Source: Candidatus Bathyarchaeota archaeon
GTDB lineage: Archaea > Thermoproteota > Bathyarchaeia > Bathyarchaeales > Bathycorpusculaceae
DNA: 64,000 nucleotides
Assembly (NCBI GenBank): GCA_963707955.1
Contig: OY970176.1
Span: 1,344,001-1,408,000 of the forward strand
Direction of reading: 5' to 3'
Below are positions 1 to 64,000 of the stretch, piece by piece. The notes under the pieces are model-generated. The model searched no databases, was not told the DNA's origin, and saw only the letters and a program-made list of their open reading frames with translations. The first letter of the stretch is position 1. Every line of letters begins with the position of its first letter. Both the position numbers and the translations under genes were made by a program.

Positions 1-2
1 AG

Positions 3-308
3 ATCAGAAAATATCTGGCAGATCTAGAACTGCTCACTTATGAGCGGGGAACAACGAACCCTCATACGTTTGCCCTGGACGAGATTGACCACAAGATAGT
101 TGATTACTTGTTGCATTACAAGGGCGCCACCACGCCTGAACTGGCAGAGTACTTGAAAACAAACAGGTGGCTCGTCCTCAACAGGCTGAGAAGAATGCAG
201 AAGACTTCCAGAAAACAGCTTGGAAAACACATAATAGAATACTATCCTGGAGAAAAATCTGGGAAAAAGAAGGCCTGGTGGATAAACGAAGAACTAGTTG
301 AAACGTAA
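3..308 (+). CDS. Winged-helix DNA-binding protein, 5'-truncated by the window edge
   Basis: Frame is open from base 3: IRKYLADLELL...LDEIDHKIVDYLLHYKGATTPELAEYLKTNRWLVLNRLRRM, a wHTH pattern. Confidence 0.6.
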   Translation: MRKYLADLELLTYERGTTNPHTFALDEIDHKIVDYLLHYKGATTPELAEYLKTNRWLVLNRLRRMQKTSRKQLGKHIIEYYPGEKSGKKKAWWINEELVET

Positions 309-356
309 TCCGACATAGCAAGAATTAATTTCTTTCTACGCTTCACTGTATTCTGA

Positions 357-475
357 GGGCCCGTAGCCCAGTCTGGATTAAGGCGTCGAATCAAGACAAA
401 AGATGCGCAAGCCTCCGGGCACGACAGATGGAAGAAAACCGGAGAACAGGGGTTCAAATCCCCTCGGGCCCGCCA
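357..475 (+). tRNA. tRNA-Arg(CCG) with two apparent introns
   Basis: Acceptor GGGCCCG/CGGGCCC plus GCCA, D-arm GCCCAGTCTGGATTAAGGC, T-arm AGGGGTTCAAATCCCCT, CT-CCG-G with anticodon at 415-417. The gene is 119 nt, with extra sequence on both sides of the anticodon loop. Confidence 0.85.
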
Positions 476-477
476 CC

Positions 478-1038
478 CTATCGATACTGTGCGAGCCTTT
501 TCAACGCGCACTTTCCTAGATTATCTTCACCTATCTTGAAAGTCTCAGGCTCCTCCTTCTTCAGTATGGCTCTGAGAGCTTCAGAATCAAGCTCGCTAAC
601 AAGTTTAGATATCTCTTTCTTCGCTGAGTCAACATGCCTTTGCAGTAACACCTTGTCCAAATACACGCGTCCAGCGAGAGAGCATATCTTATCCATCTTT
701 ATGAACCATTCAATCTTTGAAGCTTCTGCTTTTATGTCGAAGGTTATCGGTCCGGCGACGCATGTTTCAGGTTTCACAGGATGAATGAGACACTTCTTCG
801 TCTTCTTATCGTGAAACACACAGTACCCATCTGCGGCCAATCGTGGAAAAACGTATTCTGCCTCGACAAATGGCTTCTCGACGCTAATCTTTTTCGCTCT
901 GAGATAAGCCTCTATGATTTTCCTGCGTTTGTCTGTCACCGGAGGCGTCGTCTCATGGCAACAGCTCCAACCGGTCCTGCATCGACTGCACGTATCGAAA
1001 AAATCGGTCTGCCTCTTGCTTTCAGTTCTTGAAGACAT
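478..1038 (-). CDS. YkgJ-family cysteine-cluster (putative Fe-S/Zn) protein
   Basis: CSRCRTGWSCC, GYCVFHD..KKCLIHPVKPETCVAGP motifs. ATG at 1038 chosen because the upstream extension overlaps a pseudogene. Confidence 0.8.
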   Translation of the reverse strand: MSSRTESKRQTDFFDTCSRCRTGWSCCHETTPPVTDKRRKIIEAYLRAKKISVEKPFVEAEYVFPRLAADGYCVFHDKKTKKCLIHPVKPETCVAGPITFDIKAEASKIEWFIKMDKICSLAGRVYLDKVLLQRHVDSAKKEISKLVSELDSEALRAILKKEEPETFKIGEDNLGKCALKRLAQYR

Positions 1039-1320
1039 AGAGTTTCTCCGTCGCTGCCTTTCGGAAGTAGATTTGATTGTCAATAAGACTTTCTGCAAGT
1101 TTTGAATAAACATTGAGTATGGCTTCCCTGAAGTCTGCTTTCTGCCCTCTCACCTGGACCCTCTCCCGCACGATTTCTGACAAGTTCCCTTTTGTGACCC
1201 TTTTCTGTATTATTGACAGGTAATTCTTCTCCTCTTCAGACACATTTTCGAAAGCAATTTTCAAAAGAGACAGAGAGACTTCGCTCTGGCCCCAGTACTT
1301 CTAGGGTTTTGTACGTAGGT
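1022..1320 (-). pseudogene. Internally deleted glutamate-cysteine-ligase-like (GCS2-family) remnant
   Basis: N-terminal-like YKTLEVLGPE (~1285-1314) is joined out of frame to a C-terminal-like helix (LKIAFENVSEEEKNYLSIIQKRVTKGNLSE...YSKLAESLIDNQIYF). It is divergent from RLAN/RimK genes, a context where this family occurs. Family assignment is from memory. Confidence 0.5.
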
Positions 1321-1426
1321 TTCCGCCTGTGTTTAGTCGTTGGTCAAAATTTGATATAAACGGAGTAGTTAGTCTTAAATATAGCAGCTGCAATACGGAA
1401 CCTTTCAGTTACCTGGTGTCAAATGG

Positions 1427-2120
1427 GTGCTGGTCGTCTCTAACATCGACCTAACGACAGATCTGCCAACGATGAAGCCAGTCTGCGTTCCTCAAATCGT
1501 CGATAAAAGATTTTACTCTCAACCTCAACACAGACTACCGCTACTTGAAAACGGCCTACTACGTATCAATGCACGCAGAGGTTTTGGGCAATCCGGTGAT
1601 TCCTTCAACGGAAAGCATAATTGACGCCAGCAGAACGCCGATTTTACTGCTTAAAGCTTCAAAGGCTGGAATTCCTACTCTGCCCTATTTGATGGCAAGT
1701 TCTGTGAAACAAATAACATCTCAGTTCGCTTTTCCAGTTGTCGTCTTCGCGGTCAACCCGTTCTCCTACGAAGGCTACAAAACCGCTGGAAACAGAAGCG
1801 CCCTATACAGATCCGTTAAGAGTCTAAGCATGAACTACAAGTTCGCCGTTTGTGTGCAGCCGCTGAAGGGTGAGATGCTTTCGTTCAAATCTATCTTTGG
1901 AAAATGTGAGCATACGGCAGAAGTTGCAAAGATTTCGGAGAAGATCTATGAAACTTTCAAGATCCCCATGTGCAAACTTCACGTTCAAACCATTGAAGGC
2001 AAAGCCTACCTGTGTGGGCTTCAGCCTCTAAGAATTGAGGAGATTTTCCCATCTGATTTGGAAACGGTTTCGACAGAGGTTTTTCGGATGTCGAACAAGG
2101 GTGAACACCTAGTTGGCTAG
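1427..2120 (+). CDS. RimK-like ATP-grasp N-terminal (RLAN) domain protein, frameshift near 1505-1508
   Basis: Removing one A from AAAA at 1505-1508 joins MLVVSN...IVD to FTLNLNTDYRYLKTAYYVSMHAEVLGNPVIPS (RLAN motif). Confidence 0.7.
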
Positions 2121-2991
2121 GATAGCCTGTTTCGTCGAGAAATACAACTTCTCTGATCTGAGGGAAACACGGGCCCTAGAAAATTTCAAGCGCACAGCAG
2201 AGGAAAAGGGACACGCGTTCGACTTCATGTTCAGAGAAGGCATCTCAGAAATCCCGAAGTACGACGCGGTTTTCATAAGGGCGACGACGGACCCTCTTTT
2301 CACGGCCTACGTGGTTTCGAAAACAGCGTGGGAGCTAGGTCTGAAGGTTGTCGACGACCCTGAATCGATACAGATCTGCGGGAACAAAATCCACCTGTAC
2401 GACCTTTTCGAAAAGCACAACATACCAACTATCCCAACACTCTTCCTGAACAAGAATGAGATGCATCACAAACGGTTCTTGGAGATCTTTGAAAACCTTG
2501 GAAAACCAGTAGTCGTGAAAGCGCCATACACGAGCTTCTCAAGATACGTGGAAAAAGTTGCCTGCGAAACAAGCTTCCGCGACGTGGCCAGAAGATTCTT
2601 CAGAAAATCCGACCTTCTCGCCGTCCAAACGTTCATGCCTACCTCTTTCGATTGGAGAGTCGGAGTCCTGAATCGCGAAGTCCTGTACGTGTGCAAGTAC
2701 ATGATGCCTAAGGGCAGATGGAAGCATGGTGCCAAACGCAGAGGAAAGCCAACCTTTGTCTGGGGCAGGACGTTCTCGCTTAGAAGAGAAAACGCGCCCA
2801 CAGCGCTTAAGGAACTGGCTTTAAAGGCTTGCGAAGTGATCGGACACGGACTCTACGGGGTGGACATCAAAGAAGCTGACGGCAAATACGTGGTAGTTGA
2901 GGTTAACGACAACCCGAGCATCTACGCCGGCTACGAAGACTGCAGAAACAAGGACCTGTACGGAAAAATCATAGACTATCTAGTTGACTAG
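2113..2991 (+). CDS. RimK-family ATP-grasp ligase
   Basis: YDAVFIRAT, NKIHLY, PVVVKAP, DWRVGVL, YGVDIKE, VEVNDNP ATP-grasp motifs. Confidence 0.9.
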   Translation: MARIACFVEKYNFSDLRETRALENFKRTAEEKGHAFDFMFREGISEIPKYDAVFIRATTDPLFTAYVVSKTAWELGLKVVDDPESIQICGNKIHLYDLFEKHNIPTIPTLFLNKNEMHHKRFLEIFENLGKPVVVKAPYTSFSRYVEKVACETSFRDVARRFFRKSDLLAVQTFMPTSFDWRVGVLNREVLYVCKYMMPKGRWKHGAKRRGKPTFVWGRTFSLRRENAPTALKELALKACEVIGHGLYGVDIKEADGKYVVVEVNDNPSIYAGYEDCRNKDLYGKIIDYLVD

Positions 2992-3072
2992 CCCTCGTTT
3001 CCATCAAAACATTCACTCAGGACGCGATTGTTTTATAAAAAGCTGAACTTACATGCATATTGAAGTGATACG

Positions 3073-4008
3073 ATGGTTCACGTTGCAGTTGCCGGAACAG
3101 GCCGTGTAGGCGGCCAAGTAGCTTTCACCCTGATCTTCGAAAGATACGTGACTCAACTGTCACTCGTTGACACTGCGCCAAGAGTTGCGGAGATGACGAA
3201 AGAAGAGATGCATCACGCAATCGCGAGCCACGGCTTTGACGTGGAGATCAACGTCTACGAAAACAGCAAGTCAGTTGAAGATGCAGACTTAATAGTCATA
3301 GCTGCTGGGTTTCCTAGAACGCCAGAAATGAGCAGAAGAGACCTGGCAGCAAAAAACGCGGCGGCTGTGCAGCAAACAGTAGCGGACACCGTTGACAACA
3401 ACCCTGACGCGTGGTACTTTGTGATAACCAACCCTGTTGACGCAATGACCACTCTGGCCAACAAAACCGCACGAGGCAAAAGGCCCATTATAGGAACGGG
3501 CACAAACCTTGAAACTTCAAGGTTCAGAACCATTCTATGCCGAGAACTGAAAGTCCCAATAGGCACCGTTGAAGCCTATACGGGCGGCGAACACGGAGAA
3601 GCAGCAGTCCTACTGTGGAGCACAGTCAAAATCAACGGGCTACAGTTAGACGAGTATTTGAAGAAAACGGGAAAGAAGCTTGACAGAGGAATCTGTGAGA
3701 ACTACGTGAAAGAGGTAAGCCGACAGGTCATAACTTTTCTGGGCGGAACAAGGTATGGCCCAGCAGGCTCTTTCATAGAAATAATCCGGGGAATTCTGCT
3801 GAACACGGGGAAAGTCATAAGCTACTCCAGGCCGACAAAGTTTGAGACGACGCCTGAGCTGGTTTACGTCACGGTGCCGGCACGAATCGCAAAGTCTCTT
3901 GGACCCGACCTGTGGGACCTGCTCGCTAAATCAGAGCAAGAAGCCATCAAAGAAGCTGCTGGAATAATCTACAAGACCTACTGCGAAGCTGTTGGAGGAA
4001 AGAGCTGA
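3073..4008 (+). CDS. mdh: LDH-like malate dehydrogenase
   Basis: GTGRVG Rossmann motif, AGFPRTPEMSRRDL (Arg at the substrate-specificity position indicates MDH), TNPVD, GEHGE. Confidence 0.8.
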   Translation: MVHVAVAGTGRVGGQVAFTLIFERYVTQLSLVDTAPRVAEMTKEEMHHAIASHGFDVEINVYENSKSVEDADLIVIAAGFPRTPEMSRRDLAAKNAAAVQQTVADTVDNNPDAWYFVITNPVDAMTTLANKTARGKRPIIGTGTNLETSRFRTILCRELKVPIGTVEAYTGGEHGEAAVLLWSTVKINGLQLDEYLKKTGKKLDRGICENYVKEVSRQVITFLGGTRYGPAGSFIEIIRGILLNTGKVISYSRPTKFETTPELVYVTVPARIAKSLGPDLWDLLAKSEQEAIKEAAGIIYKTYCEAVGGKS

Positions 4009-4010
4009 CC

Positions 4011-4958
4011 TTGAGAGAAGCTGTTGAAGACTACGCTTTCTCTGAAAAAATGAGTGTTGACGAGCTTGTCTCGCAGATGGAAAAAGCCTGGGGGTTCACA
4101 GCTGGAAAGTTGGCCGTCGGCCTGAGGATCATGGAAAGGATGGTTGAAGACAAGAAATGTGTAAAATTCCTTTCCTTCACTGGAAACCTAGTGGCCACGG
4201 GAACAAGAGGCGCCCTCAAGGAGCTTGTGAAAAGAAAGCTCGTTGATGTTGTCGTCACGACCTGTGGAACCGTTGACCATGACGTGGCGAGGTGCTGGAA
4301 GAACTATTACAGAGGCTCGTTTCTTATGAGTGACGCAAGGCTTCATGGAGAAGAGATAAACCGATTAGGCAACGTTCTCGTCCCAAATGAAAGCTACGGC
4401 ATGATAATCGAAGAAAAGATGCGGCTCCTGCTTCAAAGCTTGTGGCAAAAAGGAATCAAAGAGTGCTCATCGGGCCAACTTTGCCGAGAAATAGGAAAGA
4501 GCATATGCAATGAGAGTTCCATCCTCTACTGGGCCGCAGAGAACAAGATACCCGTCTACGTGCCAGGCATCACAGACGGAGCCGTTGGATACCAAATGTG
4601 GCTTTTCTCACAGGACCATGACTTCAGACTCAACCCTTTAAAAGACTCTGGAGAGTTGAACGAGATTGTTTTTGAAGCGAAGAAAAGTGGCGCTTTGCTT
4701 GTAGGCGGTGGAATATCAAAGCACCACACGTTGTGGTGGAACCAGTTCAAAGGTGGTTTAGACTACGCGGTGTACATCAGCACCGCTGATGAATGGGACG
4801 GCAACCTATCCGGCGCCAGACCGCGAGAGGCAGTGTCGTGGGGAAAAATAAGCGAAAAAGCAAAGAAGACGATGATTGAAGGCGACGCTTCCCTGATTCT
4901 GCCGTTGATGGTGAGTGCACTCATAACAAGAATCGGAAAGGCTAGGAGACGCCGCTGA
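4011..4958 (+). CDS. dys: Deoxyhypusine synthase (canonical archaeal type)
   Basis: SFTGNLVATG, INRLGNV, GGGISKHH, LSGARPREAVSWGK. Confidence 0.9.
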   Translation: MREAVEDYAFSEKMSVDELVSQMEKAWGFTAGKLAVGLRIMERMVEDKKCVKFLSFTGNLVATGTRGALKELVKRKLVDVVVTTCGTVDHDVARCWKNYYRGSFLMSDARLHGEEINRLGNVLVPNESYGMIIEEKMRLLLQSLWQKGIKECSSGQLCREIGKSICNESSILYWAAENKIPVYVPGITDGAVGYQMWLFSQDHDFRLNPLKDSGELNEIVFEAKKSGALLVGGGISKHHTLWWNQFKGGLDYAVYISTADEWDGNLSGARPREAVSWGKISEKAKKTMIEGDASLILPLMVSALITRIGKARRRR

Positions 4959-6003
4959 AGAGCCACGACATGTCTGGGGCTTTCCTCTTCGTCTTAACTC
5001 TCTCGCAAAGCGCATGCGTAATCAGAGGTAAGGCTATCGTCGCATCGCAGTAGCACACTGCCCTCTTTCCGCCCTCGTCGATTTTTCCCCAGCTTATCGC
5101 CTCTTCTAAGGTGCACCCTGACAAGCCGCCCCACTGAGGCGAGTCCGAAGTGATCTGAATCGCGTACTTGTGCGGGTAGTAGTACTCCTTCAGGCCTTTG
5201 CGAAGATGACCCCTCCTTCCTGGCACTCCTTCGTCCAATGTTTTAGGCGAGACAGATATGGCAATGAGCTGCGTGAAGTCTTTCGGCACGCCGCCGCCTA
5301 TGTAGACGACGCCGACTTCCTTGGTTTTCTCTCCTATTCCTACGAACTGGTCGAAATCCTTCACCTGGTCCAGCACGACCGGGTGTCCCGCGTTCTTTGC
5401 CATGATGAATGCTTCCCCGTAAGCACTATCAGTTATTGCTGGACAGAACACCGGAACCTTGTTCTCCGCCGCTGTAGCGGCTATGCTCTTCACTCCTTTC
5501 TTGCTCAAGTATTTGCCGAAAACGTAGAGAAGCTCCGCTGAAGTGTACACATAGTCCTTCTTCAACTTCATGAGGCCCTCAGTCATGAGTAACTCCATCT
5601 CGCGATAGTCCGTTTCTTTCCCGAAAACGTCGTAATACCTGTTCACATCAGCTTTCAGAAGCTCCTCATCATTAACATGTTGAGAACCTTGCCAATAACC
5701 GAAGCCCATGGCATCTACGATGTCCTCTGAGACGTTCGCACCTGTTGAAACAAGAACGTCAATGTAGCGGTTCTCTATCAGCCAGTTGACGATCTTCCAC
5801 TGGCCCGCAGTGCTCATCGAGCCCGCAAAACCCATTATGATCGTGAGCTCTTTTTCTTTCAGCATGGCTTCCCAAACGTCGACAGCTTCTCCAAGCTTTC
5901 TACCCTGATAGGCCGTCTTGCCCATCTCGGCCAGAAGCTGGGAAACACTCTTTTTGCCAACTTCAATGGACTGAACCTTCCTCTTGAAGTAAGATTCCTT
6001 CAT
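4942..6003 (-). CDS. Deoxyhypusine-synthase-like protein (possible homospermidine synthase)
   Basis: VSTGAN, NRYYDV, GGGVPKDF, GGLSGCTLEEAISWGK, CDATIALP. Convergent with dys, 17 bp overlap. Confidence 0.85.
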   Translation of the reverse strand: MKESYFKRKVQSIEVGKKSVSQLLAEMGKTAYQGRKLGEAVDVWEAMLKEKELTIIMGFAGSMSTAGQWKIVNWLIENRYIDVLVSTGANVSEDIVDAMGFGYWQGSQHVNDEELLKADVNRYYDVFGKETDYREMELLMTEGLMKLKKDYVYTSAELLYVFGKYLSKKGVKSIAATAAENKVPVFCPAITDSAYGEAFIMAKNAGHPVVLDQVKDFDQFVGIGEKTKEVGVVYIGGGVPKDFTQLIAISVSPKTLDEGVPGRRGHLRKGLKEYYYPHKYAIQITSDSPQWGGLSGCTLEEAISWGKIDEGGKRAVCYCDATIALPLITHALCERVKTKRKAPDMSWLFSGVS

Positions 6004-6196
6004 AACAGCGCCCCACTTCAGATTATTCGGCCTGTATATGAAAGTTTCTTTTGAGAAAAGATGGAGACTGACAGTGCGAAGGCAGCAGGTTGGATAAGAG
6101 CTTGTACTGACGCTGTGGTAATGATCGAGGCAGGAGCCAACAGCATAGGGACAAACTCGGCGACATCTGCGGTCAAACAGATATCAGCCTAGACTT

Positions 6197-8161
6197 TCAC
6201 ATTCTTTCGGGGGCCAACACACCGATTAGGTTCAATGCGTTCCGAAGCACTATCTTAACAGAGTCAGTTAAAGCAAGTCGTGCATCGCTGAGCCCTCTAG
6301 GCTTTGCGTTTATCACTGGAAAGCGCGCGCGTGCGCTGTAGAAGGTGTTGAAAGTGTCTGCTAAGCTGTTTGCAAAGTCGGCGATGAGGTTGGGTTTGAG
6401 GTACTCCGTTGCCTCTACGAACGTGTCTGGGAAACTGGCCAACCTGATTATCATTTCGCGCTCCAGATCTTCTTTCAGTTGCTCGTACGCTGGCTCCGCA
6501 GGTTCCCTAGCTGCTTTTCGCAAGATGCTGCAGGCTCGTGCGTGCGTGTACTGAATGTAGGGTGCGCTGTTTCTTTCAAAATTGAGGACGCGGTCCCAAG
6601 TAAACATTACTGGTTTCGAAGTGTCAACCTCGACGAGCGCGTAGCGCACCGCACCTGTTCCTACGAAGTCCGCGATCTTCTGTTTTTCTCCGTTCGAAAG
6701 TTGTGGAGAGCGCTTCGAAACCTCTTCGTACGCTCGTTTTACAGCTTCGTCCAAGACTTCGTCAAGAGTGATGTAACGCCCCCTGCGACTGGACATCTTG
6801 TAGCCTGGAAAAGTGACCAAGTTGTAGGCGAAGTGAACCAGACTGTCCGCGTACTTGCCGTAACCCAGAGCGTGCAGGGCTATTTTCAGCTGCAGCTGAG
6901 CAAGGCTCTGTTCCATGCCTATGACGTTGATAACTTTCTCGGCTTTTTCAAACTTGAGCAACGTGTAGGCAACGTCCCGCGTTGTGTAGAGCGTCGTACC
7001 GTCAGCGCGCACGAGAGTCAAAGATGGAATATCATGGCCCTCCCTTAAGCCGAGCCGCTGCCAGAGACCAAGTTCTCTGACGACTTCTTCAGCTTCGAAT
7101 TCCAGAACCCCGCCTTCAGCGTGAGTGAACCGAGACTTCTTGAGTTGCCGCAGAACCTCTTCAACTCGTCCGCTCCACATCAGGTCGCTTTCCCAATCCC
7201 AAGAATCTAAGACAACACCGATCTTACCCAACGTTTCCCTGAAGCCTTCTAGACACAGTTCGCTGACCGTCCTGACGAGGGTCCTGGCCTTTTTGTCCGC
7301 CGCCTCATACGCCTGATTGAGGATTTTTATCGCAGTCTCTGGGTTTTCGTCCTCGCCGATTCTCGTCAACAGCGTTTCGAAAAGTTCAGGATACCTGTCC
7401 TTCAGGTCTGCGGCGACGGCAATCCAGTCGTCCAGTTCCTTCGTGATTTTCAGGATTTCTTCGTCCGCAGCTACAGTTTTTGCGCGCTCAAGGTCTCTTT
7501 TCAGGCGGTTGATTTCGACGAAACAGCTCGTAATAGTGTAAATTTTGCCGATGTACTCATCTGGTTTCTCGTCTGGCTTCGGCTTGCCCAGTTTCTCGTA
7601 CCCGTAGGCGATGACTGACGATTGACGGCCGACATCGTCGATGTAAAAGTGACGATGGACCGTGTGTCCCCGAGACGTGAGCAACCGGGCAATGGTGTCC
7701 CCGAGCACCGGGTTTCGAGCCGTCCCAACCGTTATGGGGTGAAGAGGGTTGGCGCTCGTGTGCTCCACGATGATTTTAAGGGGCTTTTCGGTCTTGATGA
7801 AGCCATAGTCTGCGTCAAGATTTCTCACAGAGCTCAGAGCTACCTTTGAAAATCTGGTGAAGTCAACGTGGAAGTTTACGTAGCCTCCGCCGGCTGATGA
7901 GACTTTTTCGACGAGACTGAATCGCGATTTATCAATGGCTTTGACCAGATGCTCCGCCAAGTCAAGTGGTTCTTGACTCACTTTTTTGGCGAGCTCAAAG
8001 CACAGTGAAGAAGCCAGCTGCCCGTACTCGGGGTTCGGCGGTTTTTCCAAGGCCAAGTCTGTGATTTGAACTTCGGGAAGGAGCTTACTCAAGGCGTAGG
8101 CTAGGCTGGTTTCGCATTCTGAACGGAAAGCAGCGAACGGGTTCTCGACGATCTTGGACAC
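6197..8161 (-). CDS. argS: Arginyl-tRNA synthetase
   Basis: EHTSANP, RADGTTLYTTRD, KMSSRRG, PYIQYTHARACSILRKA, C-terminal PERM. Confidence 0.95.
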   Translation of the reverse strand: MSKIVENPFAAFRSECETSLAYALSKLLPEVQITDLALEKPPNPEYGQLASSLCFELAKKVSQEPLDLAEHLVKAIDKSRFSLVEKVSSAGGGYVNFHVDFTRFSKVALSSVRNLDADYGFIKTEKPLKIIVEHTSANPLHPITVGTARNPVLGDTIARLLTSRGHTVHRHFYIDDVGRQSSVIAYGYEKLGKPKPDEKPDEYIGKIYTITSCFVEINRLKRDLERAKTVAADEEILKITKELDDWIAVAADLKDRYPELFETLLTRIGEDENPETAIKILNQAYEAADKKARTLVRTVSELCLEGFRETLGKIGVVLDSWDWESDLMWSGRVEEVLRQLKKSRFTHAEGGVLEFEAEEVVRELGLWQRLGLREGHDIPSLTLVRADGTTLYTTRDVAYTLLKFEKAEKVINVIGMEQSLAQLQLKIALHALGYGKYADSLVHFAYNLVTFPGYKMSSRRGRYITLDEVLDEAVKRAYEEVSKRSPQLSNGEKQKIADFVGTGAVRYALVEVDTSKPVMFTWDRVLNFERNSAPYIQYTHARACSILRKAAREPAEPAYEQLKEDLEREMIIRLASFPDTFVEATEYLKPNLIADFANSLADTFNTFYSARARFPVINAKPRGLSDARLALTDSVKIVLRNALNLIGVLAPERM

Positions 8162-8241
8162 TTGTCAATGGCTCCACAATTCTCTAAGCTTTTAAGAGGT
8201 GAAGTGATATTTTAACTTGAGAAACGATCGTCAATTCTTAC

Positions 8242-9105
8242 ATGGACGCATTTGGTATGAAGACGAGAATAATCTTTTCAGAAAAGTGCTTGACGTACGG
8301 GTCCTGGCACACGGAAGGCCCAGAGAGGGTTCGAAAGGCTCACAGTATCCTGAAAGAGAAAGGCTACAGCTTCGTGACGCCCGAGCCCGCTGCAGAGGAA
8401 GATCTGCTGAAGGTTCATGATCACGAGTACCTCTGGATATTGAAGAAGGGGCTGGTTGAGGATGATGACACTCCGGCGTACGACAACATCTTCGAGCTCG
8501 CCAGGCTCTCAGCAGGCGGGGCAATCGTGGCTGCTAAGGTCAAAGGGTTCAGCATCATGCGTCCACCAGGCCATCATGCTGGGATAGGCGGCGCAGCGTT
8601 GGGCGCGGCCACGCGGGGGTTTTGCTACTTGAACAACGTTGCGATAGCTGTGAGGTATCTTGGTAAGCCCACTCTGATCTTGGACATTGACGGGCATCAC
8701 GGGAATGGAACGCAGGAAATCTTCTACGGAGACAGCATGGTCACGTATGTTTCTCTTCATCGGCATCCGAACTTTCCGGGAACAGGCACCGCCTCCGACA
8801 TGAACTGCCTCAACTTTCCACTTCCGCCTGAGTGTGGAGACACGGTTTATTTGAAGACTCTTGACAAGGCTTTGGGCACGGTGGACACGCGCAAGTTTGA
8901 AGCCGTGGCTGTTTCAGCAGGGTTTGACACTTACGCTGGAGACTTGGCTTCGCTTGGCTTGTCTGAGAAGGCGTACAGAGGGATTGGCGAAAGAATCGCG
9001 GCGTTGCAGAAGCCTACATTCTTCGTTTTGGAGGGCGGCTACTCAGGACAGCACGTTGGAACAGCCATAGACGAATTGTTAAGAGCCTACGAAGATGTCC
9101 GCTGA
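8242..9105 (+). CDS. Histone deacetylase / acetylpolyamine amidohydrolase family protein
   Basis: RPPGHHA, GFCYLNN, DIDGHHGNGTQ, SAGFD, LEGGY. Confidence 0.92.
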   Translation: MDAFGMKTRIIFSEKCLTYGSWHTEGPERVRKAHSILKEKGYSFVTPEPAAEEDLLKVHDHEYLWILKKGLVEDDDTPAYDNIFELARLSAGGAIVAAKVKGFSIMRPPGHHAGIGGAALGAATRGFCYLNNVAIAVRYLGKPTLILDIDGHHGNGTQEIFYGDSMVTYVSLHRHPNFPGTGTASDMNCLNFPLPPECGDTVYLKTLDKALGTVDTRKFEAVAVSAGFDTYAGDLASLGLSEKAYRGIGERIAALQKPTFFVLEGGYSGQHVGTAIDELLRAYEDVR

Positions 9106-9135
9106 ACTCAAGTCTACGTGAAGGCCAGCATTCGT

Positions 9136-9942
9136 TTACTTGATTAGTTTCTTTTTCATCTGGTTTATGCTTAAGAGGAAGAAAACGAGCGTGACAACGC
9201 CAATCCAAACTATGCTAAGGAGCATGGTTGGTTCGAAGTTTCCAAACATTAGCCCTCTGGCAAGGATCACGGTGTGCGTTAAGGGGAGAACTGCCTGTGC
9301 CAGAATCTGCATGAACTGGGGAAGGATTGTCAAAGGGAAGAAGGTTCCGCTCAGCAGGAACATCGGGGTTATGAACAGGAACCCTGGGTAGTTGAAGAAA
9401 TCTATGTTGGGCGCCAGCGCTGTGAAGCACATTGCTATCGCCGAAAACATCAACCCAGCGAAGAAAGCAAGGATGGGAATCAGCAGGACCAGTGCGCTTG
9501 AGACCAGTCCAAAGGCAGCTACGACGGCCAAGACTATGCTTGAACTGATCAGACTTCGGGTTGCGCCCCAGAACAGCTCGCCTGCTATGACTTCTTCAAT
9601 GTTTATTGGTGTGGTGATGATGGCGTCAAAGGTCTTCTGGTAATACATTCGGACAAACGAACCGTATGTACACTCGAAGAATGCAGAGTACATGATGGAG
9701 ATGGCCACCAAGGCTGGTGCGATGAATTTGACGTAAGAGTAACCTAGCTGTGCAGCCGACACGAAACTTCCCAGCCCGAAGCCCAAAGCAGCAAGGTAGA
9801 AGATGGGTTCAAGGAGAGGCGGGAAAAAGTTGACTTTGTACGTTTTCATGAACACGTCAAAGTTTCTGCGCCAAACCTTCCGTACTCTGTACGTCAACTC
9901 GGGCAGTTTGAAGCTTGAGGCAACGCGGCTGGACCTTTTCAT
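9136..9942 (-). CDS. ABC-2 type transporter permease (NodJ-like)
   Basis: Six hydrophobic segments, LSGTFFP, PLTH motifs. Confidence 0.9.
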   Translation of the reverse strand: MKRSSRVASSFKLPELTYRVRKVWRRNFDVFMKTYKVNFFPPLLEPIFYLAALGFGLGSFVSAAQLGYSYVKFIAPALVAISIMYSAFFECTYGSFVRMYYQKTFDAIITTPINIEEVIAGELFWGATRSLISSSIVLAVVAAFGLVSSALVLLIPILAFFAGLMFSAIAMCFTALAPNIDFFNYPGFLFITPMFLLSGTFFPLTILPQFMQILAQAVLPLTHTVILARGLMFGNFEPTMLLSIVWIGVVTLVFFLLSINQMKKKLIK

Positions 9943-10859
9943 TCTCTGAGTTTCCTCCCAGTTAGTTTCAAGAAAACGTCCTCGAGGTTAGCGTTCCGAA
10001 CGGTGGCACTCTTCGTTGGAAAATCTTCGAGAAAGCTGGCGAACACTCCATGAGGCTCAGTGGCAAAAACTTGGATCCTGTCACCCACGATTTCCACCCG
10101 AGCCTCTGGAAACTTATTATTGATCGTCGCCACCACTTTGTCATCATAATCGACTTCCATAACTTCTTCTCCAACATGCTTCCTGACCAAGTCTGTCGGA
10201 GTGCCTTCCTCGATGATCTTGCCATTATCCATGATCAGTGTGCGGTCGCACAGTTCAGCCGCCTCATCCATGTAATGCGTCGTCAAGATAATGGTCACGC
10301 CCGATTTCTTCAGGCTTCGAACCTTGTCCCAAATCAAATGACGCGCCTGAGGGTCAAGTCCCGTTGTAGGTTCATCCAACAAGAGTATCTGCGGTTCGTT
10401 GATCAATGCCCTAGCGAGAATTAATCGGCGTTTCATACCAGTCGACAGTTGATCAATAATAACATCGCGCTTTTCTTCCAGTTGAAAGAACTTGAGCATC
10501 TCCTCGGCTCGCTTGCGTGCCTCATCTTTGGAAATGTCAAAGTAGCGGGCGTAGACGGTCAGGTTGGTTATGACGCTGAAGTCTGGGTCGAGGTTTTCTT
10601 CCTGAGGTGAGACGCCTATCATCTTCTTTATGTCTCTGGGGTTTTCAGACACGCTTATGCCCGCCACCGTTAGCTTGCCTGACGCGGGAGGCAAGACACA
10701 GTGAATCATTTTGATGGTTGTTGTCTTTCCCGCACCGTTGGGCCCAAGAAACCCGCAGCACTCACCCTTGTAGACTTGAAAGTTTATGTTGTCCACTGCA
10801 ACGAAATCGTCATACTTCTTTGTCAGGTTCTGCGCTTCGATGAGGACTTCTGAAACCAT
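9939..10859 (-). CDS. ABC transporter ATP-binding protein (NodI/DrrA-like)
   Basis: Walker A GPNGAGKTT, signature LSTGM, Walker B LLLDEPT, TTHYMDEA. Confidence 0.95.
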   Translation of the reverse strand: MVSEVLIEAQNLTKKYDDFVAVDNINFQVYKGECCGFLGPNGAGKTTTIKMIHCVLPPASGKLTVAGISVSENPRDIKKMIGVSPQEENLDPDFSVITNLTVYARYFDISKDEARKRAEEMLKFFQLEEKRDVIIDQLSTGMKRRLILARALINEPQILLLDEPTTGLDPQARHLIWDKVRSLKKSGVTIILTTHYMDEAAELCDRTLIMDNGKIIEEGTPTDLVRKHVGEEVMEVDYDDKVVATINNKFPEARVEIVGDRIQVFATEPHGVFASFLEDFPTKSATVRNANLEDVFLKLTGRKLRE

Positions 10860-11003
10860 GCGGTTCCTTCCAAGAGTCTACCTCATGCATACAGCACGCG
10901 TTCTTAAGAGAATTACTTTTCACTCCTCAAAGTGCCTGAACTCTTCTATCCTCGGCTACATATTTGTCAAGGAGCGCACACGCAGACACTTCATGCAAGG
11001 TTT

Positions 11004-11083
11004 TGGCGGGCCCGCAGGGATTTGAACCCTGGATCTCCGGCTCCGCAGGCCAGCGTCCTAATCCAGACCTAGACCACGGGCCC
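11004..11083 (-). tRNA. tRNA-Arg(GCG)
   Basis: Reverse complement GGGCCCGTGGTCTAGGTCTGGATTAGGACGCTGGCCT-GCG-GAGCCGGAGATCCAGGGTTCAAATCCCTGCGGGCCCGCCA folds as a full cloverleaf with encoded CCA. Confidence 0.97.
11054..11083. repeat. att site, left copy (within the intact tRNA)
   Basis: CGTCCTAATCCAGACCTAGACCACGGGCCC. Confidence 0.9.
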
Positions 11084-11310
11084 ATATGACTGGATTACGG
11101 TGTTCTGACTATTGCCTAGGTAAGATATTAACAACTCTAATAAAACTTAAGAACAGAGGCTTAGCTGAAGGCACACAGTCTGGTTGCTTCTGCTTCTCCT
11201 AGGTATGCTACGGTATTGAAGGTTCTTGCAGAAACAGGGGTTATGCCTCATGAACTGTCCAATGTTTCAATCAGAGATATTGATGTGGAAAGGGGAGTAA
11301 TGAATGTTAG
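11071..11310 (+). pseudogene. Tyrosine integrase remnant (intC part of a split integrase)
   Basis: GKILTTLIKLKNRGLAEGT (core-binding start), then after a deletion and frame change LVASASPRYATVLKVLAETGVMPHELSNVSIRDIDVERGVMNV (box I region). Catalytic HxxR and Y are absent. Confidence 0.75.
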
Positions 11311-11625
11311 CGCGCGCGAGAGCAGAATTGAGGATGCAAATGTAAGAAAAACAGACCACATTAGTCGAAATATGATATTGACCGTGTGGGTCAGAATGTT
11401 TTGTTGCATCTCGCTCGTCTCTCACTCCATCACTATTAGGAGACTCTTAAGTGTTTATTCTAGTAACACTGTATTGTCTCACAAGTCACTGTGCGGACAT
11501 TTATCAATCCTTTTCCAGAAAATCCATCAGGGTCATTTACAGACTACATGACTTTTTCTTTTTAAGCCTTATGAATATCCTTATTAGACCTCAAACAACA
11601 CAAGGCAAACTGGGGGTTCAAAACT

Positions 11626-12261
11626 ATGTCTAGAGACAATTCACATGGAGAATCGGCAACTCCAAGTAAGCATATTATCGTTGAAAATCACGTTGTTGGT
11701 ATTGAGAGTGTTAGTATCAAGACTCGTCATGAAATTTCTGTATTGGCTTATGATTTTGCCAAAAGTTCTGTTGAAGATTGTCGCAGATATCGAGAGTTTT
11801 GTGATAAAGCTAAAGATGTACAAGAAAAAATGGGACATCTTCTCAATGAAATGCAGAGTTCAGTGGCATGCTTTGTCTTTTGCGTAATTTGTCTAGAGGC
11901 ATACATAAACACGTATGCTGGTGATAGGCTTTCTGAATTAATATGGGAAAAACTTGAACTAAGATTACGCCTTGAGGACAAGTGGATAGTAGTTCCAGAA
12001 CTCGCTCTCAGAAAAACATTTGAAACTGACAAGGAACCTTATAAATCATTAAAATGGTTGGTTGACCAGAGGAATTTTATAGTCCATTACAAAGGCAAAT
12101 TCAGTGAACCTGAAATGAATGACCGACTAGGGACCGCTACTGACAGAATTTTTAATCAATTTACATTGGAGAAAGCAGAAAGAGCATTTCAGCTTGTAAA
12201 AGACATGATTAAGAGCGTGCACAGTTTCGATGACTCGAAGGCTCCCGATTGGTTAGCCTAG
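11626..12261 (+). CDS. HEPN-domain protein (putative RNase/toxin)
   Basis: All-helical, LEAYIN acidic helix plus RNFIVH (Rx4H) motif. Confidence 0.65.
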   Translation: MSRDNSHGESATPSKHIIVENHVVGIESVSIKTRHEISVLAYDFAKSSVEDCRRYREFCDKAKDVQEKMGHLLNEMQSSVACFVFCVICLEAYINTYAGDRLSELIWEKLELRLRLEDKWIVVPELALRKTFETDKEPYKSLKWLVDQRNFIVHYKGKFSEPEMNDRLGTATDRIFNQFTLEKAERAFQLVKDMIKSVHSFDDSKAPDWLA

Positions 12262-12341
12262 CCTAAGCCATGCAGTACAGAAGTCTTAAATCAGGACAGT
12301 AGGTTGACGAAACACACGGTAGAAAAGTAGAAATCCTATCG

Positions 12342-12809
12342 ATGCATACAGCAGGTCACGGTAGTGTTGGCATGTCTCGTGATGTTATATATGCAAAATA
12401 CCAAAGAATAGTGATGAGTGGTTTCGGTTACGCTTGTCCGTTTTGTTACGAACGAGATAAACTGGTTTATGATATGGGCACCCCAAGTTACCTGACCTGC
12501 ACGGCATGTGGAGCACGATGGAATCTTCACTGGTTTTTCGGCAAATTGACAGGGGCGGTATTGGTACAGGACAGTATGAAGGGAATAGGAGCACATTTGC
12601 TCCATAAGAATTATCCAACAGATTTCTGGCGAAAGATGGGTCTTGAAGGTCGCAAGGACTTGCCTCCGCCTTCCACTGAAATGACGGCAGCCAAGGAAAA
12701 AGAGATAATAACACAAACAAAAGTCATCGTGAAGGTCAAATGTCCTTATTGTACCAATCTATATGACGAGACGCTCGACAGATGTCCGCACTGTGGTGGA
12801 AAAAGGTAA
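12342..12809 (+). CDS. Zinc-ribbon protein
   Basis: CPFC/CTAC pair and C-terminal CPYC...CPHCGG. Confidence 0.7.
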   Translation: MHTAGHGSVGMSRDVIYAKYQRIVMSGFGYACPFCYERDKLVYDMGTPSYLTCTACGARWNLHWFFGKLTGAVLVQDSMKGIGAHLLHKNYPTDFWRKMGLEGRKDLPPPSTEMTAAKEKEIITQTKVIVKVKCPYCTNLYDETLDRCPHCGGKR

Positions 12810-12939
12810 CAGTCGAATAAGGTAAATCAACTTGCGACAGACTCTAGTCAAGCTGAAAGAGGAATAATAGAAAAATTAAATCGGCACAGCAACAGAAGAC
12901 GAACTGGGCACATGCATAGAATCAGAAAGAGAATCTTGA

Positions 12940-14109
12940 ATGAACCATAACTATGATGATGAGGAAAAGAATACTGAACCAGATGAAGAAGATTCAGAAG
13001 AACCAAGACCTGTTGATGCTGAAGTTGATAGAAGAAAACGTGTTGAAATGCTCCTCAAAGAGGAAGAAGAAATAGACAAAGGTCAACCATTCAGAACAAA
13101 AGAAAGGAAGCACAATAATGGAATGACCAGTGAAGGAGAATTTCATTTTAAAAAAGCAGAAGAATGGAAAGAGATACATAGGAAAAGAATGAAATGGAAA
13201 TGGGTTCTCGCAACTATTTTGATCTTGGCAACAATCATACTCGGTCTATTCGTCTTCTACTCGTATCCTAATCTCTTTTCGAATATAATTCCAAACCAGT
13301 CTACAACAAATTATACTCATGGAGAACTTGTAGACTATGCTTTGACTCTAATCAATTTGGACAGATCATCAAGAGGCTTATCAAATGTGAGCCTAAGTCC
13401 AATAGATTCGGGTCAAGTTCACGCTGATGATATGTTTAATCATGGGTTCTTTAGCCATTGGGGAACTGATGGGTCTAAACCTTACATGCGGTATACATGG
13501 GCAGGAGGAAAAGGGGCTGTCGAAGAGAACGTTGCAGCATATTTGCAGGGTAGTCCTTCAGATCTGAAGACAGCTCTGAAAGATTTGGAATTCAATATGA
13601 TGTTTAATGATTCGGCTTCGAACTGGGGACACAGGGATAACATTTTGAATTCATTTCATAACGAGGTAAGCATTGGCGTTTCTCACGGCAATAGCCAACT
13701 GTATTTCGTTGAGGATTTCATAGATGACTACATTAACTGGTCAACCTTCACATTCACTCAAAATCAAGTTACATTAATCGGAAGTCTAACCAAACAAGTG
13801 TCTCTGAGTCAAGTCAATATATTCTATGATAGTCTGCCATCTAACTTGACGGCGGGTCAGTTGGATAATTCTCCCCACATTGGTTCATATACGCAAGGAA
13901 CTTTCACTGGAATGGCTCTTCCCCCAAACTATCAATCTCAACAAGGCATAACTATAACAGCCCAAACTTGGGTGCAATCAGTCCTAACATTCCAGATAGA
14001 ATTCGATTTGTCTCAAGTGTTCAATACGTACGGAAAAGGTGTCTATACTTTATATCTTCAAACCACCAGTCAAGATTCTCTTACATCATATTCTATCTGG
14101 CATGAATGA
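12940..14109 (+). CDS. Membrane-anchored CAP (SCP/Tpx-1/Ag5) domain protein
   Basis: Acidic N-terminus, one TM helix, LINLDR, HADDM...FFSH, EENVA, GHRDNIL. Confidence 0.85.
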   Translation: MNHNYDDEEKNTEPDEEDSEEPRPVDAEVDRRKRVEMLLKEEEEIDKGQPFRTKERKHNNGMTSEGEFHFKKAEEWKEIHRKRMKWKWVLATILILATIILGLFVFYSYPNLFSNIIPNQSTTNYTHGELVDYALTLINLDRSSRGLSNVSLSPIDSGQVHADDMFNHGFFSHWGTDGSKPYMRYTWAGGKGAVEENVAAYLQGSPSDLKTALKDLEFNMMFNDSASNWGHRDNILNSFHNEVSIGVSHGNSQLYFVEDFIDDYINWSTFTFTQNQVTLIGSLTKQVSLSQVNIFYDSLPSNLTAGQLDNSPHIGSYTQGTFTGMALPPNYQSQQGITITAQTWVQSVLTFQIEFDLSQVFNTYGKGVYTLYLQTTSQDSLTSYSIWHE

Positions 14110-14119
14110 CCGTAATGGA

Positions 14120-14148
14120 GATTTCAGAGGGTCCATAGAAGTTTTTCA
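14120..14148 (+). repeat. Island cassette repeat, copy 1
   Basis: GATTTCAGAGGGTCCATAGAAGTTTTTCA, 10 nt after the CAP gene stop. Confidence 0.9.
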
Positions 14149-14423
14149 ATTTTAATTTAAAGGAAACAAGGTCTCTTCTTCATTCTTAGTGTTTATCAGA
14201 ACAAATCTAAGATTCGTTCTCATAGGGAAGATGTTCTGTTTGTGACGACTGTTTGCTCATAGAACTTTGTTTCAAAAGACAAATAGCCTGAGAAGAGTAA
14301 AGATCCATACACATTCTAGGGGAAAAGGAAAGGTGGTACAACGGTAAAAAAGAAGGATTTGGTTCAATGTTTATATTTTTGGTTTTGCATATATTTCATT
14401 GTAAGAATTACAGAAGATAGTGA

Positions 14424-15662
14424 ATGATGAAAAGTTATGCTGTTTGTGCTTTCTTACTGTTTTCAATGTTAGCTCTGCTTATACCGCTAAACATAGTCAA
14501 AGTAGATGCTGGCCTCGAATCAGGTTTGACGTTAGACTCTGGAAGTTATCCAGCAAGTATGGTCTACGATAACAATACCAATTCAGTATGGATAGCTTTG
14601 CATTATGGATATCCTCCATGGAATTCTTCGATAGCAAACATTGACGTTGCAAGCAAATCCGTTATAGGAATATATCAGCTTCCATATTCTTTGGATTCTG
14701 GTACATGGGGACCTTTTGCAGAATATATAACAATGGATTCTAACGGAAATGTTTGGGTAGCACCTTCTGATTATTTGCACTGGATTATACCTGAAGTCTA
14801 TGTTTTTATGTTCAATGTATCATCTCAAAATTGGACAACAGTTTTGGTTGATAACACTTCTTTGTTTGGAATTGGAGACATAGCCTATACAAATGGATAC
14901 ATATGGGTTCTTGGCTACACAAATATATACAGAGTAAATTTCAACAATAACAATTCTGTGTTAAAGATACCATCACCATCAGGAATAACATTGTTAGACG
15001 GAAGTTTATGTGAAGACGGAACAAATCTTTGGATTAGCACTTCTAATAGTGGCTCTCTTTTAATGCTAAATACAACAGATAACTCTGTTAAAACAGTTCT
15101 AAACGGACTTAATAATCCAAGAGGTATGTGTGTTGACAACACTTTTCTGTACATTGCCGAACAAGGACAAAATGTTGGTGGCAGTGGCAATTTTTCTGGA
15201 AATACTATTACTGTTATGAACAAGATAGACTATGGTGTAACAACTATAACTTGTGAGAACTGTACAGGAGTACAAAATGTTGCAATAGATGAAAATGGTA
15301 GCTTATGGTGGACAGATACTTCGCCAAACGGAGAAGTTATGACACATGTCGGAGTTTTTAATGTTACATACACACTTTATGAATATGCATATTATGTGAT
15401 CTATGTTCCTAACCCTGGTGTTTGGGTTTCGTACACTGGTAGTGCTGGTATAAAATTCTACAACTTCAGTGGATTTATCCAAGGTGACGTGAACAAAGAC
15501 GGAAGAGTGAGCATGACTGACGTTGTTGATGTCTTGGGAGCATTTGGTGCAGTAAATGGAACTTCTAGATACAATCCAACCTATGACTTCGACAACAATA
15601 GCAGAATAGATATGTCAGACATAATGGTTGTTTTAAGACACTTTGGACAAGTATCAACGTAG
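14424..15662 (+). CDS. Secreted beta-propeller (Vgb/NHL-like) protein with C-terminal dockerin-like domain
   Basis: Signal peptide; MDSNGNVWV, GLNNPRGMCVD and IDENGSLWW blades; GDVNKDGRVSMTD...DFDNNSRIDMSD paired EF-hand dockerin. Confidence 0.8.
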   Translation: MMKSYAVCAFLLFSMLALLIPLNIVKVDAGLESGLTLDSGSYPASMVYDNNTNSVWIALHYGYPPWNSSIANIDVASKSVIGIYQLPYSLDSGTWGPFAEYITMDSNGNVWVAPSDYLHWIIPEVYVFMFNVSSQNWTTVLVDNTSLFGIGDIAYTNGYIWVLGYTNIYRVNFNNNNSVLKIPSPSGITLLDGSLCEDGTNLWISTSNSGSLLMLNTTDNSVKTVLNGLNNPRGMCVDNTFLYIAEQGQNVGGSGNFSGNTITVMNKIDYGVTTITCENCTGVQNVAIDENGSLWWTDTSPNGEVMTHVGVFNVTYTLYEYAYYVIYVPNPGVWVSYTGSAGIKFYNFSGFIQGDVNKDGRVSMTDVVDVLGAFGAVNGTSRYNPTYDFDNNSRIDMSDIMVVLRHFGQVST

Positions 15663-15819
15663 TGAAAAACATCCAAAAATTCTCTTCTTTTTGTTGTTCT
15701 ATTTTTGCTCATAGGGCTAGTTCTTCAAGGAATAGCAGAGTTTGTAAGCTAAAGTTAGAGGAATATGATAAGGGTCTAGTTCTTTCACCAAGTTTAGGCT
15801 TTTCCCATCAATGAATGCA

Positions 15820-15857
15820 GATTTCAGAGGGTTCATAGAAGTTTTTCATCGAAGTTC
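15820..15857 (+). repeat. Island cassette repeat, copy 2
   Basis: GATTTCAGAGGGTTCATAGAAGTTTTTCATCGAAGTTC. Confidence 0.9.
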
Positions 15858-15994
15858 TTATGTTCACAGAAGATATTCAGTCAGCCAATCAGTACCTTTG
15901 AGCTTCTTGGAACATTTCTGCTTTCTAAAATGAAAAAGGATACATGCATAAGCTATAAGAACAACAGAAAAGGCAGTAATTTAGGGAGACGGAG

Positions 15995-17020
15995 ATGGCT
16001 AGAGGGTATCTTTTTTCTATAGCTCTGATTTGTGTGCTAGTTTTGTTATCTCCTTGTCTTTTGAAGAAAGCTTATGCTACTGACGGTTTTCCAGTACACA
16101 ATATCAGCACAGACTTGAACTATGCAACAATACAATCAGCAATCAATGCTATCCAGACAGTAGATGGAAATACGATTAGAGTTGATGCTGGAACCTATAA
16201 CGAGACATTGACAATTGATAAGGGCGTTTCCGTAATTGGAGACAGCCCCAGTACTACAACAATCAATGGGCAGGTCACTATAATTTCTTCAGGAGTAGAA
16301 ATCTTCAATTTCACCTTGAATGGTGGAATTAAAATATTCTCTTCTTACTATGCAACTTCACGCTGCACTGTTTCTAATAACACAATAGTTGGAGTTCCAA
16401 ACATAGGGGATGGATACGGGATTCATGTCTACACCAATGAAGCTGGATTTGCAGATTATGGCATTATTGAAAACAATGAGATAAGAGATTTTAACTATAC
16501 TGGCATATCGATTTATCGTGTTAGTGGTTGGACAATTTCAGGAAATGACATACACGACAATCTAAGAGGCGGTATATATCTTGGAGATGGAGAATCGTGT
16601 AATATCATTGGAAACTCAATCCATAATGACAATTCAATTTATCCATATACCTTCTTTGCATTAGAACTTGAATATTCAAGCAATAATGTGATATATTATA
16701 ACGATTTTTTTGATAATGGCAAGTTTTCTCAAGTATATGTATCAAATGGCTATTCCAACAAATGGGATAGCGGAAGTCAAGGCAATTATTGGGATGATTA
16801 TAAAGGAGTAGATAGTGGTAATGGGATTGGAAGCACTCCGTATTTAATTGACTCTTATAACCAAGATAATTTTCCACTCATGCACACGTACAACATTCCA
16901 GAGTTCCCATCATTCATTGTCCTAACAATATCCATGTTAGTAACACTACTAGCAGTCATAGTCTACTTGAAACTCATCAAGCAAAGATTTCAAGGACTCC
17001 ATAGAAGTTTTTCATCGTAG
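15995..17020 (+). CDS. Secreted NosD/CASH parallel beta-helix surface protein with PEF-type sorting tail
   Basis: YATIQSAIN, GI-x-L...NN-I repeats, GNYWDDY...DNFPL, then IPEFPS, a TM helix and a basic tail. Confidence 0.85.
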   Translation: MARGYLFSIALICVLVLLSPCLLKKAYATDGFPVHNISTDLNYATIQSAINAIQTVDGNTIRVDAGTYNETLTIDKGVSVIGDSPSTTTINGQVTIISSGVEIFNFTLNGGIKIFSSYYATSRCTVSNNTIVGVPNIGDGYGIHVYTNEAGFADYGIIENNEIRDFNYTGISIYRVSGWTISGNDIHDNLRGGIYLGDGESCNIIGNSIHNDNSIYPYTFFALELEYSSNNVIYYNDFFDNGKFSQVYVSNGYSNKWDSGSQGNYWDDYKGVDSGNGIGSTPYLIDSYNQDNFPLMHTYNIPEFPSFIVLTISMLVTLLAVIVYLKLIKQRFQGLHRSFSS

Positions 17021-17023
17021 TTC
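16986..17023 (+). repeat. Island cassette repeat, copy 3 (contains the stop codon of the beta-helix gene)
   Basis: GATTTCAAGGACTCCATAGAAGTTTTTCATCGTAGTTC. Confidence 0.85.
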
Positions 17024-17127
17024 TGTCTGTTATTAACATATACAGCTATTATTGAGCTTCTTTTCTATCCAATATTCTCTTCATGATGTAGTCTTTAATA
17101 CTAATTCTACTAGATTTGATTTCTTGA

Positions 17128-17616
17128 GTGACTCAGATGTTGGACATACCGTCTATTTCAGCAATTGTTGTAGCCACAGGCGTACTGGTTGGTGTTGTTT
17201 ATTATATTCTGGATATGAGAAATCAGAGCAAAGTGAGACAAACAGACCTTGTAATGAGACTATACTCAACTTTCAATAGTCTTGAATTCCAGAAGACATG
17301 GGAAGAGGTTTTGAAAAGAGAAGCCAAGAACCTCAATGATTACGAGAAAAAGTATAGTCAGGCTGAGGTATTAGCAATTGGCATGTTCTTCGAAGGAATC
17401 GGCATTCTTCTAAAAAGAAAACTCATAGACATAGAGTTAGTTGATGACATGTTCACTATGCCTATCAAAACAACATGGGAAAAGATGAGGGATATTACAT
17501 TAGAAGCCAGAAAAGTCAGAAATGAACCAACGGGTCTTGAGTGGTTCGAATATCTCTACGATGAAATGAAGAAGAGAGAACAGAAGCTCCGACAAGGAAG
17601 TTTCAAGAATGGTTGA
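17128..17616 (+). CDS. DUF4760-like membrane-anchored protein
   Basis: N-terminal TM helix, FFEGIGILLKRKLID, WFEYLYDEMKKR. Confidence 0.7.
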   Translation: MTQMLDIPSISAIVVATGVLVGVVYYILDMRNQSKVRQTDLVMRLYSTFNSLEFQKTWEEVLKREAKNLNDYEKKYSQAEVLAIGMFFEGIGILLKRKLIDIELVDDMFTMPIKTTWEKMRDITLEARKVRNEPTGLEWFEYLYDEMKKREQKLRQGSFKNG

Positions 17617-18062
17617 CATAACAGAGATTTCGGCTATTGTTGCAGCAGCAGGTGTGTTAGTAGGTGTTATCCTTACTGTGCTAGAGCTTAGACATCTAGC
17701 CAGATCAAGACGAACAGACTCCTATTGGAGGATTATGTCCAGCTTCAACAGCAAAGAATACTTGGAAGCATTACAGAAAGTGCTTAGTCTGGAATTCGAG
17801 GACTACGATGACTTCACAAGAAAATATGGTAACTTGCTTTCAGGAAAATGAAGTTGGCGTACCATTCGCCATGGTTTGCGATCTGTATGAAACAACAGGC
17901 TTTCTTCTTCATAATGGACTACTGGAATATGACATAGCCAGCCAATTCCCAGTCATCCAAACATGGGAGAGAGTGAAGCCGATAGTAGAAGGATTAAGAA
18001 AGGAATCCACCAAATCGTATTACAAGTGGTTTGAATACCTATACAATGAGATGAAGAAATGA
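17609..18062 (+). CDS. Second DUF4760-like paralog, frameshifted near 17843
   Basis: ORFs 17609-17851 and 17808-18062 together align with the upstream paralog (ISAIVAAAGVLVGV ... WFEYLYNEMKK). Confidence 0.7.
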
Positions 18063-18085
18063 GAGCAAACACAGATTCAGCCAAG

Positions 18086-18124
18086 GATTTCAGAGGGTCT
18101 GTAGAAGTTTTTCAGCGAAGTTTC
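18086..18124 (+). repeat. Island cassette repeat, copy 4
   Basis: GATTTCAGAGGGTCTGTAGAAGTTTTTCAGCGAAGTTTC, 23 nt after the last cargo stop. Confidence 0.9.
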
Positions 18125-18211
18125 GAGATTTCAAGCTTAGAGTGATCAATCACAAACCATTTAAGATTCTTCAAAGTAGTATAGAAGTGCAAAATGGGGA
18201 GATAAAGAAGA

Positions 18212-18293
18212 ATGGACAATGAAAACAATCCTTTTGAACAGAAAGCAATCAATAATAAGTCTGACGTCCTAATCCAGCCTAGACCACGGGCCC
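18212..18293 (+). pseudogene. Putative intN fragment of the split integrase
   Basis: MDNENNPFEQKAINNKSDVLIQPRPRA reads through the right att. On circularisation it joins in frame to HMTGLRCSDYCLGKILTTLIKLKNRG at the left end. TATA-like ATTTAAG near 18159. Confidence 0.6.
18265..18293. repeat. att site, right copy (orphan tRNA 5' fragment)
   Basis: CGTCCTAATCCAGCCTAGACCACGGGCCC, identical to the left copy except for one missing A. Confidence 0.9.
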
Positions 18294-18743
18294 TTTTGGA
18301 CGGACTAGGGTACTATTGCGCTCTCTGAAAAGTTTGTACTCGTCTGTCTCCGTCACAAAGTCGAAGTCGGACTCTATTAGTTTTTTTGCTTCTGCGATCA
18401 AGAATCGCAAAGAGAATGTGGTTTTATTGTCCCAGATTCATATCAAAAATACATATGGAAAAGGTCGCAGCTAGCAAAGCGGTGAATACCATAAGCAGGG
18501 CCCGTTTATTGAGATGGCAGCACGTGACTGGAAGCCGACTATCGATGAAGCTTTAGAAAGGGAAAACCGAGCTATCAGGTTTCACAAAACGCGTTACGTA
18601 CTTTGAACACTGAGGATACTGTAGACTGTGATGGCATTGTGTTCAGAAGAGAATTGATTGTCACGCACTTGCCGCGCAATTTGCCTGCTTTCCGAGGAGC
18701 TCACAGATTAAATAGTTCTAGAGTCATTTTAGAATCTGGTGTT

Positions 18744-19814
18744 TTGTTGGATTCAAGAATTCAGCATCTCGTCGAGGTTAGCAAGCAGGTGATCTCGGAT
18801 TGTGCATTGGAAAACGGGGCTATCGTCGCGGCGAATGGGTTCAAGGAATACTTTCCGAAAGAAGCTAAAGATTACATGTACGTGTGGCCCAGAGACGCAT
18901 CGTTTGCATGTGTGAGCGCGGATATTCTGCAGATGGAGAAGATACAGGAGCGTTTCTTTGACTGGTGTATCCACCGGGCAGAAGGCTTCATGGAAGGGGG
19001 CTGTCTCTGTCAGAACTATTCTGTTAACGGTCCTAAAGCCTCAGCGAATTTTCAGCCCGACCAAACTGGTTCTCTCTTGTGGGCGATTTGGCACCACTTT
19101 AAGGGAAAACCGAAAAGAGCCTTGAAATACGAGATGCTTGTCAAACAGGCAGCTAATGGCCTGTGCAATAAGTGGAAAGAAAATCACTTCGATGATACTA
19201 CAAACGACTTGTGGGAGGAGAGGTTCACCTTCCCCGATTTAGAGGATAATTTCACTTATTCACTTGCTGCATGCATCAAAGGCTTGAGGTGCGCAAACGA
19301 AATCGTTCCGAACAAGAAGTGGATGACCACTGCGGACAGCATGTTTCAAAGACTGAAAGAACACTACAGAAACTTCTTTATTAGAAGCTATGGAAGACTG
19401 AGCGATGAAAGAATCGACGCCTCAGCGCTTGGGCTCGTGTTTCCGTTTGACATTTTTCGGGCAGATGATCCGCGGATACTTGCCACAGTCGAACAAATTG
19501 AAAAGAAGCTGGTTCTTCGCGGCGGAATACACAGGTACGAAAGCGATGAATACGACGGGTGGATGTGCGGAGGCCTGCATCGAAGGAAAGGCGCAGGCGC
19601 TTGGCCGATCCTCAACTTCTGGATGAGCATATACTACGCGAAACTTGGCAACGGCGAAAAGGCTCTTCAATACTACAACTGGCCGCTTGAAAGAACTCGA
19701 GAATTTCTTCCTGAACAAATATTCGAGAACGATCTTCAAGTTTCAGTGAGACCGTTATGCTGGAGCCACGCGATGTTCATCATCGCTTCAAAAGAACTCG
19801 GTTACATACAGTGA
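18744..19814 (+). CDS. GH15 glucoamylase-like glycoside hydrolase
   Basis: YMYVWPRD, QPDQTG, DLWEE, IDASAL, GIHRYESDEY, LPEQ, PLCWSHA. TTG start chosen from the TATA-like TTAAAT near 18709. Confidence 0.85.
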   Translation: MLDSRIQHLVEVSKQVISDCALENGAIVAANGFKEYFPKEAKDYMYVWPRDASFACVSADILQMEKIQERFFDWCIHRAEGFMEGGCLCQNYSVNGPKASANFQPDQTGSLLWAIWHHFKGKPKRALKYEMLVKQAANGLCNKWKENHFDDTTNDLWEERFTFPDLEDNFTYSLAACIKGLRCANEIVPNKKWMTTADSMFQRLKEHYRNFFIRSYGRLSDERIDASALGLVFPFDIFRADDPRILATVEQIEKKLVLRGGIHRYESDEYDGWMCGGLHRRKGAGAWPILNFWMSIYYAKLGNGEKALQYYNWPLERTREFLPEQIFENDLQVSVRPLCWSHAMFIIASKELGYIQ

Positions 19815-19881
19815 CCTGATCAAGACCGCAAAGTTTAAGCAAATTCTGCGCATTCTGTCGTATTCGACTTGGTGTTGAAGA

Positions 19882-21415
19882 TTGGTCGACGTGCTCCTCA
19901 TTTTCAAAGTCCATCAACCTTACAGGCTTAGAGAGAGTTTCTTCTGGGAAAGAAATATGTTCAAAAGAAAAACCAAGGAGGAACTCTTTGATTTCTACTT
20001 CGACAGCGCAAAGAACAAGGAAATTTTCGACCGCGCCGCCAGAAAATGCTATTTTCCAGCAAACGGCATCCTGTTTGACCTGATCGACAGGTTCAAAAAA
20101 CAAAAAAAGAAGGTCAAAGTCTCATTCAGTATCTCAGGCGTCTTCCTTGAACAATGCGAAAGTTTCAACTCTGACCTTCTAGAATCATTCAAACAGCTTA
20201 GCGAGACAGGCTGCGTCGAATTCCTGGACCAGCCATACTATCACTCCTTAGCAGGATTGTACCCGGAGAGAGATGAGTTCACAGAACAAGTCCAGATGCA
20301 TCGACAACTAATGAAGGACTTGTTCCATTCTGAACCCGTCGCCCTTGAGAACACAGAGATGATCTACAACAACGCCATCGCAAGAGTCGTGGACAAAATG
20401 GGTTACGGCGCCATGTTCACTGAGGGAGTTGATAGGATCCTAAAGGGAAGGTCGCCGAACTATGTTTACATGGCCAAAGGTCTGCGAGAGACTCAGGGTT
20501 CTCCTCAGAAACTTCAAACTCACAGACGATGTTGCATTCCGGTTTTCAGTAAGAACGTGGAGCGACTGGCCACTCACAGCTGACAAGTACGCAGACTGGC
20601 TGGCAGCGACTCAGGGACAATGCATCACCATTTTTCCAGATTATGAAACTTTCGGAGAACACCACTGGCCCGAAACCGGCATACACGACTTTCTCAAAAA
20701 TCTGCCTCTGGAAATTTTAAAGCATGAAAACCTCTCTATGTCAACCCCCTCTGAAGCGCTGAGTAAATACGGAGCCACCGGAGAGATTGACGTTGAGGAA
20801 CTCGGCGACACCGTCTCCTGGGCTGACATCAACAGAGACACGAGCGGCTGGCTGGGAAACACAATGCAATGGGCGTATTACACGACGAGCAAGGAACTGG
20901 AACCGCTCGTTAAGGAATCAAACGACAGCGAATTCCTCAGATTGTGGCGATATTTTCTGACGAGCGACCATCTTTACTACATGTTCTCCGCTGGAGGGGC
21001 ACCCGGCGAGGTACACACGTACTTCAGCCCTTACAAATCGGCGGCAGATGCCTTCGTCACTGCGCAGGGAGCCCTGCTCGACTTCGAATCAAAACTGAGG
21101 GATTATTTGGACGCTGCAAATGAACCATTCCTGTTTTACACAGGAATGGGAGAAGAGAATTTCACAGGCATCAAAGCATGGAGTCTATTAGGCTTTCTCC
21201 AGGCGATACAAAGAATCGACACGGCGCTCATCGAGTTTCACAACCGAAAAGGAGATTTTGAAAAGTGGGCAATCGCGTCACTGCGGGACGAGAAAATGGG
21301 CAAGAAACTGGAGCAGATTCGAACCTCAAAGGTGCAAGGCGAAGAACTCCGTAGAAACTTGATAGCCACGATACAATCACGGTTGACTGAACTCAAGAAG
21401 CCCGTTTTTCGTTGA
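19882..21415 (+). CDS. GH57 alpha-amylase with C-terminal DUF5752-like domain, frameshift near 20480
   Basis: VHQPYR, ENTEMIY nucleophile, PDYETFGEH, TSDHLYYM, then FLFYTG...EFHNRKGDFEKW. Split over two ORFs that join seamlessly. Confidence 0.85.
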
Positions 21416-21432
21416 AAAATGAACGTTCGAGC

Positions 21433-22907
21433 CTAGGAAAAAGCCGAACACACCTTGACGATACCGAGTTTCGTGAGGAAATATCGGAGTCGCCGCAGAT
21501 CGTCTCTGTAGCCCGCTACGTAGCCAGAGTCCAAGACTTCTGAAGCAGACCGTGCAACCTAGCGACGCTCATTCCCAATAGCTCGGCTAACTCTGCTGGC
21601 CGTTTGGCGTTCTCCCTGTCGACGACCCCGAGAATGTGCATCAACAGAAGAACCCTCAAGTCCTCAGGAAACTCTTCAGACATGAGGAACGGAAACCTAA
21701 AATGAATGGTACCGTTCCGGGGCGCCGCTATTAACGCAAGATCATAGACCTTCATCGTCTTTTCAGCGATCTTATCCCAATCATAGTCCCTAAGCACTTT
21801 TCGATACCCGTCCTCTCGAATCTTTTTAGCTACATCAGAGTTCTTGAGCACCCTTAGAATTCCCCAAGCCAGCGAATCGGAGTTGTCAACGTAGACCTTG
21901 ATGCCCGTTTTTTCATGCTGCACTATTTCGCCTAATCCTCCTGTGTCGGTAACTATGACTGGCGTTCTTGCGGCCATCGCTTCCAAGGCTGTGATGCCAA
22001 ACGGTTCGTAAAGAGATGGAAAGACAGCAGCGTCACTTGCCCTGTAGATCGAAATCAGCGTTTCTTCGTTAACAAACCCTGCGAAAAAGACGTGGCTAGC
22101 CACGCCGAAATCCCATGCTTCCTTCACTAGATAATCTTTCATTCCGCCTTCTCCGACGATCACGAAGTTCACGTTCGGCATCACAGCCAAGACTTTGGGT
22201 ACTGCGCCGATGAGGACGTGCACGCCTTTCTCGTGGACGAGTCGTCCGACGAAGCACACTATTTTTTCCCCATTCTTCGCATACAGACGCTTAATGGGCA
22301 GAGTGTTGACTCTACCGTCAAACTTGGCTACGTTTACACCATTCGGAATTACGTGAAGCCTCTTACTATGCACGTTGAATGAGGAGGAGATTTGGTCAGC
22401 CATGTAATTGCTGCAGCAGATCACTTCCCAGCTTTGACTAATTAGGTGCCGTTCAACCTCGTCTATGGTCCTTTGGTAATCATTGTGGATTCCGCCTCTT
22501 CTTCCCATCTCAGTCGCGTGGATCGTTGAAACCAACGGTTTTGAGAAGGCGTCTCGAAGCTTCACGGCCGCTTCCGTGACCAGCCAGTCGTGAGCATGAA
22601 TGATGTCTACCTCCGCGTTGGCGTCGTTGATCACGTCGATGGCCCTTTCAGCCATGGCCTGATTCATCGAAAAAACCCATCCTAGGAAGCTTGTAGAGGG
22701 AATCTTCGAGTTAAAACGATGCACCTTAACCCGGCCGATTTGCTCATCTTCAGGTGCTCCTGGAAAGGAACAAGTCACCACGTGAACAGTCACGTTTTTG
22801 CGCGCAAGCGCCATGGAAAGTTCATAGACGTGCGAGGAGATTCCGCCTATGATTCTAGGAGGAAACTCCCAGCTCAACATGAGAACAGTGAATCCGCCGG
22901 CGGCCAT
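21433..22907 (-). CDS. GT4 glycosyltransferase fused to a C-terminal winged helix (frameshift near 21538 hides the last ~34 aa)
   Basis: WEFPP..GG, HAHDW, GRLVHEKG, PSLYEPFGITALEAM. The shifted frame continues VLDSGYVAGYRDDLRRLRYFLTKLGIVKVCSAFS* to TAG at 21433-21435. Confidence 0.85.
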
Positions 22908-22996
22908 GAACTATCACATCAAGATACGCTAACATGTATTTAGGGTCTATTGCACAAAAGTTATTTGGTCATTTATCTTCTTGAAAGAAGCAGAGA

Positions 22997-23260
22997 ATGA
23001 TAATGTTGAACGAGTATGATCTTCCCCTGTCAGAACGGCTCCTGATCACCCTGCACAACCTCTGTGCCACCAACGGCGACATGGCTAGAAAGAGCGACGA
23101 GCTAGTTCAGATTCTTCAAGCCGGCACGGACGAAGTCAACCAGAACCTAAACAGGCATATCTCTGACGGATACGTCGCCGCTTTCACGGATAATGAAGGA
23201 AACAGAAGATTCTACTTGACAAACACTGGGATAATAAGAGTCTGCTCACTTTTCAGCTAA
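22997..23260 (+). CDS. Small winged-helix protein
   Basis: ERLLITLH...DELVQIL...GYV...FYLTNTG wHTH pattern, homologous to the C-terminus of the divergent GT4. Confidence 0.75.
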   Translation: MIMLNEYDLPLSERLLITLHNLCATNGDMARKSDELVQILQAGTDEVNQNLNRHISDGYVAAFTDNEGNRRFYLTNTGIIRVCSLFS

Positions 23261-23274
23261 GGAAGTCAACAGTT

Positions 23275-23898
23275 TTGCGTGTGATAATCTTCACGTGGGA
23301 ATTTCCGCCTAGAATCGTCGGTCCGCTCGCGTATTACGTGAACAAGCTCGCAGTCGAATTGGCAAAGAAAAGCGTTGACACGTACGTGGTTACGTATAAC
23401 AGCTCTTGGGTTGGCTTTCACGCAGGCGCAGACGGCATAAAAGCCTACAGAATCTCAGACACGGTGAGACCTCAGATAAACGTCCTGACGTGGATGCTTA
23501 GCCTCAACCAGGAAGCTGAACGGGTCGCCTCAGACATCTACTACTCGATGAAACACGAAGTAAACCTGATAGACGTGCACGACTGGCACTTCGTACCAGC
23601 CGCGGTCACTTTGAAAAGGGCGCTGGGAATTCCTTTTGTTTTTTCAGTGGACAGCATTGAACCTCACAGGTCTCGAAACAGCAACGCGCCCTTAAGCTTG
23701 TCTATAACAAGCATCGAGTCGCTAGGAGTTTCCGAAGCCACGAAGATCATAGTCAAATCACAATGGATGAAGCAGGAACTGAAACACTATTACAATGCGC
23801 CAGACGACGTGACAGAGCTCGTCTTGCCTGAGTCTGAGGCATGGATAGAAGGAATCCTTGCGATTTATGAAAAGGGTCTGAGGGTGCTTGCCAGCTGA
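23275..23898 (+). CDS. GT4 N-terminal-domain-only protein
   Basis: WEFPPRIVG, DVHDW. Lacks GR..EKG and EPFG...E but keeps the terminal W..I..IY helix. Confidence 0.8.
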   Translation: MRVIIFTWEFPPRIVGPLAYYVNKLAVELAKKSVDTYVVTYNSSWVGFHAGADGIKAYRISDTVRPQINVLTWMLSLNQEAERVASDIYYSMKHEVNLIDVHDWHFVPAAVTLKRALGIPFVFSVDSIEPHRSRNSNAPLSLSITSIESLGVSEATKIIVKSQWMKQELKHYYNAPDDVTELVLPESEAWIEGILAIYEKGLRVLAS

Positions 23899-23915
23899 GC
23901 AGGCAACTTCGAGTT

Positions 23916-25103
23916 GTGATGCTTTCATGGGAATTTCCCCCGAGGACGGTAGGTGGGATTGCAGCCCATTTGTACTATTTATCTCGAGAACTCGTGAAGT
24001 TGGGTGTGGACACTTACATCGTGACATGTGATTTTCCTGGAGCGCCAGAACGTGAGGTGGTGAATGGCGCACATGTGGTGAGAGTAGATTCGTACAAGAC
24101 TCCTTCTCCAGACTTTGCGACTTGGGATTCTCTGATGAACGTGAACATGCAGAAGGAAACCGCGACTCTAATCAGCGATCTCGGTCGCCAAGTTGACATC
24201 ATTCACGCTCATGATTGGCTAGTGGCGAACGCGGCCTTGGGCCTCAAGCAGATCTTCCGAATCCCACTAGTAGCAACGATACATTCGACAGAAATCGGCA
24301 GGAGAAACGGGCTTCACACAGACTACGAAAGGATGATCCATCAAACCGAAAACTGGCTCGCTCACGAATCTTGGCGGATCATATGCTGCAGTCAATACAT
24401 GGCACAACATGTCATGTGGGCCTACGGGCTTCCGCAAGACAGGGTGATGGTTATTCCAAACGGAGTCGACGCCAGCGTGTACGAAAAGGAGTTTGACAGA
24501 ACCGAGTTCAGAAAAAGATTCGCCTTTCCAGAAGAGAAGATCGTGCTTTATGTCGGTCGGCTAGTATATGAAAAAGGCGTGCAGACTCTAGTCAGTGCTA
24601 TCCCGAAGATCCTGTCGAGAGTGAACGCAAAATTCGTAGTTGTCGGTGACGGAGGCATGAAGGACCACCTGATGCGGCAAGTAGCAAACATGCGTCTTAC
24701 GCACAGGATCATGTTCACAGGTTTTCTGGATGAAGAGAGCCTCAGAAAGCTGTATCAAATCGCTGACGTCTGCGTCGTGCCGTCTCTCTATGAACCGTTT
24801 GGCATCACAACCTTGGAAGCGATGGCCGCAAAGACGCCGTTGGTCGTCTCGAACACGGGAGGTCTCTCAGAAATTGTTGAGCATGATAAGACAGGAACAA
24901 AAGTCTATGCGGGCAACGCAGATTCGGTCGCTTGGGGAATAATAAGAATTTTACTTGATCCCGGATACGCAGACTGGATCAAACTCAACGCCTATAAGAA
25001 GGCCTTAGAAGTCTACGACTGGACCAGGATAGCAAAGGAAACGAAGGAATTCTACGAGCGGGTACTCAAAGAATACGATAGCGGCTCTTGGAAACCTACA
25101 TGA
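23916..25103 (+). CDS. GT4 glycosyltransferase (glycogen/alpha-glucan synthase-like)
   Basis: All GT4 motifs are present. The frame is open a few codons upstream (LSRQLRV), so the start may be CTG at 23895. Confidence 0.92.
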   Translation: MMLSWEFPPRTVGGIAAHLYYLSRELVKLGVDTYIVTCDFPGAPEREVVNGAHVVRVDSYKTPSPDFATWDSLMNVNMQKETATLISDLGRQVDIIHAHDWLVANAALGLKQIFRIPLVATIHSTEIGRRNGLHTDYERMIHQTENWLAHESWRIICCSQYMAQHVMWAYGLPQDRVMVIPNGVDASVYEKEFDRTEFRKRFAFPEEKIVLYVGRLVYEKGVQTLVSAIPKILSRVNAKFVVVGDGGMKDHLMRQVANMRLTHRIMFTGFLDEESLRKLYQIADVCVVPSLYEPFGITTLEAMAAKTPLVVSNTGGLSEIVEHDKTGTKVYAGNADSVAWGIIRILLDPGYADWIKLNAYKKALEVYDWTRIAKETKEFYERVLKEYDSGSWKPT

Positions 25104-26340
25104 TTCCGCAGAGCCTTTGGGCTTCATTGATTCTTTCCCTGGCTTTGAGAGAGCAGACGACTGACCGATCAAGCCAGTCTTTACTGCCCCACCAGAAGTC
25201 ATCGCTTGCTTCTGCCATGAGAAGCCAACGCCAAGCCTGGTCTAGCGCACTCTTTGCATCTGAAGAGCAGTTCATTCTTGCGCCTGCCATCTTTTCTTCA
25301 GCTTCACGGACATACCTGCTGGCCTCCAGAACACGCGCCCAAGTCCTCTGCCTCTCTTCGCCTCCGGTCCATTTCAGAAACCTGCCATCATCAAACGTGT
25401 CTGGAACATTCCAGCTTCCATCCTCAACCATCACCGTGTCCTTCGGCGGATGTTCAGCAAGGTACTCGCTTATGGTTGTCAATCTGATGAACTGAAAGTC
25501 AGGATCCTTCTTTAGAAGATAGAGAAGAGGCTCGAAAAACCATCCCCAAAAGCCTGCATTCTCTCCAGAGTGGCGGAACCACCCGTTTTCACCGTCAGTA
25601 GCTACGGTCAGCAGAAACTCCCCGTCGTTGTTTGGCACGATTTCTCTTTCAATTTCGTGTCTGAGCCAAACGGGGTTGTAGCCGCTCTGCTGCGCGATGC
25701 TGATCATTCTGTCGCGGGGGATCACAATTATGCGCTGTCCATCATACTCCGCAAAATGAGGCTTGTACAAGAGCTGAAACAAGTTCTCATTCTTGTTGGC
25801 GTTGACTATGTGAGGGCCATCGACTATCGTCCATTTTATGCCATTCTTTGCAAGCGCTGGAATCACCTTTGGGCTGAAGGCAAGCTCCGGCAGCCAAAAC
25901 CCCTCAGGTCTTGCTCCGAAAGTCTGCTCAAAGAGGCTCAAATGCGCCTCGATCTGCCTCAGCTGGTCATCCTCAGGTATAAGCGGAAATATGGGATGAA
26001 AATACCCGCAACCAGTGAATTCTGAGTTTCCGAGCCGCTTCGTCTCCTTGTACCTATCCCATATTCCGTTCAACCTTTGATCGAAACCAACACTTGCCAA
26101 CTCATTAATCTGCTCAATCAAACTGCCTGTAAAGTTCAGAGTAACCCTTGCGTTCTCATCCTTCTTGAGTGCCTCTGAAGGGTACGTGTAAGGGTGAAGC
26201 GTTTGGCCAAAAACGTCGCGAGCCAATTCTGACTCATACGTTGGGCCATTCAAGTTGTAACGTGGCTGATGCATGTGCAAGACCAGAGCAAAATACAAAG
26301 GTTGCCTATCCATTCTGCCATCGCCCAGATTCACTTGCAT
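25096..26340 (-). CDS. GH57 family glycoside hydrolase
   Basis: LHMHQP, YFHPIFPLI, GFWLPEL, ATDGENG, AEASDDFWW. Confidence 0.88.
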   Translation of the reverse strand: MQVNLGDGRMDRQPLYFALVLHMHQPRYNLNGPTYESELARDVFGQTLHPYTYPSEALKKDENARVTLNFTGSLIEQINELASVGFDQRLNGIWDRYKETKRLGNSEFTGCGYFHPIFPLIPEDDQLRQIEAHLSLFEQTFGARPEGFWLPELAFSPKVIPALAKNGIKWTIVDGPHIVNANKNENLFQLLYKPHFAEYDGQRIIVIPRDRMISIAQQSGYNPVWLRHEIEREIVPNNDGEFLLTVATDGENGWFRHSGENAGFWGWFFEPLLYLLKKDPDFQFIRLTTISEYLAEHPPKDTVMVEDGSWNVPDTFDDGRFLKWTGGEERQRTWARVLEASRYVREAEEKMAGARMNCSSDAKSALDQAWRWLLMAEASDDFWWGSKDWLDRSVVCSLKARERINEAQRLCGIM

Positions 26341-26370
26341 CTCGAAAGATAAAGTTATTATGGTGAATGC

Positions 26371-26961
26371 TTGCTATCTGAACTGAAGGTACCCTCTGTG
26401 CCCGAATTCTCACAAGACGAGATTACCGTTTTAAAAAAGATAGACCCCTTAGGAAAAGCGACACCTGAAAGCTTAGCTCGCATATTAGGCGAACCCTACA
26501 CCGTTCAGCATCTTTCCGCCTACTTGAAATCGTTGGAAGAGAAAACGCTTCTGAGAAGGACACAAGAAAATCGGTCAGTTTACGAATTAACCCCGCTCGG
26601 ACTCATAGCTATAGGAGCGCTACCTGAAAGCGCGAAGAAAATCTATTCACCATTGCCCCGTGAAAAATGCTTCTACTTCTACACCGGCGTCGGACCTGAC
26701 AAGTTCACGAAAATGTCGGCCTGTAGCCTCTTTGACTTCAAGGAAAAAACAAGAAAAGTCGACTCAAGATCGCTGGAATTTCACCTCCAGAGAGGCGACA
26801 TAGCAAAATGGTTCAATGAAGTCGTCGGCGAAGCAGAGCTGGCCAAAGAGTTTGACCGTTTGAAAACAGCAAACCTCTACGGCGAAGTGCTCAGGACCCG
26901 CATAACAAGGCTGATAGACGCCCGCATCGAAACACTGACTTACAGCAGAACCCGCGTCTGA
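26371..26961 (+). CDS. Winged-helix plus DUF5752-like protein (putative regulator)
   Basis: N-terminal wHTH ending YELTPLG; C-terminal FYFYTG...EFHLQRGDIAKW homologous to the GH57 tail domain. Confidence 0.75.
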   Translation: MLSELKVPSVPEFSQDEITVLKKIDPLGKATPESLARILGEPYTVQHLSAYLKSLEEKTLLRRTQENRSVYELTPLGLIAIGALPESAKKIYSPLPREKCFYFYTGVGPDKFTKMSACSLFDFKEKTRKVDSRSLEFHLQRGDIAKWFNEVVGEAELAKEFDRLKTANLYGEVLRTRITRLIDARIETLTYSRTRV

Positions 26962-26976
26962 TCCTCAAGTCTATCG

Positions 26977-27621
26977 ATGCCAGTGGGCTCTCCGATGCAC
27001 ATTCTGCTGCTCAGCTGGGAATATCCACCTAAGCGCCTAGGGAACATCGCTGACCACGTGAGCACCCTAGCCCATGAACTTGTCAAACGAGGACATGACA
27101 TCGAACTCGTAGTTCTGGACGATCTGAAGCAAGGGTTCGAAGACGTTGCTGGTGTCCACGTCCACAGGGTCGCCAACCCCATCAGAACTCACCCTATGGC
27201 AAGCATCCTCAGTTATTCCGTCACCGCCTCGCTGCAGATGGAAGCCGAATCCTCAAACATTATCTACTTCTATAAACAACAAGGGAAGAACATCGATTTG
27301 ATACACGCCCACGAGTGGCTCACGACATACCCAGCCATCGTTCTCAAACACGCCTTCCACACGCCTTTTGTGGTGACCTTTCACTCGATCGAGGGGCATC
27401 GCTGCCATGACAATTTCAACGCTACCAGCCTAGGGATCAAAGAAATCGAAGACATGAGCATATGGGAATCCAACTCTGTGATCACAAACACGGACTGGCT
27501 GAAAAAAGAGATCTTGAGATATTATGGCAAAGGCCACGATGAGAAAATAAAAGTGATCTGGCCTATTGGCTCAAACTGGGTTGACGAAATCGTTTCTGCG
27601 TACAGTATGGCTGCGCCATGA
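26977..27621 (+). CDS. GT4 N-terminal-domain-only protein
   Basis: WEYPP, HAHEW, no nucleotide-sugar domain, ends with WVDEIVSAY helix. Confidence 0.8.
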   Translation: MPVGSPMHILLLSWEYPPKRLGNIADHVSTLAHELVKRGHDIELVVLDDLKQGFEDVAGVHVHRVANPIRTHPMASILSYSVTASLQMEAESSNIIYFYKQQGKNIDLIHAHEWLTTYPAIVLKHAFHTPFVVTFHSIEGHRCHDNFNATSLGIKEIEDMSIWESNSVITNTDWLKKEILRYYGKGHDEKIKVIWPIGSNWVDEIVSAYSMAAP

Positions 27622-28827
27622 GTGATGCGGATGCGGGTTCTTCACCTGTCATGGGAATTTCCTCCTAGAATAATAGGAGGCGTAGCCTCACACGTCTTTG
27701 ATCTTTCCAGAGCCCTTGCTAGGAGGGGCTTAGAGGTACACGTTTTGACGTGCAACTTTCCAGGCGCGAAGAGGTTCGAGAACATTGACGGAGTCAACGT
27801 CAACAGATTTGAAGCCTACGCCACGGCAGACTCCTTCTTAGCATGGAGTCTTCGAATGCAGAAGAACATGGAGATCAGCGGCAGCGACCTGATCAGCCGA
27901 AGTGGAGCCTTCGACGTTATCCATGCGCATGATTGGCTTTCCGGCGTCGCCGGCATCGGACTAAAACACCTATACAGAAAACCTCTGATCACAACGATGC
28001 ACAGCACGGAATATGGCAGAAGAACAGGGATCCACAATGACCTTCAAGCGGCGATCCATGAAATTGAGGGCTGGATCGTAGGTGAATCTTGGCGAGTGAT
28101 CACCTGTTCATACTACATGCGCAACCACGTCGCCTGGTGTTTCCACACGTCTGAAAACAGAATAAACGTTATACCTAACGGCGTCGACATCACAAAATTC
28201 AGCTTCAACTTCAACTACTGGGAAGTCAGGAATCGATTCGCACACGAATCTGAAAGAATCCTGCTGTTCGTAGGGAGGTTCGTCCCTGAGAAGGGCTTAG
28301 ACACGCTCATCGAAGCGCTACCCATCGTCCTTGCAAACGGCTTAAATGTCAAACTAATCGTGGTCGGCGAAGGGCCCCAAAAAGAGGCCTATCAGGGAAT
28401 GGTTAACGATTACGACCTGCGCCAGAAAGTATTCTTCGCAGGGCACATTGACGATTGGACACTAAGAACCCTTTACCGGGTGGCAGACGTGACCGTGGTC
28501 CCCTCGAAATTTGAGCCTTTTGGTATAGTGGCACTGGAAGCAATGGCCGCCCATTGTCCATTAGTGACGACGACCACGGGCGGGCTGAACGAAATTGTGG
28601 ACGACGGCGGCACAGGCTTGAAAGTTCCAGTTGATGATCCCAACGCCTTAGCATGGGCAATCCTCAGGGTTGTGAGAGACGTCGGATTCAAAAACTACGT
28701 GGTAGAAAACGCCTATCGGAAGTGCTTATGGAACTACAACTGGGACAAAATCGCAGAATGGACAAACGGCGTCTACGATGCAGTTCTGAATGAGTACGCC
28801 AAAAGCACATGGAAACCATCTGGCTGA
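27622..28827 (+). CDS. GT4 glycosyltransferase
   Basis: WEFPPRIIGG, HAHDW, GRFVPEKG, PSKFEPFGIVALEAM. Confidence 0.92.
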   Translation: MMRMRVLHLSWEFPPRIIGGVASHVFDLSRALARRGLEVHVLTCNFPGAKRFENIDGVNVNRFEAYATADSFLAWSLRMQKNMEISGSDLISRSGAFDVIHAHDWLSGVAGIGLKHLYRKPLITTMHSTEYGRRTGIHNDLQAAIHEIEGWIVGESWRVITCSYYMRNHVAWCFHTSENRINVIPNGVDITKFSFNFNYWEVRNRFAHESERILLFVGRFVPEKGLDTLIEALPIVLANGLNVKLIVVGEGPQKEAYQGMVNDYDLRQKVFFAGHIDDWTLRTLYRVADVTVVPSKFEPFGIVALEAMAAHCPLVTTTTGGLNEIVDDGGTGLKVPVDDPNALAWAILRVVRDVGFKNYVVENAYRKCLWNYNWDKIAEWTNGVYDAVLNEYAKSTWKPSG

Positions 28828-28909
28828 ACAAACAACGCGCTGTTCCAGCAGACTCAGCATTCCTCTTTCCACTCACGCTATCTTTGCAATTTTGCCGCCA
28901 GCACCTCTT

Positions 28910-30133
28910 TTATGAAGAAAACTCTTCCATTTGTCGATAAGCAAAATCTATCATTCTTTCTCCCTGGTCGAACCAGAAATCGCTGTTCCAATATACGTAG
29001 CAACTCGTCTCAGCCATGAGGAGCGCTCTCAGCGCCTCTTCGCTTCTTGAGGTTTTTGTTTGCTCGTCATGAAACCTCCGACTCAACTCTTCTATTTTCC
29101 TCTTCATCTCCAACCGTCTATCTCCACAACCCCACCGTGAATGGTCCCCCAGCCATGAGCCTCCGACACCCTGCAGCTCGATCTCGCTGTCTGGAGGATA
29201 TTCCCTCAGATATTGAGTAACCGTCATTGAGGAAACCTCTTCATCACTCTTCTCTCTGAAAAACGGAATGAACGTATCGGAGAAGAAATGGTTCAGCATG
29301 ACGTTCCCGTTCTCGCCATCGGACGCGGGAACAATAAGCGCAGGGCACTTTCTGCCGGTTTTTTCTGAAATACGAGCGGCCTCCATGCATTTGTTATACA
29401 CTCCATTTGCGTCACATCCTGCCTGTTGATCAATAAAATCGTACTTAGGCCTGAAGATCACCGTCATCTCTTCGCCGTCGGCTCTGAGAACATGTGGTTG
29501 GCAGAAAATCTCGACGTGCTTTTCGTACGTGATTGTCTTCGCCTTCACAGTCTCGATCGGCAGAATCAGCCATTCATATCCTTTGTTTTTCAACAGCCTC
29601 ATCAGTGCACTCAGTTTCTCAGCGGCTGGAACGCCCATTTCTGGTAGCCAGAACCCTTTGACCCTCATGGTCGATTCCGGACCGAAAAGCGAACAGAACG
29701 CCTTTCTCCAGAAATCAACCTGGCTTTCCCAGTCTTCTTCAGGAGTCACAGGAAAATAGCAGTGAGCGTACGCTGTTCCAGAGAACTCTATCGAGTCAGG
29801 AAACTCATTAAGAACCTGCTTCCATAGCCCGATTATGTCTCCTATCACATTACCGTCGACATCTTCTTGGGAATGCAGTTCACTCATTCTGTCGAGGTTC
29901 TCAAGAAGTATCCCAGAGTAGTCGACTGCAACTCGCGGATGTTTTCCTTCACGTTCAAGATTTCTGACCCACAAAGCAGGGTTTCTATAAGCCCGAGCCA
30001 TGAGTCGCCCGTCCCACCGATCTCTCGAGTCGTCAGAACTGAGCATCCTTTCCAAGTTGCCTATGATCCTATTACTGTCTGTGAACACCATCGGCTGATG
30101 CATGTGTAACCAGGGCAAATACACTGCTTTCAT
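28910..30133 (-). CDS. GH57 family glycoside hydrolase
   Basis: LHMHQP, GFWLPEMG, ASDGENG, AETSCYVYW. Confidence 0.85.
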   Translation of the reverse strand: MKAVYLPWLHMHQPMVFTDSNRIIGNLERMLSSDDSRDRWDGRLMARAYRNPALWVRNLEREGKHPRVAVDYSGILLENLDRMSELHSQEDVDGNVIGDIIGLWKQVLNEFPDSIEFSGTAYAHCYFPVTPEEDWESQVDFWRKAFCSLFGPESTMRVKGFWLPEMGVPAAEKLSALMRLLKNKGYEWLILPIETVKAKTITYEKHVEIFCQPHVLRADGEEMTVIFRPKYDFIDQQAGCDANGVYNKCMEAARISEKTGRKCPALIVPASDGENGNVMLNHFFSDTFIPFFREKSDEEVSSMTVTQYLREYPPDSEIELQGVGGSWLGDHSRWGCGDRRLEMKRKIEELSRRFHDEQTKTSRSEEALRALLMAETSCYVYWNSDFWFDQGERMIDFAYRQMEEFSS

Positions 30134-30837
30134 ATCTAGGCGTAGACATCAAGAACCTAAAATAAAATGCTTCGGAAACAAATCCAGCAAACCCCATCAG
30201 AAACAGAAAAGAAGAAACGTGCGGGAGATGCCTCCACCCGAGAACAAGTCTAGCTTAGACGGGCCAGTTGGATGGATTTTGCCCCTTTAAATGCGCTTCC
30301 TGAACAGTTTGCTCACATCTATATCTGTCACGTAATAGGAGCTCGACTGCAACGTTTGAATGAGAAGCTGGGGATCCCTCCCCTCCTAGGTTTCAATATA
30401 CCATGGATATTTGGATCCAAATATGCTCGCCTCCAACGCCTTTTGAGTTTGATCTGCTCGGCCAGAGACCGCTTTCTAATCGAGCGCGCGTCGGAGGTCT
30501 GGTGCTGCAACCTGTTGTGCCCTAGACTTACTATTATGATTTGTACAAGACCGCACCGAGCACAGATGGGAACGGACAACACGCGGGCATTGACGGCAAC
30601 CGGCTTGAATAGCAGATTCTCATCATTGTTTTCGGAATAGCAACGATTGTATTGAGCACTATGTCCTATGTCAGGCGGAGAAAGAGGGAATGCGCACGGG
30701 CCATAGAAGAATCTGGCCAAGAGCGCATTCAAGACTCTTTTCTCTTCAGGGATGCGCCTCAAACTTTGTGAAAGGCTGCTCAGAATACTACTGTACAGCA
30801 AGGTCTTGTTCAGGAATGCAGGGGCGAGATTCAGGTA

Positions 30838-31503
30838 TTATGGTAGGTCGGCGTTGTTGTCGTATCCATTGCTTTCCCAATAGCCTCGAAAGCTGGTGTC
30901 GTTGGATACTTCTATCTTGGTTAGCCACTTTATCCACTTGTACCCGTACTTGCCTTCAGCGGCTAGTTGAAACGGGAAGCCTTCCGTTGCCGGGAGGGTT
31001 ACGTTGTTTACTTTGTAAGCTATCATTATGTTGTCGTCCACTATGTAGGAAAGCGGCAGACTGGTCGTGTATCCGTCTTGAGCATAGAATATTACGACTT
31101 GGGCATTCTGTTCGTACCCGGCTTCCTCAAGGAGGTCCTTCACGCGTACACCCTGCCACAAAGCCGTGACTGCCCAGCCCGTCACGCAGACGAGCGTGAC
31201 AACTTTCTCGTAGCTTGTGTGATTGTTAATAATGTCGTCGTACGTGTAGACGGTTTGGTTTTGAACAAGCCCTGTGACAACAAGCTGGTAAGTGCTTACG
31301 TTTATGTATTGTATATCATTTATCGCTTCGAGTTGAAAATCATTTATCGACCCGAGTTCCTGCCCATCGTACACCCTGATTTCCCCCGGATAGGAGCCTG
31401 TTGGACCGCTGGTCAGGCTGGTCCACACCAAATTTCCCACGAATGCGGCAGCGACCACTATTATCGCGAGAATGGCCAACAGGAGGATTCTCCTTGCATT
31501 CAT
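30838..31503 (-). CDS. Membrane-anchored molybdopterin-dependent oxidoreductase (sulfite-oxidase fold)
   Basis: N-terminal TM/signal, TLVCVTGW, WQGV, DGYTTSLP, GFPFQL, YGYKWIKWL, GYWE. Confidence 0.88.
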   Translation of the reverse strand: MNARRILLLAILAIIVVAAAFVGNLVWTSLTSGPTGSYPGEIRVYDGQELGSINDFQLEAINDIQYINVSTYQLVVTGLVQNQTVYTYDDIINNHTSYEKVVTLVCVTGWAVTALWQGVRVKDLLEEAGYEQNAQVVIFYAQDGYTTSLPLSYIVDDNIMIAYKVNNVTLPATEGFPFQLAAEGKYGYKWIKWLTKIEVSNDTSFRGYWESNGYDNNADLP

Positions 31504-31673
31504 CGTTTCTTCGCTTCAAGGATAATATGACTTACGTCATACCTATATGCATTTTGCCCGTGTACCTCGCACCAACGGAAACGACTGATCGAGCTCGGTC
31601 AAAAATGCTTTTAATGTGTGCAACGCATAGTCTGAGACAAACTGCCCAGCCCAAAGAAATCGCAAGTGAAAAC

Positions 31674-32567
31674 ATGAAGCTGAACCGCAGGCTACAAAGC
31701 AGTTACGGAAAACGCGTTCTTCTCGTTGTCATACTAGTCTTGGTAGTCACGAGCGCAGTTTCTTTTTCACCTGCGAGCGCACGGGCAGCGGCTACCGCCA
31801 TCAATCTTCCTCCCATGACCCTCACTCTCGTCGCCGCAAATGGCACCCAACTCGTCTTGACCTCTAACGATATCGGAAACCTCCCCTCCTACACGGCTTA
31901 CGGAGGGTATGAAACCCAAGTCGGATTCATCAGGGCTCTGGGAAACTATACGGGGGTCCCGTTGATAACCATCTGCAATCTAGTTGGAGGAATAGCTAAC
32001 GGCAGCAGCCTCAAAATAACAGCCTCTGACAACTACACCAAGACCCTCAGTTATGATGAAGTGAACGGCAATTTCACAACATTCGACACTGTGACAGGTC
32101 AACAAGTGCCTCACAATCAATCTCTCACCCCGATTCTGGCATACTACTTTAACGGTGCAAACCTTTCCTCAGACGAAGGCTCCCTACTCCTTGCGATCGT
32201 TGGACCAGAACAACTGGCCACGGAGGCCCCATACTGGGTGAAATTTGTGGTGAAAATGGAAATACTCAGTGCGCCCGCGCCAGCAGAGTTTCCATGGTTG
32301 CTACTGATAATACCTGTTGTCATGTTCGTGGCCATAATCGCAGCCGCAATTTACAGGAAAAGAGGTTCTAAACGGTCGGCAGAGCAAGTGCCGCAAATCT
32401 TAAAGAATGGATCATCACACATTTCAACATCTCAGAATACCAGATACCGCGCCAGAATGAGCAGAGCCGTGACAAAAAGGCCCAGCGCGATAAGAACAAC
32501 GTTCAACAGCCTTGCTTCTTCCACTCCCCACCGTGTCAAAGCGGTTTTCAATCCGATCAGCACGTGA
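31674..32567 (+). CDS. Secreted surface protein with molybdopterin-oxidoreductase-like domain and AEFP-TM sorting tail
   Basis: Signal peptide, YTGVPL, ITASDNY, ILAYYFNG, WVKFVVKMEI, then PAEFP, TM and basic residues. The 3' extension overlaps the next gene, so the true end is uncertain. Confidence 0.65.
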   Translation: MKLNRRLQSSYGKRVLLVVILVLVVTSAVSFSPASARAAATAINLPPMTLTLVAANGTQLVLTSNDIGNLPSYTAYGGYETQVGFIRALGNYTGVPLITICNLVGGIANGSSLKITASDNYTKTLSYDEVNGNFTTFDTVTGQQVPHNQSLTPILAYYFNGANLSSDEGSLLLAIVGPEQLATEAPYWVKFVVKMEILSAPAPAEFPWLLLIIPVVMFVAIIAAAIYRKRGSKRSAEQVPQILKNGSSHISTSQNTRYRARMSRAVTKRPSAIRTTFNSLASSTPHRVKAVFNPIST

Positions 32568-32812
32568 ATCACCAGCAATATGAGAACGGGCACGGCCAGA
32601 TTCAGATGCCAGTACAATGAGCGGCTGAACGTGAACACGCCTCCTGTCAGTTCGCTCGTCATTCTCGAGTTTGTGATACCGAATCCTGAAATCACAAAGA
32701 TTATCAAAAGCACCACAGTGGGCCAAACGAGAAGACGGTTAAGTCTCTGCAAGTAGTTACTGCTTGGTTTTGTCAACGCCCCCTTGCCCTTGAAGCAGCT
32801 ATCTTTGCGCAA
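32432..32812 (-). CDS. Small 3-TM membrane protein with His residues (cytochrome-b/DUF4405-like)
   Basis: ISGFG, YWH...LVIH spacing typical of heme-b ligands. Confidence 0.55.
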   Translation of the reverse strand: MRKDSCFKGKGALTKPSSNYLQRLNRLLVWPTVVLLIIFVISGFGITNSRMTSELTGGVFTFSRSLYWHLNLAVPVLILLVIHVLIGLKTALTRWGVEEARLLNVVLIALGLFVTALLILARYLVF

Positions 32813-32995
32813 GCAATTAAAGTCTTCTCAATTATGCATTCGTCGCGCTCTGTAAGGTTTCAGCAAGCGCACGCTGTGGGGGGTTAGAATCCAACGCGCC
32901 AGCCCGTTCACCTGCAAACCAGCCGCGCGCGCTAAGACGCGCAATTTTCCAAAAGTCATTTATATCTTGGGGGTAAGAGTGAAGAACGATCTGAG

Positions 32996-33313
32996 ATGAA
33001 GTTCTTGATAATTACTAAGATGAGACAGACCAGTGTGGATGTCTGGGCTAAGCTTCTTCCGGCACACTTCAAGTATCTTGATGCTTTGGAAAAGAAGAAG
33101 GCTGTTGAGGTTTCGTATCATCTGATAGGTCATCAGGGCGATGTTCTGATTGTGAACGCAGACTCAGATGAAGAGCTGGCAAGCATAGTGGGTGAAGACC
33201 CGCTGTTCTTCTACACTGAAAGAGAAATTTACCCGCTTACCACACGCGAGGTTCACAAGCGAAGACTGGAAGAGATTTTTGGAAAGACCAGTGCACACAC
33301 TCGAACGTCTTAG
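32996..33313 (+). CDS. Muconolactone-isomerase/DUF3303-like dimeric alpha+beta barrel protein
   Basis: MKFLII, LIVNADSDEEL, DPLF..EIYPL pattern. Confidence 0.6.
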   Translation: MKFLIITKMRQTSVDVWAKLLPAHFKYLDALEKKKAVEVSYHLIGHQGDVLIVNADSDEELASIVGEDPLFFYTEREIYPLTTREVHKRRLEEIFGKTSAHTRTS

Positions 33314-33325
33314 GACCGCGAGTTT

Positions 33326-34516
33326 CTAATCGGTGAGGGAGTGATGCCAGTTGATTATGTATTCGGGCAGCTTTAACCCTTTTTCTCCCAGTCTCTCGAC
33401 GAGTCTGACTGGCAGTGGGCTCAGGACGTACGCTGTCCTCATGTAGAACCTTCTAGGTTGTCCTGGCTTAGTTTCTTCATCCAACACTATTTGCAGGTCT
33501 GACTTTTCAGTCAGAGTGGATTTTCTTGTTCCGGTGATTGAAAGAACCGTTCCATTCATTTTCTTCAAAGTGTCTGCCCAGGCTATGACAGGCTTGGTTT
33601 CACCAGAGAAGGACACTAGAATTTCAAGGTCGCCCGGTCTCGGAGGCGGCGTGTTCACGCCTCTGGCTATGTACACATTGTCTCCTAGCGTGCTCTTGAT
33701 GTGAAAGAGCCTTACTGCAACCATCTTGACTATTTCGCTTCCAGTACCTTTTCCGCCGAGAAACACGCTTGTCCGTTTTTCCAAGATGTCGACAAGATGC
33801 GTGTAGACTTCAGACTCAACTATTGAGTCTACCAACGGCGCCAGCGTGGCAAACTCTTCTTCGCAGAGATGAAACACTTCACTTGCCTCCAAGTTTCGAA
33901 AAATGGCTTCCGTCATCATGGATAGAAGAAGAAGACTGCCCAATTCGAAGACATCGCCCATGATGCCTGTCTTGCCATAATCAAGCGAAGGCTTCGCCCT
34001 CCCTCGGCCTCTCAGCTCAATAACATGCCCACTTTTTGAGACGATTTCTGCTAATGGTGAACCTAAGTTAGACGTAATGAGCCCTATAGAAAACTTGGAC
34101 GTCTTCTTCTCGCCAATATACCTGCAAAGATCCTGTGCCAGCACCAATGGGTCTCCAGACACGCCGCTGCCGGAGTTTATCAAGAGCAACGTCTTGTTGT
34201 ACCGCCTTTCAAGCTCTGCCGCAGCATCGTACATGTTTTTTCCCGGAAAACCCGGGTCATCCGGGGTTAGCACGGCCTTGTTCCTCCACCCTATGTGGCT
34301 GATCGCAATCTGACTCATCGCTGCATTAAGGGAATAAAGCGACCTGCCAGACCCACCGCAGACCACGCAGTCAGCAGCCTTGAGGTCTTCGTACAAAGGG
34401 ATTAGCTCTCTCTTTCTAACGTTAACCAGGTTGTCCATGATCCTGTTGATGTACCCAATGCGGCTGACCTTGCTTCTGATCTCCCTCACGCTCGGTTTGA
34501 TCAAAAACTCAGCCAT
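33326..34516 (-). CDS. Tandem SIS-domain protein (phosphohexuloisomerase-like)
   Basis: GSGRS, SGSG, MGDVFEL in the first domain; GKGTG, SFSGET, SITG..S.L in the second. Confidence 0.75.
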   Translation of the reverse strand: MAEFLIKPSVREIRSKVSRIGYINRIMDNLVNVRKRELIPLYEDLKAADCVVCGGSGRSLYSLNAAMSQIAISHIGWRNKAVLTPDDPGFPGKNMYDAAAELERRYNKTLLLINSGSGVSGDPLVLAQDLCRYIGEKKTSKFSIGLITSNLGSPLAEIVSKSGHVIELRGRGRAKPSLDYGKTGIMGDVFELGSLLLLSMMTEAIFRNLEASEVFHLCEEEFATLAPLVDSIVESEVYTHLVDILEKRTSVFLGGKGTGSEIVKMVAVRLFHIKSTLGDNVYIARGVNTPPPRPGDLEILVSFSGETKPVIAWADTLKKMNGTVLSITGTRKSTLTEKSDLQIVLDEETKPGQPRRFYMRTAYVLSPLPVRLVERLGEKGLKLPEYIINWHHSLTD

Positions 34517-34555
34517 TCTATATTTGTCTTGCGCACGCTTGAGACCGTAACAAAG

Positions 34556-35596
34556 TCAGCTGAATCGCTTCTTCAGTCCGTGCGCGCTTGACCGATAGGC
34601 AGCTTCTACGATCATGCTCTTGGCTTCGCTTCTCTTACTCGGATCAACCTTGCAGGTGATCTCAAACTCGATGATCTCTCGGTCAAGTGAAGAATACAGC
34701 AAAGTCGGAATTGACTTGAAGGTTTCAGGGTTTGAACCTGCCATGTCCCTTATTGCCTTTGCGACTTTCTCAGGGTCCCAGTCAACTTTGAGCGAGAATT
34801 TCACCACGTCATCGAAGCCCGGACTTATTCTTGCCACAGCCACAGAACCGGTGAGAACACTGTTGTTCAAAAAGGTCAGTTCTCTACCTGAGTCCAACAG
34901 AATCTTCGTGTAGAATTGATTAAGCTCTCTGACCACACCCTCCGCACTCAAGTAGGTTGTGTAGACCCGGTCGCCCAAAGAATACGGAAGTCTACTCTGC
35001 AAGACGGTTTCGTGCCCCGACACCTTCGTAACGATTACCGCCCCCTGGGTTATCGCAGCGTTAGGGATAACCATCTGGCCTCCAGCATAATTCATTATCC
35101 GCGTGGTCATCGCCGTTATCTCCACTATCTTGCCAGGAACATTATTCACCAGAACATCATCGCCTACTCTGTAGGGGTTGGTCATGAGCACTAACGTCCC
35201 AGCCAGGATGTTTCCGGCGAAGGTGGATATGACGAGGCCCAAGACGATCGAGACTACGCCTCCGCCCACCAGCAGTGTTGTCGGCGGAACATGAAATATG
35301 TTCAGGACGGCAAAGATCATGACGATAACGACTAGGATAACAATGAAGAATTGGAAGACTGTCGCAGGATGAACACCGACGCGGCTCGCTATGAGAGACT
35401 TGAAGCGCCGTATGAAAAGTATGATTATCGAGCCGAAAGCGACGACTAGCACGGTTCTAATCGTCTGCACAAACAGGACGGAGAGCTTTGTCGACTCAGC
35501 GACCAGCTGGTCAAAAACGAGCGCGATGCTCAGCGTTACTCCTGCCAGAAGAACCAAAACTAACAAGAACCTCTTGAGAGAATTCACAAGGCCCAT
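34556..35596 (-). CDS. MscS-family mechanosensitive channel
   Basis: Three TM helices, NILAG, PYRVGDDV...G.IVEI...IPN, and a second PYSLGDRV beta-domain. Confidence 0.85.
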   Translation of the reverse strand: MGLVNSLKRFLLVLVLLAGVTLSIALVFDQLVAESTKLSVLFVQTIRTVLVVAFGSIIILFIRRFKSLIASRVGVHPATVFQFFIVILVVIVMIFAVLNIFHVPPTTLLVGGGVVSIVLGLVISTFAGNILAGTLVLMTNPYRVGDDVLVNNVPGKIVEITAMTTRIMNYAGGQMVIPNAAITQGAVIVTKVSGHETVLQSRLPYSLGDRVYTTYLSAEGVVRELNQFYTKILLDSGRELTFLNNSVLTGSVAVARISPGFDDVVKFSLKVDWDPEKVAKAIRDMAGSNPETFKSIPTLLYSSLDREIIEFEITCKVDPSKRSEAKSMIVEAAYRSSAHGLKKRFS

Positions 35597-35696
35597 TGAT
35601 CAAGCACCCTCTTTGCTGCCATTCTATCACCCAGAGGTTGCTCTAAAGATTTCGCGCGAAAAAAAATTGTGGAAAATGTATCTGCCGTAAGTCTTG

Positions 35697-35939
35697 CTAG
35701 AAACCTATTATCAGCGTCTCTGTGGAAACTACTCCGTTGATGCCCCTTATGCAATCGGTGACTAGTTTTCCCAAGTCGTCAAGCGTCTTTGTCTCCACTT
35801 TGATGACGAAGTCCCAACGTCCAAAGACTCCGTAAACGTCTTTGACACCCTTGGTCTTGCTGAGTATCTCTCTGATCGTCTTGGTGAAACTCATAGCTTC
35901 ACTGGTGCCTACTCTGACTAACACGAAAGACTCAACCAT
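35697..35939 (-). CDS. Stand-alone Lrp/AsnC ligand-binding (RAM) domain protein
   Basis: GVKDVYGVFGRWDFVIKV...IRGINGVVSTETLI. Confidence 0.85.
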   Translation of the reverse strand: MVESFVLVRVGTSEAMSFTKTIREILSKTKGVKDVYGVFGRWDFVIKVETKTLDDLGKLVTDCIRGINGVVSTETLIIGF

Positions 35940-36049
35940 TTTGAACACCTTTGAACCCATATGCGTTGAAAGCATAAATTCCTTGCGCAAAGAAAAAGCA
36001 ATTCTCACAAACTGTGCCGAACATGATCTTGCAGTGCGCGTACTGTCTC

Positions 36050-37657
36050 TTAGCTCTGGCTTCCTAAAGCGCGATTCAGAGCGTCGATCACGTTTTGTTT
36101 TCCCATAGCAATTATGTAGGGTCCAAGTCTTGGACCTTGAGGCGCACCCAAGAGGACCGTGTAAATCGTCTTGAAGAAGCTGCTCGGCTGCAAACCGTGC
36201 TTTTTGGCGGTGTTGAATACGGCGTTCTGTATTTTTTCCGGTTCATTTTCAGCCGCCAGCATCTTTACCAGTTCTGTCATTGCAACTCTTTCCTCTTCTT
36301 TCAAGGGAACTGATGCTTCCTTAATCTCTTCAAAATCTCTTGCCCAATTGAATGCGTACTCAACGCGTTTCCTCGAAGCCTCATCCAATGTTTGTCCTTG
36401 CTTCAAGTAGCCGTAGCTTCGAAGCTTATCAACGACGTATTCTTCCTCACTGCCCTTGGGAGCGACTTTTGCCAAGTAAGTTAGCAAGTTGTACGGTACG
36501 TGCAGGCTTGGTTTCGCTGGAACGTGCAATGCAAAGCAGTACTCGTATAAACCCGTCAACTTTGCGCGTTCACGCTCGTCTTTTGCCGCCTTCTTTCCGA
36601 AGTACACGTCTTCCAGAGAGTCCAGCTCGTCCATGTATGTCGGGATGTCTGTAACGTCTAACGCACGAGCACCGACGAATCGTTTCAGCAGCAGAAGCAT
36701 GACCGACTGTGGAGAACCATACTTGAACCATGTTTGCGGTGTCAACAAGAATCCAGCCGACTTTGAGAACCTCCTGCCGCTCTTGCCCAAGAACAGCTCG
36801 TATTTCGCGTGCACGGGCGGCTCCCAGTTCAATATCTCGCGGCAGATGCGGTCGTTGACTCGCACAGAGTCGGCAACATCTTTTCCGAAAGCCTCAAACC
36901 TGATGTCCAAGGCTTTCCACCGAACAGCAAACTCGCCCTTCCAGCTGAGTTTACCCATGCCACTTCTGTAGTCGACTTCTCCCTGGTGGCCGCAGCCCTC
37001 CAGCCATCGCCCCTTGACCTCCATACCTTCGCATTTGTAAAGAATCTTGTTCTCTTTTGGCAAAAAATCATAGGCTTTAGTCGTGTATATGCGGCCGCAG
37101 TTTTCACAAACAGCAAAGTAAGGCAGAGCTTCGAGAAACTTTTCTTGGCCGATCTCCTCTTTGACTATTTCTCCTATTCTCTTTGCATCTAGAAGCATCG
37201 TCCTGATCTCTTCGTTGAACAAGCCTTTCCTATAGACTTCAGTGGCAGACATGAACTTGTAATCGATACCGCACTTGTCTAAGGCCTCGCGCAGAAGAAG
37301 GGACATGTGTTCTCCGTAGCTGCCGTGACAGCCGTAAAAGTCAGGAATGTCCGTTACGGGTCGACCCAAGTGCTCTTTCAGCGAATCGGGCATTCCAGCA
37401 GGAACCTTTCGCAACCCATCTTTATCATCGCTGAAAGCGACAAGTTCAGAGTTAAAGCCCTGCTCTCTAAGCGCTAATGTCACAGCAAAAGACCTGGCCG
37501 CGTCACTCAGGTTGCCCACGTGAGGGAAACCCGAAGCAGCTATGCCCATTTCGGTTCTGACCAAGTTCAAGCTTCTTCCAAGCTTCCGCTCCCTAGTCAC
37601 CACTTTTGCGGCCATCTTATCGTACCACGTGCCGTGACCGATTATCTTCTCGCTCAT
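36050..37657 (-). CDS. lysS: Class I lysyl-tRNA synthetase
   Basis: SGFPHVGN, DGLRKVP, CENCG, FEAFGKD, FSKSAG, GPRLG. Confidence 0.95.
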   Translation of the reverse strand: MSEKIIGHGTWYDKMAAKVVTRERKLGRSLNLVRTEMGIAASGFPHVGNLSDAARSFAVTLALREQGFNSELVAFSDDKDGLRKVPAGMPDSLKEHLGRPVTDIPDFYGCHGSYGEHMSLLLREALDKCGIDYKFMSATEVYRKGLFNEEIRTMLLDAKRIGEIVKEEIGQEKFLEALPYFAVCENCGRIYTTKAYDFLPKENKILYKCEGMEVKGRWLEGCGHQGEVDYRSGMGKLSWKGEFAVRWKALDIRFEAFGKDVADSVRVNDRICREILNWEPPVHAKYELFLGKSGRRFSKSAGFLLTPQTWFKYGSPQSVMLLLLKRFVGARALDVTDIPTYMDELDSLEDVYFGKKAAKDERERAKLTGLYEYCFALHVPAKPSLHVPYNLLTYLAKVAPKGSEEEYVVDKLRSYGYLKQGQTLDEASRKRVEYAFNWARDFEEIKEASVPLKEEERVAMTELVKMLAAENEPEKIQNAVFNTAKKHGLQPSSFFKTIYTVLLGAPQGPRLGPYIIAMGKQNVIDALNRALGSQS

Positions 37658-37777
37658 GCCGAACCGTGCTCTCTCATAGCATAAACCGGATGCAGATAAA
37701 AATGTTGCATAATAGCATCACATCTGGCACTTGCAAGAAAGAGGATGGAAGCGATAGATGTGAAAGATGGGAGTTGG

Positions 37778-38827
37778 CTACTTCAGTTTTGCTCCGCAGT
37801 TGGGGCAGAACTTTGTCCCTGCAGGGGCCTCAGTTCCGCATTTCGCACATTTCACAGTTGCTTGCATTTGGGCTCCGCAGCTGACACAGAACTTCGCAGT
37901 GGTCGGGTTTGCAGTTCCACACTTGGGACAGTTGACAGTTGCTGCCGCCTGTGCACTTGACTGCATCGGTGCGCCGCAGCTGTTGCAGAACTTTGAAGCT
38001 TGTGGGTTCTGGAAACCGCATTTCGGGCACACTACCATGACCTGCCCTGCTTGACCTGCTGATTGTTGGAACACCGTTGGAATGAGCACTGCCCCAGTCC
38101 CGATCGCTGCTCCTCCTGTACTCTTTGACAGGCTTTCGCTTGCTTTTTGAACCGTCTCCATTCTGAGGACCTCTGCTGCGCTTACCCCCGTCTTCACGTA
38201 GAACAGCCTGTCCCTCCACTCTGGAGTGGTATCGATCCCTTCAAACTTTACCTCGATCAGTTCGAGGCCTATCCTGTGAAAGGCGTCGAACAGAACGTTC
38301 TTTGCAAGAAGACTTGTATCGTCCAGCTTGCCATAAACGTCTGAAAGCGTGTACTGACTCAGGTTGTCGATTAGCCTCTCGTTGAAGTAGCCTCTCAGGA
38401 AGTCTTGCAGTCCCTCCGTTGTAAACAGGCCCTGACCGGCGACCACCTCGTTCACGAAAAGGTTTACCTCTTCAACTCTGAACCAGAAGCCTCCGAAGAA
38501 CTTCAGAGGTGCGAGCTCCTTAGTCTGTCCTTGCGCTCCGAACTTGCCCTGGAACTGTTTCATCGACACAAAGAATATCGTAGAAAGAAAAGGACTTCTG
38601 TTGAACCCTGCGATCTTGGAGAGGGTATTTGTCAACAGTGGAAGGTTTACTGTAGACAGCACATGGCGTCCCGCCGTGAACACGTCGTAGGCTTTTCCGT
38701 CTCTGAAGAACACTGCCGCTTCGTACTCGTGGACTATGAGGTTGTCTCCCCAACCGATCTCCTCGGTGGGATACTTCCAGACCATGTCTCCGTCTTTCGC
38801 TCCAACCCATTCGATAACTTTTGGCAT
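37778..38827 (-). CDS. SPFH (band 7, YdjI-like) protein with three C-terminal zinc ribbons
   Basis: LIVHEYEAAVFFRDG...GRHVLST.NLP, followed by three CxxC...KFCxxCG units. Confidence 0.9.
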   Translation of the reverse strand: MPKVIEWVGAKDGDMVWKYPTEEIGWGDNLIVHEYEAAVFFRDGKAYDVFTAGRHVLSTVNLPLLTNTLSKIAGFNRSPFLSTIFFVSMKQFQGKFGAQGQTKELAPLKFFGGFWFRVEEVNLFVNEVVAGQGLFTTEGLQDFLRGYFNERLIDNLSQYTLSDVYGKLDDTSLLAKNVLFDAFHRIGLELIEVKFEGIDTTPEWRDRLFYVKTGVSAAEVLRMETVQKASESLSKSTGGAAIGTGAVLIPTVFQQSAGQAGQVMVVCPKCGFQNPQASKFCNSCGAPMQSSAQAAATVNCPKCGTANPTTAKFCVSCGAQMQATVKCAKCGTEAPAGTKFCPNCGAKLK

Positions 38828-38855
38828 TCAACTCACCTCCTTACCGCTTCCCAGG

Positions 38856-39392
38856 TCACCCTGCTAACGCTCTGAGCATCTCTGACCTCTTGTCGATAAA
38901 AGCGTCAAATTCTTCAACCTTGGCCGTCAGCGCGTCCATCGCTGTTCCCCAGTCGTCGTTTCCGGGCTGCATCTTGGCGACCTGTTCACTGCCGGCTCTT
39001 ATCTCTTCGGCTTTCTCTATCAAGCCCACGTCGTACTGGAGCACCGCGTCAAGCTTGTCTTCTTTGACCTTAATCGCGTCGAACATGCCCGCGTACCCCG
39101 CGATTGCCCTGTCCACTCTCTGGGTGACTCTGTCAAGACGAGAGTTGAAAGCGTCGATCCTGAACGCGTCACCTTGAGAAAGTTTTTGAACCATTTCTGG
39201 GTTTGCAAAAACCATTCTGATCGGGTTCTTGGCAGCCCTGAGTCTGCTGACGGCTTCTGTCCTTACAAGACGGTCGCTTTCGCGTCTCAGCTCCTTTTCC
39301 TTGTAGCCTCTGTACCCGGGGATGTAGCTCATTATCCTTTCAAGAAGAGTGCTTTCGCCCTGTACCTTTTCCAGATAGTCTTTTCCACTCAT
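38856..39392 (-). CDS. Conserved helical protein of the SPFH operon
   Basis: IPGYRGY..KELRRESD motif, helical; co-oriented in the operon. Confidence 0.7.
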   Translation of the reverse strand: MSGKDYLEKVQGESTLLERIMSYIPGYRGYKEKELRRESDRLVRTEAVSRLRAAKNPIRMVFANPEMVQKLSQGDAFRIDAFNSRLDRVTQRVDRAIAGYAGMFDAIKVKEDKLDAVLQYDVGLIEKAEEIRAGSEQVAKMQPGNDDWGTAMDALTAKVEEFDAFIDKRSEMLRALAG

Positions 39393-39730
39393 TTTCTACC
39401 CTTCATATATGATGCTAGTCCTATCACTGCGAGAGCTATGAGCAGTACTCCCAGGACAAGTACGGCTGGTATAAAGTTGTAGAAACCTGAAATGATGCCG
39501 AGGGCAACCATCACTGTTCCCCAGACGAGATAATACGTTGTATCGCCACTTACTGCAAATGAGTAGACAACAGTGTACACTCCCCAAGGACCGATGAACC
39601 ATGCAACGAGGTTGTATGCGTTGAATGCAAGTATGCCGAGGCTGTATACTATCGCGGCGACGCCGAGTGAAATGGCTATGATGGCAAGAGCTCCGACGCC
39701 GTAGCTGAAGCGCGTTCGTTGGGTTTTCAT
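39389..39730 (-). CDS. Four-TM membrane protein
   Basis: Hydrophobic 113 aa ORF with a 4 bp overlap with the next gene. Confidence 0.7.
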   Translation of the reverse strand: MKTQRTRFSYGVGALAIIAISLGVAAIVYSLGILAFNAYNLVAWFIGPWGVYTVVYSFAVSGDTTYYLVWGTVMVALGIISGFYNFIPAVLVLGVLLIALAVIGLASYMKGRK

Positions 39731-39789
39731 TCTGTTTTCCTCGCAGTTTTTATTCGACTACTAGTTATATCGTTGCTTTTAAAGTTTGA

Positions 39790-40542
39790 TTAGAGTATTC
39801 CGAAGCCCGCGGGTGGAATGTCGCCCTTTATGGCGGTCCCCGTTGCGCCGTCCACGATCAGCTGGTAATCCTTGCCCTTGTACTCGTATTTTACAAACCA
39901 TAATGGCGCGTGCAGGTAGACTGTCTCTTGTATCTTCACTTCGGTCTTCATGTCAATTATCTTGTCCACGTCTTGCTTAACCAGAAATCGATGGTTGCCT
40001 TCAATCTCCTGCTTTGCCTGCTCTTCAGCATTGTTCTTGTCCATTTCGCTGTTAAGAACTTTTGCGAAAGCTTCAATCCTCCGGAAGTCGTAAGGGATCT
40101 TGCCTTCCAGCGGAACCTCGTAATCCCTCGTTGGAAACTCCGTTGCCTTCCTTGCCAGCACGAGCCAATCGTACTCTTTCTTGATTGTTCCTTCCTTTTC
40201 GACAGCAGGAGTTATCCGCTCGAAAATTCCCTTGTAACTGCTCTTGGCCTCGATTGACACGACCCAGAACGGTAGGTAAATCAGTTCTTTCTCGACCATC
40301 TTTGATTTCCTCGCGAGGTCTGAGGGTTTTAGAAAACCCTCCCGCATCCAGCTTCTGACCGGTTCCTCGATCTGCGTCGGGTCGTACTTGTTGAGCAAAA
40401 GAGAGTGTTCAAAAGTGAAAGGCTGTCCAGTCTCTATGACAACAGTGAAACCGCAGTACTTGCACGTTGCCAACATTTCGCCTGGCTCGAACGCTATGGG
40501 CGCGCCGCAGTGTGAACATTTTATCTCCTGTACCACACCCAT
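39790..40542 (-). CDS. Zinc-ribbon protein (YdjG-like)
   Basis: CSHCGA...CKYCG, YLPFW, PLWFVKYEYKG...VDGATG. Confidence 0.75.
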   Translation of the reverse strand: MGVVQEIKCSHCGAPIAFEPGEMLATCKYCGFTVVIETGQPFTFEHSLLLNKYDPTQIEEPVRSWMREGFLKPSDLARKSKMVEKELIYLPFWVVSIEAKSSYKGIFERITPAVEKEGTIKKEYDWLVLARKATEFPTRDYEVPLEGKIPYDFRRIEAFAKVLNSEMDKNNAEEQAKQEIEGNHRFLVKQDVDKIIDMKTEVKIQETVYLHAPLWFVKYEYKGKDYQLIVDGATGTAIKGDIPPAGFGIL

Positions 40543-40547
40543 GCGCT

Positions 40548-41930
40548 CTATGCCTTCTGCTGCTCCCTCTTGACTATCTCTGTTGACGCGATTACGCCGG
40601 ACGCTGAAGCCTGAATCAGGCCTCTAGTTACGCCGGCTCCGTCTCCTACCGTGAAGAGGTTGTGAATCTTCGTTTCCAAACAATGGCTCAGCTGCAGCCT
40701 TGACGAGTAGAACTTGACCTCAATGCCGTACAACAGCGTGTCCCGCGAGTGCAGCCCCGGAGTGAGCTTGTCCAACGCTTGAAGCATCTCTCTTATGTCT
40801 GCAAGATAGCGGTAGGGCAACACGAAGCTCAGGTCACCGGGCGTCGCGTTCTTCAGCGTCGGAGTCACCACGCTTCGAGCGATCCTCTCAGGCGTGGACC
40901 TTCTTCCCGACTCCAAATCGCCGAGGCGTTGTACGATCACGCTTCCGCTGAGCAGGTTACCCAGCCTGGCAAGATATTTTCCGTACGCTATGGGTTCCTT
41001 GAAGGGCTCAGTGAACGACGTGCTCACCAGAATGGCGAAGTTCGTGTTCTCCGTCTTTCTCTCAGCATAACTTTGACCGTTGACCGTTAAAACCCCATCG
41101 TACGATTCGGTTATCACCTCACCATGAGGAGCAACGCAGAACGTTCGAACCTGGTCGTCGAAAGACTTTGAATAGTATATGAGCTTCGGCTCGTAAAGAA
41201 CGCTCGTCAGGTCTTCCATCACGGAGGCTAGCACTTCAACTCTTATTCCGACGTCAACGGGGTTGTTGAGCGTCTTCAAACCAAGAGCCTGAGCCTCCGT
41301 CTTAAGCCATTCAGCCCCGCTTCTTCCTGGACCAGCGATCACATACTTTGCAAGATACTTCTCGCCATTTGCAGTTTCAACGCCCTCCACAACGTTGTTC
41401 TTCACTATAAGGGCTTTCACGTCAGTTCTCGGTTTGAACTCAACCTTGCCGTTTAGTTCTTGCCGCATCTTTCGAAGCGTTTGGGCACATCTCTCGGTGC
41501 CCATGTGACGGATCTTCTGATGAACAAGCTTCAAACCCGCAAGCGATGCCTTGCGTTCAATCTCTTCTATCTTCTCGGCATCAGTGCCGTAAACGTGCTC
41601 AGGGGCCCCATACTTCAAGTAAATGCTGTCCGCGTAGTCCAAAAGCCCATGGAGTTCCTTTACAGAAACGTACTGGTCCAACCACCCGCCGACCTCCGTA
41701 GAAAGCGTGAGTTTCCCGTCACTGAAAGCTCCCGCTCCGCCCCACCCAGACAAGACCATGCATGGGTCACAGTTGACGCACTCGAAACCCCGGCTTGCAG
41801 GACACTTGCGCCGATTTATGTCGTGCCCTCTATCCAGCATCAGAATGCTCAGCTTGGTCTTTTCGGACAGTTCTAAGGCGGAGAATATCCCAGCAGGTCC
41901 CGCGCCGACAATTATCACATCATACTTCAA
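40548..41930 (-). CDS. Uncharacterised FAD-dependent oxidoreductase
   Basis: GAGPAG, GGAGAFSDGKL, RHMGTE, RTFC, GDGAGVTRG. Confidence 0.88.
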   Translation of the reverse strand: MKYDVIIVGAGPAGIFSALELSEKTKLSILMLDRGHDINRRKCPASRGFECVNCDPCMVLSGWGGAGAFSDGKLTLSTEVGGWLDQYVSVKELHGLLDYADSIYLKYGAPEHVYGTDAEKIEEIERKASLAGLKLVHQKIRHMGTERCAQTLRKMRQELNGKVEFKPRTDVKALIVKNNVVEGVETANGEKYLAKYVIAGPGRSGAEWLKTEAQALGLKTLNNPVDVGIRVEVLASVMEDLTSVLYEPKLIYYSKSFDDQVRTFCVAPHGEVITESYDGVLTVNGQSYAERKTENTNFAILVSTSFTEPFKEPIAYGKYLARLGNLLSGSVIVQRLGDLESGRRSTPERIARSVVTPTLKNATPGDLSFVLPYRYLADIREMLQALDKLTPGLHSRDTLLYGIEVKFYSSRLQLSHCLETKIHNLFTVGDGAGVTRGLIQASASGVIASTEIVKREQQKA

Positions 41931-42023
41931 TGGGCTTATCCCCTGAAACCCAGAAGTAGATACAGTAACTAGGATATATTTCTAGCGAGTAGACGAAGAC
42001 GAAAACAAACTGAACCTGCTGCG

Positions 42024-42374
42024 TCACTCTTCATGGTAAGATACGACACAGATGAACTTCACGAGTTTCTTGCCCGTGTTCTTGAACTGATGCTTCTCGT
42101 TTGGCGGAACGAAAATAGCGTCGCCGGGCTTGAACTTCTTCTCTCCACCCTCGCCCTTAACGACGCCTTCGCCCTCTAGGATGAAAACCTCGTGTTCCCA
42201 ATCATGCGTGTGCAGTGGACTGTGACCATCAGGTTCCATCTCGAAAAGTCTCATGGCAAAATTTGGGGCGCCAATCTCTCTTGTGATGAGCCATCTCACT
42301 TTCAGTTTTGAAGACCCTTCATCCGCAGCTTTTGCTTCAACGTCCTTGTATGGAAACACTTTCATTTCGATCAC
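42024..42374 (-). CDS. Cupin domain protein
   Basis: HTHDWEHE..ILEG and GD.IFVPPNEKH motifs. Confidence 0.9.
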   Translation of the reverse strand: MIEMKVFPYKDVEAKAADEGSSKLKVRWLITREIGAPNFAMRLFEMEPDGHSPLHTHDWEHEVFILEGEGVVKGEGGEKKFKPGDAIFVPPNEKHQFKNTGKKLVKFICVVSYHEE

Positions 42375-42413
42375 CGACCTAAGCTACAAACAATTATTGT
42401 TCAGCCACTTGCA

Positions 42414-42701
42414 CTAGTCTTTTATTGCTTCCAGCAAGCTCATAACGTTCCAAAGCTTTACTCTGGTGTAGGGTGGCATGTTCGGGTCCTGTAAAATCTC
42501 GTCCATAAGCGATACCGCGTTTGCAGCTCTGACAGCAGGCGTGAACTCTGGTGATTGCAGAGCGTTCATCGAATCCTTGGCCGCCCTTCTGATGTTCCTG
42601 GGCGTTGTGTTGTCTTCAGAAACAGCGGTGAGCACGACCAGCGCCTGTTTGATGCGCTCCTCGTACTCCTCCATCTTCTTCTTCCTAACCATTGGTGCCA
42701 C
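42414..42701 (-). CDS. UPF0147 family protein
   Basis: D.TTPRNIRRAA, DPNMP..R..LW. Confidence 0.9.
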   Translation of the reverse strand: MAPMVRKKKMEEYEERIKQALVVLTAVSEDNTTPRNIRRAAKDSMNALQSPEFTPAVRAANAVSLMDEILQDPNMPPYTRVKLWNVMSLLEAIKD

Positions 42702-42767
42702 CTCACAAAGATCGTTATGGCCTAGTTATATAGGCCTTGATACCTATTTACTTTGAGGTTTTAAAGC

Positions 42768-43133
42768 TTGTCCCGAAAGCAACCTGATGAGCCGCACATC
42801 AAAAGAATGGCAGACTTGCTGAGGCGAGGGTCAACCCTGACAGAGTTAGCCTGTCCCGTGTGTGCTTCCCCGTTGTTCAGGCTGAAAAGCGGAGGACTCT
42901 GGTGCGGAAGATGCGAGAAGAAAGTCATAGTCGTGAAGGAGGGAGAAGAACCTTTCAAAATGGAAAGGTCCGCGGCGCTCGACAGTCTTGAGGCCACGCT
43001 CATAGCCAAGGTGCAGGAAATACAAAAGAAGGTGCAGTGCGAGCAGAACCCCGAGGAACTCCAGAAACTGGGCACAGCTCTTTCTGGACTGCTTGAAAAC
43101 CTTGAAAGAACAAGAAAAATCAGAAAAACCTAG
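42768..43133 (+). CDS. UPF0148 / autoantigen-p27-like zinc finger protein
   Basis: MADLLRRG..L..ACPVCASPLF...CGRC. Confidence 0.85.
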   Translation: MSRKQPDEPHIKRMADLLRRGSTLTELACPVCASPLFRLKSGGLWCGRCEKKVIVVKEGEEPFKMERSAALDSLEATLIAKVQEIQKKVQCEQNPEELQKLGTALSGLLENLERTRKIRKT

Positions 43134-43148
43134 CCGGAACCAAGGAAA

Positions 43149-43658
43149 ATGCTTGGTTTCTACAACAACTTTCCCAGAAGCGTTCATAAAACCGTGCGTT
43201 TTGTCACCTCAATCTCAGAGAAGACGCTGCAAAAAGCTTTGGTCGAGACCTTTTACAAGTTAAACAATGGAACCTTCAGCCTGGAAGAAGTAGCCACCCC
43301 ATCAATACCTCAGTGCACGGTCATCTTCGAGTTCGGAGTAGCCGAAGGCGACGACTTCAACTATCTCGACGAAGAGGAGAGAAGCCGGCTGTTAAAAGTC
43401 ATAGGAAAAAAACCTTTCTCAACCATGGATTTTCTCTGCGTTATACGTTACTACAAACTTCGAAACGAAACTAGAACGCCGTTGAAGTTTGACTATTACA
43501 TGCTCCGGTTCAGTTTCAACAAGAAAATCGCGCAGATGCGAGTCTTCCACGAAAAGGGACTAATGTACGTGTCACACAAGGACCTCCCCTATTTCATAGC
43601 CGACAAGATCAACGCACAGTTTTGCAGGAGAGTGCTGAGAGCTCAGGAAGTCGCCTAG
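43149..43658 (+). CDS. Hypothetical protein
   Basis: 169 aa ORF co-oriented with UPF0148; no family recognised. Confidence 0.65.
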   Translation: MLGFYNNFPRSVHKTVRFVTSISEKTLQKALVETFYKLNNGTFSLEEVATPSIPQCTVIFEFGVAEGDDFNYLDEEERSRLLKVIGKKPFSTMDFLCVIRYYKLRNETRTPLKFDYYMLRFSFNKKIAQMRVFHEKGLMYVSHKDLPYFIADKINAQFCRRVLRAQEVA

Positions 43659-44254
43659 CAGGCTTCCTTCAAGAACCCCTTGACTGTTGAAACAATTTCT
43701 CTCGCAACTTCTGTTTTCGACCTGTTTCCGTCTACCCTGACAAGCGCACCTTCGTCGACAAATCTAAGGTAGATCTCCCTCACTTTCAGTTGAGTTTCAA
43801 GGTTCTCCATCACCGATCTCTTTCGCTTTAACCTTCGAATCACGGTCTCCGGCTCGACATCGATGAAAAGTGCCAGACCGGGGCGAACGGCATGTTCATT
43901 GATCTTCTCGATCCATCTCAAATCCAACCCCGCCGCCCCTTGATAAGCCAACGACGAGAAGACATAGCGGTCCGAAACCACAAGCTTCCCTTCATCCAGA
44001 GCGGGCAAAACCTCACTCTTCAAGTGCTCAAAACGGTCGGCAGCGAAGAGCAAAGCCTCAACCACGGCAGAGCCACGCTTATCAGCGTGAAGATAATGTT
44101 TCTTGATGAGTTTTCCGATTTTTCCGTCACTCGGCTCAGCCGTGTAGACTGCATCGTAGTCCCCTCTCAGTCTTTTCACGAGCAGCTTTGCCTGCGTAGT
44201 CTTTCCACAACCGTCCAGCCCTTCAACACAAATGAAGATTCCACGGTCACCCAT
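43655..44254 (-). CDS. tmk: Thymidylate kinase
   Basis: EGLDGCGKTTQ, LLFAADR, DRY..SSLAYQG. Confidence 0.95.
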   Translation of the reverse strand: MGDRGIFICVEGLDGCGKTTQAKLLVKRLRGDYDAVYTAEPSDGKIGKLIKKHYLHADKRGSAVVEALLFAADRFEHLKSEVLPALDEGKLVVSDRYVFSSLAYQGAAGLDLRWIEKINEHAVRPGLALFIDVEPETVIRRLKRKRSVMENLETQLKVREIYLRFVDEGALVRVDGNRSKTEVAREIVSTVKGFLKEAC

Positions 44255-44287
44255 GCTTTATCCATCCGTTGATGTTGAGCATGAGAC

Positions 44288-45214
44288 TCAGCATCCGTAC
44301 GCTAAATATAAACGCGCACAGGTAGCAACCTTGGCTCCATCACCCACGCACGCGGGCACCAAATCCCCGACCGTTGAAGCACATCCTCCGGCTGCAAAGA
44401 CTCCCGCAACACTCGTCCTTCCAAACTCGTCCACGACGACGCAGCCTTGCCTATGAGTTTTTATGCCCGCGTTGCGCAAGACCGAAACAAACGGTTTGAC
44501 CCCTGCGACGACAAAAACCATGTTCGTTCTCAACGTCTTAGTTCCAGAACCGCTCATGTGACGCAGCACGAGCTGTTTAGACGGCGGTCTACCCTTGATC
44601 TCTTTCCCCTCAAAACCCTCTATCAGACCGACCTTCCTCTTTTCCAGCTGCTTCCTCATCTGTTCATCAACGCCAATCATGTTGACGTGATTAACTAGCC
44701 TAACATTCTTGGCCACACTCGCTAAACGCAGAGCTTCATCCACCGCATCTTTAACGTTGCCAACGACGACAATGTCCTTCCCCTTCAAAAAAGGCGCACC
44801 GCACTCTGCACAGTAGGCCACGCCTGCACCTAGCCAAGTCTCCCACTTCATTCCTATACCTTTCATTCCATCTCCGGTCGCAAGGATCAAAGCCTTGCAT
44901 CGATACGTACTTCTTCGAGTATCTACGACCTTGTCTTCTCTGTCCAAAGAAAGATTGGTAACCTCTTCTGAAGTGTGAAGTTCGGCGCCGTTTTTCTCAG
45001 CTTGATGTGCCATTTTCTCCGTAAGTCTCAGCCCAGAAACCTTCCTTTGAAACCCGGGATAATTCTCTAATCCGCGAATCTCTGTTGCCAATCCACCTGC
45101 CCTCTCCTCTCCCTCTAAAACGAGTGTACGCAAGCCGAAGGTTCCACAGTGAATGGCAGCAGCTAGACCCGCCGGTCCACCACCAACGATAATGACGTCA
45201 TACAGGTTACTCAT
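44288..45214 (-). CDS. Thioredoxin-reductase-like flavoprotein
   Basis: GGGPAG, ENYPGF, ILATG, GVAYCAEC, TSVAGVFAAG. Confidence 0.85.
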   Translation of the reverse strand: MSNLYDVIIVGGGPAGLAAAIHCGTFGLRTLVLEGEERAGGLATEIRGLENYPGFQRKVSGLRLTEKMAHQAEKNGAELHTSEEVTNLSLDREDKVVDTRRSTYRCKALILATGDGMKGIGMKWETWLGAGVAYCAECGAPFLKGKDIVVVGNVKDAVDEALRLASVAKNVRLVNHVNMIGVDEQMRKQLEKRKVGLIEGFEGKEIKGRPPSKQLVLRHMSGSGTKTLRTNMVFVVAGVKPFVSVLRNAGIKTHRQGCVVVDEFGRTSVAGVFAAGGCASTVGDLVPACVGDGAKVATCARLYLAYGC

Positions 45215-45455
45215 TTTCCCTCATCATCAATATCACACGTTACCTCTTATAGAATTGACTACAGCAAGGCATGCTTCAGCAGCAAAACCATGTGCTTTGA
45301 AGAAAAGTGCAAATTCTTTCATGAGCTCCCAGCTCAACACCCTCTTCGGGGTTATTCCGACCCTGCGCGCACACGTCTTAAAACGAAACCAACATCAGGC
45401 ATTATAAGAGCGAGGCTGCATAAGTGACTAATCAAGATCATATGGTGAAAAATCG

Positions 45456-46736
45456 ATGCCCACTGAATATTGGGGCGAAATAAAGGATCCAGTGCACGGG
45501 TACGTGTACATAACGCAGGAAGAGAAAACGATCATCGACTCCTACCCCGTTCAGAGGCTGCACAGACTGCGCCAGCTCGCCGGCGCAGAATACGTTTATC
45601 CCGGAGCAAACCACACACGCTTCGAACACTCTGTCGGTGTAATGTACCTGGCGGGCAGAGTGGCTGAGAACCCCAACATCTCCCAGTACGTGAACGAAGA
45701 CGAAGCAGAAACGCTCAGGGTTGCAGCGTTGCTCCACGACGTTGGGCACGGGCCGTTCTCACACGTTTTCGAGTACCTGCTCAACAAGGAGCTTGACAAG
45801 ACACATGAAGACCTCACAACATGGATAATCCAGAAGAGCGAACTGAACGATATCATAAGAAGGGCAGGCTACAACCCGCAGGACGTTGGAAAACTCGCGG
45901 TGGGAAAGCTGCGCAAACCCAAAAAAGCCTTCCTAGACCAGATAATAAGCAGCACGGTTGACGTTGACAAGCAGGACTTCATCGTTCGAGACACGTACCA
46001 CACGGGCGCAGAGTACGGGTACATCGACGTGTACCGACTGATCCACACGCTAGACGTGCTCGGTGAAAACTTGGCAGTCGAGGTGGGAGCACTCTCGGCC
46101 TTAGAATCGCTCTTAATAGCCCGCATAGAATCCTTCAAGAGCATATACTTCCACCGAGTCGGCAGAGCCGCGCAGATAATGCTCGCCACGGCCATGGAGA
46201 ACGCAAACGAAGAACTCGGCTTCACACGCTTCAAAACCCCAGAACAGTACCTAGCCATGGACGACTACACCGTATACGCGAAGCTGAAAGAATGCAAGAA
46301 ATCCAAAAAGATCATCAGAGACCTTGAAAACAGGAAAATGCTCAAGTGCGCTTACGAAAAGACCTTCTACGAAAAAGACACGATGATTTCAAACATCTTC
46401 AGCCGCGAAGCCTACAGGAAACAATTGCAGTCAGAAATCGCCGAAGAAGCAAACGTCCAAACAGAAGCTGTCATCATCGACGTACCCACGGTTCCGTCTG
46501 TCCCGTACGAACACTCGGTGCTAACGGAAAGCATGGAGATCCCAGTGTTCATCAAGACACCGCAGGGAAAGAAGATACCACAGCGCCTAAGCGAGATCTC
46601 AAGAATCTTCGAGACGCTAAAAGGGTTCATGAACATACTGCGCGTCTACACAATGGCGGAAGAACGCGAGAAAGTGAGCACTGCAGCCACAAAAGTATTG
46701 GGCAGGATACCCTCATCAGCAAAGATCTCTTACTGA
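45456..46736 (+). CDS. HD-domain phosphohydrolase (SAMHD1/dGTPase-like)
   Basis: DPVHG, QRL..LRQL, HTRFEHS, LLHDVGHGPFSH, DVDKQDF..RD. Confidence 0.93.
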   Translation: MPTEYWGEIKDPVHGYVYITQEEKTIIDSYPVQRLHRLRQLAGAEYVYPGANHTRFEHSVGVMYLAGRVAENPNISQYVNEDEAETLRVAALLHDVGHGPFSHVFEYLLNKELDKTHEDLTTWIIQKSELNDIIRRAGYNPQDVGKLAVGKLRKPKKAFLDQIISSTVDVDKQDFIVRDTYHTGAEYGYIDVYRLIHTLDVLGENLAVEVGALSALESLLIARIESFKSIYFHRVGRAAQIMLATAMENANEELGFTRFKTPEQYLAMDDYTVYAKLKECKKSKKIIRDLENRKMLKCAYEKTFYEKDTMISNIFSREAYRKQLQSEIAEEANVQTEAVIIDVPTVPSVPYEHSVLTESMEIPVFIKTPQGKKIPQRLSEISRIFETLKGFMNILRVYTMAEEREKVSTAATKVLGRIPSSAKISY

Positions 46737-46748
46737 AGGCTTTCAAGA

Positions 46749-47162
46749 ATGTCGCCAGTTATTTTGAAGGGCCGAGCCATCGTCGAAGGCCGCTGCAGGG
46801 CAGAAGCCCTGGTCAGCACAAAACCGATCAGTTTTCTGGGCGGAGTCGACCCGGCGGACGGCAAAATAATCGAGAAAAAACATGACCTGTGCGGCCTGTG
46901 CATAAAAGACAAAGTTCTGTGCTTCCCCCACGGCCACGGCTCAACAGTCGGCAGCTACGTGCTCTACTCTCTGGCCAAGAAAGGACTTGCACCGAAGGCA
47001 ATAATCAACCAAACGGCCGACTCTGTTGTCGTAGTTGGCGCAATAATAGCGAACGTTCCCATGATGGATCAGGTAGACATCAGCAAAATCAATACCGGCG
47101 ACACGGTTGAAGTCGACGCATGCAAAGGCGTTGCCAAAATCGTAAGACGAAGGGGGACCTAG
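46749..47162 (+). CDS. Aconitase X small subunit (DUF126; phosphomevalonate dehydratase small subunit-like)
   Basis: ISFLGGVDP, GSTVGSY, APKAII. Confidence 0.9.
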   Translation: MSPVILKGRAIVEGRCRAEALVSTKPISFLGGVDPADGKIIEKKHDLCGLCIKDKVLCFPHGHGSTVGSYVLYSLAKKGLAPKAIINQTADSVVVVGAIIANVPMMDQVDISKINTGDTVEVDACKGVAKIVRRRGT

Positions 47163-47169
47163 CAAACAC

Positions 47170-48342
47170 GTGTACTTGACCAAAGAAGAGGAACGAATAC
47201 TCAACGGCGAACGCGGATGGGCAAACCAGACCTGCATGAAAATACTCACCCGTCTAGGCGACCTGTACAACGCCGAAAAGCTGATTCCGATAAGCTCAGC
47301 ACACGTTTCCGGCGTGTCATACAAAACGTTAGGCGACGCCCCAGTAGAGTTCCTTCAGGCATTAGCAGATGCTGGTGCAAGGGTAAAAGTCAAAACCACA
47401 CTTAACCCTCAGAGCCTCGACCCAGAACATCTAACAAAAAGGTTGCCCAAGACTCTGTGCGAAAAACAGCTTAACGTCCTCGAACAGTTTGAAAGAATGG
47501 GCACAACAAAATCCCTAACGTGCACGCCATACTACCTGGAAAAGCCGAAGCGTGAGTCTCATCTGGCATGGGCTGAATCCTCAGCCGTGGTCTACGCCAA
47601 CTCTGTCCTCGGCGCGTGGACCAACCGTGAGGGCGGACCAAGCGCACTCGCCGCTGCGATAATGGGCAAGACGCCAGACCACGGGATGCACAGAGCCGAA
47701 AACCGACAACCAAACATCCTAGTAAACGTCGAAACGCGACTACAAGACGAGACAGAGTTCGGAGCCCTCGGAATCCATCTAGGCAAGATGCTGAGAGACA
47801 GAATTCCCATCATTCAAGGGCTGGGAAAGACCTCAAGAGACATGCTAAAACAGCTAAGCGCCGCTGTGGCCACGACAGGCATGACAAACATGTTTCACTG
47901 TAACACTTGTTCAGAGACAAAAGGAATTGAAAGAATAAGCGTAGAAGCCGAGGACATAAGACGAACGATCCAAGAATTGTCCACCGCATCGTGCAAGAAG
48001 TGTGACCTGGTCTTCATAGGATGCCCACACTGTTCTTTAGCCGAGATGAAACAAATCGCTCAAACCGTTCATGGAAAGAAAGTAAAACATGGAACAGAGT
48101 TGTGGGTCTGCACCTCAAGCCACATCAAAGAAACTGCCAGAGACTACGTCAACGAAATAGAGAGAAGCGGAGGCCAAGTATTGGCCGGCGTTTGTACAGT
48201 TGTTTCTTGGACAGAAAAGCTCGGAATAGAGACCATCATGACCAACTCCGCGAAGACAGCTTACTATGCGCCAACGCTCAGTAAAGCGGCAACAATCCTT
48301 AGCCCGATGAAAGAGTGCTTGAGAGCGGCATTCCAACGGTAA
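47170..48342 (+). CDS. Aconitase X large subunit (DUF521; phosphomevalonate dehydratase large subunit-like)
   Basis: SGVSYKT.G, TCTPY, AWAESSA..ANS, TNREGGP, GCPHCS, TNSAK. Confidence 0.92.
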   Translation: MYLTKEEERILNGERGWANQTCMKILTRLGDLYNAEKLIPISSAHVSGVSYKTLGDAPVEFLQALADAGARVKVKTTLNPQSLDPEHLTKRLPKTLCEKQLNVLEQFERMGTTKSLTCTPYYLEKPKRESHLAWAESSAVVYANSVLGAWTNREGGPSALAAAIMGKTPDHGMHRAENRQPNILVNVETRLQDETEFGALGIHLGKMLRDRIPIIQGLGKTSRDMLKQLSAAVATTGMTNMFHCNTCSETKGIERISVEAEDIRRTIQELSTASCKKCDLVFIGCPHCSLAEMKQIAQTVHGKKVKHGTELWVCTSSHIKETARDYVNEIERSGGQVLAGVCTVVSWTEKLGIETIMTNSAKTAYYAPTLSKAATILSPMKECLRAAFQR

Positions 48343-48390
48343 CCTTTATTCGAACGAAGAAATACTCTGGATGATGCATCGGGCTAAAAC

Positions 48391-48468
48391 GCTCCGGTAG
48401 TATAGCCCGGTTAAGTATTCCGGCCTTTCGAGCCGGAGACCCGGGTCCAAATCCCGGCCGGAGCACCA
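48391..48468 (+). tRNA. tRNA-Glu(TTC)
   Basis: GCTCCGG/CCGGAGC plus ACCA; anticodon arm CCGGC-CT-TTC-GA-GCCGG. Confidence 0.95.
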
Positions 48469-48691
48469 CATTCTAGGCACAGTTTAAGCGTATCTTGGCC
48501 AAGTTTCCGCCATAACCCCGCCGTCGCAACTATTTTCTCGGTGTTCAGCATTTTATTGGCCAACTCCGTTCCCAAGTTTTTTGTTGGGCCCAAGCGCGCG
48601 CTGTTTCTATACCTGTAATGCGCCCACTGTGATCAAGGTCGATAGTCACGTTTTCTGCAAGCTCTTCGCTTGTCTCATCTGCTAGAAGGTT

Positions 48692-49198
48692 TTATTGGCT
48701 TCTCTTGAACACGTTTGTGCCGATGTCTATTTCTGTGGTTTCCTTGCAAGTTTCGAAAACCATGCACGTGAGGGTTTTCTCTATTCCCCTGACCATCCTT
48801 AACCTGTCAATAACAAATTTTCCCACTGCGTCAACATCTTTGCCTTTGACTTTCATCAACAGATCCCAGTCCCCTGTAATTATGTGAACTTCTTGGACCT
48901 CTGGAAATCTTGCGATTTCTTTGGCCATGCTCCTCTGAGAGACTTGAGTACCATCATTTTTCGTTTCATAAGAAACGGAGGCCAAAATGAAAGCGGTTGC
49001 ACCGCGGTCAAGCTTTGTTGAATCCAAAATTGCCTTGTACCCTTTGATGATGCCCAACTCTTCCATGCGCTTTATCTTCGCGAAAACAGTCGTTATCGGC
49101 GAGTCAACTCTTCTCGCGATCTCCCTTGCCGTGAGTTTGCAGTCTCTTTGTATAAGCGTCAAGATCGCTGCATCTTTCTCGTCGAGCTTCGCTTCCAT
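48692..49198 (-). CDS. Lrp/AsnC family transcriptional regulator
   Basis: LDEKD..IL..., GIIKGYKA, PEVQEVHIITGDWDL. Confidence 0.93.
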   Translation of the reverse strand: MEAKLDEKDAAILTLIQRDCKLTAREIARRVDSPITTVFAKIKRMEELGIIKGYKAILDSTKLDRGATAFILASVSYETKNDGTQVSQRSMAKEIARFPEVQEVHIITGDWDLLMKVKGKDVDAVGKFVIDRLRMVRGIEKTLTCMVFETCKETTEIDIGTNVFKRSQ

Positions 49199-49359
49199 AC
49201 TTGTAATTATTACATCTATTGGTATAAAAACCTATCTTTTTTTGAGAATATTCCAATTTTTCTTATAAAAAATTTATTACCCAGCGCACTCTTTCTTACA
49301 GACATTAACGCGGGTTAATCTGTGTTAACAAGACGTGCCGAAACCAAGAAGGTGATTGG

Positions 49360-50349
49360 ATGAGTGAAAAACGTTCCTGTCCGCAGCGAAGTCTTACGGT
49401 TGCCGAGTTGCCCAAGCCCTTGGAAGAGTTGTCTGAATATGAAATTCAAAGAAAGCAGCGCATTAGCAGGATCATGACTTACACTTTAAAGTACCTCACT
49501 CAAGAATTCACGGATAACGACTTTGAATGGATGTTGCCAGTCATATTTTCGCAGTCAACGGATCCTCTGTGGCCAGATTCATGTGCATCCATTGAAAAAC
49601 GCATCGAGGTCGAAATCTATGGGAAAACAGTTAGAACAACGACAAGCATGATAGTCCACAAGATGGTCGCTTGCTCTTTAGCCGTTCCTAAACTATTCAT
49701 ACTTTCCCCAAACGTAAGGATAGAAAAAAGTGAAAGGGCAGCCACTGGAATGCACGCCTACGAGTTCACTCAACTCGATTTCGAAGCCAGAAACGCGGCA
49801 TCACAGGATGTCAGAAACCTGGTCGAAACAATCGCCTGGCGACTGATAGACGGTTTGAAAACGAACATGAAGGACGAGCTGCTCTTTCTGAGAGAAAATG
49901 GCGGTTTAAAAACACCAAGAACACCATTCAGAGTCTACGATAGGGCAGAACTTGAAGCAAACTATGGAACAGGATGGGAACTCCAAATACCATACGAAAC
50001 TGAGGACCCCGTTTGGGTGACTAACATTCCCCGAGAATTCTACGATTTTGAGGACCTCGAGAGCGGCAAATGGGACAACTACGACCTGTACCTGCCGGGA
50101 TACGGAGAGGTCTTGTCCGGTGCAAGAAGGGAGTTCGAATACGATAAGATGGCCCGAAAAATGGAAAGAGACGGCGTAAGAAAGGAGAACTATAAGCTGT
50201 TGCTGAAACTCGCCAAAGAGGGAAGACTGAAACCCTCAGCCGGCGCTGGAATAGGCATAGAAAGACTCGTCAGCTGGATAGTTGGAGCCAAGCACATCGG
50301 AGAGACGCAGGTTTTTCCCAAAACACCAGGGGTAATTCACGACCTATGA
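49360..50349 (+). CDS. asnA: Archaeal asparagine synthetase A (AsnRS-like)
   Basis: TDPLWPD, SMIVHK, SPNVRIE, EFTQLDFE, GEVLSGARRE, AGAGIGIERL; no anticodon-binding domain. Confidence 0.9.
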   Translation: MSEKRSCPQRSLTVAELPKPLEELSEYEIQRKQRISRIMTYTLKYLTQEFTDNDFEWMLPVIFSQSTDPLWPDSCASIEKRIEVEIYGKTVRTTTSMIVHKMVACSLAVPKLFILSPNVRIEKSERAATGMHAYEFTQLDFEARNAASQDVRNLVETIAWRLIDGLKTNMKDELLFLRENGGLKTPRTPFRVYDRAELEANYGTGWELQIPYETEDPVWVTNIPREFYDFEDLESGKWDNYDLYLPGYGEVLSGARREFEYDKMARKMERDGVRKENYKLLLKLAKEGRLKPSAGAGIGIERLVSWIVGAKHIGETQVFPKTPGVIHDL

Positions 50350-50587
50350 AACTATGAAAATCCAATCCGCTTCTATGACTGAATCGAAGGCTTGAACGAA
50401 AGTTTGGCATCCGCAGTCAACGAAGATTTTGACATTTGTTCCGTCCAGATGCTTGGGTAAGAAGCGTTACTGTACGTTCATCCAATATTCACATTGTTTG
50501 CTTAACATTTGACTTCCAATGTGGCAATAAAGTTTTTATGTGTACATTCCAACGTCACTATATTATTAATTTGCACATTAAGGTAAC

Positions 50588-50602
50588 AACATGACACATG
50601 TT
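50588..50602. promoter_or_regulatory. Palindromic candidate operator upstream of the glutamate synthase operon
   Basis: AACATG-ACA-CATGTT lies between AT-rich TATA-like sequence and the start codon. Confidence 0.35.
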
Positions 50603-50631
50603 AAGTTACAAACAATCCCGAACTGCGATTC

Positions 50632-52017
50632 TTGGACCAGGTGCTTTTGATGAAATCCGTCTACGAAAGATACCATATAACGGTGAAAGATGCACCGCCA
50701 AAGATCAAATTGCCTCCAAAGTATATAGTCAATCGCTATAACAACTGTACAAATGCTCAGGAATGCACCCAAGCTTGCATATACGGTGTTCACGAAGCGA
50801 CCGAGGATGGACAGATTGCAGAGCCCATCCAGGATCTGTGCAGAGGGTGTTACATGTGTGTCTTAAAATGCCCGAAAGGCGCCATTTCAATAGGAATCAA
50901 CCCTCAGTTTGAAAAATTAGGAGATTCCTATTTTTCTCCAGAAAGGATAAAGACAATCTATTTTGAAGCAGAAACCGGTAGGGTTCCTGTTTCAGGCGCA
51001 GGGTATACCGGTCCTTTTGCGGGAGAGGGTTTTGACAGCATCTGGTTCGATTTTTCAGAGATAGTTAGACCGACAAGGGATGGAATTCATGGCAGAGAGT
51101 ATATTTCGACTTCGGTAGATTTGGGAAGAAGACTTCAATCCCTTGAATTTGATGAGAATGAGAAACTGGTTTCCACCGTTCCCAAAACTGTAGAGATCCC
51201 TATACCCATGATTTTTGATGCTCCACTCACCTGTGAAACAAGTCAGAATCTCCAGTTAGCTTTGGCGAAGGCCGCCACTAGGCTCAAGACCTTTGCCATA
51301 GTGAACGCAAGGGAATATTCGTCCGACCTAGCTTGTTACAAAGCAAATCTAATACCCAGAATCAACTCGGACGAAATAGATGAGTTTGAAGATCTGATCA
51401 AAACATCACAAATCGTTGAAGTTAAGCTCAGCGATAGCGACATAAAAGATTGCTTAGAGAAGGTTAAAGCGACTTATCCTTCAGCGTTAGTCTCCTTCTA
51501 CTTTCCTTATGATGAAGAGGCAGCTGAAAGAGCTGACGCAATTGCAGAGATGGGAGGCGACATCGTTCACCTTCACGTTGACGACGGAGCTGTTGAGCGA
51601 GACCCTGATGTGATAAAAAGCGCTATCCGTTGCGTTCACTCACACCTTGTTGATAAACGCAATCGAGACAAGATCACTCTAATCTCCAGCGGGGGAATAG
51701 CGGAGGCAGCCCATGTTCCCAAATCCATAATTCTCGGGGCCAATGCTGTCGCGGTTGGAATGGCATATCAAATTGCCCTCGGATGCAAAGTTTGCTATGG
51801 AAATAAGCACAGCCAAGACTGCGCGATAAATCTGGAAGAGGGAGACGTGGAACTGGCAACCCAGAGAATTACAAACCTGATCGGCGCATGGAGAGACCAA
51901 CTGTTAGAGGTGCTCGGGGGAATGGGCTTGCGAGAAGTGAGAAGGCAAACAGGCGAGGTTGGCAGAGCGATGTTCTACGAGGACCTTGAAGCAAAGATTT
52001 TCGGTGACAAAGAATGA
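50632..52017 (+). CDS. Ferredoxin plus degenerate glutamate synthase FMN-barrel protein
   Basis: CTNAQECTQAC and CRGCYMC..CP ferredoxin motifs, ITLISSGGI, ILGANAV. Lacks KxAQGAKPG. Confidence 0.8.
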   Translation: MDQVLLMKSVYERYHITVKDAPPKIKLPPKYIVNRYNNCTNAQECTQACIYGVHEATEDGQIAEPIQDLCRGCYMCVLKCPKGAISIGINPQFEKLGDSYFSPERIKTIYFEAETGRVPVSGAGYTGPFAGEGFDSIWFDFSEIVRPTRDGIHGREYISTSVDLGRRLQSLEFDENEKLVSTVPKTVEIPIPMIFDAPLTCETSQNLQLALAKAATRLKTFAIVNAREYSSDLACYKANLIPRINSDEIDEFEDLIKTSQIVEVKLSDSDIKDCLEKVKATYPSALVSFYFPYDEEAAERADAIAEMGGDIVHLHVDDGAVERDPDVIKSAIRCVHSHLVDKRNRDKITLISSGGIAEAAHVPKSIILGANAVAVGMAYQIALGCKVCYGNKHSQDCAINLEEGDVELATQRITNLIGAWRDQLLEVLGGMGLREVRRQTGEVGRAMFYEDLEAKIFGDKE

Positions 52018-53564
52018 TGCAGAAAGAACTCCTTTTTCAAACACCAGAAATAAAACCCGCGCCTTTTCAATTTCCAAGCTCAATAGAAAAGTATGAAGTG
52101 ATCATGGATAGGTCCAAATGTTCAATGTGTGGAGTTTGCGCCGAAGTCTGCCCATCGTGTATAGGGTCTTCATCGATCGATTATGAAGCCTACAAAAAGC
52201 CCAGCGGATACCTGCGCCTAGCCGTTCCAAAGATTTCTTGCACAGGCCTCTCTTGTAGCCGATGCGTGAACGAATGCCCGACCAAGGCTTTGTCCGTCAA
52301 ACTCAACCCACAGTACATTGCCCTCGGCGACCTCCGGTGGACTGCTGACTTAGTATTGTCAACTTGGGAACAGGCTGAAGTCGGAAAGGTATCAAAAAAA
52401 TACGAGCACAGAGTTGGAGGCTCTGGAGGAGGTTTTGACAAGCTACGATTTGATTTTGAACTTTATGACAAAGGACTTTACGCCGATGAGCTGTTTAACG
52501 AAGAAGACAGGGATACTTCTATAGTTCTGAACAAAAGAAATGATGGACGGCCAGACATCAAGATTCCCATTCCAGTCTACGGCGGGGACATGTCCTTCGG
52601 CTCCGTAAGCTTGAACGTAATGCTTGCAAGAGCCAAAGCAGCTGAAGCCTGGAACACCTTCACCAGCACGGGTGAGGGCGGCTACCCTGATGAGTTAATC
52701 CAATACAAGAATCACGTCATCACGCAAGTTGCCACCGGCCACTTTGGGGTGAACGCCAACACTGTCAAAAGAACAAAGATTATTGTTCTGAAATACGCGC
52801 AGGGCGCGAAACCCGGCTTAGGAGGACACTTACTTGCTGACAAGGTCACCCCTGATGTTGCAGCGATACGCGAGGTAGTCCCCTACATAAGTCTGTTCTC
52901 TCCATTCCCCTTTCACAACGTTTACTCCGTTGAAGATCACTACAGACACGTTCAATTGATGGAAGACATAAACCCTCAAGCCCTGATTTCTGTAAAAGTT
53001 TCAACTCCCACAGACGTTGACATGGTAGCGATCGGAAGCTATTACGCAGGAGCCCACATTCTACAAATAGACGGCGGGTACGGCGGAACAGGAGCAGCTC
53101 CTGACATAGCTAAGAAAAACATTGCCATGCCAGTTGAATATGCAATCCCAATCGTTCACAACTACTTGGTAAGAGAAGGAGTCAGAGACCAGATAACGAT
53201 AATGGCCAGCGGTGGGATAAGGACGGCATTCGATGTTGCTAAGGCTATAGCCTTAGGAGCTGACGGAGCGGTAATCGGAACAGCGGAACTAGTCGCACTC
53301 GGATGCAAAAGATGTGAAAACTGCGAAAGAGGAAAAGGCTGCCCGGCTGGTATAGCCACAACGGACCCAGCGCTTAAGTATTTCATCAACGTGGACTGGG
53401 GTTCTCAAAGAATAATCAACCTTTACAGCTCATGGAAGGCACAGTGGAGCTACATTCTGAGGAAACTTGGTTTAGAGAACATCCGAGAACTTCGACCCCG
53501 CGATGAAGTGAAGTTCAAAAAAGGCCGATCTGGGCGCATGGTTCATCTCGACCATTTGAGGTGA
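52014..53564 (+). CDS. Glutamate synthase FMN-binding subunit with ferredoxin domain
   Basis: MSFGS, TGEGG, QVATGHFG, KYAQGAKPGLGGHL, CKRCENC..GCPAGIAT. Confidence 0.92.
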   Translation: MMQKELLFQTPEIKPAPFQFPSSIEKYEVIMDRSKCSMCGVCAEVCPSCIGSSSIDYEAYKKPSGYLRLAVPKISCTGLSCSRCVNECPTKALSVKLNPQYIALGDLRWTADLVLSTWEQAEVGKVSKKYEHRVGGSGGGFDKLRFDFELYDKGLYADELFNEEDRDTSIVLNKRNDGRPDIKIPIPVYGGDMSFGSVSLNVMLARAKAAEAWNTFTSTGEGGYPDELIQYKNHVITQVATGHFGVNANTVKRTKIIVLKYAQGAKPGLGGHLLADKVTPDVAAIREVVPYISLFSPFPFHNVYSVEDHYRHVQLMEDINPQALISVKVSTPTDVDMVAIGSYYAGAHILQIDGGYGGTGAAPDIAKKNIAMPVEYAIPIVHNYLVREGVRDQITIMASGGIRTAFDVAKAIALGADGAVIGTAELVALGCKRCENCERGKGCPAGIATTDPALKYFINVDWGSQRIINLYSSWKAQWSYILRKLGLENIRELRPRDEVKFKKGRSGRMVHLDHLR

Positions 53565-56134
53565 CAGCCATGGACAGAAACGATCAAAATCCAATAGTTC
53601 CAAGGAAAGAATGTGTCACAGACTATTCCAATAATCTGGTTTATGAGAAAGTGGCGGAAGGGGGATGCGGCGTCCTTGGAGTGGCCAGCTCCCTCCCGAT
53701 AAAAGGAAGACACTTACTGCAGCCACTTATTCAGATGCACAACAGGGGAAACGGTAAGGGCGGCGGCATAGCGGCGGTCGGTCTTTCTGCAAAGCAACTG
53801 GGCGTTTCGCAGAGGGTCTTGGAAGAAGATTACATATTGCAGATAGCCTACATTGACCCAAAATCAAGAATGGAAGTTGAATCTCAATTCATAAATTCGA
53901 ACCTAAACGTTGAGCACGTAGAGAAAATTCCTGTGATCGAGAACCACATAAGCATAGGCCTAGAAGTGAAACCTCCAGAAGTTTGGAGATATTTCGTAAG
54001 AGCAAAAGAAGACAGACTAAGGCAATTCATCGAAAAGAATGGATTAGAAGGGCTCGAATCTGGAAAAGCAGAGGATGAGTTCATCTACAGAAACAGTTTT
54101 GCCCTCAACAAGAAATATTACGCTTCTCTGGGCGAAAAGAAAGCCTTCGTTCTTTCTCACGGAAAAAACATTCTCGTTTTCAAAATCGTAGGATACGCTG
54201 AACAGGTTCTCCGGTACTATCAACTTGAAGACCTTGAAGCACACATTTGGATTGGACATCAAAGATACCCAACGAAGGGAAAAATCTGGCATCCCGGCGG
54301 TTCCCACCCATTCATAGGCTTGCACGATGCTCTGGTTCACAACGGCGATTTTGCAAATTATCACTCGATAACAGAATACCTGAGACAGAGAGAAATTTTC
54401 CCCTTATTCTTGACGGACACGGAGGTTGCTGCCCTATACTGGGACCTTTTGACGAGGATCTATGGATACCCGCTGGAATACGCAATTGAAGCCATTGCCC
54501 CAACGACTGAAAGAGACTTTGCGATGCTCCCAGAGAACAAGAAGAAAATCTACAAGGCTGTCCAAGCAACGCACGTTCAGAGTTCTCCAGACGGACCATG
54601 GTTCTTCATCATTGCTAGAAACAATCCTTACAAAAATGAGTTCCAGCTAATCGGCATAACTGACACCTCAATGCTGAGACCACAGGTCTTTGCACTCCAA
54701 GAAGGAGAAGTTAAATTGGGATTCATAGCCTCCGAGAAACAGGCAATAGACGCAATGGTACAAGGTCTATCGAAGGAAGACCCAAGATTCTATCCAATGT
54801 GTGACCTATACTGGTATGCCAGAGGAGGCAGCTACACTGACGGAGGCGCTTTTGTTTTCACCGTCGACAAATCAAAGAACCTCACGTGCACTGACAAGTT
54901 TGGGAAACCAATCTCAGCCACAAGACGCCAGCAACATTACAGGAGAATGAACACTCATGATCAACGTCGACCTTCCAGTTTTGATGAAAGACTAAAAGGA
55001 AGGCCAACTGCCGCCGACCTGTTCGCAATCGCTGCAAAGAACATCGAAGACTGGAGTTTCGACGAGGTGTGTTCGTTTGCAGAAACCATGAAGAAATACG
55101 CTGACAAAGGAGATGAAGAGAAATCAGTCGTTATAGAGACACTTACACTGCTAATCGACAGAAGATATGATACCGGTGGAAAGAGAAGAAGTGACATTGT
55201 CTCTCTGCTAGAAGAGAAACTTTTCACCATTTTCGATTCAGCTTCTGCAGGATCCTACGTGAACAGCAGTTACTGTTTGATCAACTCTAAAGAGAGAAAA
55301 AACCTGAGAAGCCCAACACGTTTGAGTCAAACTCTCATCATAGACGCCTCTGAATTTCAGCCCGAGGGAGAAGGCGGAACATGCCAGTTTCTTGAAAGGG
55401 CCTACGAACTGGGCTGGAAAAACTTCATCGCCTACAACTTCAGAGGGCAGAGAAACTTCGGAGCTGGTCTCGTTGCAAGAGACAAAGTTAGAATCGACGT
55501 GTATGGAAGAGTTGGCGACTGCCTTGCCGCTTTTGCAGACGGCCCAGAGTTTTACGTGCACGAAAGCGCCCAGGACTCTGTGGCTTACTGCTTCAAATCA
55601 GGAAAACTGGTAATCTTCGGAGACGCTGGAAAAGCATTCGAATACGGCGCCAAGGGCGGAGTGACGTTCATTCTGGGAGATCTAATCGACAGACCGCTGA
55701 TCAACGCTGTTGGAAGTGCCACCGCCGTAATCAACGGTTCATGCAAAGATTACATGGGCGAATCTTGCATGGCAGCGAGAGGGTTCACAATCCTAAACGG
55801 AATGACGTTTGATGACCACGGAAAAATCGCAGAGCAAGAAACCCCCTACCAAGGCGGAAACCTGTTTCCTCTCGCCGCGGCAAGCGCTGTGTACCTCAGA
55901 GACCCTAGAGAGACAGTCGGTGAAGACCAGCTTAACGGCGGCAGAATCTGCACAATCTCTGGAGAAGACTGGGGGAAAATCTTGCCGCTGCTGCACGAAA
56001 ACGAAAATCATTTCGGCATACGAGTTGAAGATCTTCTGAGCGTTGATGGGGTTGTGCGAAAGCCAGAGTGCGTGTACAGAAAAGTTGTGCCAATCGAAAT
56101 AGCTGCCCTAGCGAAATACGAAAATGGCATTTGA
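53561..56134 (+). CDS. Glutamate synthase amidotransferase (GATase II) plus GXGXG domain subunit
   Basis: Propeptide then CGV, HQRYPT, HPF, HNGD, TDTE, LRP; C-terminal G-rich beta-helix. Confidence 0.9.
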   Translation: MTAMDRNDQNPIVPRKECVTDYSNNLVYEKVAEGGCGVLGVASSLPIKGRHLLQPLIQMHNRGNGKGGGIAAVGLSAKQLGVSQRVLEEDYILQIAYIDPKSRMEVESQFINSNLNVEHVEKIPVIENHISIGLEVKPPEVWRYFVRAKEDRLRQFIEKNGLEGLESGKAEDEFIYRNSFALNKKYYASLGEKKAFVLSHGKNILVFKIVGYAEQVLRYYQLEDLEAHIWIGHQRYPTKGKIWHPGGSHPFIGLHDALVHNGDFANYHSITEYLRQREIFPLFLTDTEVAALYWDLLTRIYGYPLEYAIEAIAPTTERDFAMLPENKKKIYKAVQATHVQSSPDGPWFFIIARNNPYKNEFQLIGITDTSMLRPQVFALQEGEVKLGFIASEKQAIDAMVQGLSKEDPRFYPMCDLYWYARGGSYTDGGAFVFTVDKSKNLTCTDKFGKPISATRRQQHYRRMNTHDQRRPSSFDERLKGRPTAADLFAIAAKNIEDWSFDEVCSFAETMKKYADKGDEEKSVVIETLTLLIDRRYDTGGKRRSDIVSLLEEKLFTIFDSASAGSYVNSSYCLINSKERKNLRSPTRLSQTLIIDASEFQPEGEGGTCQFLERAYELGWKNFIAYNFRGQRNFGAGLVARDKVRIDVYGRVGDCLAAFADGPEFYVHESAQDSVAYCFKSGKLVIFGDAGKAFEYGAKGGVTFILGDLIDRPLINAVGSATAVINGSCKDYMGESCMAARGFTILNGMTFDDHGKIAEQETPYQGGNLFPLAAASAVYLRDPRETVGEDQLNGGRICTISGEDWGKILPLLHENENHFGIRVEDLLSVDGVVRKPECVYRKVVPIEIAALAKYENGI

Positions 56135-56236
56135 ATTCAAACCTCATTTCTAAGCATTCCCAGATAGTCTTTTTAGTCTTGTCACCGTTGGGGAAAGTGA
56201 CGAGTACGAAATGGGAAATCAACTCTGCTATGAGCG

Positions 56237-56956
56237 GTGGTCTCTGTGGAATTGCGGAAGAAGTTGGTCGAAAAGTTGCTGGACACTTACAGAACTGACG
56301 AAGCAGTCTTGGGAATCATTCAGGTCGGGTCTACAGTGAAAGGCTACGACGATGAATTTTCTGACGTTGACCTCGTGCTGGTCGTCACTGAAGAGAAGTA
56401 TGTCATGCTTGAGAAGAACTTCCAGAAAATTATTCACACCGAAGAGTATGACTTGAAATTCACAACGGTCGATATGCTTCGCGACATCAAAAACTCCAAA
56501 ATTAACGAGGATCACTGGGACTTCCAAAACTCCATTGTCCTGTTCGACAAGACAAACACTCTGGAGGAAGCATTAAGGGAGATAACGACCTACGACACGG
56601 GTTCGAGGCTGGAACGACTGAAACGATACTATCTTGGTTATTGGGAGAACACTCTGAATTCGCTGAGCTGTCTCGAACACAAGAACCGTGGGGCCGCGAG
56701 AATTTATGCTGCGATCGCCATTCAGGAATTAATGCGATTGCTTTTCAACCTAAACGAAAAATGGGCTCCTAGGACCCAGTGGGCGTTAAAAGAAATCAGC
56801 TTTCTTCACAGAAAGCCTGCGAACCTAGAAAGTCAAATACAAGGCATCTTAGAGGAGCCCACCTCTGAAAAACTTTCCCAACTATGGAAACAGACAGCCG
56901 AGCTTCTGAGAAAAGAAAGATACACTTTTGTCGATCATCCTGAGGAAATACTCTGA
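56237..56956 (+). CDS. Pol-beta-type nucleotidyltransferase with helical C-terminal domain
   Basis: GS..KG..DEFSDVD motif; LFNLNEKWAP..W C-terminal domain. Confidence 0.75.
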   Translation: MVSVELRKKLVEKLLDTYRTDEAVLGIIQVGSTVKGYDDEFSDVDLVLVVTEEKYVMLEKNFQKIIHTEEYDLKFTTVDMLRDIKNSKINEDHWDFQNSIVLFDKTNTLEEALREITTYDTGSRLERLKRYYLGYWENTLNSLSCLEHKNRGAARIYAAIAIQELMRLLFNLNEKWAPRTQWALKEISFLHRKPANLESQIQGILEEPTSEKLSQLWKQTAELLRKERYTFVDHPEEIL

Positions 56957-57097
56957 GCTTCGACTACAGTGCTGCTGAATTTCGTGTGACTTCCAAACAG
57001 AACTTTGTTCGTACTTCAACTCAACAAAGGGATGCAGAAAGCATTAAATATTACATACGTCATAATCCCCTCTAACCGAAAAATGGAAAGTGTCCTT

Positions 57098-57517
57098 ATG
57101 CCAGAAAAGAAGAAACTAGCGTTGGTAGTTCACAGCGGAACACTGGACAAACTCCTCTGCGCATGCATACTTGGGTCAACCGCAACGTCGATGGGGTGGG
57201 AAGCGCACCTCTACTTCACTTTCTGGGGTCTCCAAGCGCTCGTCAAAGGAGCAATGGAAAAAGCAGGCTTACCAAGCGATTATAAGCAGATGGAAAAGCC
57301 GATGAGAGAAAAGTTGAAACAGATGAAGTACCCGACGCCTTACGAAATGCTCAAGAGGATGAAGACTTCTGGGCTCCTGAAGATATACGCCTGCACTCCG
57401 AGCATGGAAATGTTCAGCGTCAAAAGAGAAGACCTGATTCCGGAAGTAGATGAATTGGTCGGCGCAGCAACATTCCTAAACATAGCATCAGGCGCAGACG
57501 TAACTCTCCTAGTCTAG
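57098..57517 (+). CDS. DsrE/DsrF/DrsH-like (DsrE2) sulfur-relay protein
   Basis: LYFTFWG, IYAC..SM, VGAATFL. Confidence 0.88.
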   Translation: MPEKKKLALVVHSGTLDKLLCACILGSTATSMGWEAHLYFTFWGLQALVKGAMEKAGLPSDYKQMEKPMREKLKQMKYPTPYEMLKRMKTSGLLKIYACTPSMEMFSVKREDLIPEVDELVGAATFLNIASGADVTLLV

Positions 57518-57631
57518 TTCCAGGAGCATGATCAAGGGGGATCCGCCCTTGACAAACCCTCTTTTTCTAGTGTACAAAGCTTCTAAGTAACCCATTAATA
57601 CGTCAGAACGTTAAAGGCGTGTGTCTACGTT

Positions 57632-58642
57632 GTGAAAACCATGGCTTCGAGAGGCAAGAAGACGAAGGCTCTAGCTCTCTTATCCGGCGGGTTAGACAGC
57701 ACGCTGGCAGTGAAGTTTATGCTGGATCAAGGCGTAGATGTGGAAGCAGTTAACTTTGTGAGCCCTTTCTGTCTCTGCAGAAAAGGCGGCTGTGGAGCCC
57801 CAGAGGTGGCAAAGAGCCTCAGCATACCGTTGAAAACGATCAGTGTCGGCGAGGAATACCTCAGGATAGTCAGAAAACCGCGGTTTGGCTATGGAAAGAA
57901 CATGAATCCTTGCGTTGACTGCAGAATTTTCATGCTGAAAAAGGCCAAGAAGTATGCAGAGGAAACAGGCGCGCTGTTCATCATCACCGGCGAAGTCTTA
58001 GGTCAAAGACCCATGTCACAGCATGGAAGAACTCTAAGCCTAATAGAGGAGAAAGCAGGTTTGAAGGGAAAGATCCTCAGGCCCCTGTCTGCAAGGTTAC
58101 TGTCGAAGACTGAAGCCGAAGAGAAGGGTTTCGTAAACGGAGAAGCCTTGCTCGGCATCGAGGGCCGCTCAAGAAAGAAGCAGATCAGGCTTGCTGAAAA
58201 GATGAACGTAACTGGCTACTCGTGCCCCGGCGGAGGCTGCCTACTAACGTACAAGGAATTCGCTGCTAAACTGAGAGACCTGTTTGAGCACAAGAGAAGA
58301 GTCTCCTTGAAGGACGTGCAGTTGCTGAAAGTTGGACGACACTTTAGGTTTGGAAAGAGCAAAATCATAGTCGGCAGGAACGAAACTGAAAACAACCTCT
58401 TGACCAGAATGAAGAATGCGAATGATTACTGCTTCGAAGCTCAAGACTGCGGAAGCCCCATAACTCTGCTCCAAGGACCCAAAACCAGAATCGCCATCGA
58501 GAAAGCCGCAGAGCTGACCGCTTACTACTCAGACAAGAAACAAGGCAATGTGCAAGTGAAATTCGGCAAGCAACACTGCGAGAAACCACTGAGCGTTCGA
58601 GTTCCACGGAAAGAAGAAGTAGACCAGCTCAGAGTGACCTAG
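57632..58642 (+). CDS. PP-loop tRNA thiouridylase-like protein (ThiI/MnmA-related)
   Basis: SGGLDS, NPCVDCR, TGEVLGQRPMSQ, GGCLLT, GRHFR, VGRN. Confidence 0.85.
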   Translation: MKTMASRGKKTKALALLSGGLDSTLAVKFMLDQGVDVEAVNFVSPFCLCRKGGCGAPEVAKSLSIPLKTISVGEEYLRIVRKPRFGYGKNMNPCVDCRIFMLKKAKKYAEETGALFIITGEVLGQRPMSQHGRTLSLIEEKAGLKGKILRPLSARLLSKTEAEEKGFVNGEALLGIEGRSRKKQIRLAEKMNVTGYSCPGGGCLLTYKEFAAKLRDLFEHKRRVSLKDVQLLKVGRHFRFGKSKIIVGRNETENNLLTRMKNANDYCFEAQDCGSPITLLQGPKTRIAIEKAAELTAYYSDKKQGNVQVKFGKQHCEKPLSVRVPRKEEVDQLRVT

Positions 58643-59033
58643 GAAGAATGGATGATAACTTCTTTCTCCTCAGGGAACAAGGAGTTGCCCTGACGCTCAG
58701 TCCTTTCACTTCAAGACCTAGGAAGTCACAGCTGATTTCGCTCAAATCAGACTGGAAGAACATGGAAGCATACTGCAACATGCCTGGAAACGTTGACGAT
58801 GACAGAACAGACAAAACCAGAAGACAGGGATGACGGCGAAACGCATTGCGCATCACTACCCTTGCCGAGACTGTCTGCCAAGCCTCTGCATATACTCGGC
58901 CTCAAGCCCGCGCAAAGTCAGAAGGGCCTTCCCAGCGCCCACGTGCAGTACTAGTACCTAGGGGTAAGGGGGTAGGCGTGTTAGACGGGGTGAAAACGCG
59001 AATACAGGTATGTTAAGCACCCGCGGATCTTAG

Positions 59034-59213
59034 TCATTCTTTCTTCTTTGTTGAGGCCTCATACACTTTCAAAGCTATGTAACCAAAAAACCCAGCAGCA
59101 AACAGGCCGACGCCAGTCCAGCCGACTGTGGCGTCATAATAGTTAGCGCCATACAAGAACAACACCAAGCCTAAGATCACTAGGAATAGAAGCACTAAGT
59201 CTCTCCACCACAT
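59034..59213 (-). CDS. 59-aa two-TM membrane protein (not listed in the ORF track)
   Basis: MWWRDLVLLFLVILGLVLFLYGANYYDATVGWTGVGLFAAGFFGYIALKVYEASTKKKE*, with a TATA-like TATATA upstream. Confidence 0.7.
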   Translation of the reverse strand: MWWRDLVLLFLVILGLVLFLYGANYYDATVGWTGVGLFAAGFFGYIALKVYEASTKKKE

Positions 59214-59540
59214 CGAGGCAACTCCGGAAGCAAGTTTTCACCGTTCTACACTCTATCAGAGTATATAGACTTTGCCGCTCTTAGAACAGAATCATCCACC
59301 ATTGCATCCTACAGTCTGACATCAGACATCCCGACATTCGGTCATCCTTAAAACACGTTCGATCCTCCACGCCCGACACTTTGCGACCAGAGACCACAGG
59401 CAGCGCCTGAAGAATACCTGACATGCAGCCTAAAGACGACAGTACGATGATGACCACAGGGTTAATGGTCCCTCTGACTTCTGTGTTGCCGACACTCTTA
59501 TATACCAGAGGCATAGCTAGATAGCAGTTGTGAGTCAGAA

Positions 59541-60994
59541 ATGTCGGAACACGACATCAAAAAGCCTGAAACGAGAGAAGAACTCGTTAAGATGCTGACG
59601 GAAGCCGCCAAGAAAGCCGCCGAAACTCGCACGGTTACGAGAATCAAACCGACAAAGCCTACAGTGCTCGGAACGGCTGAAGCCCTGAATATACACAGAG
59701 ACACGCTTTACACGTGGCTCAAAGAATTTGATGTTGATTTCAAAGAGGTCACGGACAGCTTGCCGACAAACTTAATGTCGGAATCCGTCGAAGAATCAGG
59801 ATACGCATACTTGATTGGCGAGGCGTTAGTCGGAGAGGGAAACGAGGTTGCACACATAGACCTGCTTATAGGCGACAAGAACGGACCAGTTGGAGAAGTT
59901 TTGCAGCAGGAATGTGCAACCTGTCTGCGGGACACACACCCCTGCTGGCAGTCATAAGGCCGAACCTTCCGCCTAAACCGCACACGCTGCTCGTGCCCAA
60001 AGTCACCATAAAAAACAGTCAAGATGTGAGCAAGATATTTGGACCAGCCCAAGCTGCGGTCGCAAAAGGTGTTGCTGACGCGGTGGAAGACGGGATAATC
60101 CCCAGAGACAAGATCGACGACTGGGTCATAGTGGCCAGCGTCTTCGTGCATCCTCAAGCAAGCGACTTCCGCAAGATCTATCATTACAACTACGGGGCAA
60201 CCAAGCTGGCGCTGAAGAGGGCCCTAGCAAAGTACCCGTCGCTGGAAAAGATCTTCTACGACAAGGACAGAGCCAAACATCCAATAATGGGTTTCAAAGT
60301 GCCCCGCCTGTGGAGACCGCCGTACCTGCAGATTTCGCTTGACAACCCAGAGATAGAAAGAGCGAAGAAAGTGATAGCACAGCTGCCGGGAAGCGACAGA
60401 ATAATCCTGGAGGTTGGAACGCCTTTGCTCAAGAGATACGGAACAAAAGTGATAAACGAACTGAGAGAAGTGGCCAAGGACATCTTCTTCGTAGCCGACC
60501 TCAAAACCCTGGACGTTGGCAAAGTCGAAGTTGACCTGGCCTACGACGAAACGGCAGACGCCGTTGTTGCCTCGGGACTGGCAGTTCCTGAAACACTCGA
60601 CTCGTTCATTCACGAAGCAAAGAGACTCGGAATATACGGCGTGGTCGACATGATGAACGTTGAAGACCCACTCAAGAAACTGAAGTCGATCAAAGAGTTT
60701 CCCGACATCATCGTCCTACACAGGGGCATAGACCAAGAAACCGGAAGAACACACGGGTTGGAGATCATCCCAGAAATTAGGCAGACCTTCAAGGACAAGA
60801 AGTTCCTGATCGCTGTGGCAGGCGGAATAGTGCCAGAGACTGGAAGAGAAGCCCTGCAAAAAGGCGCTGACATAATCATCGTCGGAAGATACGTGACACA
60901 GTCAAGGGACGTTGAACACGCGGTGAGAGACTTCCTCGAAGCAACGCCTGAAATGCGAGAAGACATAGACCTCTTCAGAGTACACGTCGAGTAA
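59541..60994 (+). CDS. fae-hps: HTH-fused formaldehyde-activating enzyme / hexulose-6-phosphate synthase, frameshift near 59898
   Basis: HTH ([18 protein letters not shown]); Fae ([29 protein letters not shown]); Hps ([26 protein letters not shown]). One added base joins the two ORFs. Confidence 0.88.
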
Positions 60995-61022
60995 GCATCT
61001 GTCCCCCTTTTTCTTCTCCTGC

Positions 61023-62228
61023 CTAGGCGAAGATCTTGAAGAAGACGAAGGCAGCGAAGAATATTGCACCGGCCACAACGAAAACTTGGAGGAAACCCGA
61101 AACCTGAGCGATGAAAGGGCCGATAAACGAGCCGAATGCTCCTCCCAGCCCTATCAGAACATTGATCAGACCCGCTTTGCCCGCTGGTATAAGCTCCATA
61201 GATAGAGCAAGAATCGTCACCATAAAGACTGCAAAGAGAAATCCCATGGCGACTAGAATTCCAGTGGTCAGCAGAACGTTAAAAGATGACAGATTCAAGG
61301 CGGCGAGAAGTACGAAGGCAAGCAGGCTTCGAAACAGCACTAGTCCGGCTACGTGGGCTTTTCCAGTTGACCCCTGCGATCTTTTTCCAGCCAATGCGTA
61401 GCCCCCTATAGCTCCCCCGGAATTGAGCACGTAAATCGCGAAGACAAACCCCGCCGGCGCGATGCTGTTCACAAACACGGGCATTGGAGTGAACAGTATG
61501 CTCGTGGCAAGCGAGAAAAGCACTAGTCCGAAGCAGAAGGCTGTGACGTTCTCTCTTTTTAGTCTCTCATCTATTCTGATGCCGTCCATCATCTTGGAGG
61601 CTAGGAAAACGCCATGAGACGCGAAGTCCACCGTCTTCTCAAGACTTACAAGGCTTCTTTCAAATATCATGGGTGGGTCTACCACGAATATTGCGGAAAG
61701 AACAAATGCTATAAGGTTTAGTCCTGCGATCAGAAACAACGTGTTCGCTGGACCGAAACTATAAGTTGAAGCAAAAAAGCCTAACAGCAGACCGATTAGC
61801 GTCCCGACTTCCGTGAACCCCTCGTAGAAGGCGAAATTCTTCTCCCAATCTTGATGAGAATAAAGTTCAGAGATGAGAATGTTTTTCGGAGCTTCATGGG
61901 CAACGTGAAAAACCGACATTACCGCGTATATTACAATCAGCAAAGCTATATCCGTCGTAAACGCGAAGAGGTAGAGCAAGACGGCCGACGCGAGGAACGC
62001 AAGAAGGATGTAACGCTTATAATGCCGTGTCTTGTCGCATAAATAACCCCAGAAGAAAGAGGCAGGAATAGCCGCGAAGAGAGCGATAGCAGTGATTACC
62101 CCAACGTAGAACAGCCCATTCGCAGCGTCGATTTTAACCAAGTAAAGCGGCAGAAAAATCGAGAGTAATCCGAACCCCATTTCGTGGAAAAAGAACCCCA
62201 GACGCCACATAGCCAGAAGACTTCGCAA
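61023..62228 (-). CDS. MFS transporter
   Basis: About 12 TM helices, WGYLCDKTRHYK motif A. Confidence 0.88.
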   Translation of the reverse strand: MRSLLAMWRLGFFFHEMGFGLLSIFLPLYLVKIDAANGLFYVGVITAIALFAAIPASFFWGYLCDKTRHYKRYILLAFLASAVLLYLFAFTTDIALLIVIYAVMSVFHVAHEAPKNILISELYSHQDWEKNFAFYEGFTEVGTLIGLLLGFFASTYSFGPANTLFLIAGLNLIAFVLSAIFVVDPPMIFERSLVSLEKTVDFASHGVFLASKMMDGIRIDERLKRENVTAFCFGLVLFSLATSILFTPMPVFVNSIAPAGFVFAIYVLNSGGAIGGYALAGKRSQGSTGKAHVAGLVLFRSLLAFVLLAALNLSSFNVLLTTGILVAMGFLFAVFMVTILALSMELIPAGKAGLINVLIGLGGAFGSFIGPFIAQVSGFLQVFVVAGAIFFAAFVFFKIFA

Positions 62229-62351
62229 AAGCAGGATTAAAACCTTTACAGAGCAACGGATATTTCTTCTCTGAAAAGCCCACCGCGTCTTGATAAATCC
62301 TTAATAGATAGATGCTCAACTTTCATACCACCACCTAAGAGGCTACGACGG

Positions 62352-62804
62352 ATGGCCAAGTTCAAAGTCATCGTTTCAGACCCCGAAACGGGGACATCAA
62401 AGGCGGTTGAGCTTGAAGAAGCACGCGCTACCCCTTTGATCGGCAAGAGAATAGGCGAAGTCATAGACGGAACAATAGTCGATTTCGCAGGACACAAGGT
62501 CCAAATCATGGGCGGCTCCGACAAGGACGGGTTCCCGATGAGGCCGAGCGTACATGGCGGTGTTCGCCGAAGAATAGTTCTCAGCGGCGGCGTAGGCCTG
62601 AACCCGCTGAACGGGGGCATGAGGAGACGCAAAAGCATTCGGGGAAACGTCATAACGGACGAGATCGTTCAGGTAAACGCGAAAATCGTGGAAAAGCCGA
62701 AACATCCTAAAGAAGGAAAGAAACCGAAGGAAAAGAAGGAAGAAAAAACAGCTCCAAAAGAACCTGAGCAACAAGCCAAAGCTCAAACGCAAACCAGCAC
62801 TTGA
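62352..62804 (+). CDS. rps6e: 30S ribosomal protein S6e
   Basis: FKVIVSDP, GGSDKDGFPM, RRRKSIRGN. Confidence 0.96.
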   Translation: MAKFKVIVSDPETGTSKAVELEEARATPLIGKRIGEVIDGTIVDFAGHKVQIMGGSDKDGFPMRPSVHGGVRRRIVLSGGVGLNPLNGGMRRRKSIRGNVITDEIVQVNAKIVEKPKHPKEGKKPKEKKEEKTAPKEPEQQAKAQTQTST

Positions 62805-62879
62805 TGAGAGCTTAACGTTTATTAGCCGCAGCATTTCTAATCCTTCAATAATTTGTAAACGTTCATAGGAAAGTGAAGA

Positions 62880-64000
62880 ATGAGCAGCGAAAAACGGGCA
62901 CCCATGCCTCGTCAACCCGAAATCAACATCGGCACAATAGGACATGTTGACCATGGCAAAACAACACTAGTTCAGGCGCTGACTGGTGTCTGGGCGTCGA
63001 GACACAGCGAAGAACTCAAGAGAGGCATCACGATCAAACTGGGCTACGCAGACATGGCAGTTTACAGGTGTCCCAAGTGTGAGCCGCCGAACAACTACAC
63101 TACAAAACCAGCTTGCCCCGTCTGTGGCTCAAAAGCCGTTTTCGTCCGAGCGATCAGCTTCGTTGACGCCCCAGGTCATGAAGCTCTGATGGCAACCATG
63201 CTCTCCGGCGCCGCAATAATGGACGGAGCGTTACTCGTGATAGCGGCAGACGAACCATGTCCTCAACCGCAGACCAGAGAACACTTGGCCGCGGTCGGTG
63301 TTATAGGCATAAAGAACATCGTCATAGTCCAGAACAAGATCGACATCGTTGACGAGAAGAGGGCCCGCCAGAGCTACGCTGAGATAAAGAACTTCGTGAA
63401 AGGAACCGTGGCAGAAGACGCCCCTATCATTCCCATGTCAGCACAGCACGGAGTCAACGTAGATGTTCTCCTGCAAGCGATAGAAGAGGTTATGCCGACG
63501 CCGAAAAGGGATGAAACAAAGCCGCCGTTCATGTACATAATACGTTCTTTTGACATCAACAAACCGGGCACGCCTGTCGACAAGCTGGAAGGCGGCGTGC
63601 TAGGAGGCACGATAATCCAGGGCAAGTTCACGGTCGAAGAAGAACTGGAGATACTCCCAGGAATAGCGACAGAAGGGAAGAACACGTATGAGCCCCTGTT
63701 CAGCGAAATCGTAAGCCTTGAGGCCGGCGGAAAGAACGCGAATGAAGTTCACTGCGGCGGCCTAGTAGGCGTAGGAACACTCCTTGACCCATCATATTCG
63801 AAGGCCGACAGCCTCATCGGAAACATCGCCGGAAAACGAGGAATGCTGCCTCCAATATTGGCAGAGGTTATCCTTGAAACTCACATTCTTGACAGAGCCG
63901 TAGGAACAAAAGAGCTGATGAAAATCGAAGAAGTCGCGATGAACGAAACACTGCTCATGCACGTCGGTGCCGCCATAACGGTCGGAAAAGTCTCCTCAAT
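62880..64000 (+). CDS. eif2g: Translation initiation factor 2 gamma subunit (3'-truncated by the window edge)
   Basis: QPEINIGTIGHVDHGKTT, RGITIKLGYA, DAPGHE, NKID, RSFDINKPG. Absent from the ORF track because there is no stop in the window. Confidence 0.96.
   Translation, partial: MSSEKRAPMPRQPEINIGTIGHVDHGKTTLVQALTGVWASRHSEELKRGITIKLGYADMAVYRCPKCEPPNNYTTKPACPVCGSKAVFVRAISFVDAPGHEALMATMLSGAAIMDGALLVIAADEPCPQPQTREHLAAVGVIGIKNIVIVQNKIDIVDEKRARQSYAEIKNFVKGTVAEDAPIIPMSAQHGVNVDVLLQAIEEVMPTPKRDETKPPFMYIIRSFDINKPGTPVDKLEGGVLGGTIIQGKFTVEEELEILPGIATEGKNTYEPLFSEIVSLEAGGKNANEVHCGGLVGVGTLLDPSYSKADSLIGNIAGKRGMLPPILAEVILETHILDRAVGTKELMKIEEVAMNETLLMHVGAAITVGKVSS

Follow-up and report, generated by a model that had tools for sequence, protein, structure and literature searches.

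The window analysed here, a 64,000-nt stretch of a Candidatus Bathyarchaeota archaeon genome (GCA_963707955.1 OY970176.1:1344001-1408000), carries, at a tRNA-Arg(GCG) gene, an inserted low-GC island 7,211 bp long (Table 1). GC content is 0.34–0.45 within the island vs about 0.50 in its flanks, and the island is bounded by the tRNA gene and by a 31-nt duplicate of the tRNA 5′ part. It is an insertion whose empty site is present in relatives: a same-genus genome (G010) has flanks 91% identical to those of the window and lacks the island, and a metagenome contig (X4) joins position 11053 to position 18265, skipping 7,211 nt. The island of 7.2 kb as a whole is the mobile unit observed, and it recombines at the tRNA att site; the contigs compared across the island showed absence of the island as a whole and no convincing joint of a single cassette.

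Table 1. Features of the island and its insertion site (positions in the window).
Feature	Position	Strand	Evidence or remark
tRNA-Arg(GCG), integration target	11004..11083	-	ARAGORN; Rfam tRNA 56.3 bits
attL = tRNA-Arg 5′ part	~11053-11083	-	empty-site joint 11053->18265
Tyrosine recombinase remnant, catalytic-domain start, 44 aa	11177..11308	+	adjoins attL, reads away from tRNA
Cargo ORF, 211 aa, without family match	11626..12261	+	Pfam and further searches
Lar-like zinc ribbon ORF, 155 aa	12342..12809	+	PF14354, 9.1e-08
Motif A, second conserved intergenic motif	12839..12873	+	blastn and nhmmer
CAP-like secreted or membrane protein	12940..14109	+	PF00188, E 6.6e-4, 21.0 bits vs cut-off 21.1
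Repeat copy 1 (core)	14120..14148	+	10 nt after stop of ORF 12940-14109
Propeller + dockerin protein, propeller/NHL repeats	14424..15662	+	Dockerin_1 2.2e-06, Reg_prop 2.6e-05
Repeat copy 2 (core + TCGAAGTTC)	15820..15857	+	157 nt after stop of ORF 14424-15662
Beta-helix/NosD-like protein, stop codon within repeat 3	15995..17020	+	Beta_helix 1e-14
Repeat copy 3	16986..17023	+	overlaps end of ORF 15995-17020
DUF4760 protein, intact	17128..17616	+	PF15956, 8.8e-11
Second DUF4760 gene, split into ORFs 17609-17851 and 17808-18062	17609..18062	+	ORF + Pfam
Repeat copy 4	18086..18124	+	23 nt after stop of ORF 17808-18062
attR = 31-nt copy of tRNA-Arg 5′ part	18265..18295	-	96.8% identity to empty-site genome's tRNA; repeat family D3; joint 11053->18265

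The tyrosine integrase remnant that the earlier note placed at the head of the array is real, but only this catalytic-domain fragment is left of an integrase in the window. Half of its residues (22/44, 50%, E 2e-15) are identical to residues 169–212 of an ORF (L101:994-2076, 360 aa) from another genome of the genus. That ORF matches Phage_integrase (PF00589, 9.4e-16) and crosses a tRNA-Gly gene in antisense. The fragment went undetected in the Pfam search of the window, a PDB search that allowed E values as high as 10 returned XerA alone (5hxy, E 0.19), and the window reading frame leading out of the tRNA-Arg gene gave no match. In a relative's island (L035), the integrase gene is in two parts, Int(N) and Int(C), both of which contain translated tRNA sequence (PF16795, 6.4e-14); Int(N) ends in PPIGLEPMTDWLTA over tRNA-Asn, and Int(C) begins with MAPPTGLEPMTDWLTA. 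The window island is a decayed member of a family of small Bathyarchaeia integrative elements.

Every island ORF of at least 150 aa lies on the plus strand, in keeping with the co-orientation of cargo genes first noticed. The proposed propeller-dockerin, beta-helix and paired DUF4760 genes were recovered, one of the pair being split, whereas the CAP assignment is weak and falls just under the cut-off; a paralogue of this CAP-like protein is present in the locus A island. The suggestion that the cargo includes defence genes was not supported: none of the cargo genes had a match among known defence families. TATA-like boxes of the window genes lie at 12871–12881, 14370–14379, 15947–15959 and 17093–17105.

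Four copies of a short repeat, co-oriented on the plus strand with spacings of 1,700, 1,166 and 1,100 nt, lie at or after the 3′ ends of cargo genes, just as the earlier note had described. Against the consensus it gave, the segments at 14120–14148, 15820–15848 and 18086–18114 differ at 0, 0 and 2 positions (none of 100 shuffles produced a match), and the more divergent copy at 16986–17014 came out of a direct-repeat search that grouped all four into one 46-nt family. Copy 3 does supply the stop codon of its gene, the TAG at 17018–17020 within the TCGTAG extension of the repeat. The 3′ end of this copy is fused at TTCT to a GNAT-DUF4760 intergenic region, the GNAT gene being absent here, and what is left of a GNAT upstream region comes after copy 4. 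The dockerin gene has its own T-rich tracts right after its stop, 157 nt ahead of copy 2. Directly 5′ of that copy stand ~90 nt of a longer unit, including a degenerate motif A; in full, this unit of ~140 nt comprises motif A, a linker and the repeat, occurs in 5–6 places and has no consensus RNA structure (−0.73 kcal/mol). Motif A lies ~40–45 nt upstream of a repeat copy in 4 other places, and in the window the CAP promoter and gene stand between it and copy 1.

The repeat core can be written as GATTTCA-N10-TAGAAGTTTTTCA, usually extended by TCGTAGTTCT, and the consensus of 35 copies is CAAAGATTTCAGGGACTCCCTAGAAGTTTTTCATCGTAGTTC. The block TAGAAGTTTTTCA is the least variable and the central part the most variable; T5 is retained in 28/35 copies and missing in 7/35, and in one diverged copy (G004) ACCCTCC replaces the T-tract. 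Truncated or hybrid copies break after positions ~10, 12, 19 and 23, that is, at no single point. The repeat is more conserved than the neighbouring gene: across 9 homologous repeat-spacer-GNAT modules, the core averaged 0.77 in pairwise identity, compared with 0.34 for the sequence upstream, 0.62 for the spacer and 0.66 for the gene. Folding the window copies as RNA gave −3.8 to −5.4 kcal/mol (z 0.03 to 0.8) and no stable hairpin, and 131-nt DNA folds on both strands of the 4 copies (z −0.98 to +1.06) gave no single-strand hairpin. When covariation of a short stem was assessed, 87.4% of cells were paired, equal to the shuffled mean, with 281/500 shuffles at least as high. Integron attC sites are defined by the inverse core sites RYYYAAC (R″) and GTTRRRY (R′) and a single-stranded hairpin, and neither motif is in the consensus of the 35 copies; integrons further have attI and IntI, a tyrosine recombinase marked by an IntI-specific domain, beside the array. 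A CRISPR array, taken as 23–50 nt repeats with spacers of similar length and cas genes, was rejected given the spacings of 1,100–1,700 nt, and a genome k-mer scan turned up coding repeats only and no array of CRISPR type. The initial view that the repeat is neither attC nor CRISPR was thereby borne out.

The earlier note had seen no copy outside the island, which is true of the window but not of the genome, where 7 copies lie at 3 tRNA-linked loci (the window island plus 3 copies at two other loci), co-oriented within each locus. The repeat is present in 7/61 related genomes, all of one family, with 0 matches for reversed-pattern controls and 0 in viral contigs. In the genome contig collection it was found in 34 stretches, 17 from Bathyarchaeia (several with more than one copy) and 17 from unrelated bacteria with one hit each. 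Among related Bathyarchaeia, the arrays consist of 2–8 co-oriented copies less than 4 kb apart and often end beside split (“suicidal”) SSV-type integrase genes; a tRNA gene is present in 9/13 of the relatives' regions examined, with the repeats in the low-GC stretches of these regions. The final copy in intact islands separates the last cargo gene from the 3′ end of the integrase gene that converges on it. The repeat occurs specifically in tRNA-inserted, integrase-linked islands and is always co-oriented with genes; the elements that carry it are low in GC, measure 3.5–10 kb and insert at tRNA genes via tyrosine integrases that have the att site inside their own gene. The minimal element, at 3.5 kb, encodes an integrase, GNAT, DUF4760 and an AsnC-type HTH protein, whose gene lies between two repeat copies. 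Two integrase families, PF16795 and PF00589, occur in repeat-bearing islands, and both act at tRNA att sites. The window's own genome has 0 PF16795 matches, and its 9 PF00589 matches all lie at 0.16–0.85 Mb vs 1.30, 1.36 and 2.14 Mb for the repeat copies, which are far from any intact integrase; no integrase dedicated to the repeat is present. Module content and order differ among genomes at the same tRNA. The search across Bathyarchaeia returned the pattern that the earlier note had proposed to look for, a repeat at gene 3′ ends in integrase-linked islands of variable gene content and order.

These islands resemble SSV-type elements in inserting at a tRNA gene with duplication of a tRNA segment, in the empty site of relatives, in the Int(N)/Int(C) split around the island in intact relatives, in their decayed, immobilised copies and in their modular evolution. 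They differ in being very small and in having a conserved, oriented boundary repeat, of which we found no description for SSV-type elements in the literature excerpts searched.

Repeat copies favour positions close behind stop codons, with 29/55 copies starting −45 to +30 nt from the stop of a co-oriented ORF, vs 12.5% for random positions in the same arrays (only co-oriented ORFs of at least 60 aa were counted), and the repeat's internal TAG ends five ORFs of four families. Archaeal RNA polymerase terminates at oligo-T tracts; the T5 tract of the repeat is on the sense strand, 30–55 nt after stop codons, and in the window's genome the density of T5 tracts in the 60 nt following a stop is ~4–5 times that of coding sequence, with no such excess of A5 tracts. 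From these sequence comparisons we propose, with a probability of roughly 0.5, that the repeat may be a gene-module boundary, serving both as a sequence-specific transcription stop or insulator and as a shared-sequence linker for module exchange. It could act as a stop or insulator either on the transcript or during transcription; the oligo-T tract falls in its best-conserved part, and the conserved bases flanking the T-tract suggest that a factor might also recognise it. The location of T5 on the sense strand after stops, where T5 is enriched genome-wide, is shared with archaeal oligo-T terminators, but here at least 20 flanking bases are conserved; to our knowledge, ordinary oligo-T terminators show no sequence conservation across unrelated genes and genera. 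Several points speak against termination: a bare oligo-T terminator would not require the conserved GATTTCA and TAGAAG, a bacterial-type terminator scan called none of the copies, the window copies form no stable RNA hairpin and some copies lack T5. Nor is placement uniform: some 8 copies, with no co-oriented gene on their upstream side, stand at the head of a module (~78–80 nt before GNAT genes, for instance), GNAT-DUF4760 modules are also found without the repeat, and the dockerin gene has its own T-rich tracts.

As to exchange, many blastn alignments between islands stop 0–3 nt from a repeat edge, and the repeat coincides with homology breakpoints between islands. Mosaic breakpoints also fall at gene boundaries carrying no repeat, so the repeat is not the sole module joint. 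One cassette, a 296-aa ORF with a repeat on either side, occurs in two arrays of a single genome with different neighbours, and its two versions share 81% identity across 1,043 nt. With the same 40 nt at the end of each module, recombination between copies that lie in tandem or on co-resident elements would exchange, delete and accrete modules; it could be homologous or helped by an integrase of relaxed specificity, and the outcome would be cassette-like arrays without a dedicated cassette integrase. In mosaic (lambdoid) phages, conserved intergenic boundary or linker sequences coincide with mosaic joints. Excerpts of PMC8371274 present homologous recombination between tandemly integrated archaeal elements as an established model of module exchange, and an archaeal integrase known to recombine identical segments as short as 104 bp.

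Other roles for the repeat in or near transcription were weighed against the module boundary. By analogy to phage stoperators, an element-encoded protein, for which the AsnC-type HTH protein is a candidate, might bind the asymmetric site and block elongation in a single direction or insulate modules, which we consider unlikely. The site is indeed asymmetric, oriented with transcription, placed at or over stop codons in several copies per element and conserved beyond what a T-tract needs, with TTTCA-like half-sites that we read as lying about two helical turns apart, and copies flank the AsnC-HTH gene in four regions (L035, L031, L040, L081). No such regulator is encoded in the window island or locus A, and the HTH belongs to a large paralogous family found in 43/61 genomes vs 7/61 for the repeat, so there is no specific co-occurrence. 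Mycobacteriophage stoperators, the precedent for this idea, are portrayed in excerpts of PMC9283540 as short asymmetric motifs, present in many copies of one orientation in a mobile genome, in short intergenic gaps or over stops; they are 13 nt long, against 29–45 nt here, where the motif has an oligo-T, the host is archaeal and the binder a candidate. A role as promoter or 5′ control site for the next module, with AGAAG + TTTTTCAT as BRE/TATA and a second motif ~25 nt downstream as the start site, would suit the ~8 copies that head a module, the constant 78–88 nt to GNAT starts in 9 modules and a semi-conserved TGTGCATAGAG motif ~20 nt downstream. We regard it as quite improbable, given that GNAT genes keep a separate promoter-like box ~43 nt before their start with or without the repeat, that the window genes have TATA-like boxes of their own, that 7 or more terminal copies point at a convergent integrase gene or att site and have nothing to drive, and that TTTTTCA, with no A among its Ts, is a poor TATA box by archaeal promoter standards. 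It is very improbable that the repeat is a selfish MITE/REP-type miniature repeat or the inert remains (a relic) of some small gene, self-transposed or simply inherited, even though the ~140-nt unit recurs and one frame reads as a protein-like DFRxS(L/I/V)EVFHRS, with an ATG 1–6 codons upstream in a few copies. A dispersed REP/MITE-type repeat was rejected on the 7 genomic copies, all in 3 islands and co-oriented per locus, with no inverted partner or terminal inverted repeats found, and the ~140-nt unit lacks a consensus RNA structure. Against a relic, most copies have no start codon, many have an in-frame stop 0–6 codons upstream, there is no three-base periodicity (entropy by codon position 0.57, 0.61, 0.73) and the core is more conserved than flanking coding sequence.

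The reading closest to the original proposal is an integron-like capture site, from which a tyrosine recombinase, element-encoded or in trans, would excise modules as circles and insert them at other copies. What stood of that proposal is that the repeat delimits modules varying between islands and genomes; a dedicated integron-like recombination site is not supported, and we think it doubtful. Neither genome-wide scatter without integrases nor an invariant gene order, named at the outset as telling against it, was found, because the repeat is confined to integrase-linked islands and the modules vary in content and order. As with integrons, tandem co-oriented genes are each closely trailed by a conserved site, inside which ORFs sometimes end as with attC, the arrays are tied to a tyrosine recombinase gene, and their content varies among relatives, here even at the same tRNA; each of the 2–8 copies closes a module, repeat-gene-repeat cassettes occur in differing contexts, and the half-copies could be hybrid sites. 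Excerpts of PMC9668308 define integron clusters by at least 2 sites less than 4 kb apart and co-oriented with short ORFs, a spacing and orientation that the repeat arrays share, and describe the archaeal integrons known so far as having canonical attC and IntI. The present site, by contrast, is 29–45 nt long and has no RYYYAAC/GTTRRRY ends or folded single strand, the modules are often multi-gene with their own promoters, and the neighbouring integrases are tRNA-overlapping “suicidal” types whose 3′ end, rather than an attI, abuts the array. Also against capture are the lack of inverted binding arms, hairpin or covariation, a central part that is the most variable where a crossover region should be identical, truncated copies that break at differing positions, two integrase families that both act at tRNA att sites, an own genome without PF16795 and with its PF00589 matches far from the copies, and contigs with whole-island absence alone. 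It is likewise a tentative and rather unlikely idea that the arrays represent a previously unrecognised archaeal gene-cassette system, in which a double-stranded, hairpin-free site of ~40 nt would be used by a tRNA-targeting “suicidal” or trans-acting recombinase of relaxed specificity. If this were true, small Bathyarchaeial islands would be functional analogues of integrons with a different site-recognition chemistry.

A low-GC block (0.34-0.45, with ~0.50 in the flanks) holds the repeats; it starts at a tRNA-Arg(GCG) gene and stops at a 31-nt duplicate of the 5′ part of that tRNA. A genome of the same genus, G010, retains both flanks at 91% identity, lacks the island and has a GH15 gene directly after the tRNA, and a contig from sequencing run X4 joins 11053 to 18265, skipping 7,211 nt, with 13 nt common across the joint and strain SNPs present. 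Depth in the likely source run is flat over the island (35.1 vs 35.3-35.6 in the flanks). The tRNA and its partial copy, the empty sites and the flat depth together establish that the whole island is an integrated element that is fixed in this strain and that relatives lack. Joints and depth were taken from assembled contigs of four DNA runs of one study, which cannot reveal rare circles, and the only mobility seen in them is that of the whole island. We read a joint from 12866 to 14114 as motif A, a second conserved intergenic motif, followed by a repeat from another island rather than as deletion of the CAP cassette; its short side is only 25 nt and its depth 4.7. Joints 17199 to 17543 and 17589 to 16984 were attributed to cross-mapping of the paralogous locus A (the second repeat-bearing island of this genome), and 17586 to 16985 in X4 to the DUF4760-repeat junction of another strain. 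The tRNA-Arg itself carries one extra base in the D-arm region at 11067 (80 nt, compared with 79 nt in G010), which is absent from contigs of runs X1 (depth 35.1 of 38.9) and X3 and may be an assembly error. ARAGORN found only 26 tRNA genes in the whole genome, so many of its tRNAs probably contain introns or were otherwise missed.

All four repeat copies described in the earlier note are real and, as it had claimed, co-oriented, on the + strand. Copies 1, 2 and 4 fit the consensus it proposed with 0, 0 and 2 mismatches (0 matches in 100 shuffles), and copy 3, though more divergent, was recovered by direct-repeat search, which grouped it with the others as a 46-nt family of four whose members are spaced 1700, 1166 and 1100 nt apart. 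Their siting at or after gene 3′ ends, including the stop codon supplied by copy 3, was likewise borne out, as was a TATA-like box for each gene. Pfam backs the cargo labels: CAP (weakly, E 6.6e-4, slightly below cut-off), a dockerin together with propeller repeats, Beta_helix/NosD, and DUF4760 twice, once intact and once split over two ORFs. This second DUF4760 gene is probably a frameshifted pseudogene, consistent with a decaying island. Read by eye, the C-terminus of the beta-helix protein resembles a PEF-CTERM archaeosortase sorting signal. Defence cargo, which the earlier note had also envisaged, was rejected on a PADLOC scan of 10 proteins that gave no match to defence-system families apart from weak HTH-only matches of the AsnC-type regulator to CasR/Csa3 models. 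An Rfam search of 10500-19000 at E up to 1 returned only the tRNA and two sub-threshold chance matches, excluding a known RNA family for the repeat.

Coordinates of repeats, genes and related features (window positions unless a contig is named)
Feature	Position	Detail
tRNA-Arg(GCG)	11004-11083	minus strand; block start
Frame beside remnant	11062-11199	no match as part of integrase
Integrase remnant	11177-11308	44 residues, adjoining attL
Motif A	12839-12873	
TATA-like boxes	12871-12881, 14370-14379, 15947-15959, 17093-17105	read by eye
Repeat copy 1	14120	10 nt after stop of ORF 12940-14109
Repeat copy 2	15820	157 nt after stop of ORF 14424-15662
Repeat copy 3	16986	overlaps end of ORF 15995-17020; TAG 17018-17020 within TCGTAG extension of repeat
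Beta-helix protein C-terminus	16890-17020	reads ...PEFPSFIVLTISMLVTLLAVIVYLK...
Second DUF4760 gene	17609-18062	two overlapping ORFs, 80 + 84 aa
Repeat copy 4	18086	23 nt after stop of ORF 17808-18062
31-nt tRNA copy	18265-18295	block end
Motif A, elsewhere in genome	C1: 85020, 576506, 2078190-2079905, 2138198	
Locus A (L005, L006)	C1: 2136352-2142674	tRNA-Val(GAC)
Solitary copy (L007)	C1: 1301582-1301830	132 nt from tRNA-Val(UAC)
Minimal element (L035)	G001:C15 7506-11064	tRNA-Asn; AsnC-HTH protein at L035:9474-9980
Diverged copy (L084)	G004:C10 ~4930-4995	after DUF4760 gene

The earlier note had seen no copy outside the island, which does not hold for the genome (2.35 Mb, one contig): it carries seven, all at E 1.2e-9 or better by nhmmer, with the next match at E 0.008. 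Two of these lie at locus A, also a low-GC island, with paralogues of the CAP and DUF4760 genes, and one stands alone near tRNA-Val(UAC). At locus A the CAP homologue has an N-terminal zinc finger, dockerin proteins lie on the opposite strand, and there is a repeat-GNAT-DUF4760-GNAT-repeat block. Islands with 2-3 copies occupy the same tRNA-Val(UAC) in two other Bathyarchaeia MAGs (L059, L063), which suggests a recurrent integration site reduced to a scar in this genome. Seven of 61 related genomes carry the repeat, namely this one, 5 of 10 others of the genus and one of another genus (at least 11 copies), with reversed-pattern controls giving 0 over the same 61. An exact scan of the whole collection returned 34 stretches: 17 from Bathyarchaeia/Bathyarchaeota MAGs, several with more than one copy, and 17 from unrelated bacteria, all single matches and, by our own arithmetic, at about chance level for 19 fixed bases. 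A viral origin found no match in viral_contigs, and a CRISPR link was set aside, this genome having no CRISPR array.

Relatives carry co-oriented arrays of 2-8 copies in low-GC stretches, with a tRNA gene (Asn, Ala, Thr, Val, Pro or Leu) in 9 of 13 fetched regions and one further relative's region at tRNA-Gly. All-against-all BLAST of the ORFs neighbouring the repeat defined a DUF4760 family (24 ORFs), a GNAT acetyltransferase family (12; Acetyltransf_3, 3.5e-23), an integrase family (8; PF16795 ‘Archaeal phage integrase’, 6.4e-14) and an AsnC-type HTH family (5; 2.1e-10); a methyltransferase family and a second GNAT family also recur beside the repeat. Because the AsnC-HTH family occurs in 43 of the 61 genomes, its co-occurrence with the repeat is uninformative as evidence. 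A minimal 3.5-kb island, at locus L035, consists of Int(N), GNAT, DUF4760, repeat, AsnC-HTH, repeat and a convergent Int(C), without a replication gene, and could serve as the family reference. Larger islands carry extra modules, for example 10.5 kb with 7 repeats at tRNA-Gly, and at tRNA-Val(GAC) this genome and G007 have differing cargo ahead of a common repeat-GNAT-DUF4760-repeat block. The PF16795 integrase gene of L035 is split, Int(N) ending ...PPIGLEPMTDWLTA over tRNA-Asn and Int(C) starting MAPPTGLEPMTDWLTA at the far island end, which is the ‘suicidal’ SSV-type arrangement, with the att site inside the integrase ORF, described in PMC7253208 and PMC8371274.

The tyrosine integrase remnant that the earlier note placed at the head of the array is also real. 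It matches residues 169-212 of a 360-aa ORF in another relative, G002, at 50% identity (E 2e-15); that ORF has a Pfam Phage_integrase match (9.4e-16) and runs antisense through tRNA-Gly. The 44-residue fragment itself has no Pfam match, XerA is its sole PDB match (E 0.19), and tblastn gave no match to the PF16795-type integrases of relatives. PF16795 has 0 matches in this genome and all 9 PF00589 matches lie at 0.16-0.85 Mb, far from the repeat loci, so its three repeat loci are decayed islands.

The consensus of 35 copies reads (CAAA)GATTTCAGGGACTCCCTAGAAGTTTTTCATCGTAGTTC, with TAGAAGTTTTTCA and GATTTCA least variable and the centre most variable. A stem can be drawn (GAUUUC/GAAGUU plus AGGG/CCCU) in which 87.4% of cells pair, against 40-65% in slid controls, but shuffles pair just as much on average (281 of 500 at or above this value), so covariation lends no support. 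The window copies fold only weakly (-3.8 to -5.4 kcal/mol, z 0.03-0.8), and z for 131-nt DNA folds ranges from -0.98 to +1.06 over both strands; a stable hairpin was thus rejected. A bacterial-type terminator scan called 2 sites, neither a repeat, which excludes an intrinsic terminator of that type. One frame reads DFRxS(L/I/V)EVFHRS. Start codons for it are missing from most copies, a stop lies 0-6 codons upstream of many, and the repeat's variation has no codon periodicity, so a coding micro-ORF was rejected. A longer unit of ~140 nt, with motif A upstream and no consensus structure, contains some of the copies. Motif A (...CTCTAGTCAAGCTGAAAGAGGAATATGAGAAA...) lies 16-58 nt past stop codons, in 4 places 40-45 nt ahead of a repeat copy and elsewhere in the genome apart from repeats; in the window it and copy 1 bracket the CAP promoter and gene.

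The repeat is placed with respect to gene ends. Of 55 copies, 29 start between -45 and +30 nt from the stop of a co-oriented ORF of at least 60 aa, vs 12.5% for random positions in the same arrays. Its internal TAG ends five ORFs from four families, and the window beta-helix gene ends at the second TAG. Where an island is intact, its final copy separates the last cargo gene from the 3′ end of the convergent integrase gene. The T-tract occupies repeat positions 24-29, and T5 is kept in 28 of 35 copies. Genome-wide, T5 is 4-5 times denser in the 60 nt past stop codons of long ORFs than within genes, with no such enrichment of A5 tracts, which fits the role of oligo-T as an archaeal termination signal; T5 within 80 nt of the stop occurs in only 200 of 1,166 long ORFs. 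About eight copies depart from this placement: they have no co-oriented gene upstream and stand at the head of a module, typically 78-88 nt ahead of a GNAT gene with a separate promoter-like box ~43 nt before its start. Identities as a promoter or as a stoperator-like operator stand as rivals.

Module seams coincide with the repeat in many between-island blastn alignments, which stop 0-3 nt from its edge. When nine homologous repeat-spacer-GNAT modules are compared, pairwise identity averages 0.34 in the 60 nt upstream, 0.77 in the repeat core, 0.62 in the spacer and 0.66 in the GNAT gene; homology therefore begins at the 5′ edge of the repeat, whose core is better conserved than the adjacent gene. 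A repeat-296-aa ORF-repeat unit is shared at 81% identity over 1,043 nt by two arrays of one genome with differing neighbours. Copy 3 of the window is fused at a TTCT microhomology to a GNAT-DUF4760 intergenic region, the GNAT gene missing, and in other truncated copies foreign sequence takes over after repeat positions ~10, 12, 19 and 23. Mosaic joints also occur at repeat-free gene boundaries, as where a GNAT gene is 93% identical and its flanks unrelated. GNAT-DUF4760 modules without the repeat exist, and one carries a diverged copy without the T-tract (at L084), which keeps GATTCCA...CAGAA...CATCGTAGT but reads ACCCTCC where the T-tract would be, with a T7 run 10 nt further on.

These observations support well the view that the repeat is a common boundary element of modules in tRNA-integrating Bathyarchaeial elements, of which the window holds a decayed member. 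The earlier note had instead proposed integron-like, site-specific capture of cassettes. Its repeat-delimited array headed by an integrase remnant stands, but capture itself is unlikely given a repeat with a variable centre and without inverted arms, hairpin or covariation, scattered breakpoints, the involvement of two integrase families, and mobility seen for the whole island alone. Its statement that the repeat is not attC was correct: the consensus, weak folds and lack of covariation reveal neither attC motifs nor an attC fold. According to PMC9668308, the archaeal integrons described so far have canonical attC and IntI. Should the repeat be a true recombination site after all, cassette capture would have been invented a second time, independently.

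We give a probability of about 0.5 to the reading that the repeat is a sequence-specifically recognised transcription stop or insulator that also acts as a linker. Such recognition would stop transcription or insulate modules, and the shared sequence would allow modules to be exchanged, deleted and accreted. A linker role would fit published models (PMC8371274): exchange between tandemly integrated archaeal elements through homologous recombination, and one integrase that recombines identical segments down to 104 bp. The repeat would then belong to a known kind of thing, the conserved sequences that mark boundaries or serve as punctuation in mosaic mobile elements, with a minority chance of something more. 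A literature search returned no account of the repeat or of these small elements, which does not prove the absence of an earlier description; the main text of PMC9668308, whose MAG lists are in its supplements, has 0 occurrences of ‘Bathyarchae’.

Hardly anything has been described of the mobile elements of Bathyarchaeia, a group both abundant and uncultured. The analysis delineates a family of very small elements that integrate at tRNA genes, with a core of integrase, GNAT acetyltransferase, DUF4760 proteins and AsnC-type regulator, together with a conserved, oriented boundary element that marks module starts and ends. The repeat is a simple sequence tag with which metagenomes can be searched for these islands and their cargo, including dockerin, beta-helix and CAP surface proteins. 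It offers a testable handle on archaeal transcription punctuation, and the islands make a concrete case for studying module exchange among mosaic archaeal elements.

Follow-up and report, generated by a model that had tools for sequence, protein, structure and literature searches.

What is made by a locus that repeatedly sets a complete glycosyltransferase beside half of another one, and what is the half for? Such a locus occurs in a sediment-dwelling Bathyarchaeia archaeon whose genome contains three paralogous cassettes of this kind, two in the 64,000-nucleotide stretch of DNA analysed here (the window) and the third 75 kb upstream. Our preferred answer, to which we assign a probability of about 0.55, is that it is a gene set for the synthesis and remodelling of an alpha-glucan (glycogen-type), present in three paralogous copies, in which the half-glycosyltransferase, hGT, serves the full-length GT4 as a bound, non-catalytic subunit. 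Open reading frame and Pfam/NCBIfam checks of the window confirmed gene content and order at 18603-30133 (Table 1), and all the genes named in an earlier note on this DNA were found where it had placed them, in the same order. None of the 11 locus proteins matches the PADLOC defence models (GT4-conflict) at E <= 1e-5.

Table 1. Features of the locus, with window coordinates and the basis of each assignment.
Feature	Position	Strand	Basis and remarks
GH15, catalytic domain only	18603-19814	+	Pfam PF00723; start probably near 18639-18654
GH57 with C-terminal DUF5752 (GH57-DUF5752)	19882-21415	+	Pfam; two frames in assembly
GT4w, full GT4 with C-terminal w87-type winged helix	21433/21516-22907	-	Pfam N and C domains
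Intergenic DNA	22908-22996		
w87, 87-aa stand-alone winged-helix protein	22997-23260	+	Predicted fold
hGT_A, N-domain-only GT4, 207 aa	23275-23898	+	Pfam Glyco_transf_4 N-domain alone
GT4_A, full-length GT4/GT5-like retaining glycosyltransferase, candidate glucan synthase	23916-25103	+	Pfam N and C domains
GH57_A, closest to 4-alpha-glucanotransferase	25096-26340	-	PF03065
Intergenic DNA	26341-26397		
wDUF, winged helix and one OrfY/DUF5752 repeat	26371-26961	+	Pfam DUF5752 and predicted fold
hGT_B, N-domain-only GT4, 214-aa ORF (homologues 208 aa)	26977-27621	+	N-domain Pfam matches alone
GT4_B, full-length GT4	27622-28827	+	Pfam N and C domains; begins right at hGT_B stop codon
GH57_B, divergent GH57	28910-30133	-	PF03065, residues 59-191 only

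Two genes are broken as assembled. An extra T at 20481 splits GH57-DUF5752 into two overlapping frames, a single 1-nt indel relative to the intact 510-aa gene of the same-genus genome G010, and this T is missing from the contigs of all three public runs that cover the site, which are otherwise identical. Likewise, the loss of one base after 21536 truncates the GT4w frame at 21516 and shortens its winged helix; all three public runs that cover this site have the additional G, again in otherwise identical contigs, and the G010 orthologue is 491 aa long with a w87-like end. Both genes are intact in G010, and it is the assembly that introduced the two frameshifts into the window.

The earlier note had described the region from w87 to GH57_A (unit A) and that from wDUF to GH57_B (unit B) as a duplicated unit of winged-helix gene, half-GT, GT4 and convergent GH57. 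Between the two, the GT4s share 46% identity (E 1e-135), the hGTs 30% (E 5e-35) and the GH57s 25% (E 3e-28), matches by which the repeated gene order is judged to be paralogy and not chance. The winged-helix members, w87 and the N terminus of wDUF, give no BLAST match to one another and have only the fold in common. Furthermore, hGT_A is 54% identical to the hGT of the third cassette in the same genome, and by the trees the units are old paralogues and no product of a recent local duplication.

The unit that is conserved among relatives is also smaller than the one described. It runs from a small winged-helix gene through hGT (~208 aa) to a full GT4, an order that is widely kept in Bathyarchaeia and to that extent bears out the proposed module when gene neighbourhoods are compared. 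A winged-helix gene lies immediately 5' of hGT in 26 of 30 hGT genes and a GT4 immediately 3' in 29 of 30; the WEFPP motif of the GT4 starts 18-55 nt past the hGT stop in 29/30, the GT4 gene often overlapping that stop and otherwise beginning within a few bases of it. By contrast, the convergent GH57 falls outside the conserved unit. A GH57 gene adjoins the cassette in variable orientation among relatives, GH57_A belongs with unit B, adjoining wDUF-hGT_B-GT4_B divergently in all five unit-B genomes (G000, G010, G031, G118 and G221), and unit A has GH57-DUF5752, which lies upstream, as its conserved GH57 partner. At the level of orthologues, GH57_B is matched in a single one of 201 class genomes, G000, and in addition in G010, a distribution that confines it to the host genus.

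The three complete GT4s (GT4w, GT4_A and GT4_B) possess both GT-B domains (Glyco_transf_4/5 and Glycos_transf_1 in Pfam). Across 66 aligned GT4_B-type and cassette GT4 sequences, G19, G20, H24, the HxHDW residues H101, H103, D104 and W105, and E298 and E306 are invariant, the last pair being what we take to be the E-x7-E motif of C-domain glutamates. GT4_B has about 80 clusters among the matches listed, at 61-94% identity, and the dN/dS of GT4_A against G010 is 0.07 (0.07-0.19 for the ten locus genes so compared). The curated synthase models are not reached: TIGR02149 (Corynebacterium-type), the best NCBIfam model for the locus GT4s, scores them at 169-173 bits (GT4_A 172.7) below a cut-off of 302.4, and TIGR02095 at 104-113 bits below 328.45. 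No canonical GlgA above cut-off occurs in the whole genome, where the best TIGR02095 match is the GT4 of the third cassette (89 bits). The best solved relatives of GT4_A are 6kih, a sucrose-phosphate-synthase-like protein (E 7e-31), 6tvp, the maltose-1-phosphate synthase GlgM (E 9e-27), MshA and Pyrococcus abyssi GlgA.

Against PF03065 (cut-off 21.2 bits), the two halves of GH57-DUF5752, which carry profile positions 2-190 and 193-290 in the two overlapping frames, score 184 and 89.7 bits, GH57_A 115.5 and GH57_B 42.4. A profile of 18 GH57-DUF5752 orthologues matches the GH57 structure 1k1w (E 1.5e-4), and its candidate catalytic residues E159 and D253, assigned by motif only, are invariant in the 18 sequences. 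GH57_A matches the same structure at E 4e-16 and has Glu and Asp at the positions aligned to E123 and D214, presumably the catalytic residues of the Thermococcus litoralis 4-alpha-glucanotransferase. Sequence searches gave no solved relative for GH57_B, which contains WLPE and SDGENG strings like those of GH57_A. No branching-enzyme C-domain (BE_C, PF09210) turned up in the genome, and the scores with the curated branching-enzyme models NF041566 and NF041133 are 17-32 bits, where the cut-offs lie at 920-1000. The GH15 gene encodes the catalytic (alpha/alpha)6 domain (PF00723, 61.7 bits, cut-off 22) and lacks the full-length architecture with its N-terminal domain, matching TIGR01577 with 156.7 bits against 820.7 over profile positions 271-609 of 616 only. 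This short form is kept in G010 (386 aa, 89% identity, dN/dS 0.19) and in G118 and G047, the latter two having it at the equivalent position.

In relatives, the cassette has as neighbours a GDE debranching enzyme, phosphoglucomutase, an NDP-sugar transferase (NTP_transferase), GH15 and GalT-like genes, together with PFK, FBPase, GAPDH and PGK. The alpha-glucan role put forward in the earlier note fits this company, and the debranching enzyme, phosphoglucomutase and NDP-sugar transferase in particular suggest glycogen-type metabolism. Given that the leading solved relatives of the GT4s are a sucrose-phosphate-synthase-like protein and GlgM, the product may nevertheless not be a polymer. The GT4s might instead form a small glucoside or a sugar phosphate, for example the maltose-1-phosphate that GlgM makes, a compound akin to sucrose phosphate, or a compatible solute, leaving GH57, GH15 and GDE to act on another substrate or on a downstream product. 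Such a product would accord with 6kih and 6tvp ranking ahead of the Pyrococcus GlgA, with the best NCBIfam model, under its cut-off, being of the Corynebacterium type, and with the presence in the genome of numerous other GT4 paralogues of this kind. We consider it unlikely in view of the glucan-related genes near the cassette in relatives (GH57 included), of the lack of a higher-scoring GlgA candidate in the genome and of the catalytic pair retained by GH57_A, which is that of an enzyme requiring glucan chains.

With an alpha-glucan as the favoured product, the question becomes what hGT contributes to it. The hGTs carry the GT4 N-domain alone (hGT_B aligns to GT4 residues 1-185) and so lie outside the two-domain GT-B synthase class. 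They retain the first Gly of the GG loop, W114, S137, E139, R142 and E158, and lack the second Gly of that loop. By hand count, a frame of ~210 aa is present in 28 of 41 relatives, 24 of the 25 same-family genomes among them; in a class-wide sample, hGT occurs in 43 of 48 same-family genomes and in about 62 of 301 genomes overall (a hand count of the rows listed). Order-level relatives have a 387-aa GT4 without any hGT, and hGT is therefore not universally required. The single natural hGT-GT4 fusion, in G004, which is included in the count of relatives, arises from a 1-nt indel near the 3' end of hGT and may be an assembly error.

In the tree, 24 hGT rows, hGT_A among them, form a single clade (SH-aLRT 100) whose sister group (97) consists of the N-domains of 20 GT4s from hGT-bearing genomes, 17 of them partnered with an hGT and three of them winged-helix fusions. 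The GT4s of genomes that lack hGT branch outside this grouping, and the sub-clades of hGT and partner GT4 run in parallel, indicating co-divergence. It is conceivable that hGT is not a synthase subunit at all and works by itself, binding glucan or a primer, braking GT4 by competition or serving GH57 as a partner. It has kept most of the acceptor-side residues that are conserved in the GT4 N-domain, it evolves faster than GT4 (the A and B copies are 30% identical for hGT and 46% for GT4), and close gene linkage speaks of common function rather than of contact. What makes this doubtful is that the tight and often overlapping junction seen in 29 of 30 cases, combined with parallel trees, is the usual picture for subunits produced at a fixed ratio, and we continue to favour hGT as a subunit that binds GT4.

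The remaining proteins of the cassette raise a separate issue, that of regulation. w87 has no Pfam or NCBIfam match; its AlphaFold model (pLDDT 91.0) matches the winged helices of TubR, AspA (rmsd 1.5) and MarR, and its profile gathers 207 representative clusters, mostly of 75-90 aa, with a highly conserved C-terminal helix and a dN/dS of 0.15 against G010. The same domain ends GT4w (29% identity to w87, E 5e-14), in a fusion that G118 and G047 share; such fusions span three genera, and among the representative clusters they occur in three (P0351, P0357 and P0461). wDUF, whose homologues (119 clusters) begin ~9 codons downstream of the ORF start, giving 187 aa, is modelled with a pLDDT of 90.4. 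Its residues 13-82 resemble the SSo2273/MarR winged helices (Z 10-12.4, rmsd 1.2-2.3), with no curated HTH family reached (TrmB 17.2 bits, cut-off 25.6), and the top match of residues 89-188 is OrfY (4CSO; VIA-align Z 12.5, rmsd 2.3, 98 residues). DUF5752 (PF19027, cut-off 23) is detected in GH57-DUF5752 at 32.4 bits and in wDUF at 23.9 bits, and the profile of 18 GH57-DUF5752 orthologues also matches 4CSO (E 2.2e-5). In OrfY, a protein of solved structure, DUF5752 makes up one repeat; in the locus it is joined to GH57 in one type of module and to a winged helix in the other. Each protein here has a single repeat (profile positions 2-108 of 208), and in G045 and G056 the GH57 has two. A literature search found no paper naming DUF5752.

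Any association with DNA is suggested by the predicted winged-helix folds only. A conserved operator was sought at the cassettes and none was found; an element common to the two divergent intergenic regions, AAAGTTATT, may be no more than a promoter. Alternatively, the winged-helix and OrfY domains might be protein-protein adaptors that assemble GH57, GT4 and hGT rather than DNA-binding regulators, the reading closest to the earlier idea of a multi-subunit, possibly DNA-associated system. It would make sense of the three kinds of fusion (GT4 to winged helix, GH57 to DUF5752 and winged helix to DUF5752), of single OrfY repeats that may need pairing, since OrfY itself has two per chain, and of the strong conservation of the C-terminal helix of w87. 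We think it improbable all the same, for the models are close to classical DNA-binding winged helices and small winged-helix genes that head operons are usually autoregulators. That the half-GTs are what is left of GT4 genes decaying after duplication, as the loss of a whole C-domain might imply, is refuted and deserves almost no credence: their dN/dS (0.157 for hGT_A, 0.098 for hGT_B) is not pseudogene-like and lies within the range of the other locus genes, as the earlier picture of functional halves would have it, hGT_B has 99 stand-alone homologues of uniform length at 51-94% identity, the one hGT clade is old and spread over many families, and it conserves invariant residues of its own.

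The alpha-glucan reading can thus be put as a mechanism. Each copy combines the same five domains, namely a GH57 glucan remodeller, an OrfY/DUF5752 repeat, a winged helix, hGT and a full GT4, the last of which would be the catalytic NDP-glucose-dependent synthase of a probable glucan. hGT would have arisen once, as a copy of the acceptor-side N-domain of GT4. Having lost the C-domain, where the nucleotide sugar binds, and one GG-loop glycine, it would have become a non-catalytic subunit that presumably binds GT4 and either holds the glucan primer or activates the enzyme. The winged-helix and OrfY proteins would be the cassette's own regulators, putatively through DNA binding. Domain content, conservation, purifying selection, co-divergence and genomic context are the observed basis from which we infer the binding of hGT to GT4, the binding of DNA and the glucan product. 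A bolder and rather unlikely form of the proposal has a storage glucan made in Bathyarchaeia by a new heteromeric synthase with hGT as its obligate primer-holding or initiating subunit, and has the OrfY repeat of GH57 pairing with that of the winged-helix regulator. If this were true, hGT would be functionally comparable to glycogenin or to the plant SS5/PTST helpers, and the state of the GH57 remodelling enzyme would, through the pairing of OrfY repeats, directly set transcription of the synthase cassette.

Archaeal and bacterial glycogen clusters (GlgA, GH57, GH15 and debranching enzyme) likewise place a retaining GT-B synthase-like enzyme beside GH57 and GH15, and in relatives GDE, phosphoglucomutase and an NDP-sugar transferase are further neighbours. 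Here, by contrast, the candidates are GT4-like and under the GlgA cut-offs, each is paired with an N-domain-only copy, GH57 has an OrfY repeat in place of the branching-enzyme C-domain, and the set is present three times. In split GT-B enzymes of the Alg13/Alg14 type, one GT-B half is also a polypeptide of its own beside its partner, and the two halves complete each other. hGT is similarly a separately encoded half next to its partner, but the gene that follows each hGT encodes a complete GT4 (N plus C), which makes hGT an extra N-domain and rules out a split enzyme. A catalytically dead or truncated glycosyltransferase-like protein helps a catalytic one in streptococcal GtfA/GtfB and in Arabidopsis STARCH SYNTHASE 5 (SS5), which reportedly lacks the C-terminal GT1 subdomain; these belong to other kingdoms and families. 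The full GT4, its conserved half copy and a small DNA-binding-type protein may together be an undescribed multi-part synthase.

Two proteins of Thermoproteus tenax also bear comparison. OrfY shares its fold and an R-x-D-x-x-x-W motif with the C-terminal domains of wDUF and GH57-DUF5752; it has two repeats per chain and neither an enzyme nor a winged-helix domain, whereas one repeat is fused here to GH57 or to a winged helix. TPSP, according to one report (PMC3634074), requires a separate, co-transcribed glycosyltransferase for synthase activity and forms a complex with it, which makes it an archaeal sugar synthase with a glycosyltransferase-type partner. By that account TPSP pairs with a complete glycosyltransferase and yields trehalose-6-phosphate/trehalose, as opposed to a half-GT that would bind its partner and a likely glucan here.

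Lastly, the earlier note had placed the attachment site of an island just outside the locus, and this agrees with the genome comparison: window positions 11087-18626 are absent from G010, and the island is flanked by direct repeats of a tRNA-Arg end at 11068-11101 and 18278-18311.

The core of interest at this locus is a widespread but unstudied cassette of three genes, encoding a winged helix, an N-domain-only GT4 (half-GT, hGT) and a full GT4, among which domains of the OrfY type have been shuffled. OrfY is a solved protein of Thermoproteus tenax (4CSO) that consists of two repeats, and DUF5752 corresponds to one such repeat. ORF listing and family scans of the window, which sits in a closed 2.35-Mb contig, recovered every gene named in the earlier note (see table). 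A defence system was ruled out, as PADLOC models matched none of 11 locus proteins, and a search of 10500-31000 for structured RNAs and riboswitches returned a tRNA only.

Genes of the alpha-glucan locus (window coordinates; w87, 87-aa winged-helix protein; wDUF, winged helix plus DUF5752; GT4w, GT4-winged-helix fusion)
Gene	Position	Strand	Source
GH15, catalytic domain only	18603-19814	+	ORF listing, family scans
GH57 with C-terminal DUF5752	19882-21415	+	ORF listing, family scans
Full GT4 with C-terminal extension (GT4w)	to 22907	-	ORF listing, family scans
w87, 87 aa, without family match	22997-23260	+	ORF listing, family scans
hGT_A, N-domain-only GT4	23275-23898	+	ORF listing, family scans
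GT4_A, full GT4	23916-25103	+	ORF listing, family scans
GH57_A	25096-26340	-	ORF listing, family scans
wDUF, 196 aa, weak TrmB-type helix-turn-helix + DUF5752	26371-26961	+	family scans
hGT_B, second N-domain-only GT4	26977-27621	+	ORF listing, family scans
GT4_B, full GT4	27622-28827	+	ORF listing, family scans
GH57_B, divergent	28910-30133	-	ORF listing, family scans

Conservation was mapped with 30 hGT genes from 25 genomes. The WE(F/Y)PP motif of a full GT4 begins 18-55 nt past the hGT stop in 29 of the 30, so that the GT4 start abuts or overlaps this stop; only in G047 does another gene separate the two. Directly upstream of the hGT lies a winged-helix gene in 26 cases (w87 type, 21; wDUF type, 5), the remainder being the hGTs of G038, G045 and G056 and the second hGT of G188. 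Winged helix, half-GT and GT4 therefore follow one another in a conserved order, as had been proposed, but the convergent GH57 with which the earlier note closed each unit is not a constant member, and the unit boundaries were drawn wrongly. GH57_A is the divergent neighbour of wDUF-hGT_B-GT4_B (unit B) in all five genomes that carry this unit, namely the window's own (G000), G010 of the same genus, G031, G118 and G221. In G118 and G221, a homocitrate-synthase-like gene is convergent to GT4_B in place of GH57_B, and among 201 class genomes an orthologue-level match to GH57_B was found only in G000, to which G010 is to be added; the other two matches in the class search are GH57_A orthologues at 30% identity. 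The conserved GH57 of unit A (w87-hGT_A-GT4_A) is instead the upstream GH57-DUF5752. It follows that there are two module types, one consisting of GH57-DUF5752, w87, hGT and GT4, and the other of GH57, a divergent winged helix-DUF5752, hGT and GT4. The same five domains are present in both, with DUF5752 carried on the GH57 in the first and on the winged helix in the second.

The arrangement of short GH15, GH57-DUF5752, GT4w on the opposite strand, w87, hGT and GT4 recurs in G010, G118 and G047. A free DUF5752 protein of 119-131 aa is found upstream of w87, immediately so in G253 and G183, two genes away in G146. The 640-aa GH57 proteins of G045 and G056 (L047 6603-8525 and L051 3761-5686, respectively) contain two DUF5752 repeats, and the hGT there has no preceding w87.

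The proposal that units A and B are duplicates is borne out enzyme by enzyme, with pairwise identities of 30% for the hGTs (E 5e-35), 46% for the GT4s (E 1e-135) and 25% for the GH57s (E 3e-28); only a common fold links w87 to the N-terminal half of wDUF. In a GT4 tree of 32 rows, GT4_A, GT4_B and GT4w each fall outside the clade to which most relatives contribute their one cassette GT4; the duplication is old. A third cassette (GH57-DUF5752, w87, hGT, GT4; locus L021) lies 75 kb upstream of the window, its products sharing 62%, 54%, 54% and about 60% identity with GH57-DUF5752, w87, hGT_A and GT4_A, respectively.

Of 41 close relatives, 28 have stand-alone hGT frames (one of them, in G004, fused), including 24 of the 25 that belong to the same family, for which the tally in an even sample of the class is 43 of 48. 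Across the class, at least about 62 of 301 genomes have a stand-alone hGT frame among the matches listed (frames of 300 aa or less, E <= 4e-40). Five families of the same order have a GT4 of ~388 aa followed by a w87-like gene, and the hGT is absent. Stand-alone homologues number 99 for hGT_B and 119 for wDUF, and the w87 profile takes in 207 representative clusters. The 629-aa hGT-GT4 ORF of G004 was considered as a natural fusion; it arises from a 1-nt indel near the end of the hGT and was not counted as evidence.

The half-GTs are real, old and constrained. Their dN/dS values relative to G010 (0.157 for hGT_A and 0.098 for hGT_B) lie within the range of 0.07-0.19 spanned by ten locus genes compared. 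A quick IQ-TREE analysis of 24 hGTs and 28 GT4 N-domains, which excluded six of the 30 hGTs as well as those GT4s whose start was uncertain, placed all hGTs in a single clade (SH-aLRT 100). This is sister (97) to the N-domains of 20 GT4s from hGT-bearing genomes (17 partnered and three winged-helix fusions), and GT4s from hGT-less genomes branch outside the combined group. Furthermore, the hGT and GT4 sub-clades correspond (B; G045/G056; G253/G247; G047; A; common type). By this topology, the hGT arose once, from the N-domain of the neighbouring GT4, and has co-diverged with that enzyme. The hGT aligns to GT4 residues 1-185 and retains W-E-x-P-P, the first loop glycine, H-x-H-(D/E)-W and S-x-E, together with one Arg and one Glu that are also invariant in GT4; the second loop glycine is replaced, and the whole nucleotide-sugar domain is absent. 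In full GT4s, including GT4w, the GG loop and the two C-domain glutamates are preserved. A match of the last ~25 hGT residues to the GT4 C-terminal helix was dropped (hhalign probability 1.5%, E 0.034).

Two genes of the locus look defective as assembled. Relative to G010, one extra T at 20481 splits GH57-DUF5752 into two frames, and one base missing after 21536 removes the last ~28 residues of the GT4 fusion. The extra T is absent from the contigs of all three public runs that cover the site (X1, X2 and X3, which otherwise match the window without difference), and all three covering the second site (X1, X2 and X4) carry an extra G after 21536; the sample from which the window derives may be among these runs, which suits them to judging assembly error but does not make them independent evidence that the sequence occurs elsewhere. 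X4 shows further differences from the window and is therefore a relative, not the same strain. Near-identical DNA is found in freshwater-sediment or peat habitats. Comparison with G010 and the public-run contigs rules out pseudogenes, and both defects are assembly errors. Single-base indels in this closed genome can thus mimic pseudogenes, and further apparent frameshifts in it may be of the same kind. With the base restored, the C-terminal domain of the GT4 aligns to w87 (29% identity, E 5e-14), and both end in a GI(I/V)KVC..(F)S string, which identifies the restored gene as a GT4-winged-helix fusion.

The earlier suggestion that the locus begins just outside an integrated element also held. 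Apart from lacking 11087-18626, G010 is colinear with the window at about 91% nucleotide identity. The missing 7.5-kb segment is of low G+C content (0.36-0.41, compared with about 0.49), adjoins a tRNA-Arg and has a 34-nt direct repeat of the tRNA end at both borders. Its genes code for Lar-like, CAP-like, dockerin-bearing and beta-helix (NosD-like) proteins, and a sequence of ~46 nt occurs in it four times, after successive genes (14111, 15811, 16977 and 18077). Truncation of the GH15 by the insertion was ruled out because G010, which is without the island, carries the same short form of 386 aa. Directly past GH57_B, a 2.2-kb stretch (30232-32410) that is absent from G010 contains a molybdopterin-oxidoreductase-like ORF (30838-31503, minus strand) and a 388-aa ORF without family match.

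In the predicted model of wDUF (pLDDT 90.4), the N-terminal winged helix matches SSo2273 and MarR-type regulators (Z 10-12.4), and the top match of the C-terminal domain is T. tenax OrfY (Z 12.5, rmsd 2.3 over 98 residues); 4CSO was absent among the matches listed by Foldseek for the whole model. A profile of five wDUF sequences reached OrfY at an E value of only 0.065, and one of 18 GH57-DUF5752 proteins matched both OrfY repeats (E 2.2e-5). The structural match and the deeper profile together make the link to OrfY clear. The structure of OrfY has been solved with its function unexplained, and a literature search found no paper mentioning DUF5752; the cassette would give this fold a first functional context. 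The model of w87 (pLDDT 91.0) is a minimal winged helix resembling TubR, AspA and MarR. Cysteines in its HNLC and C-terminal KVC strings are both present in 13 cassette-type sequences (alignment A4) and both replaced (G, L) in four distant w87-like proteins that follow hGT-less GT4s; the two may be in contact or act as a redox pair. Inspection of intergenic DNA for operators yielded one shared element only: in the divergent GT4w/w87 (22940-22960) and GH57_A/wDUF (26350-26370) regions, AAAGTTATT is followed by (T/A)(G/T)GGT, and the corresponding site in G118 reads AAAATTATT. The AAAGTTATT element probably serves as a promoter element and may be an operator common to both regions.

What the locus makes is best approached through its neighbours. 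In relatives, the cassette is accompanied by genes for a glycogen debranching enzyme (GDE_N/GDE_C), phosphoglucomutase, NDP-sugar transferase (once fused to phosphoglucomutase), a GalT-like protein and GH15, as well as PFK, FBPase, GAPDH and PGK. No GlgA above the curated cut-off was found in the genome, the best TIGR02095 match being the GT4 of the third-copy cassette, and in an alignment of GH57_A to the 4-alpha-glucanotransferase of Thermococcus litoralis, the catalytic E123 and D214 of the latter are matched by Glu and Asp. On these grounds, we interpret the locus as the gene set with which these archaea synthesize and remodel a glucan of the glycogen type. A search of the genome for a GH57 branching-enzyme C-domain found none. 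A small-molecule product is possible, because the cassette GT4s score below every GlgA cut-off and, among solved structures, are closest to a sucrose-phosphate-synthase-like protein and to GlgM, a maltose-1-phosphate synthase.

For the glycogen-type reading, a mechanism can be proposed in which GT4 would be the catalytic subunit and hGT a non-catalytic partner that binds both GT4 and the acceptor glucan, as suggested by their linkage, stop/start overlap, co-divergence and retained acceptor-side residues. From their folds and the three types of fusion, w87 and wDUF would be the regulators of the cassette and the OrfY repeat a sensing or pairing domain; all of these contacts are inferred. The TPSP of T. 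tenax, which requires a separate glycosyltransferase protein (PMC3634074), offers a precedent for the proposed hGT-GT4 partnership. Among titles and abstract openings on Bathyarchaeia glycogen synthase and non-catalytic GT-B proteins, none concerned this cassette; the relevant passages of PMC9534799 mention only counts of GH57, GT4 and GT5. Bathyarchaeia are among the most abundant archaea of sediments and almost entirely uncultured, and the way in which they store carbon matters for how they persist and for the turnover of carbon in sediments. The cassette is a concrete set of three genes open to expression and assay, and a natural case of a glycosyltransferase with a conserved partner derived from its own N-domain; should enzyme and partner bind each other, they would represent a new means of building or regulating a glucan synthase.

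The association of OrfY repeats with GT4 genes extends beyond the cassette, as seen from pairs of the type found at L041 5016-7052, about 1-3 kb upstream of the window start, where a divergent 417-aa GlgA_Coryne-like GT4 (minus strand) accompanies a 187-aa winged-helix-DUF5752-like protein (plus strand). The same pairing occurs in G026, where the genes are adjacent, and in G069; in G030, they are about 3.4 kb apart. A fourth sugar locus of the genome, L040 (G000:C1:1556001-1574000), encodes a 416-aa GT4, a 140-aa DUF5752 protein, a 650-aa protein with a GT4 C-domain, and a 671-aa protein with a weak match to mannosylglycerate hydrolase and a match to GH57.
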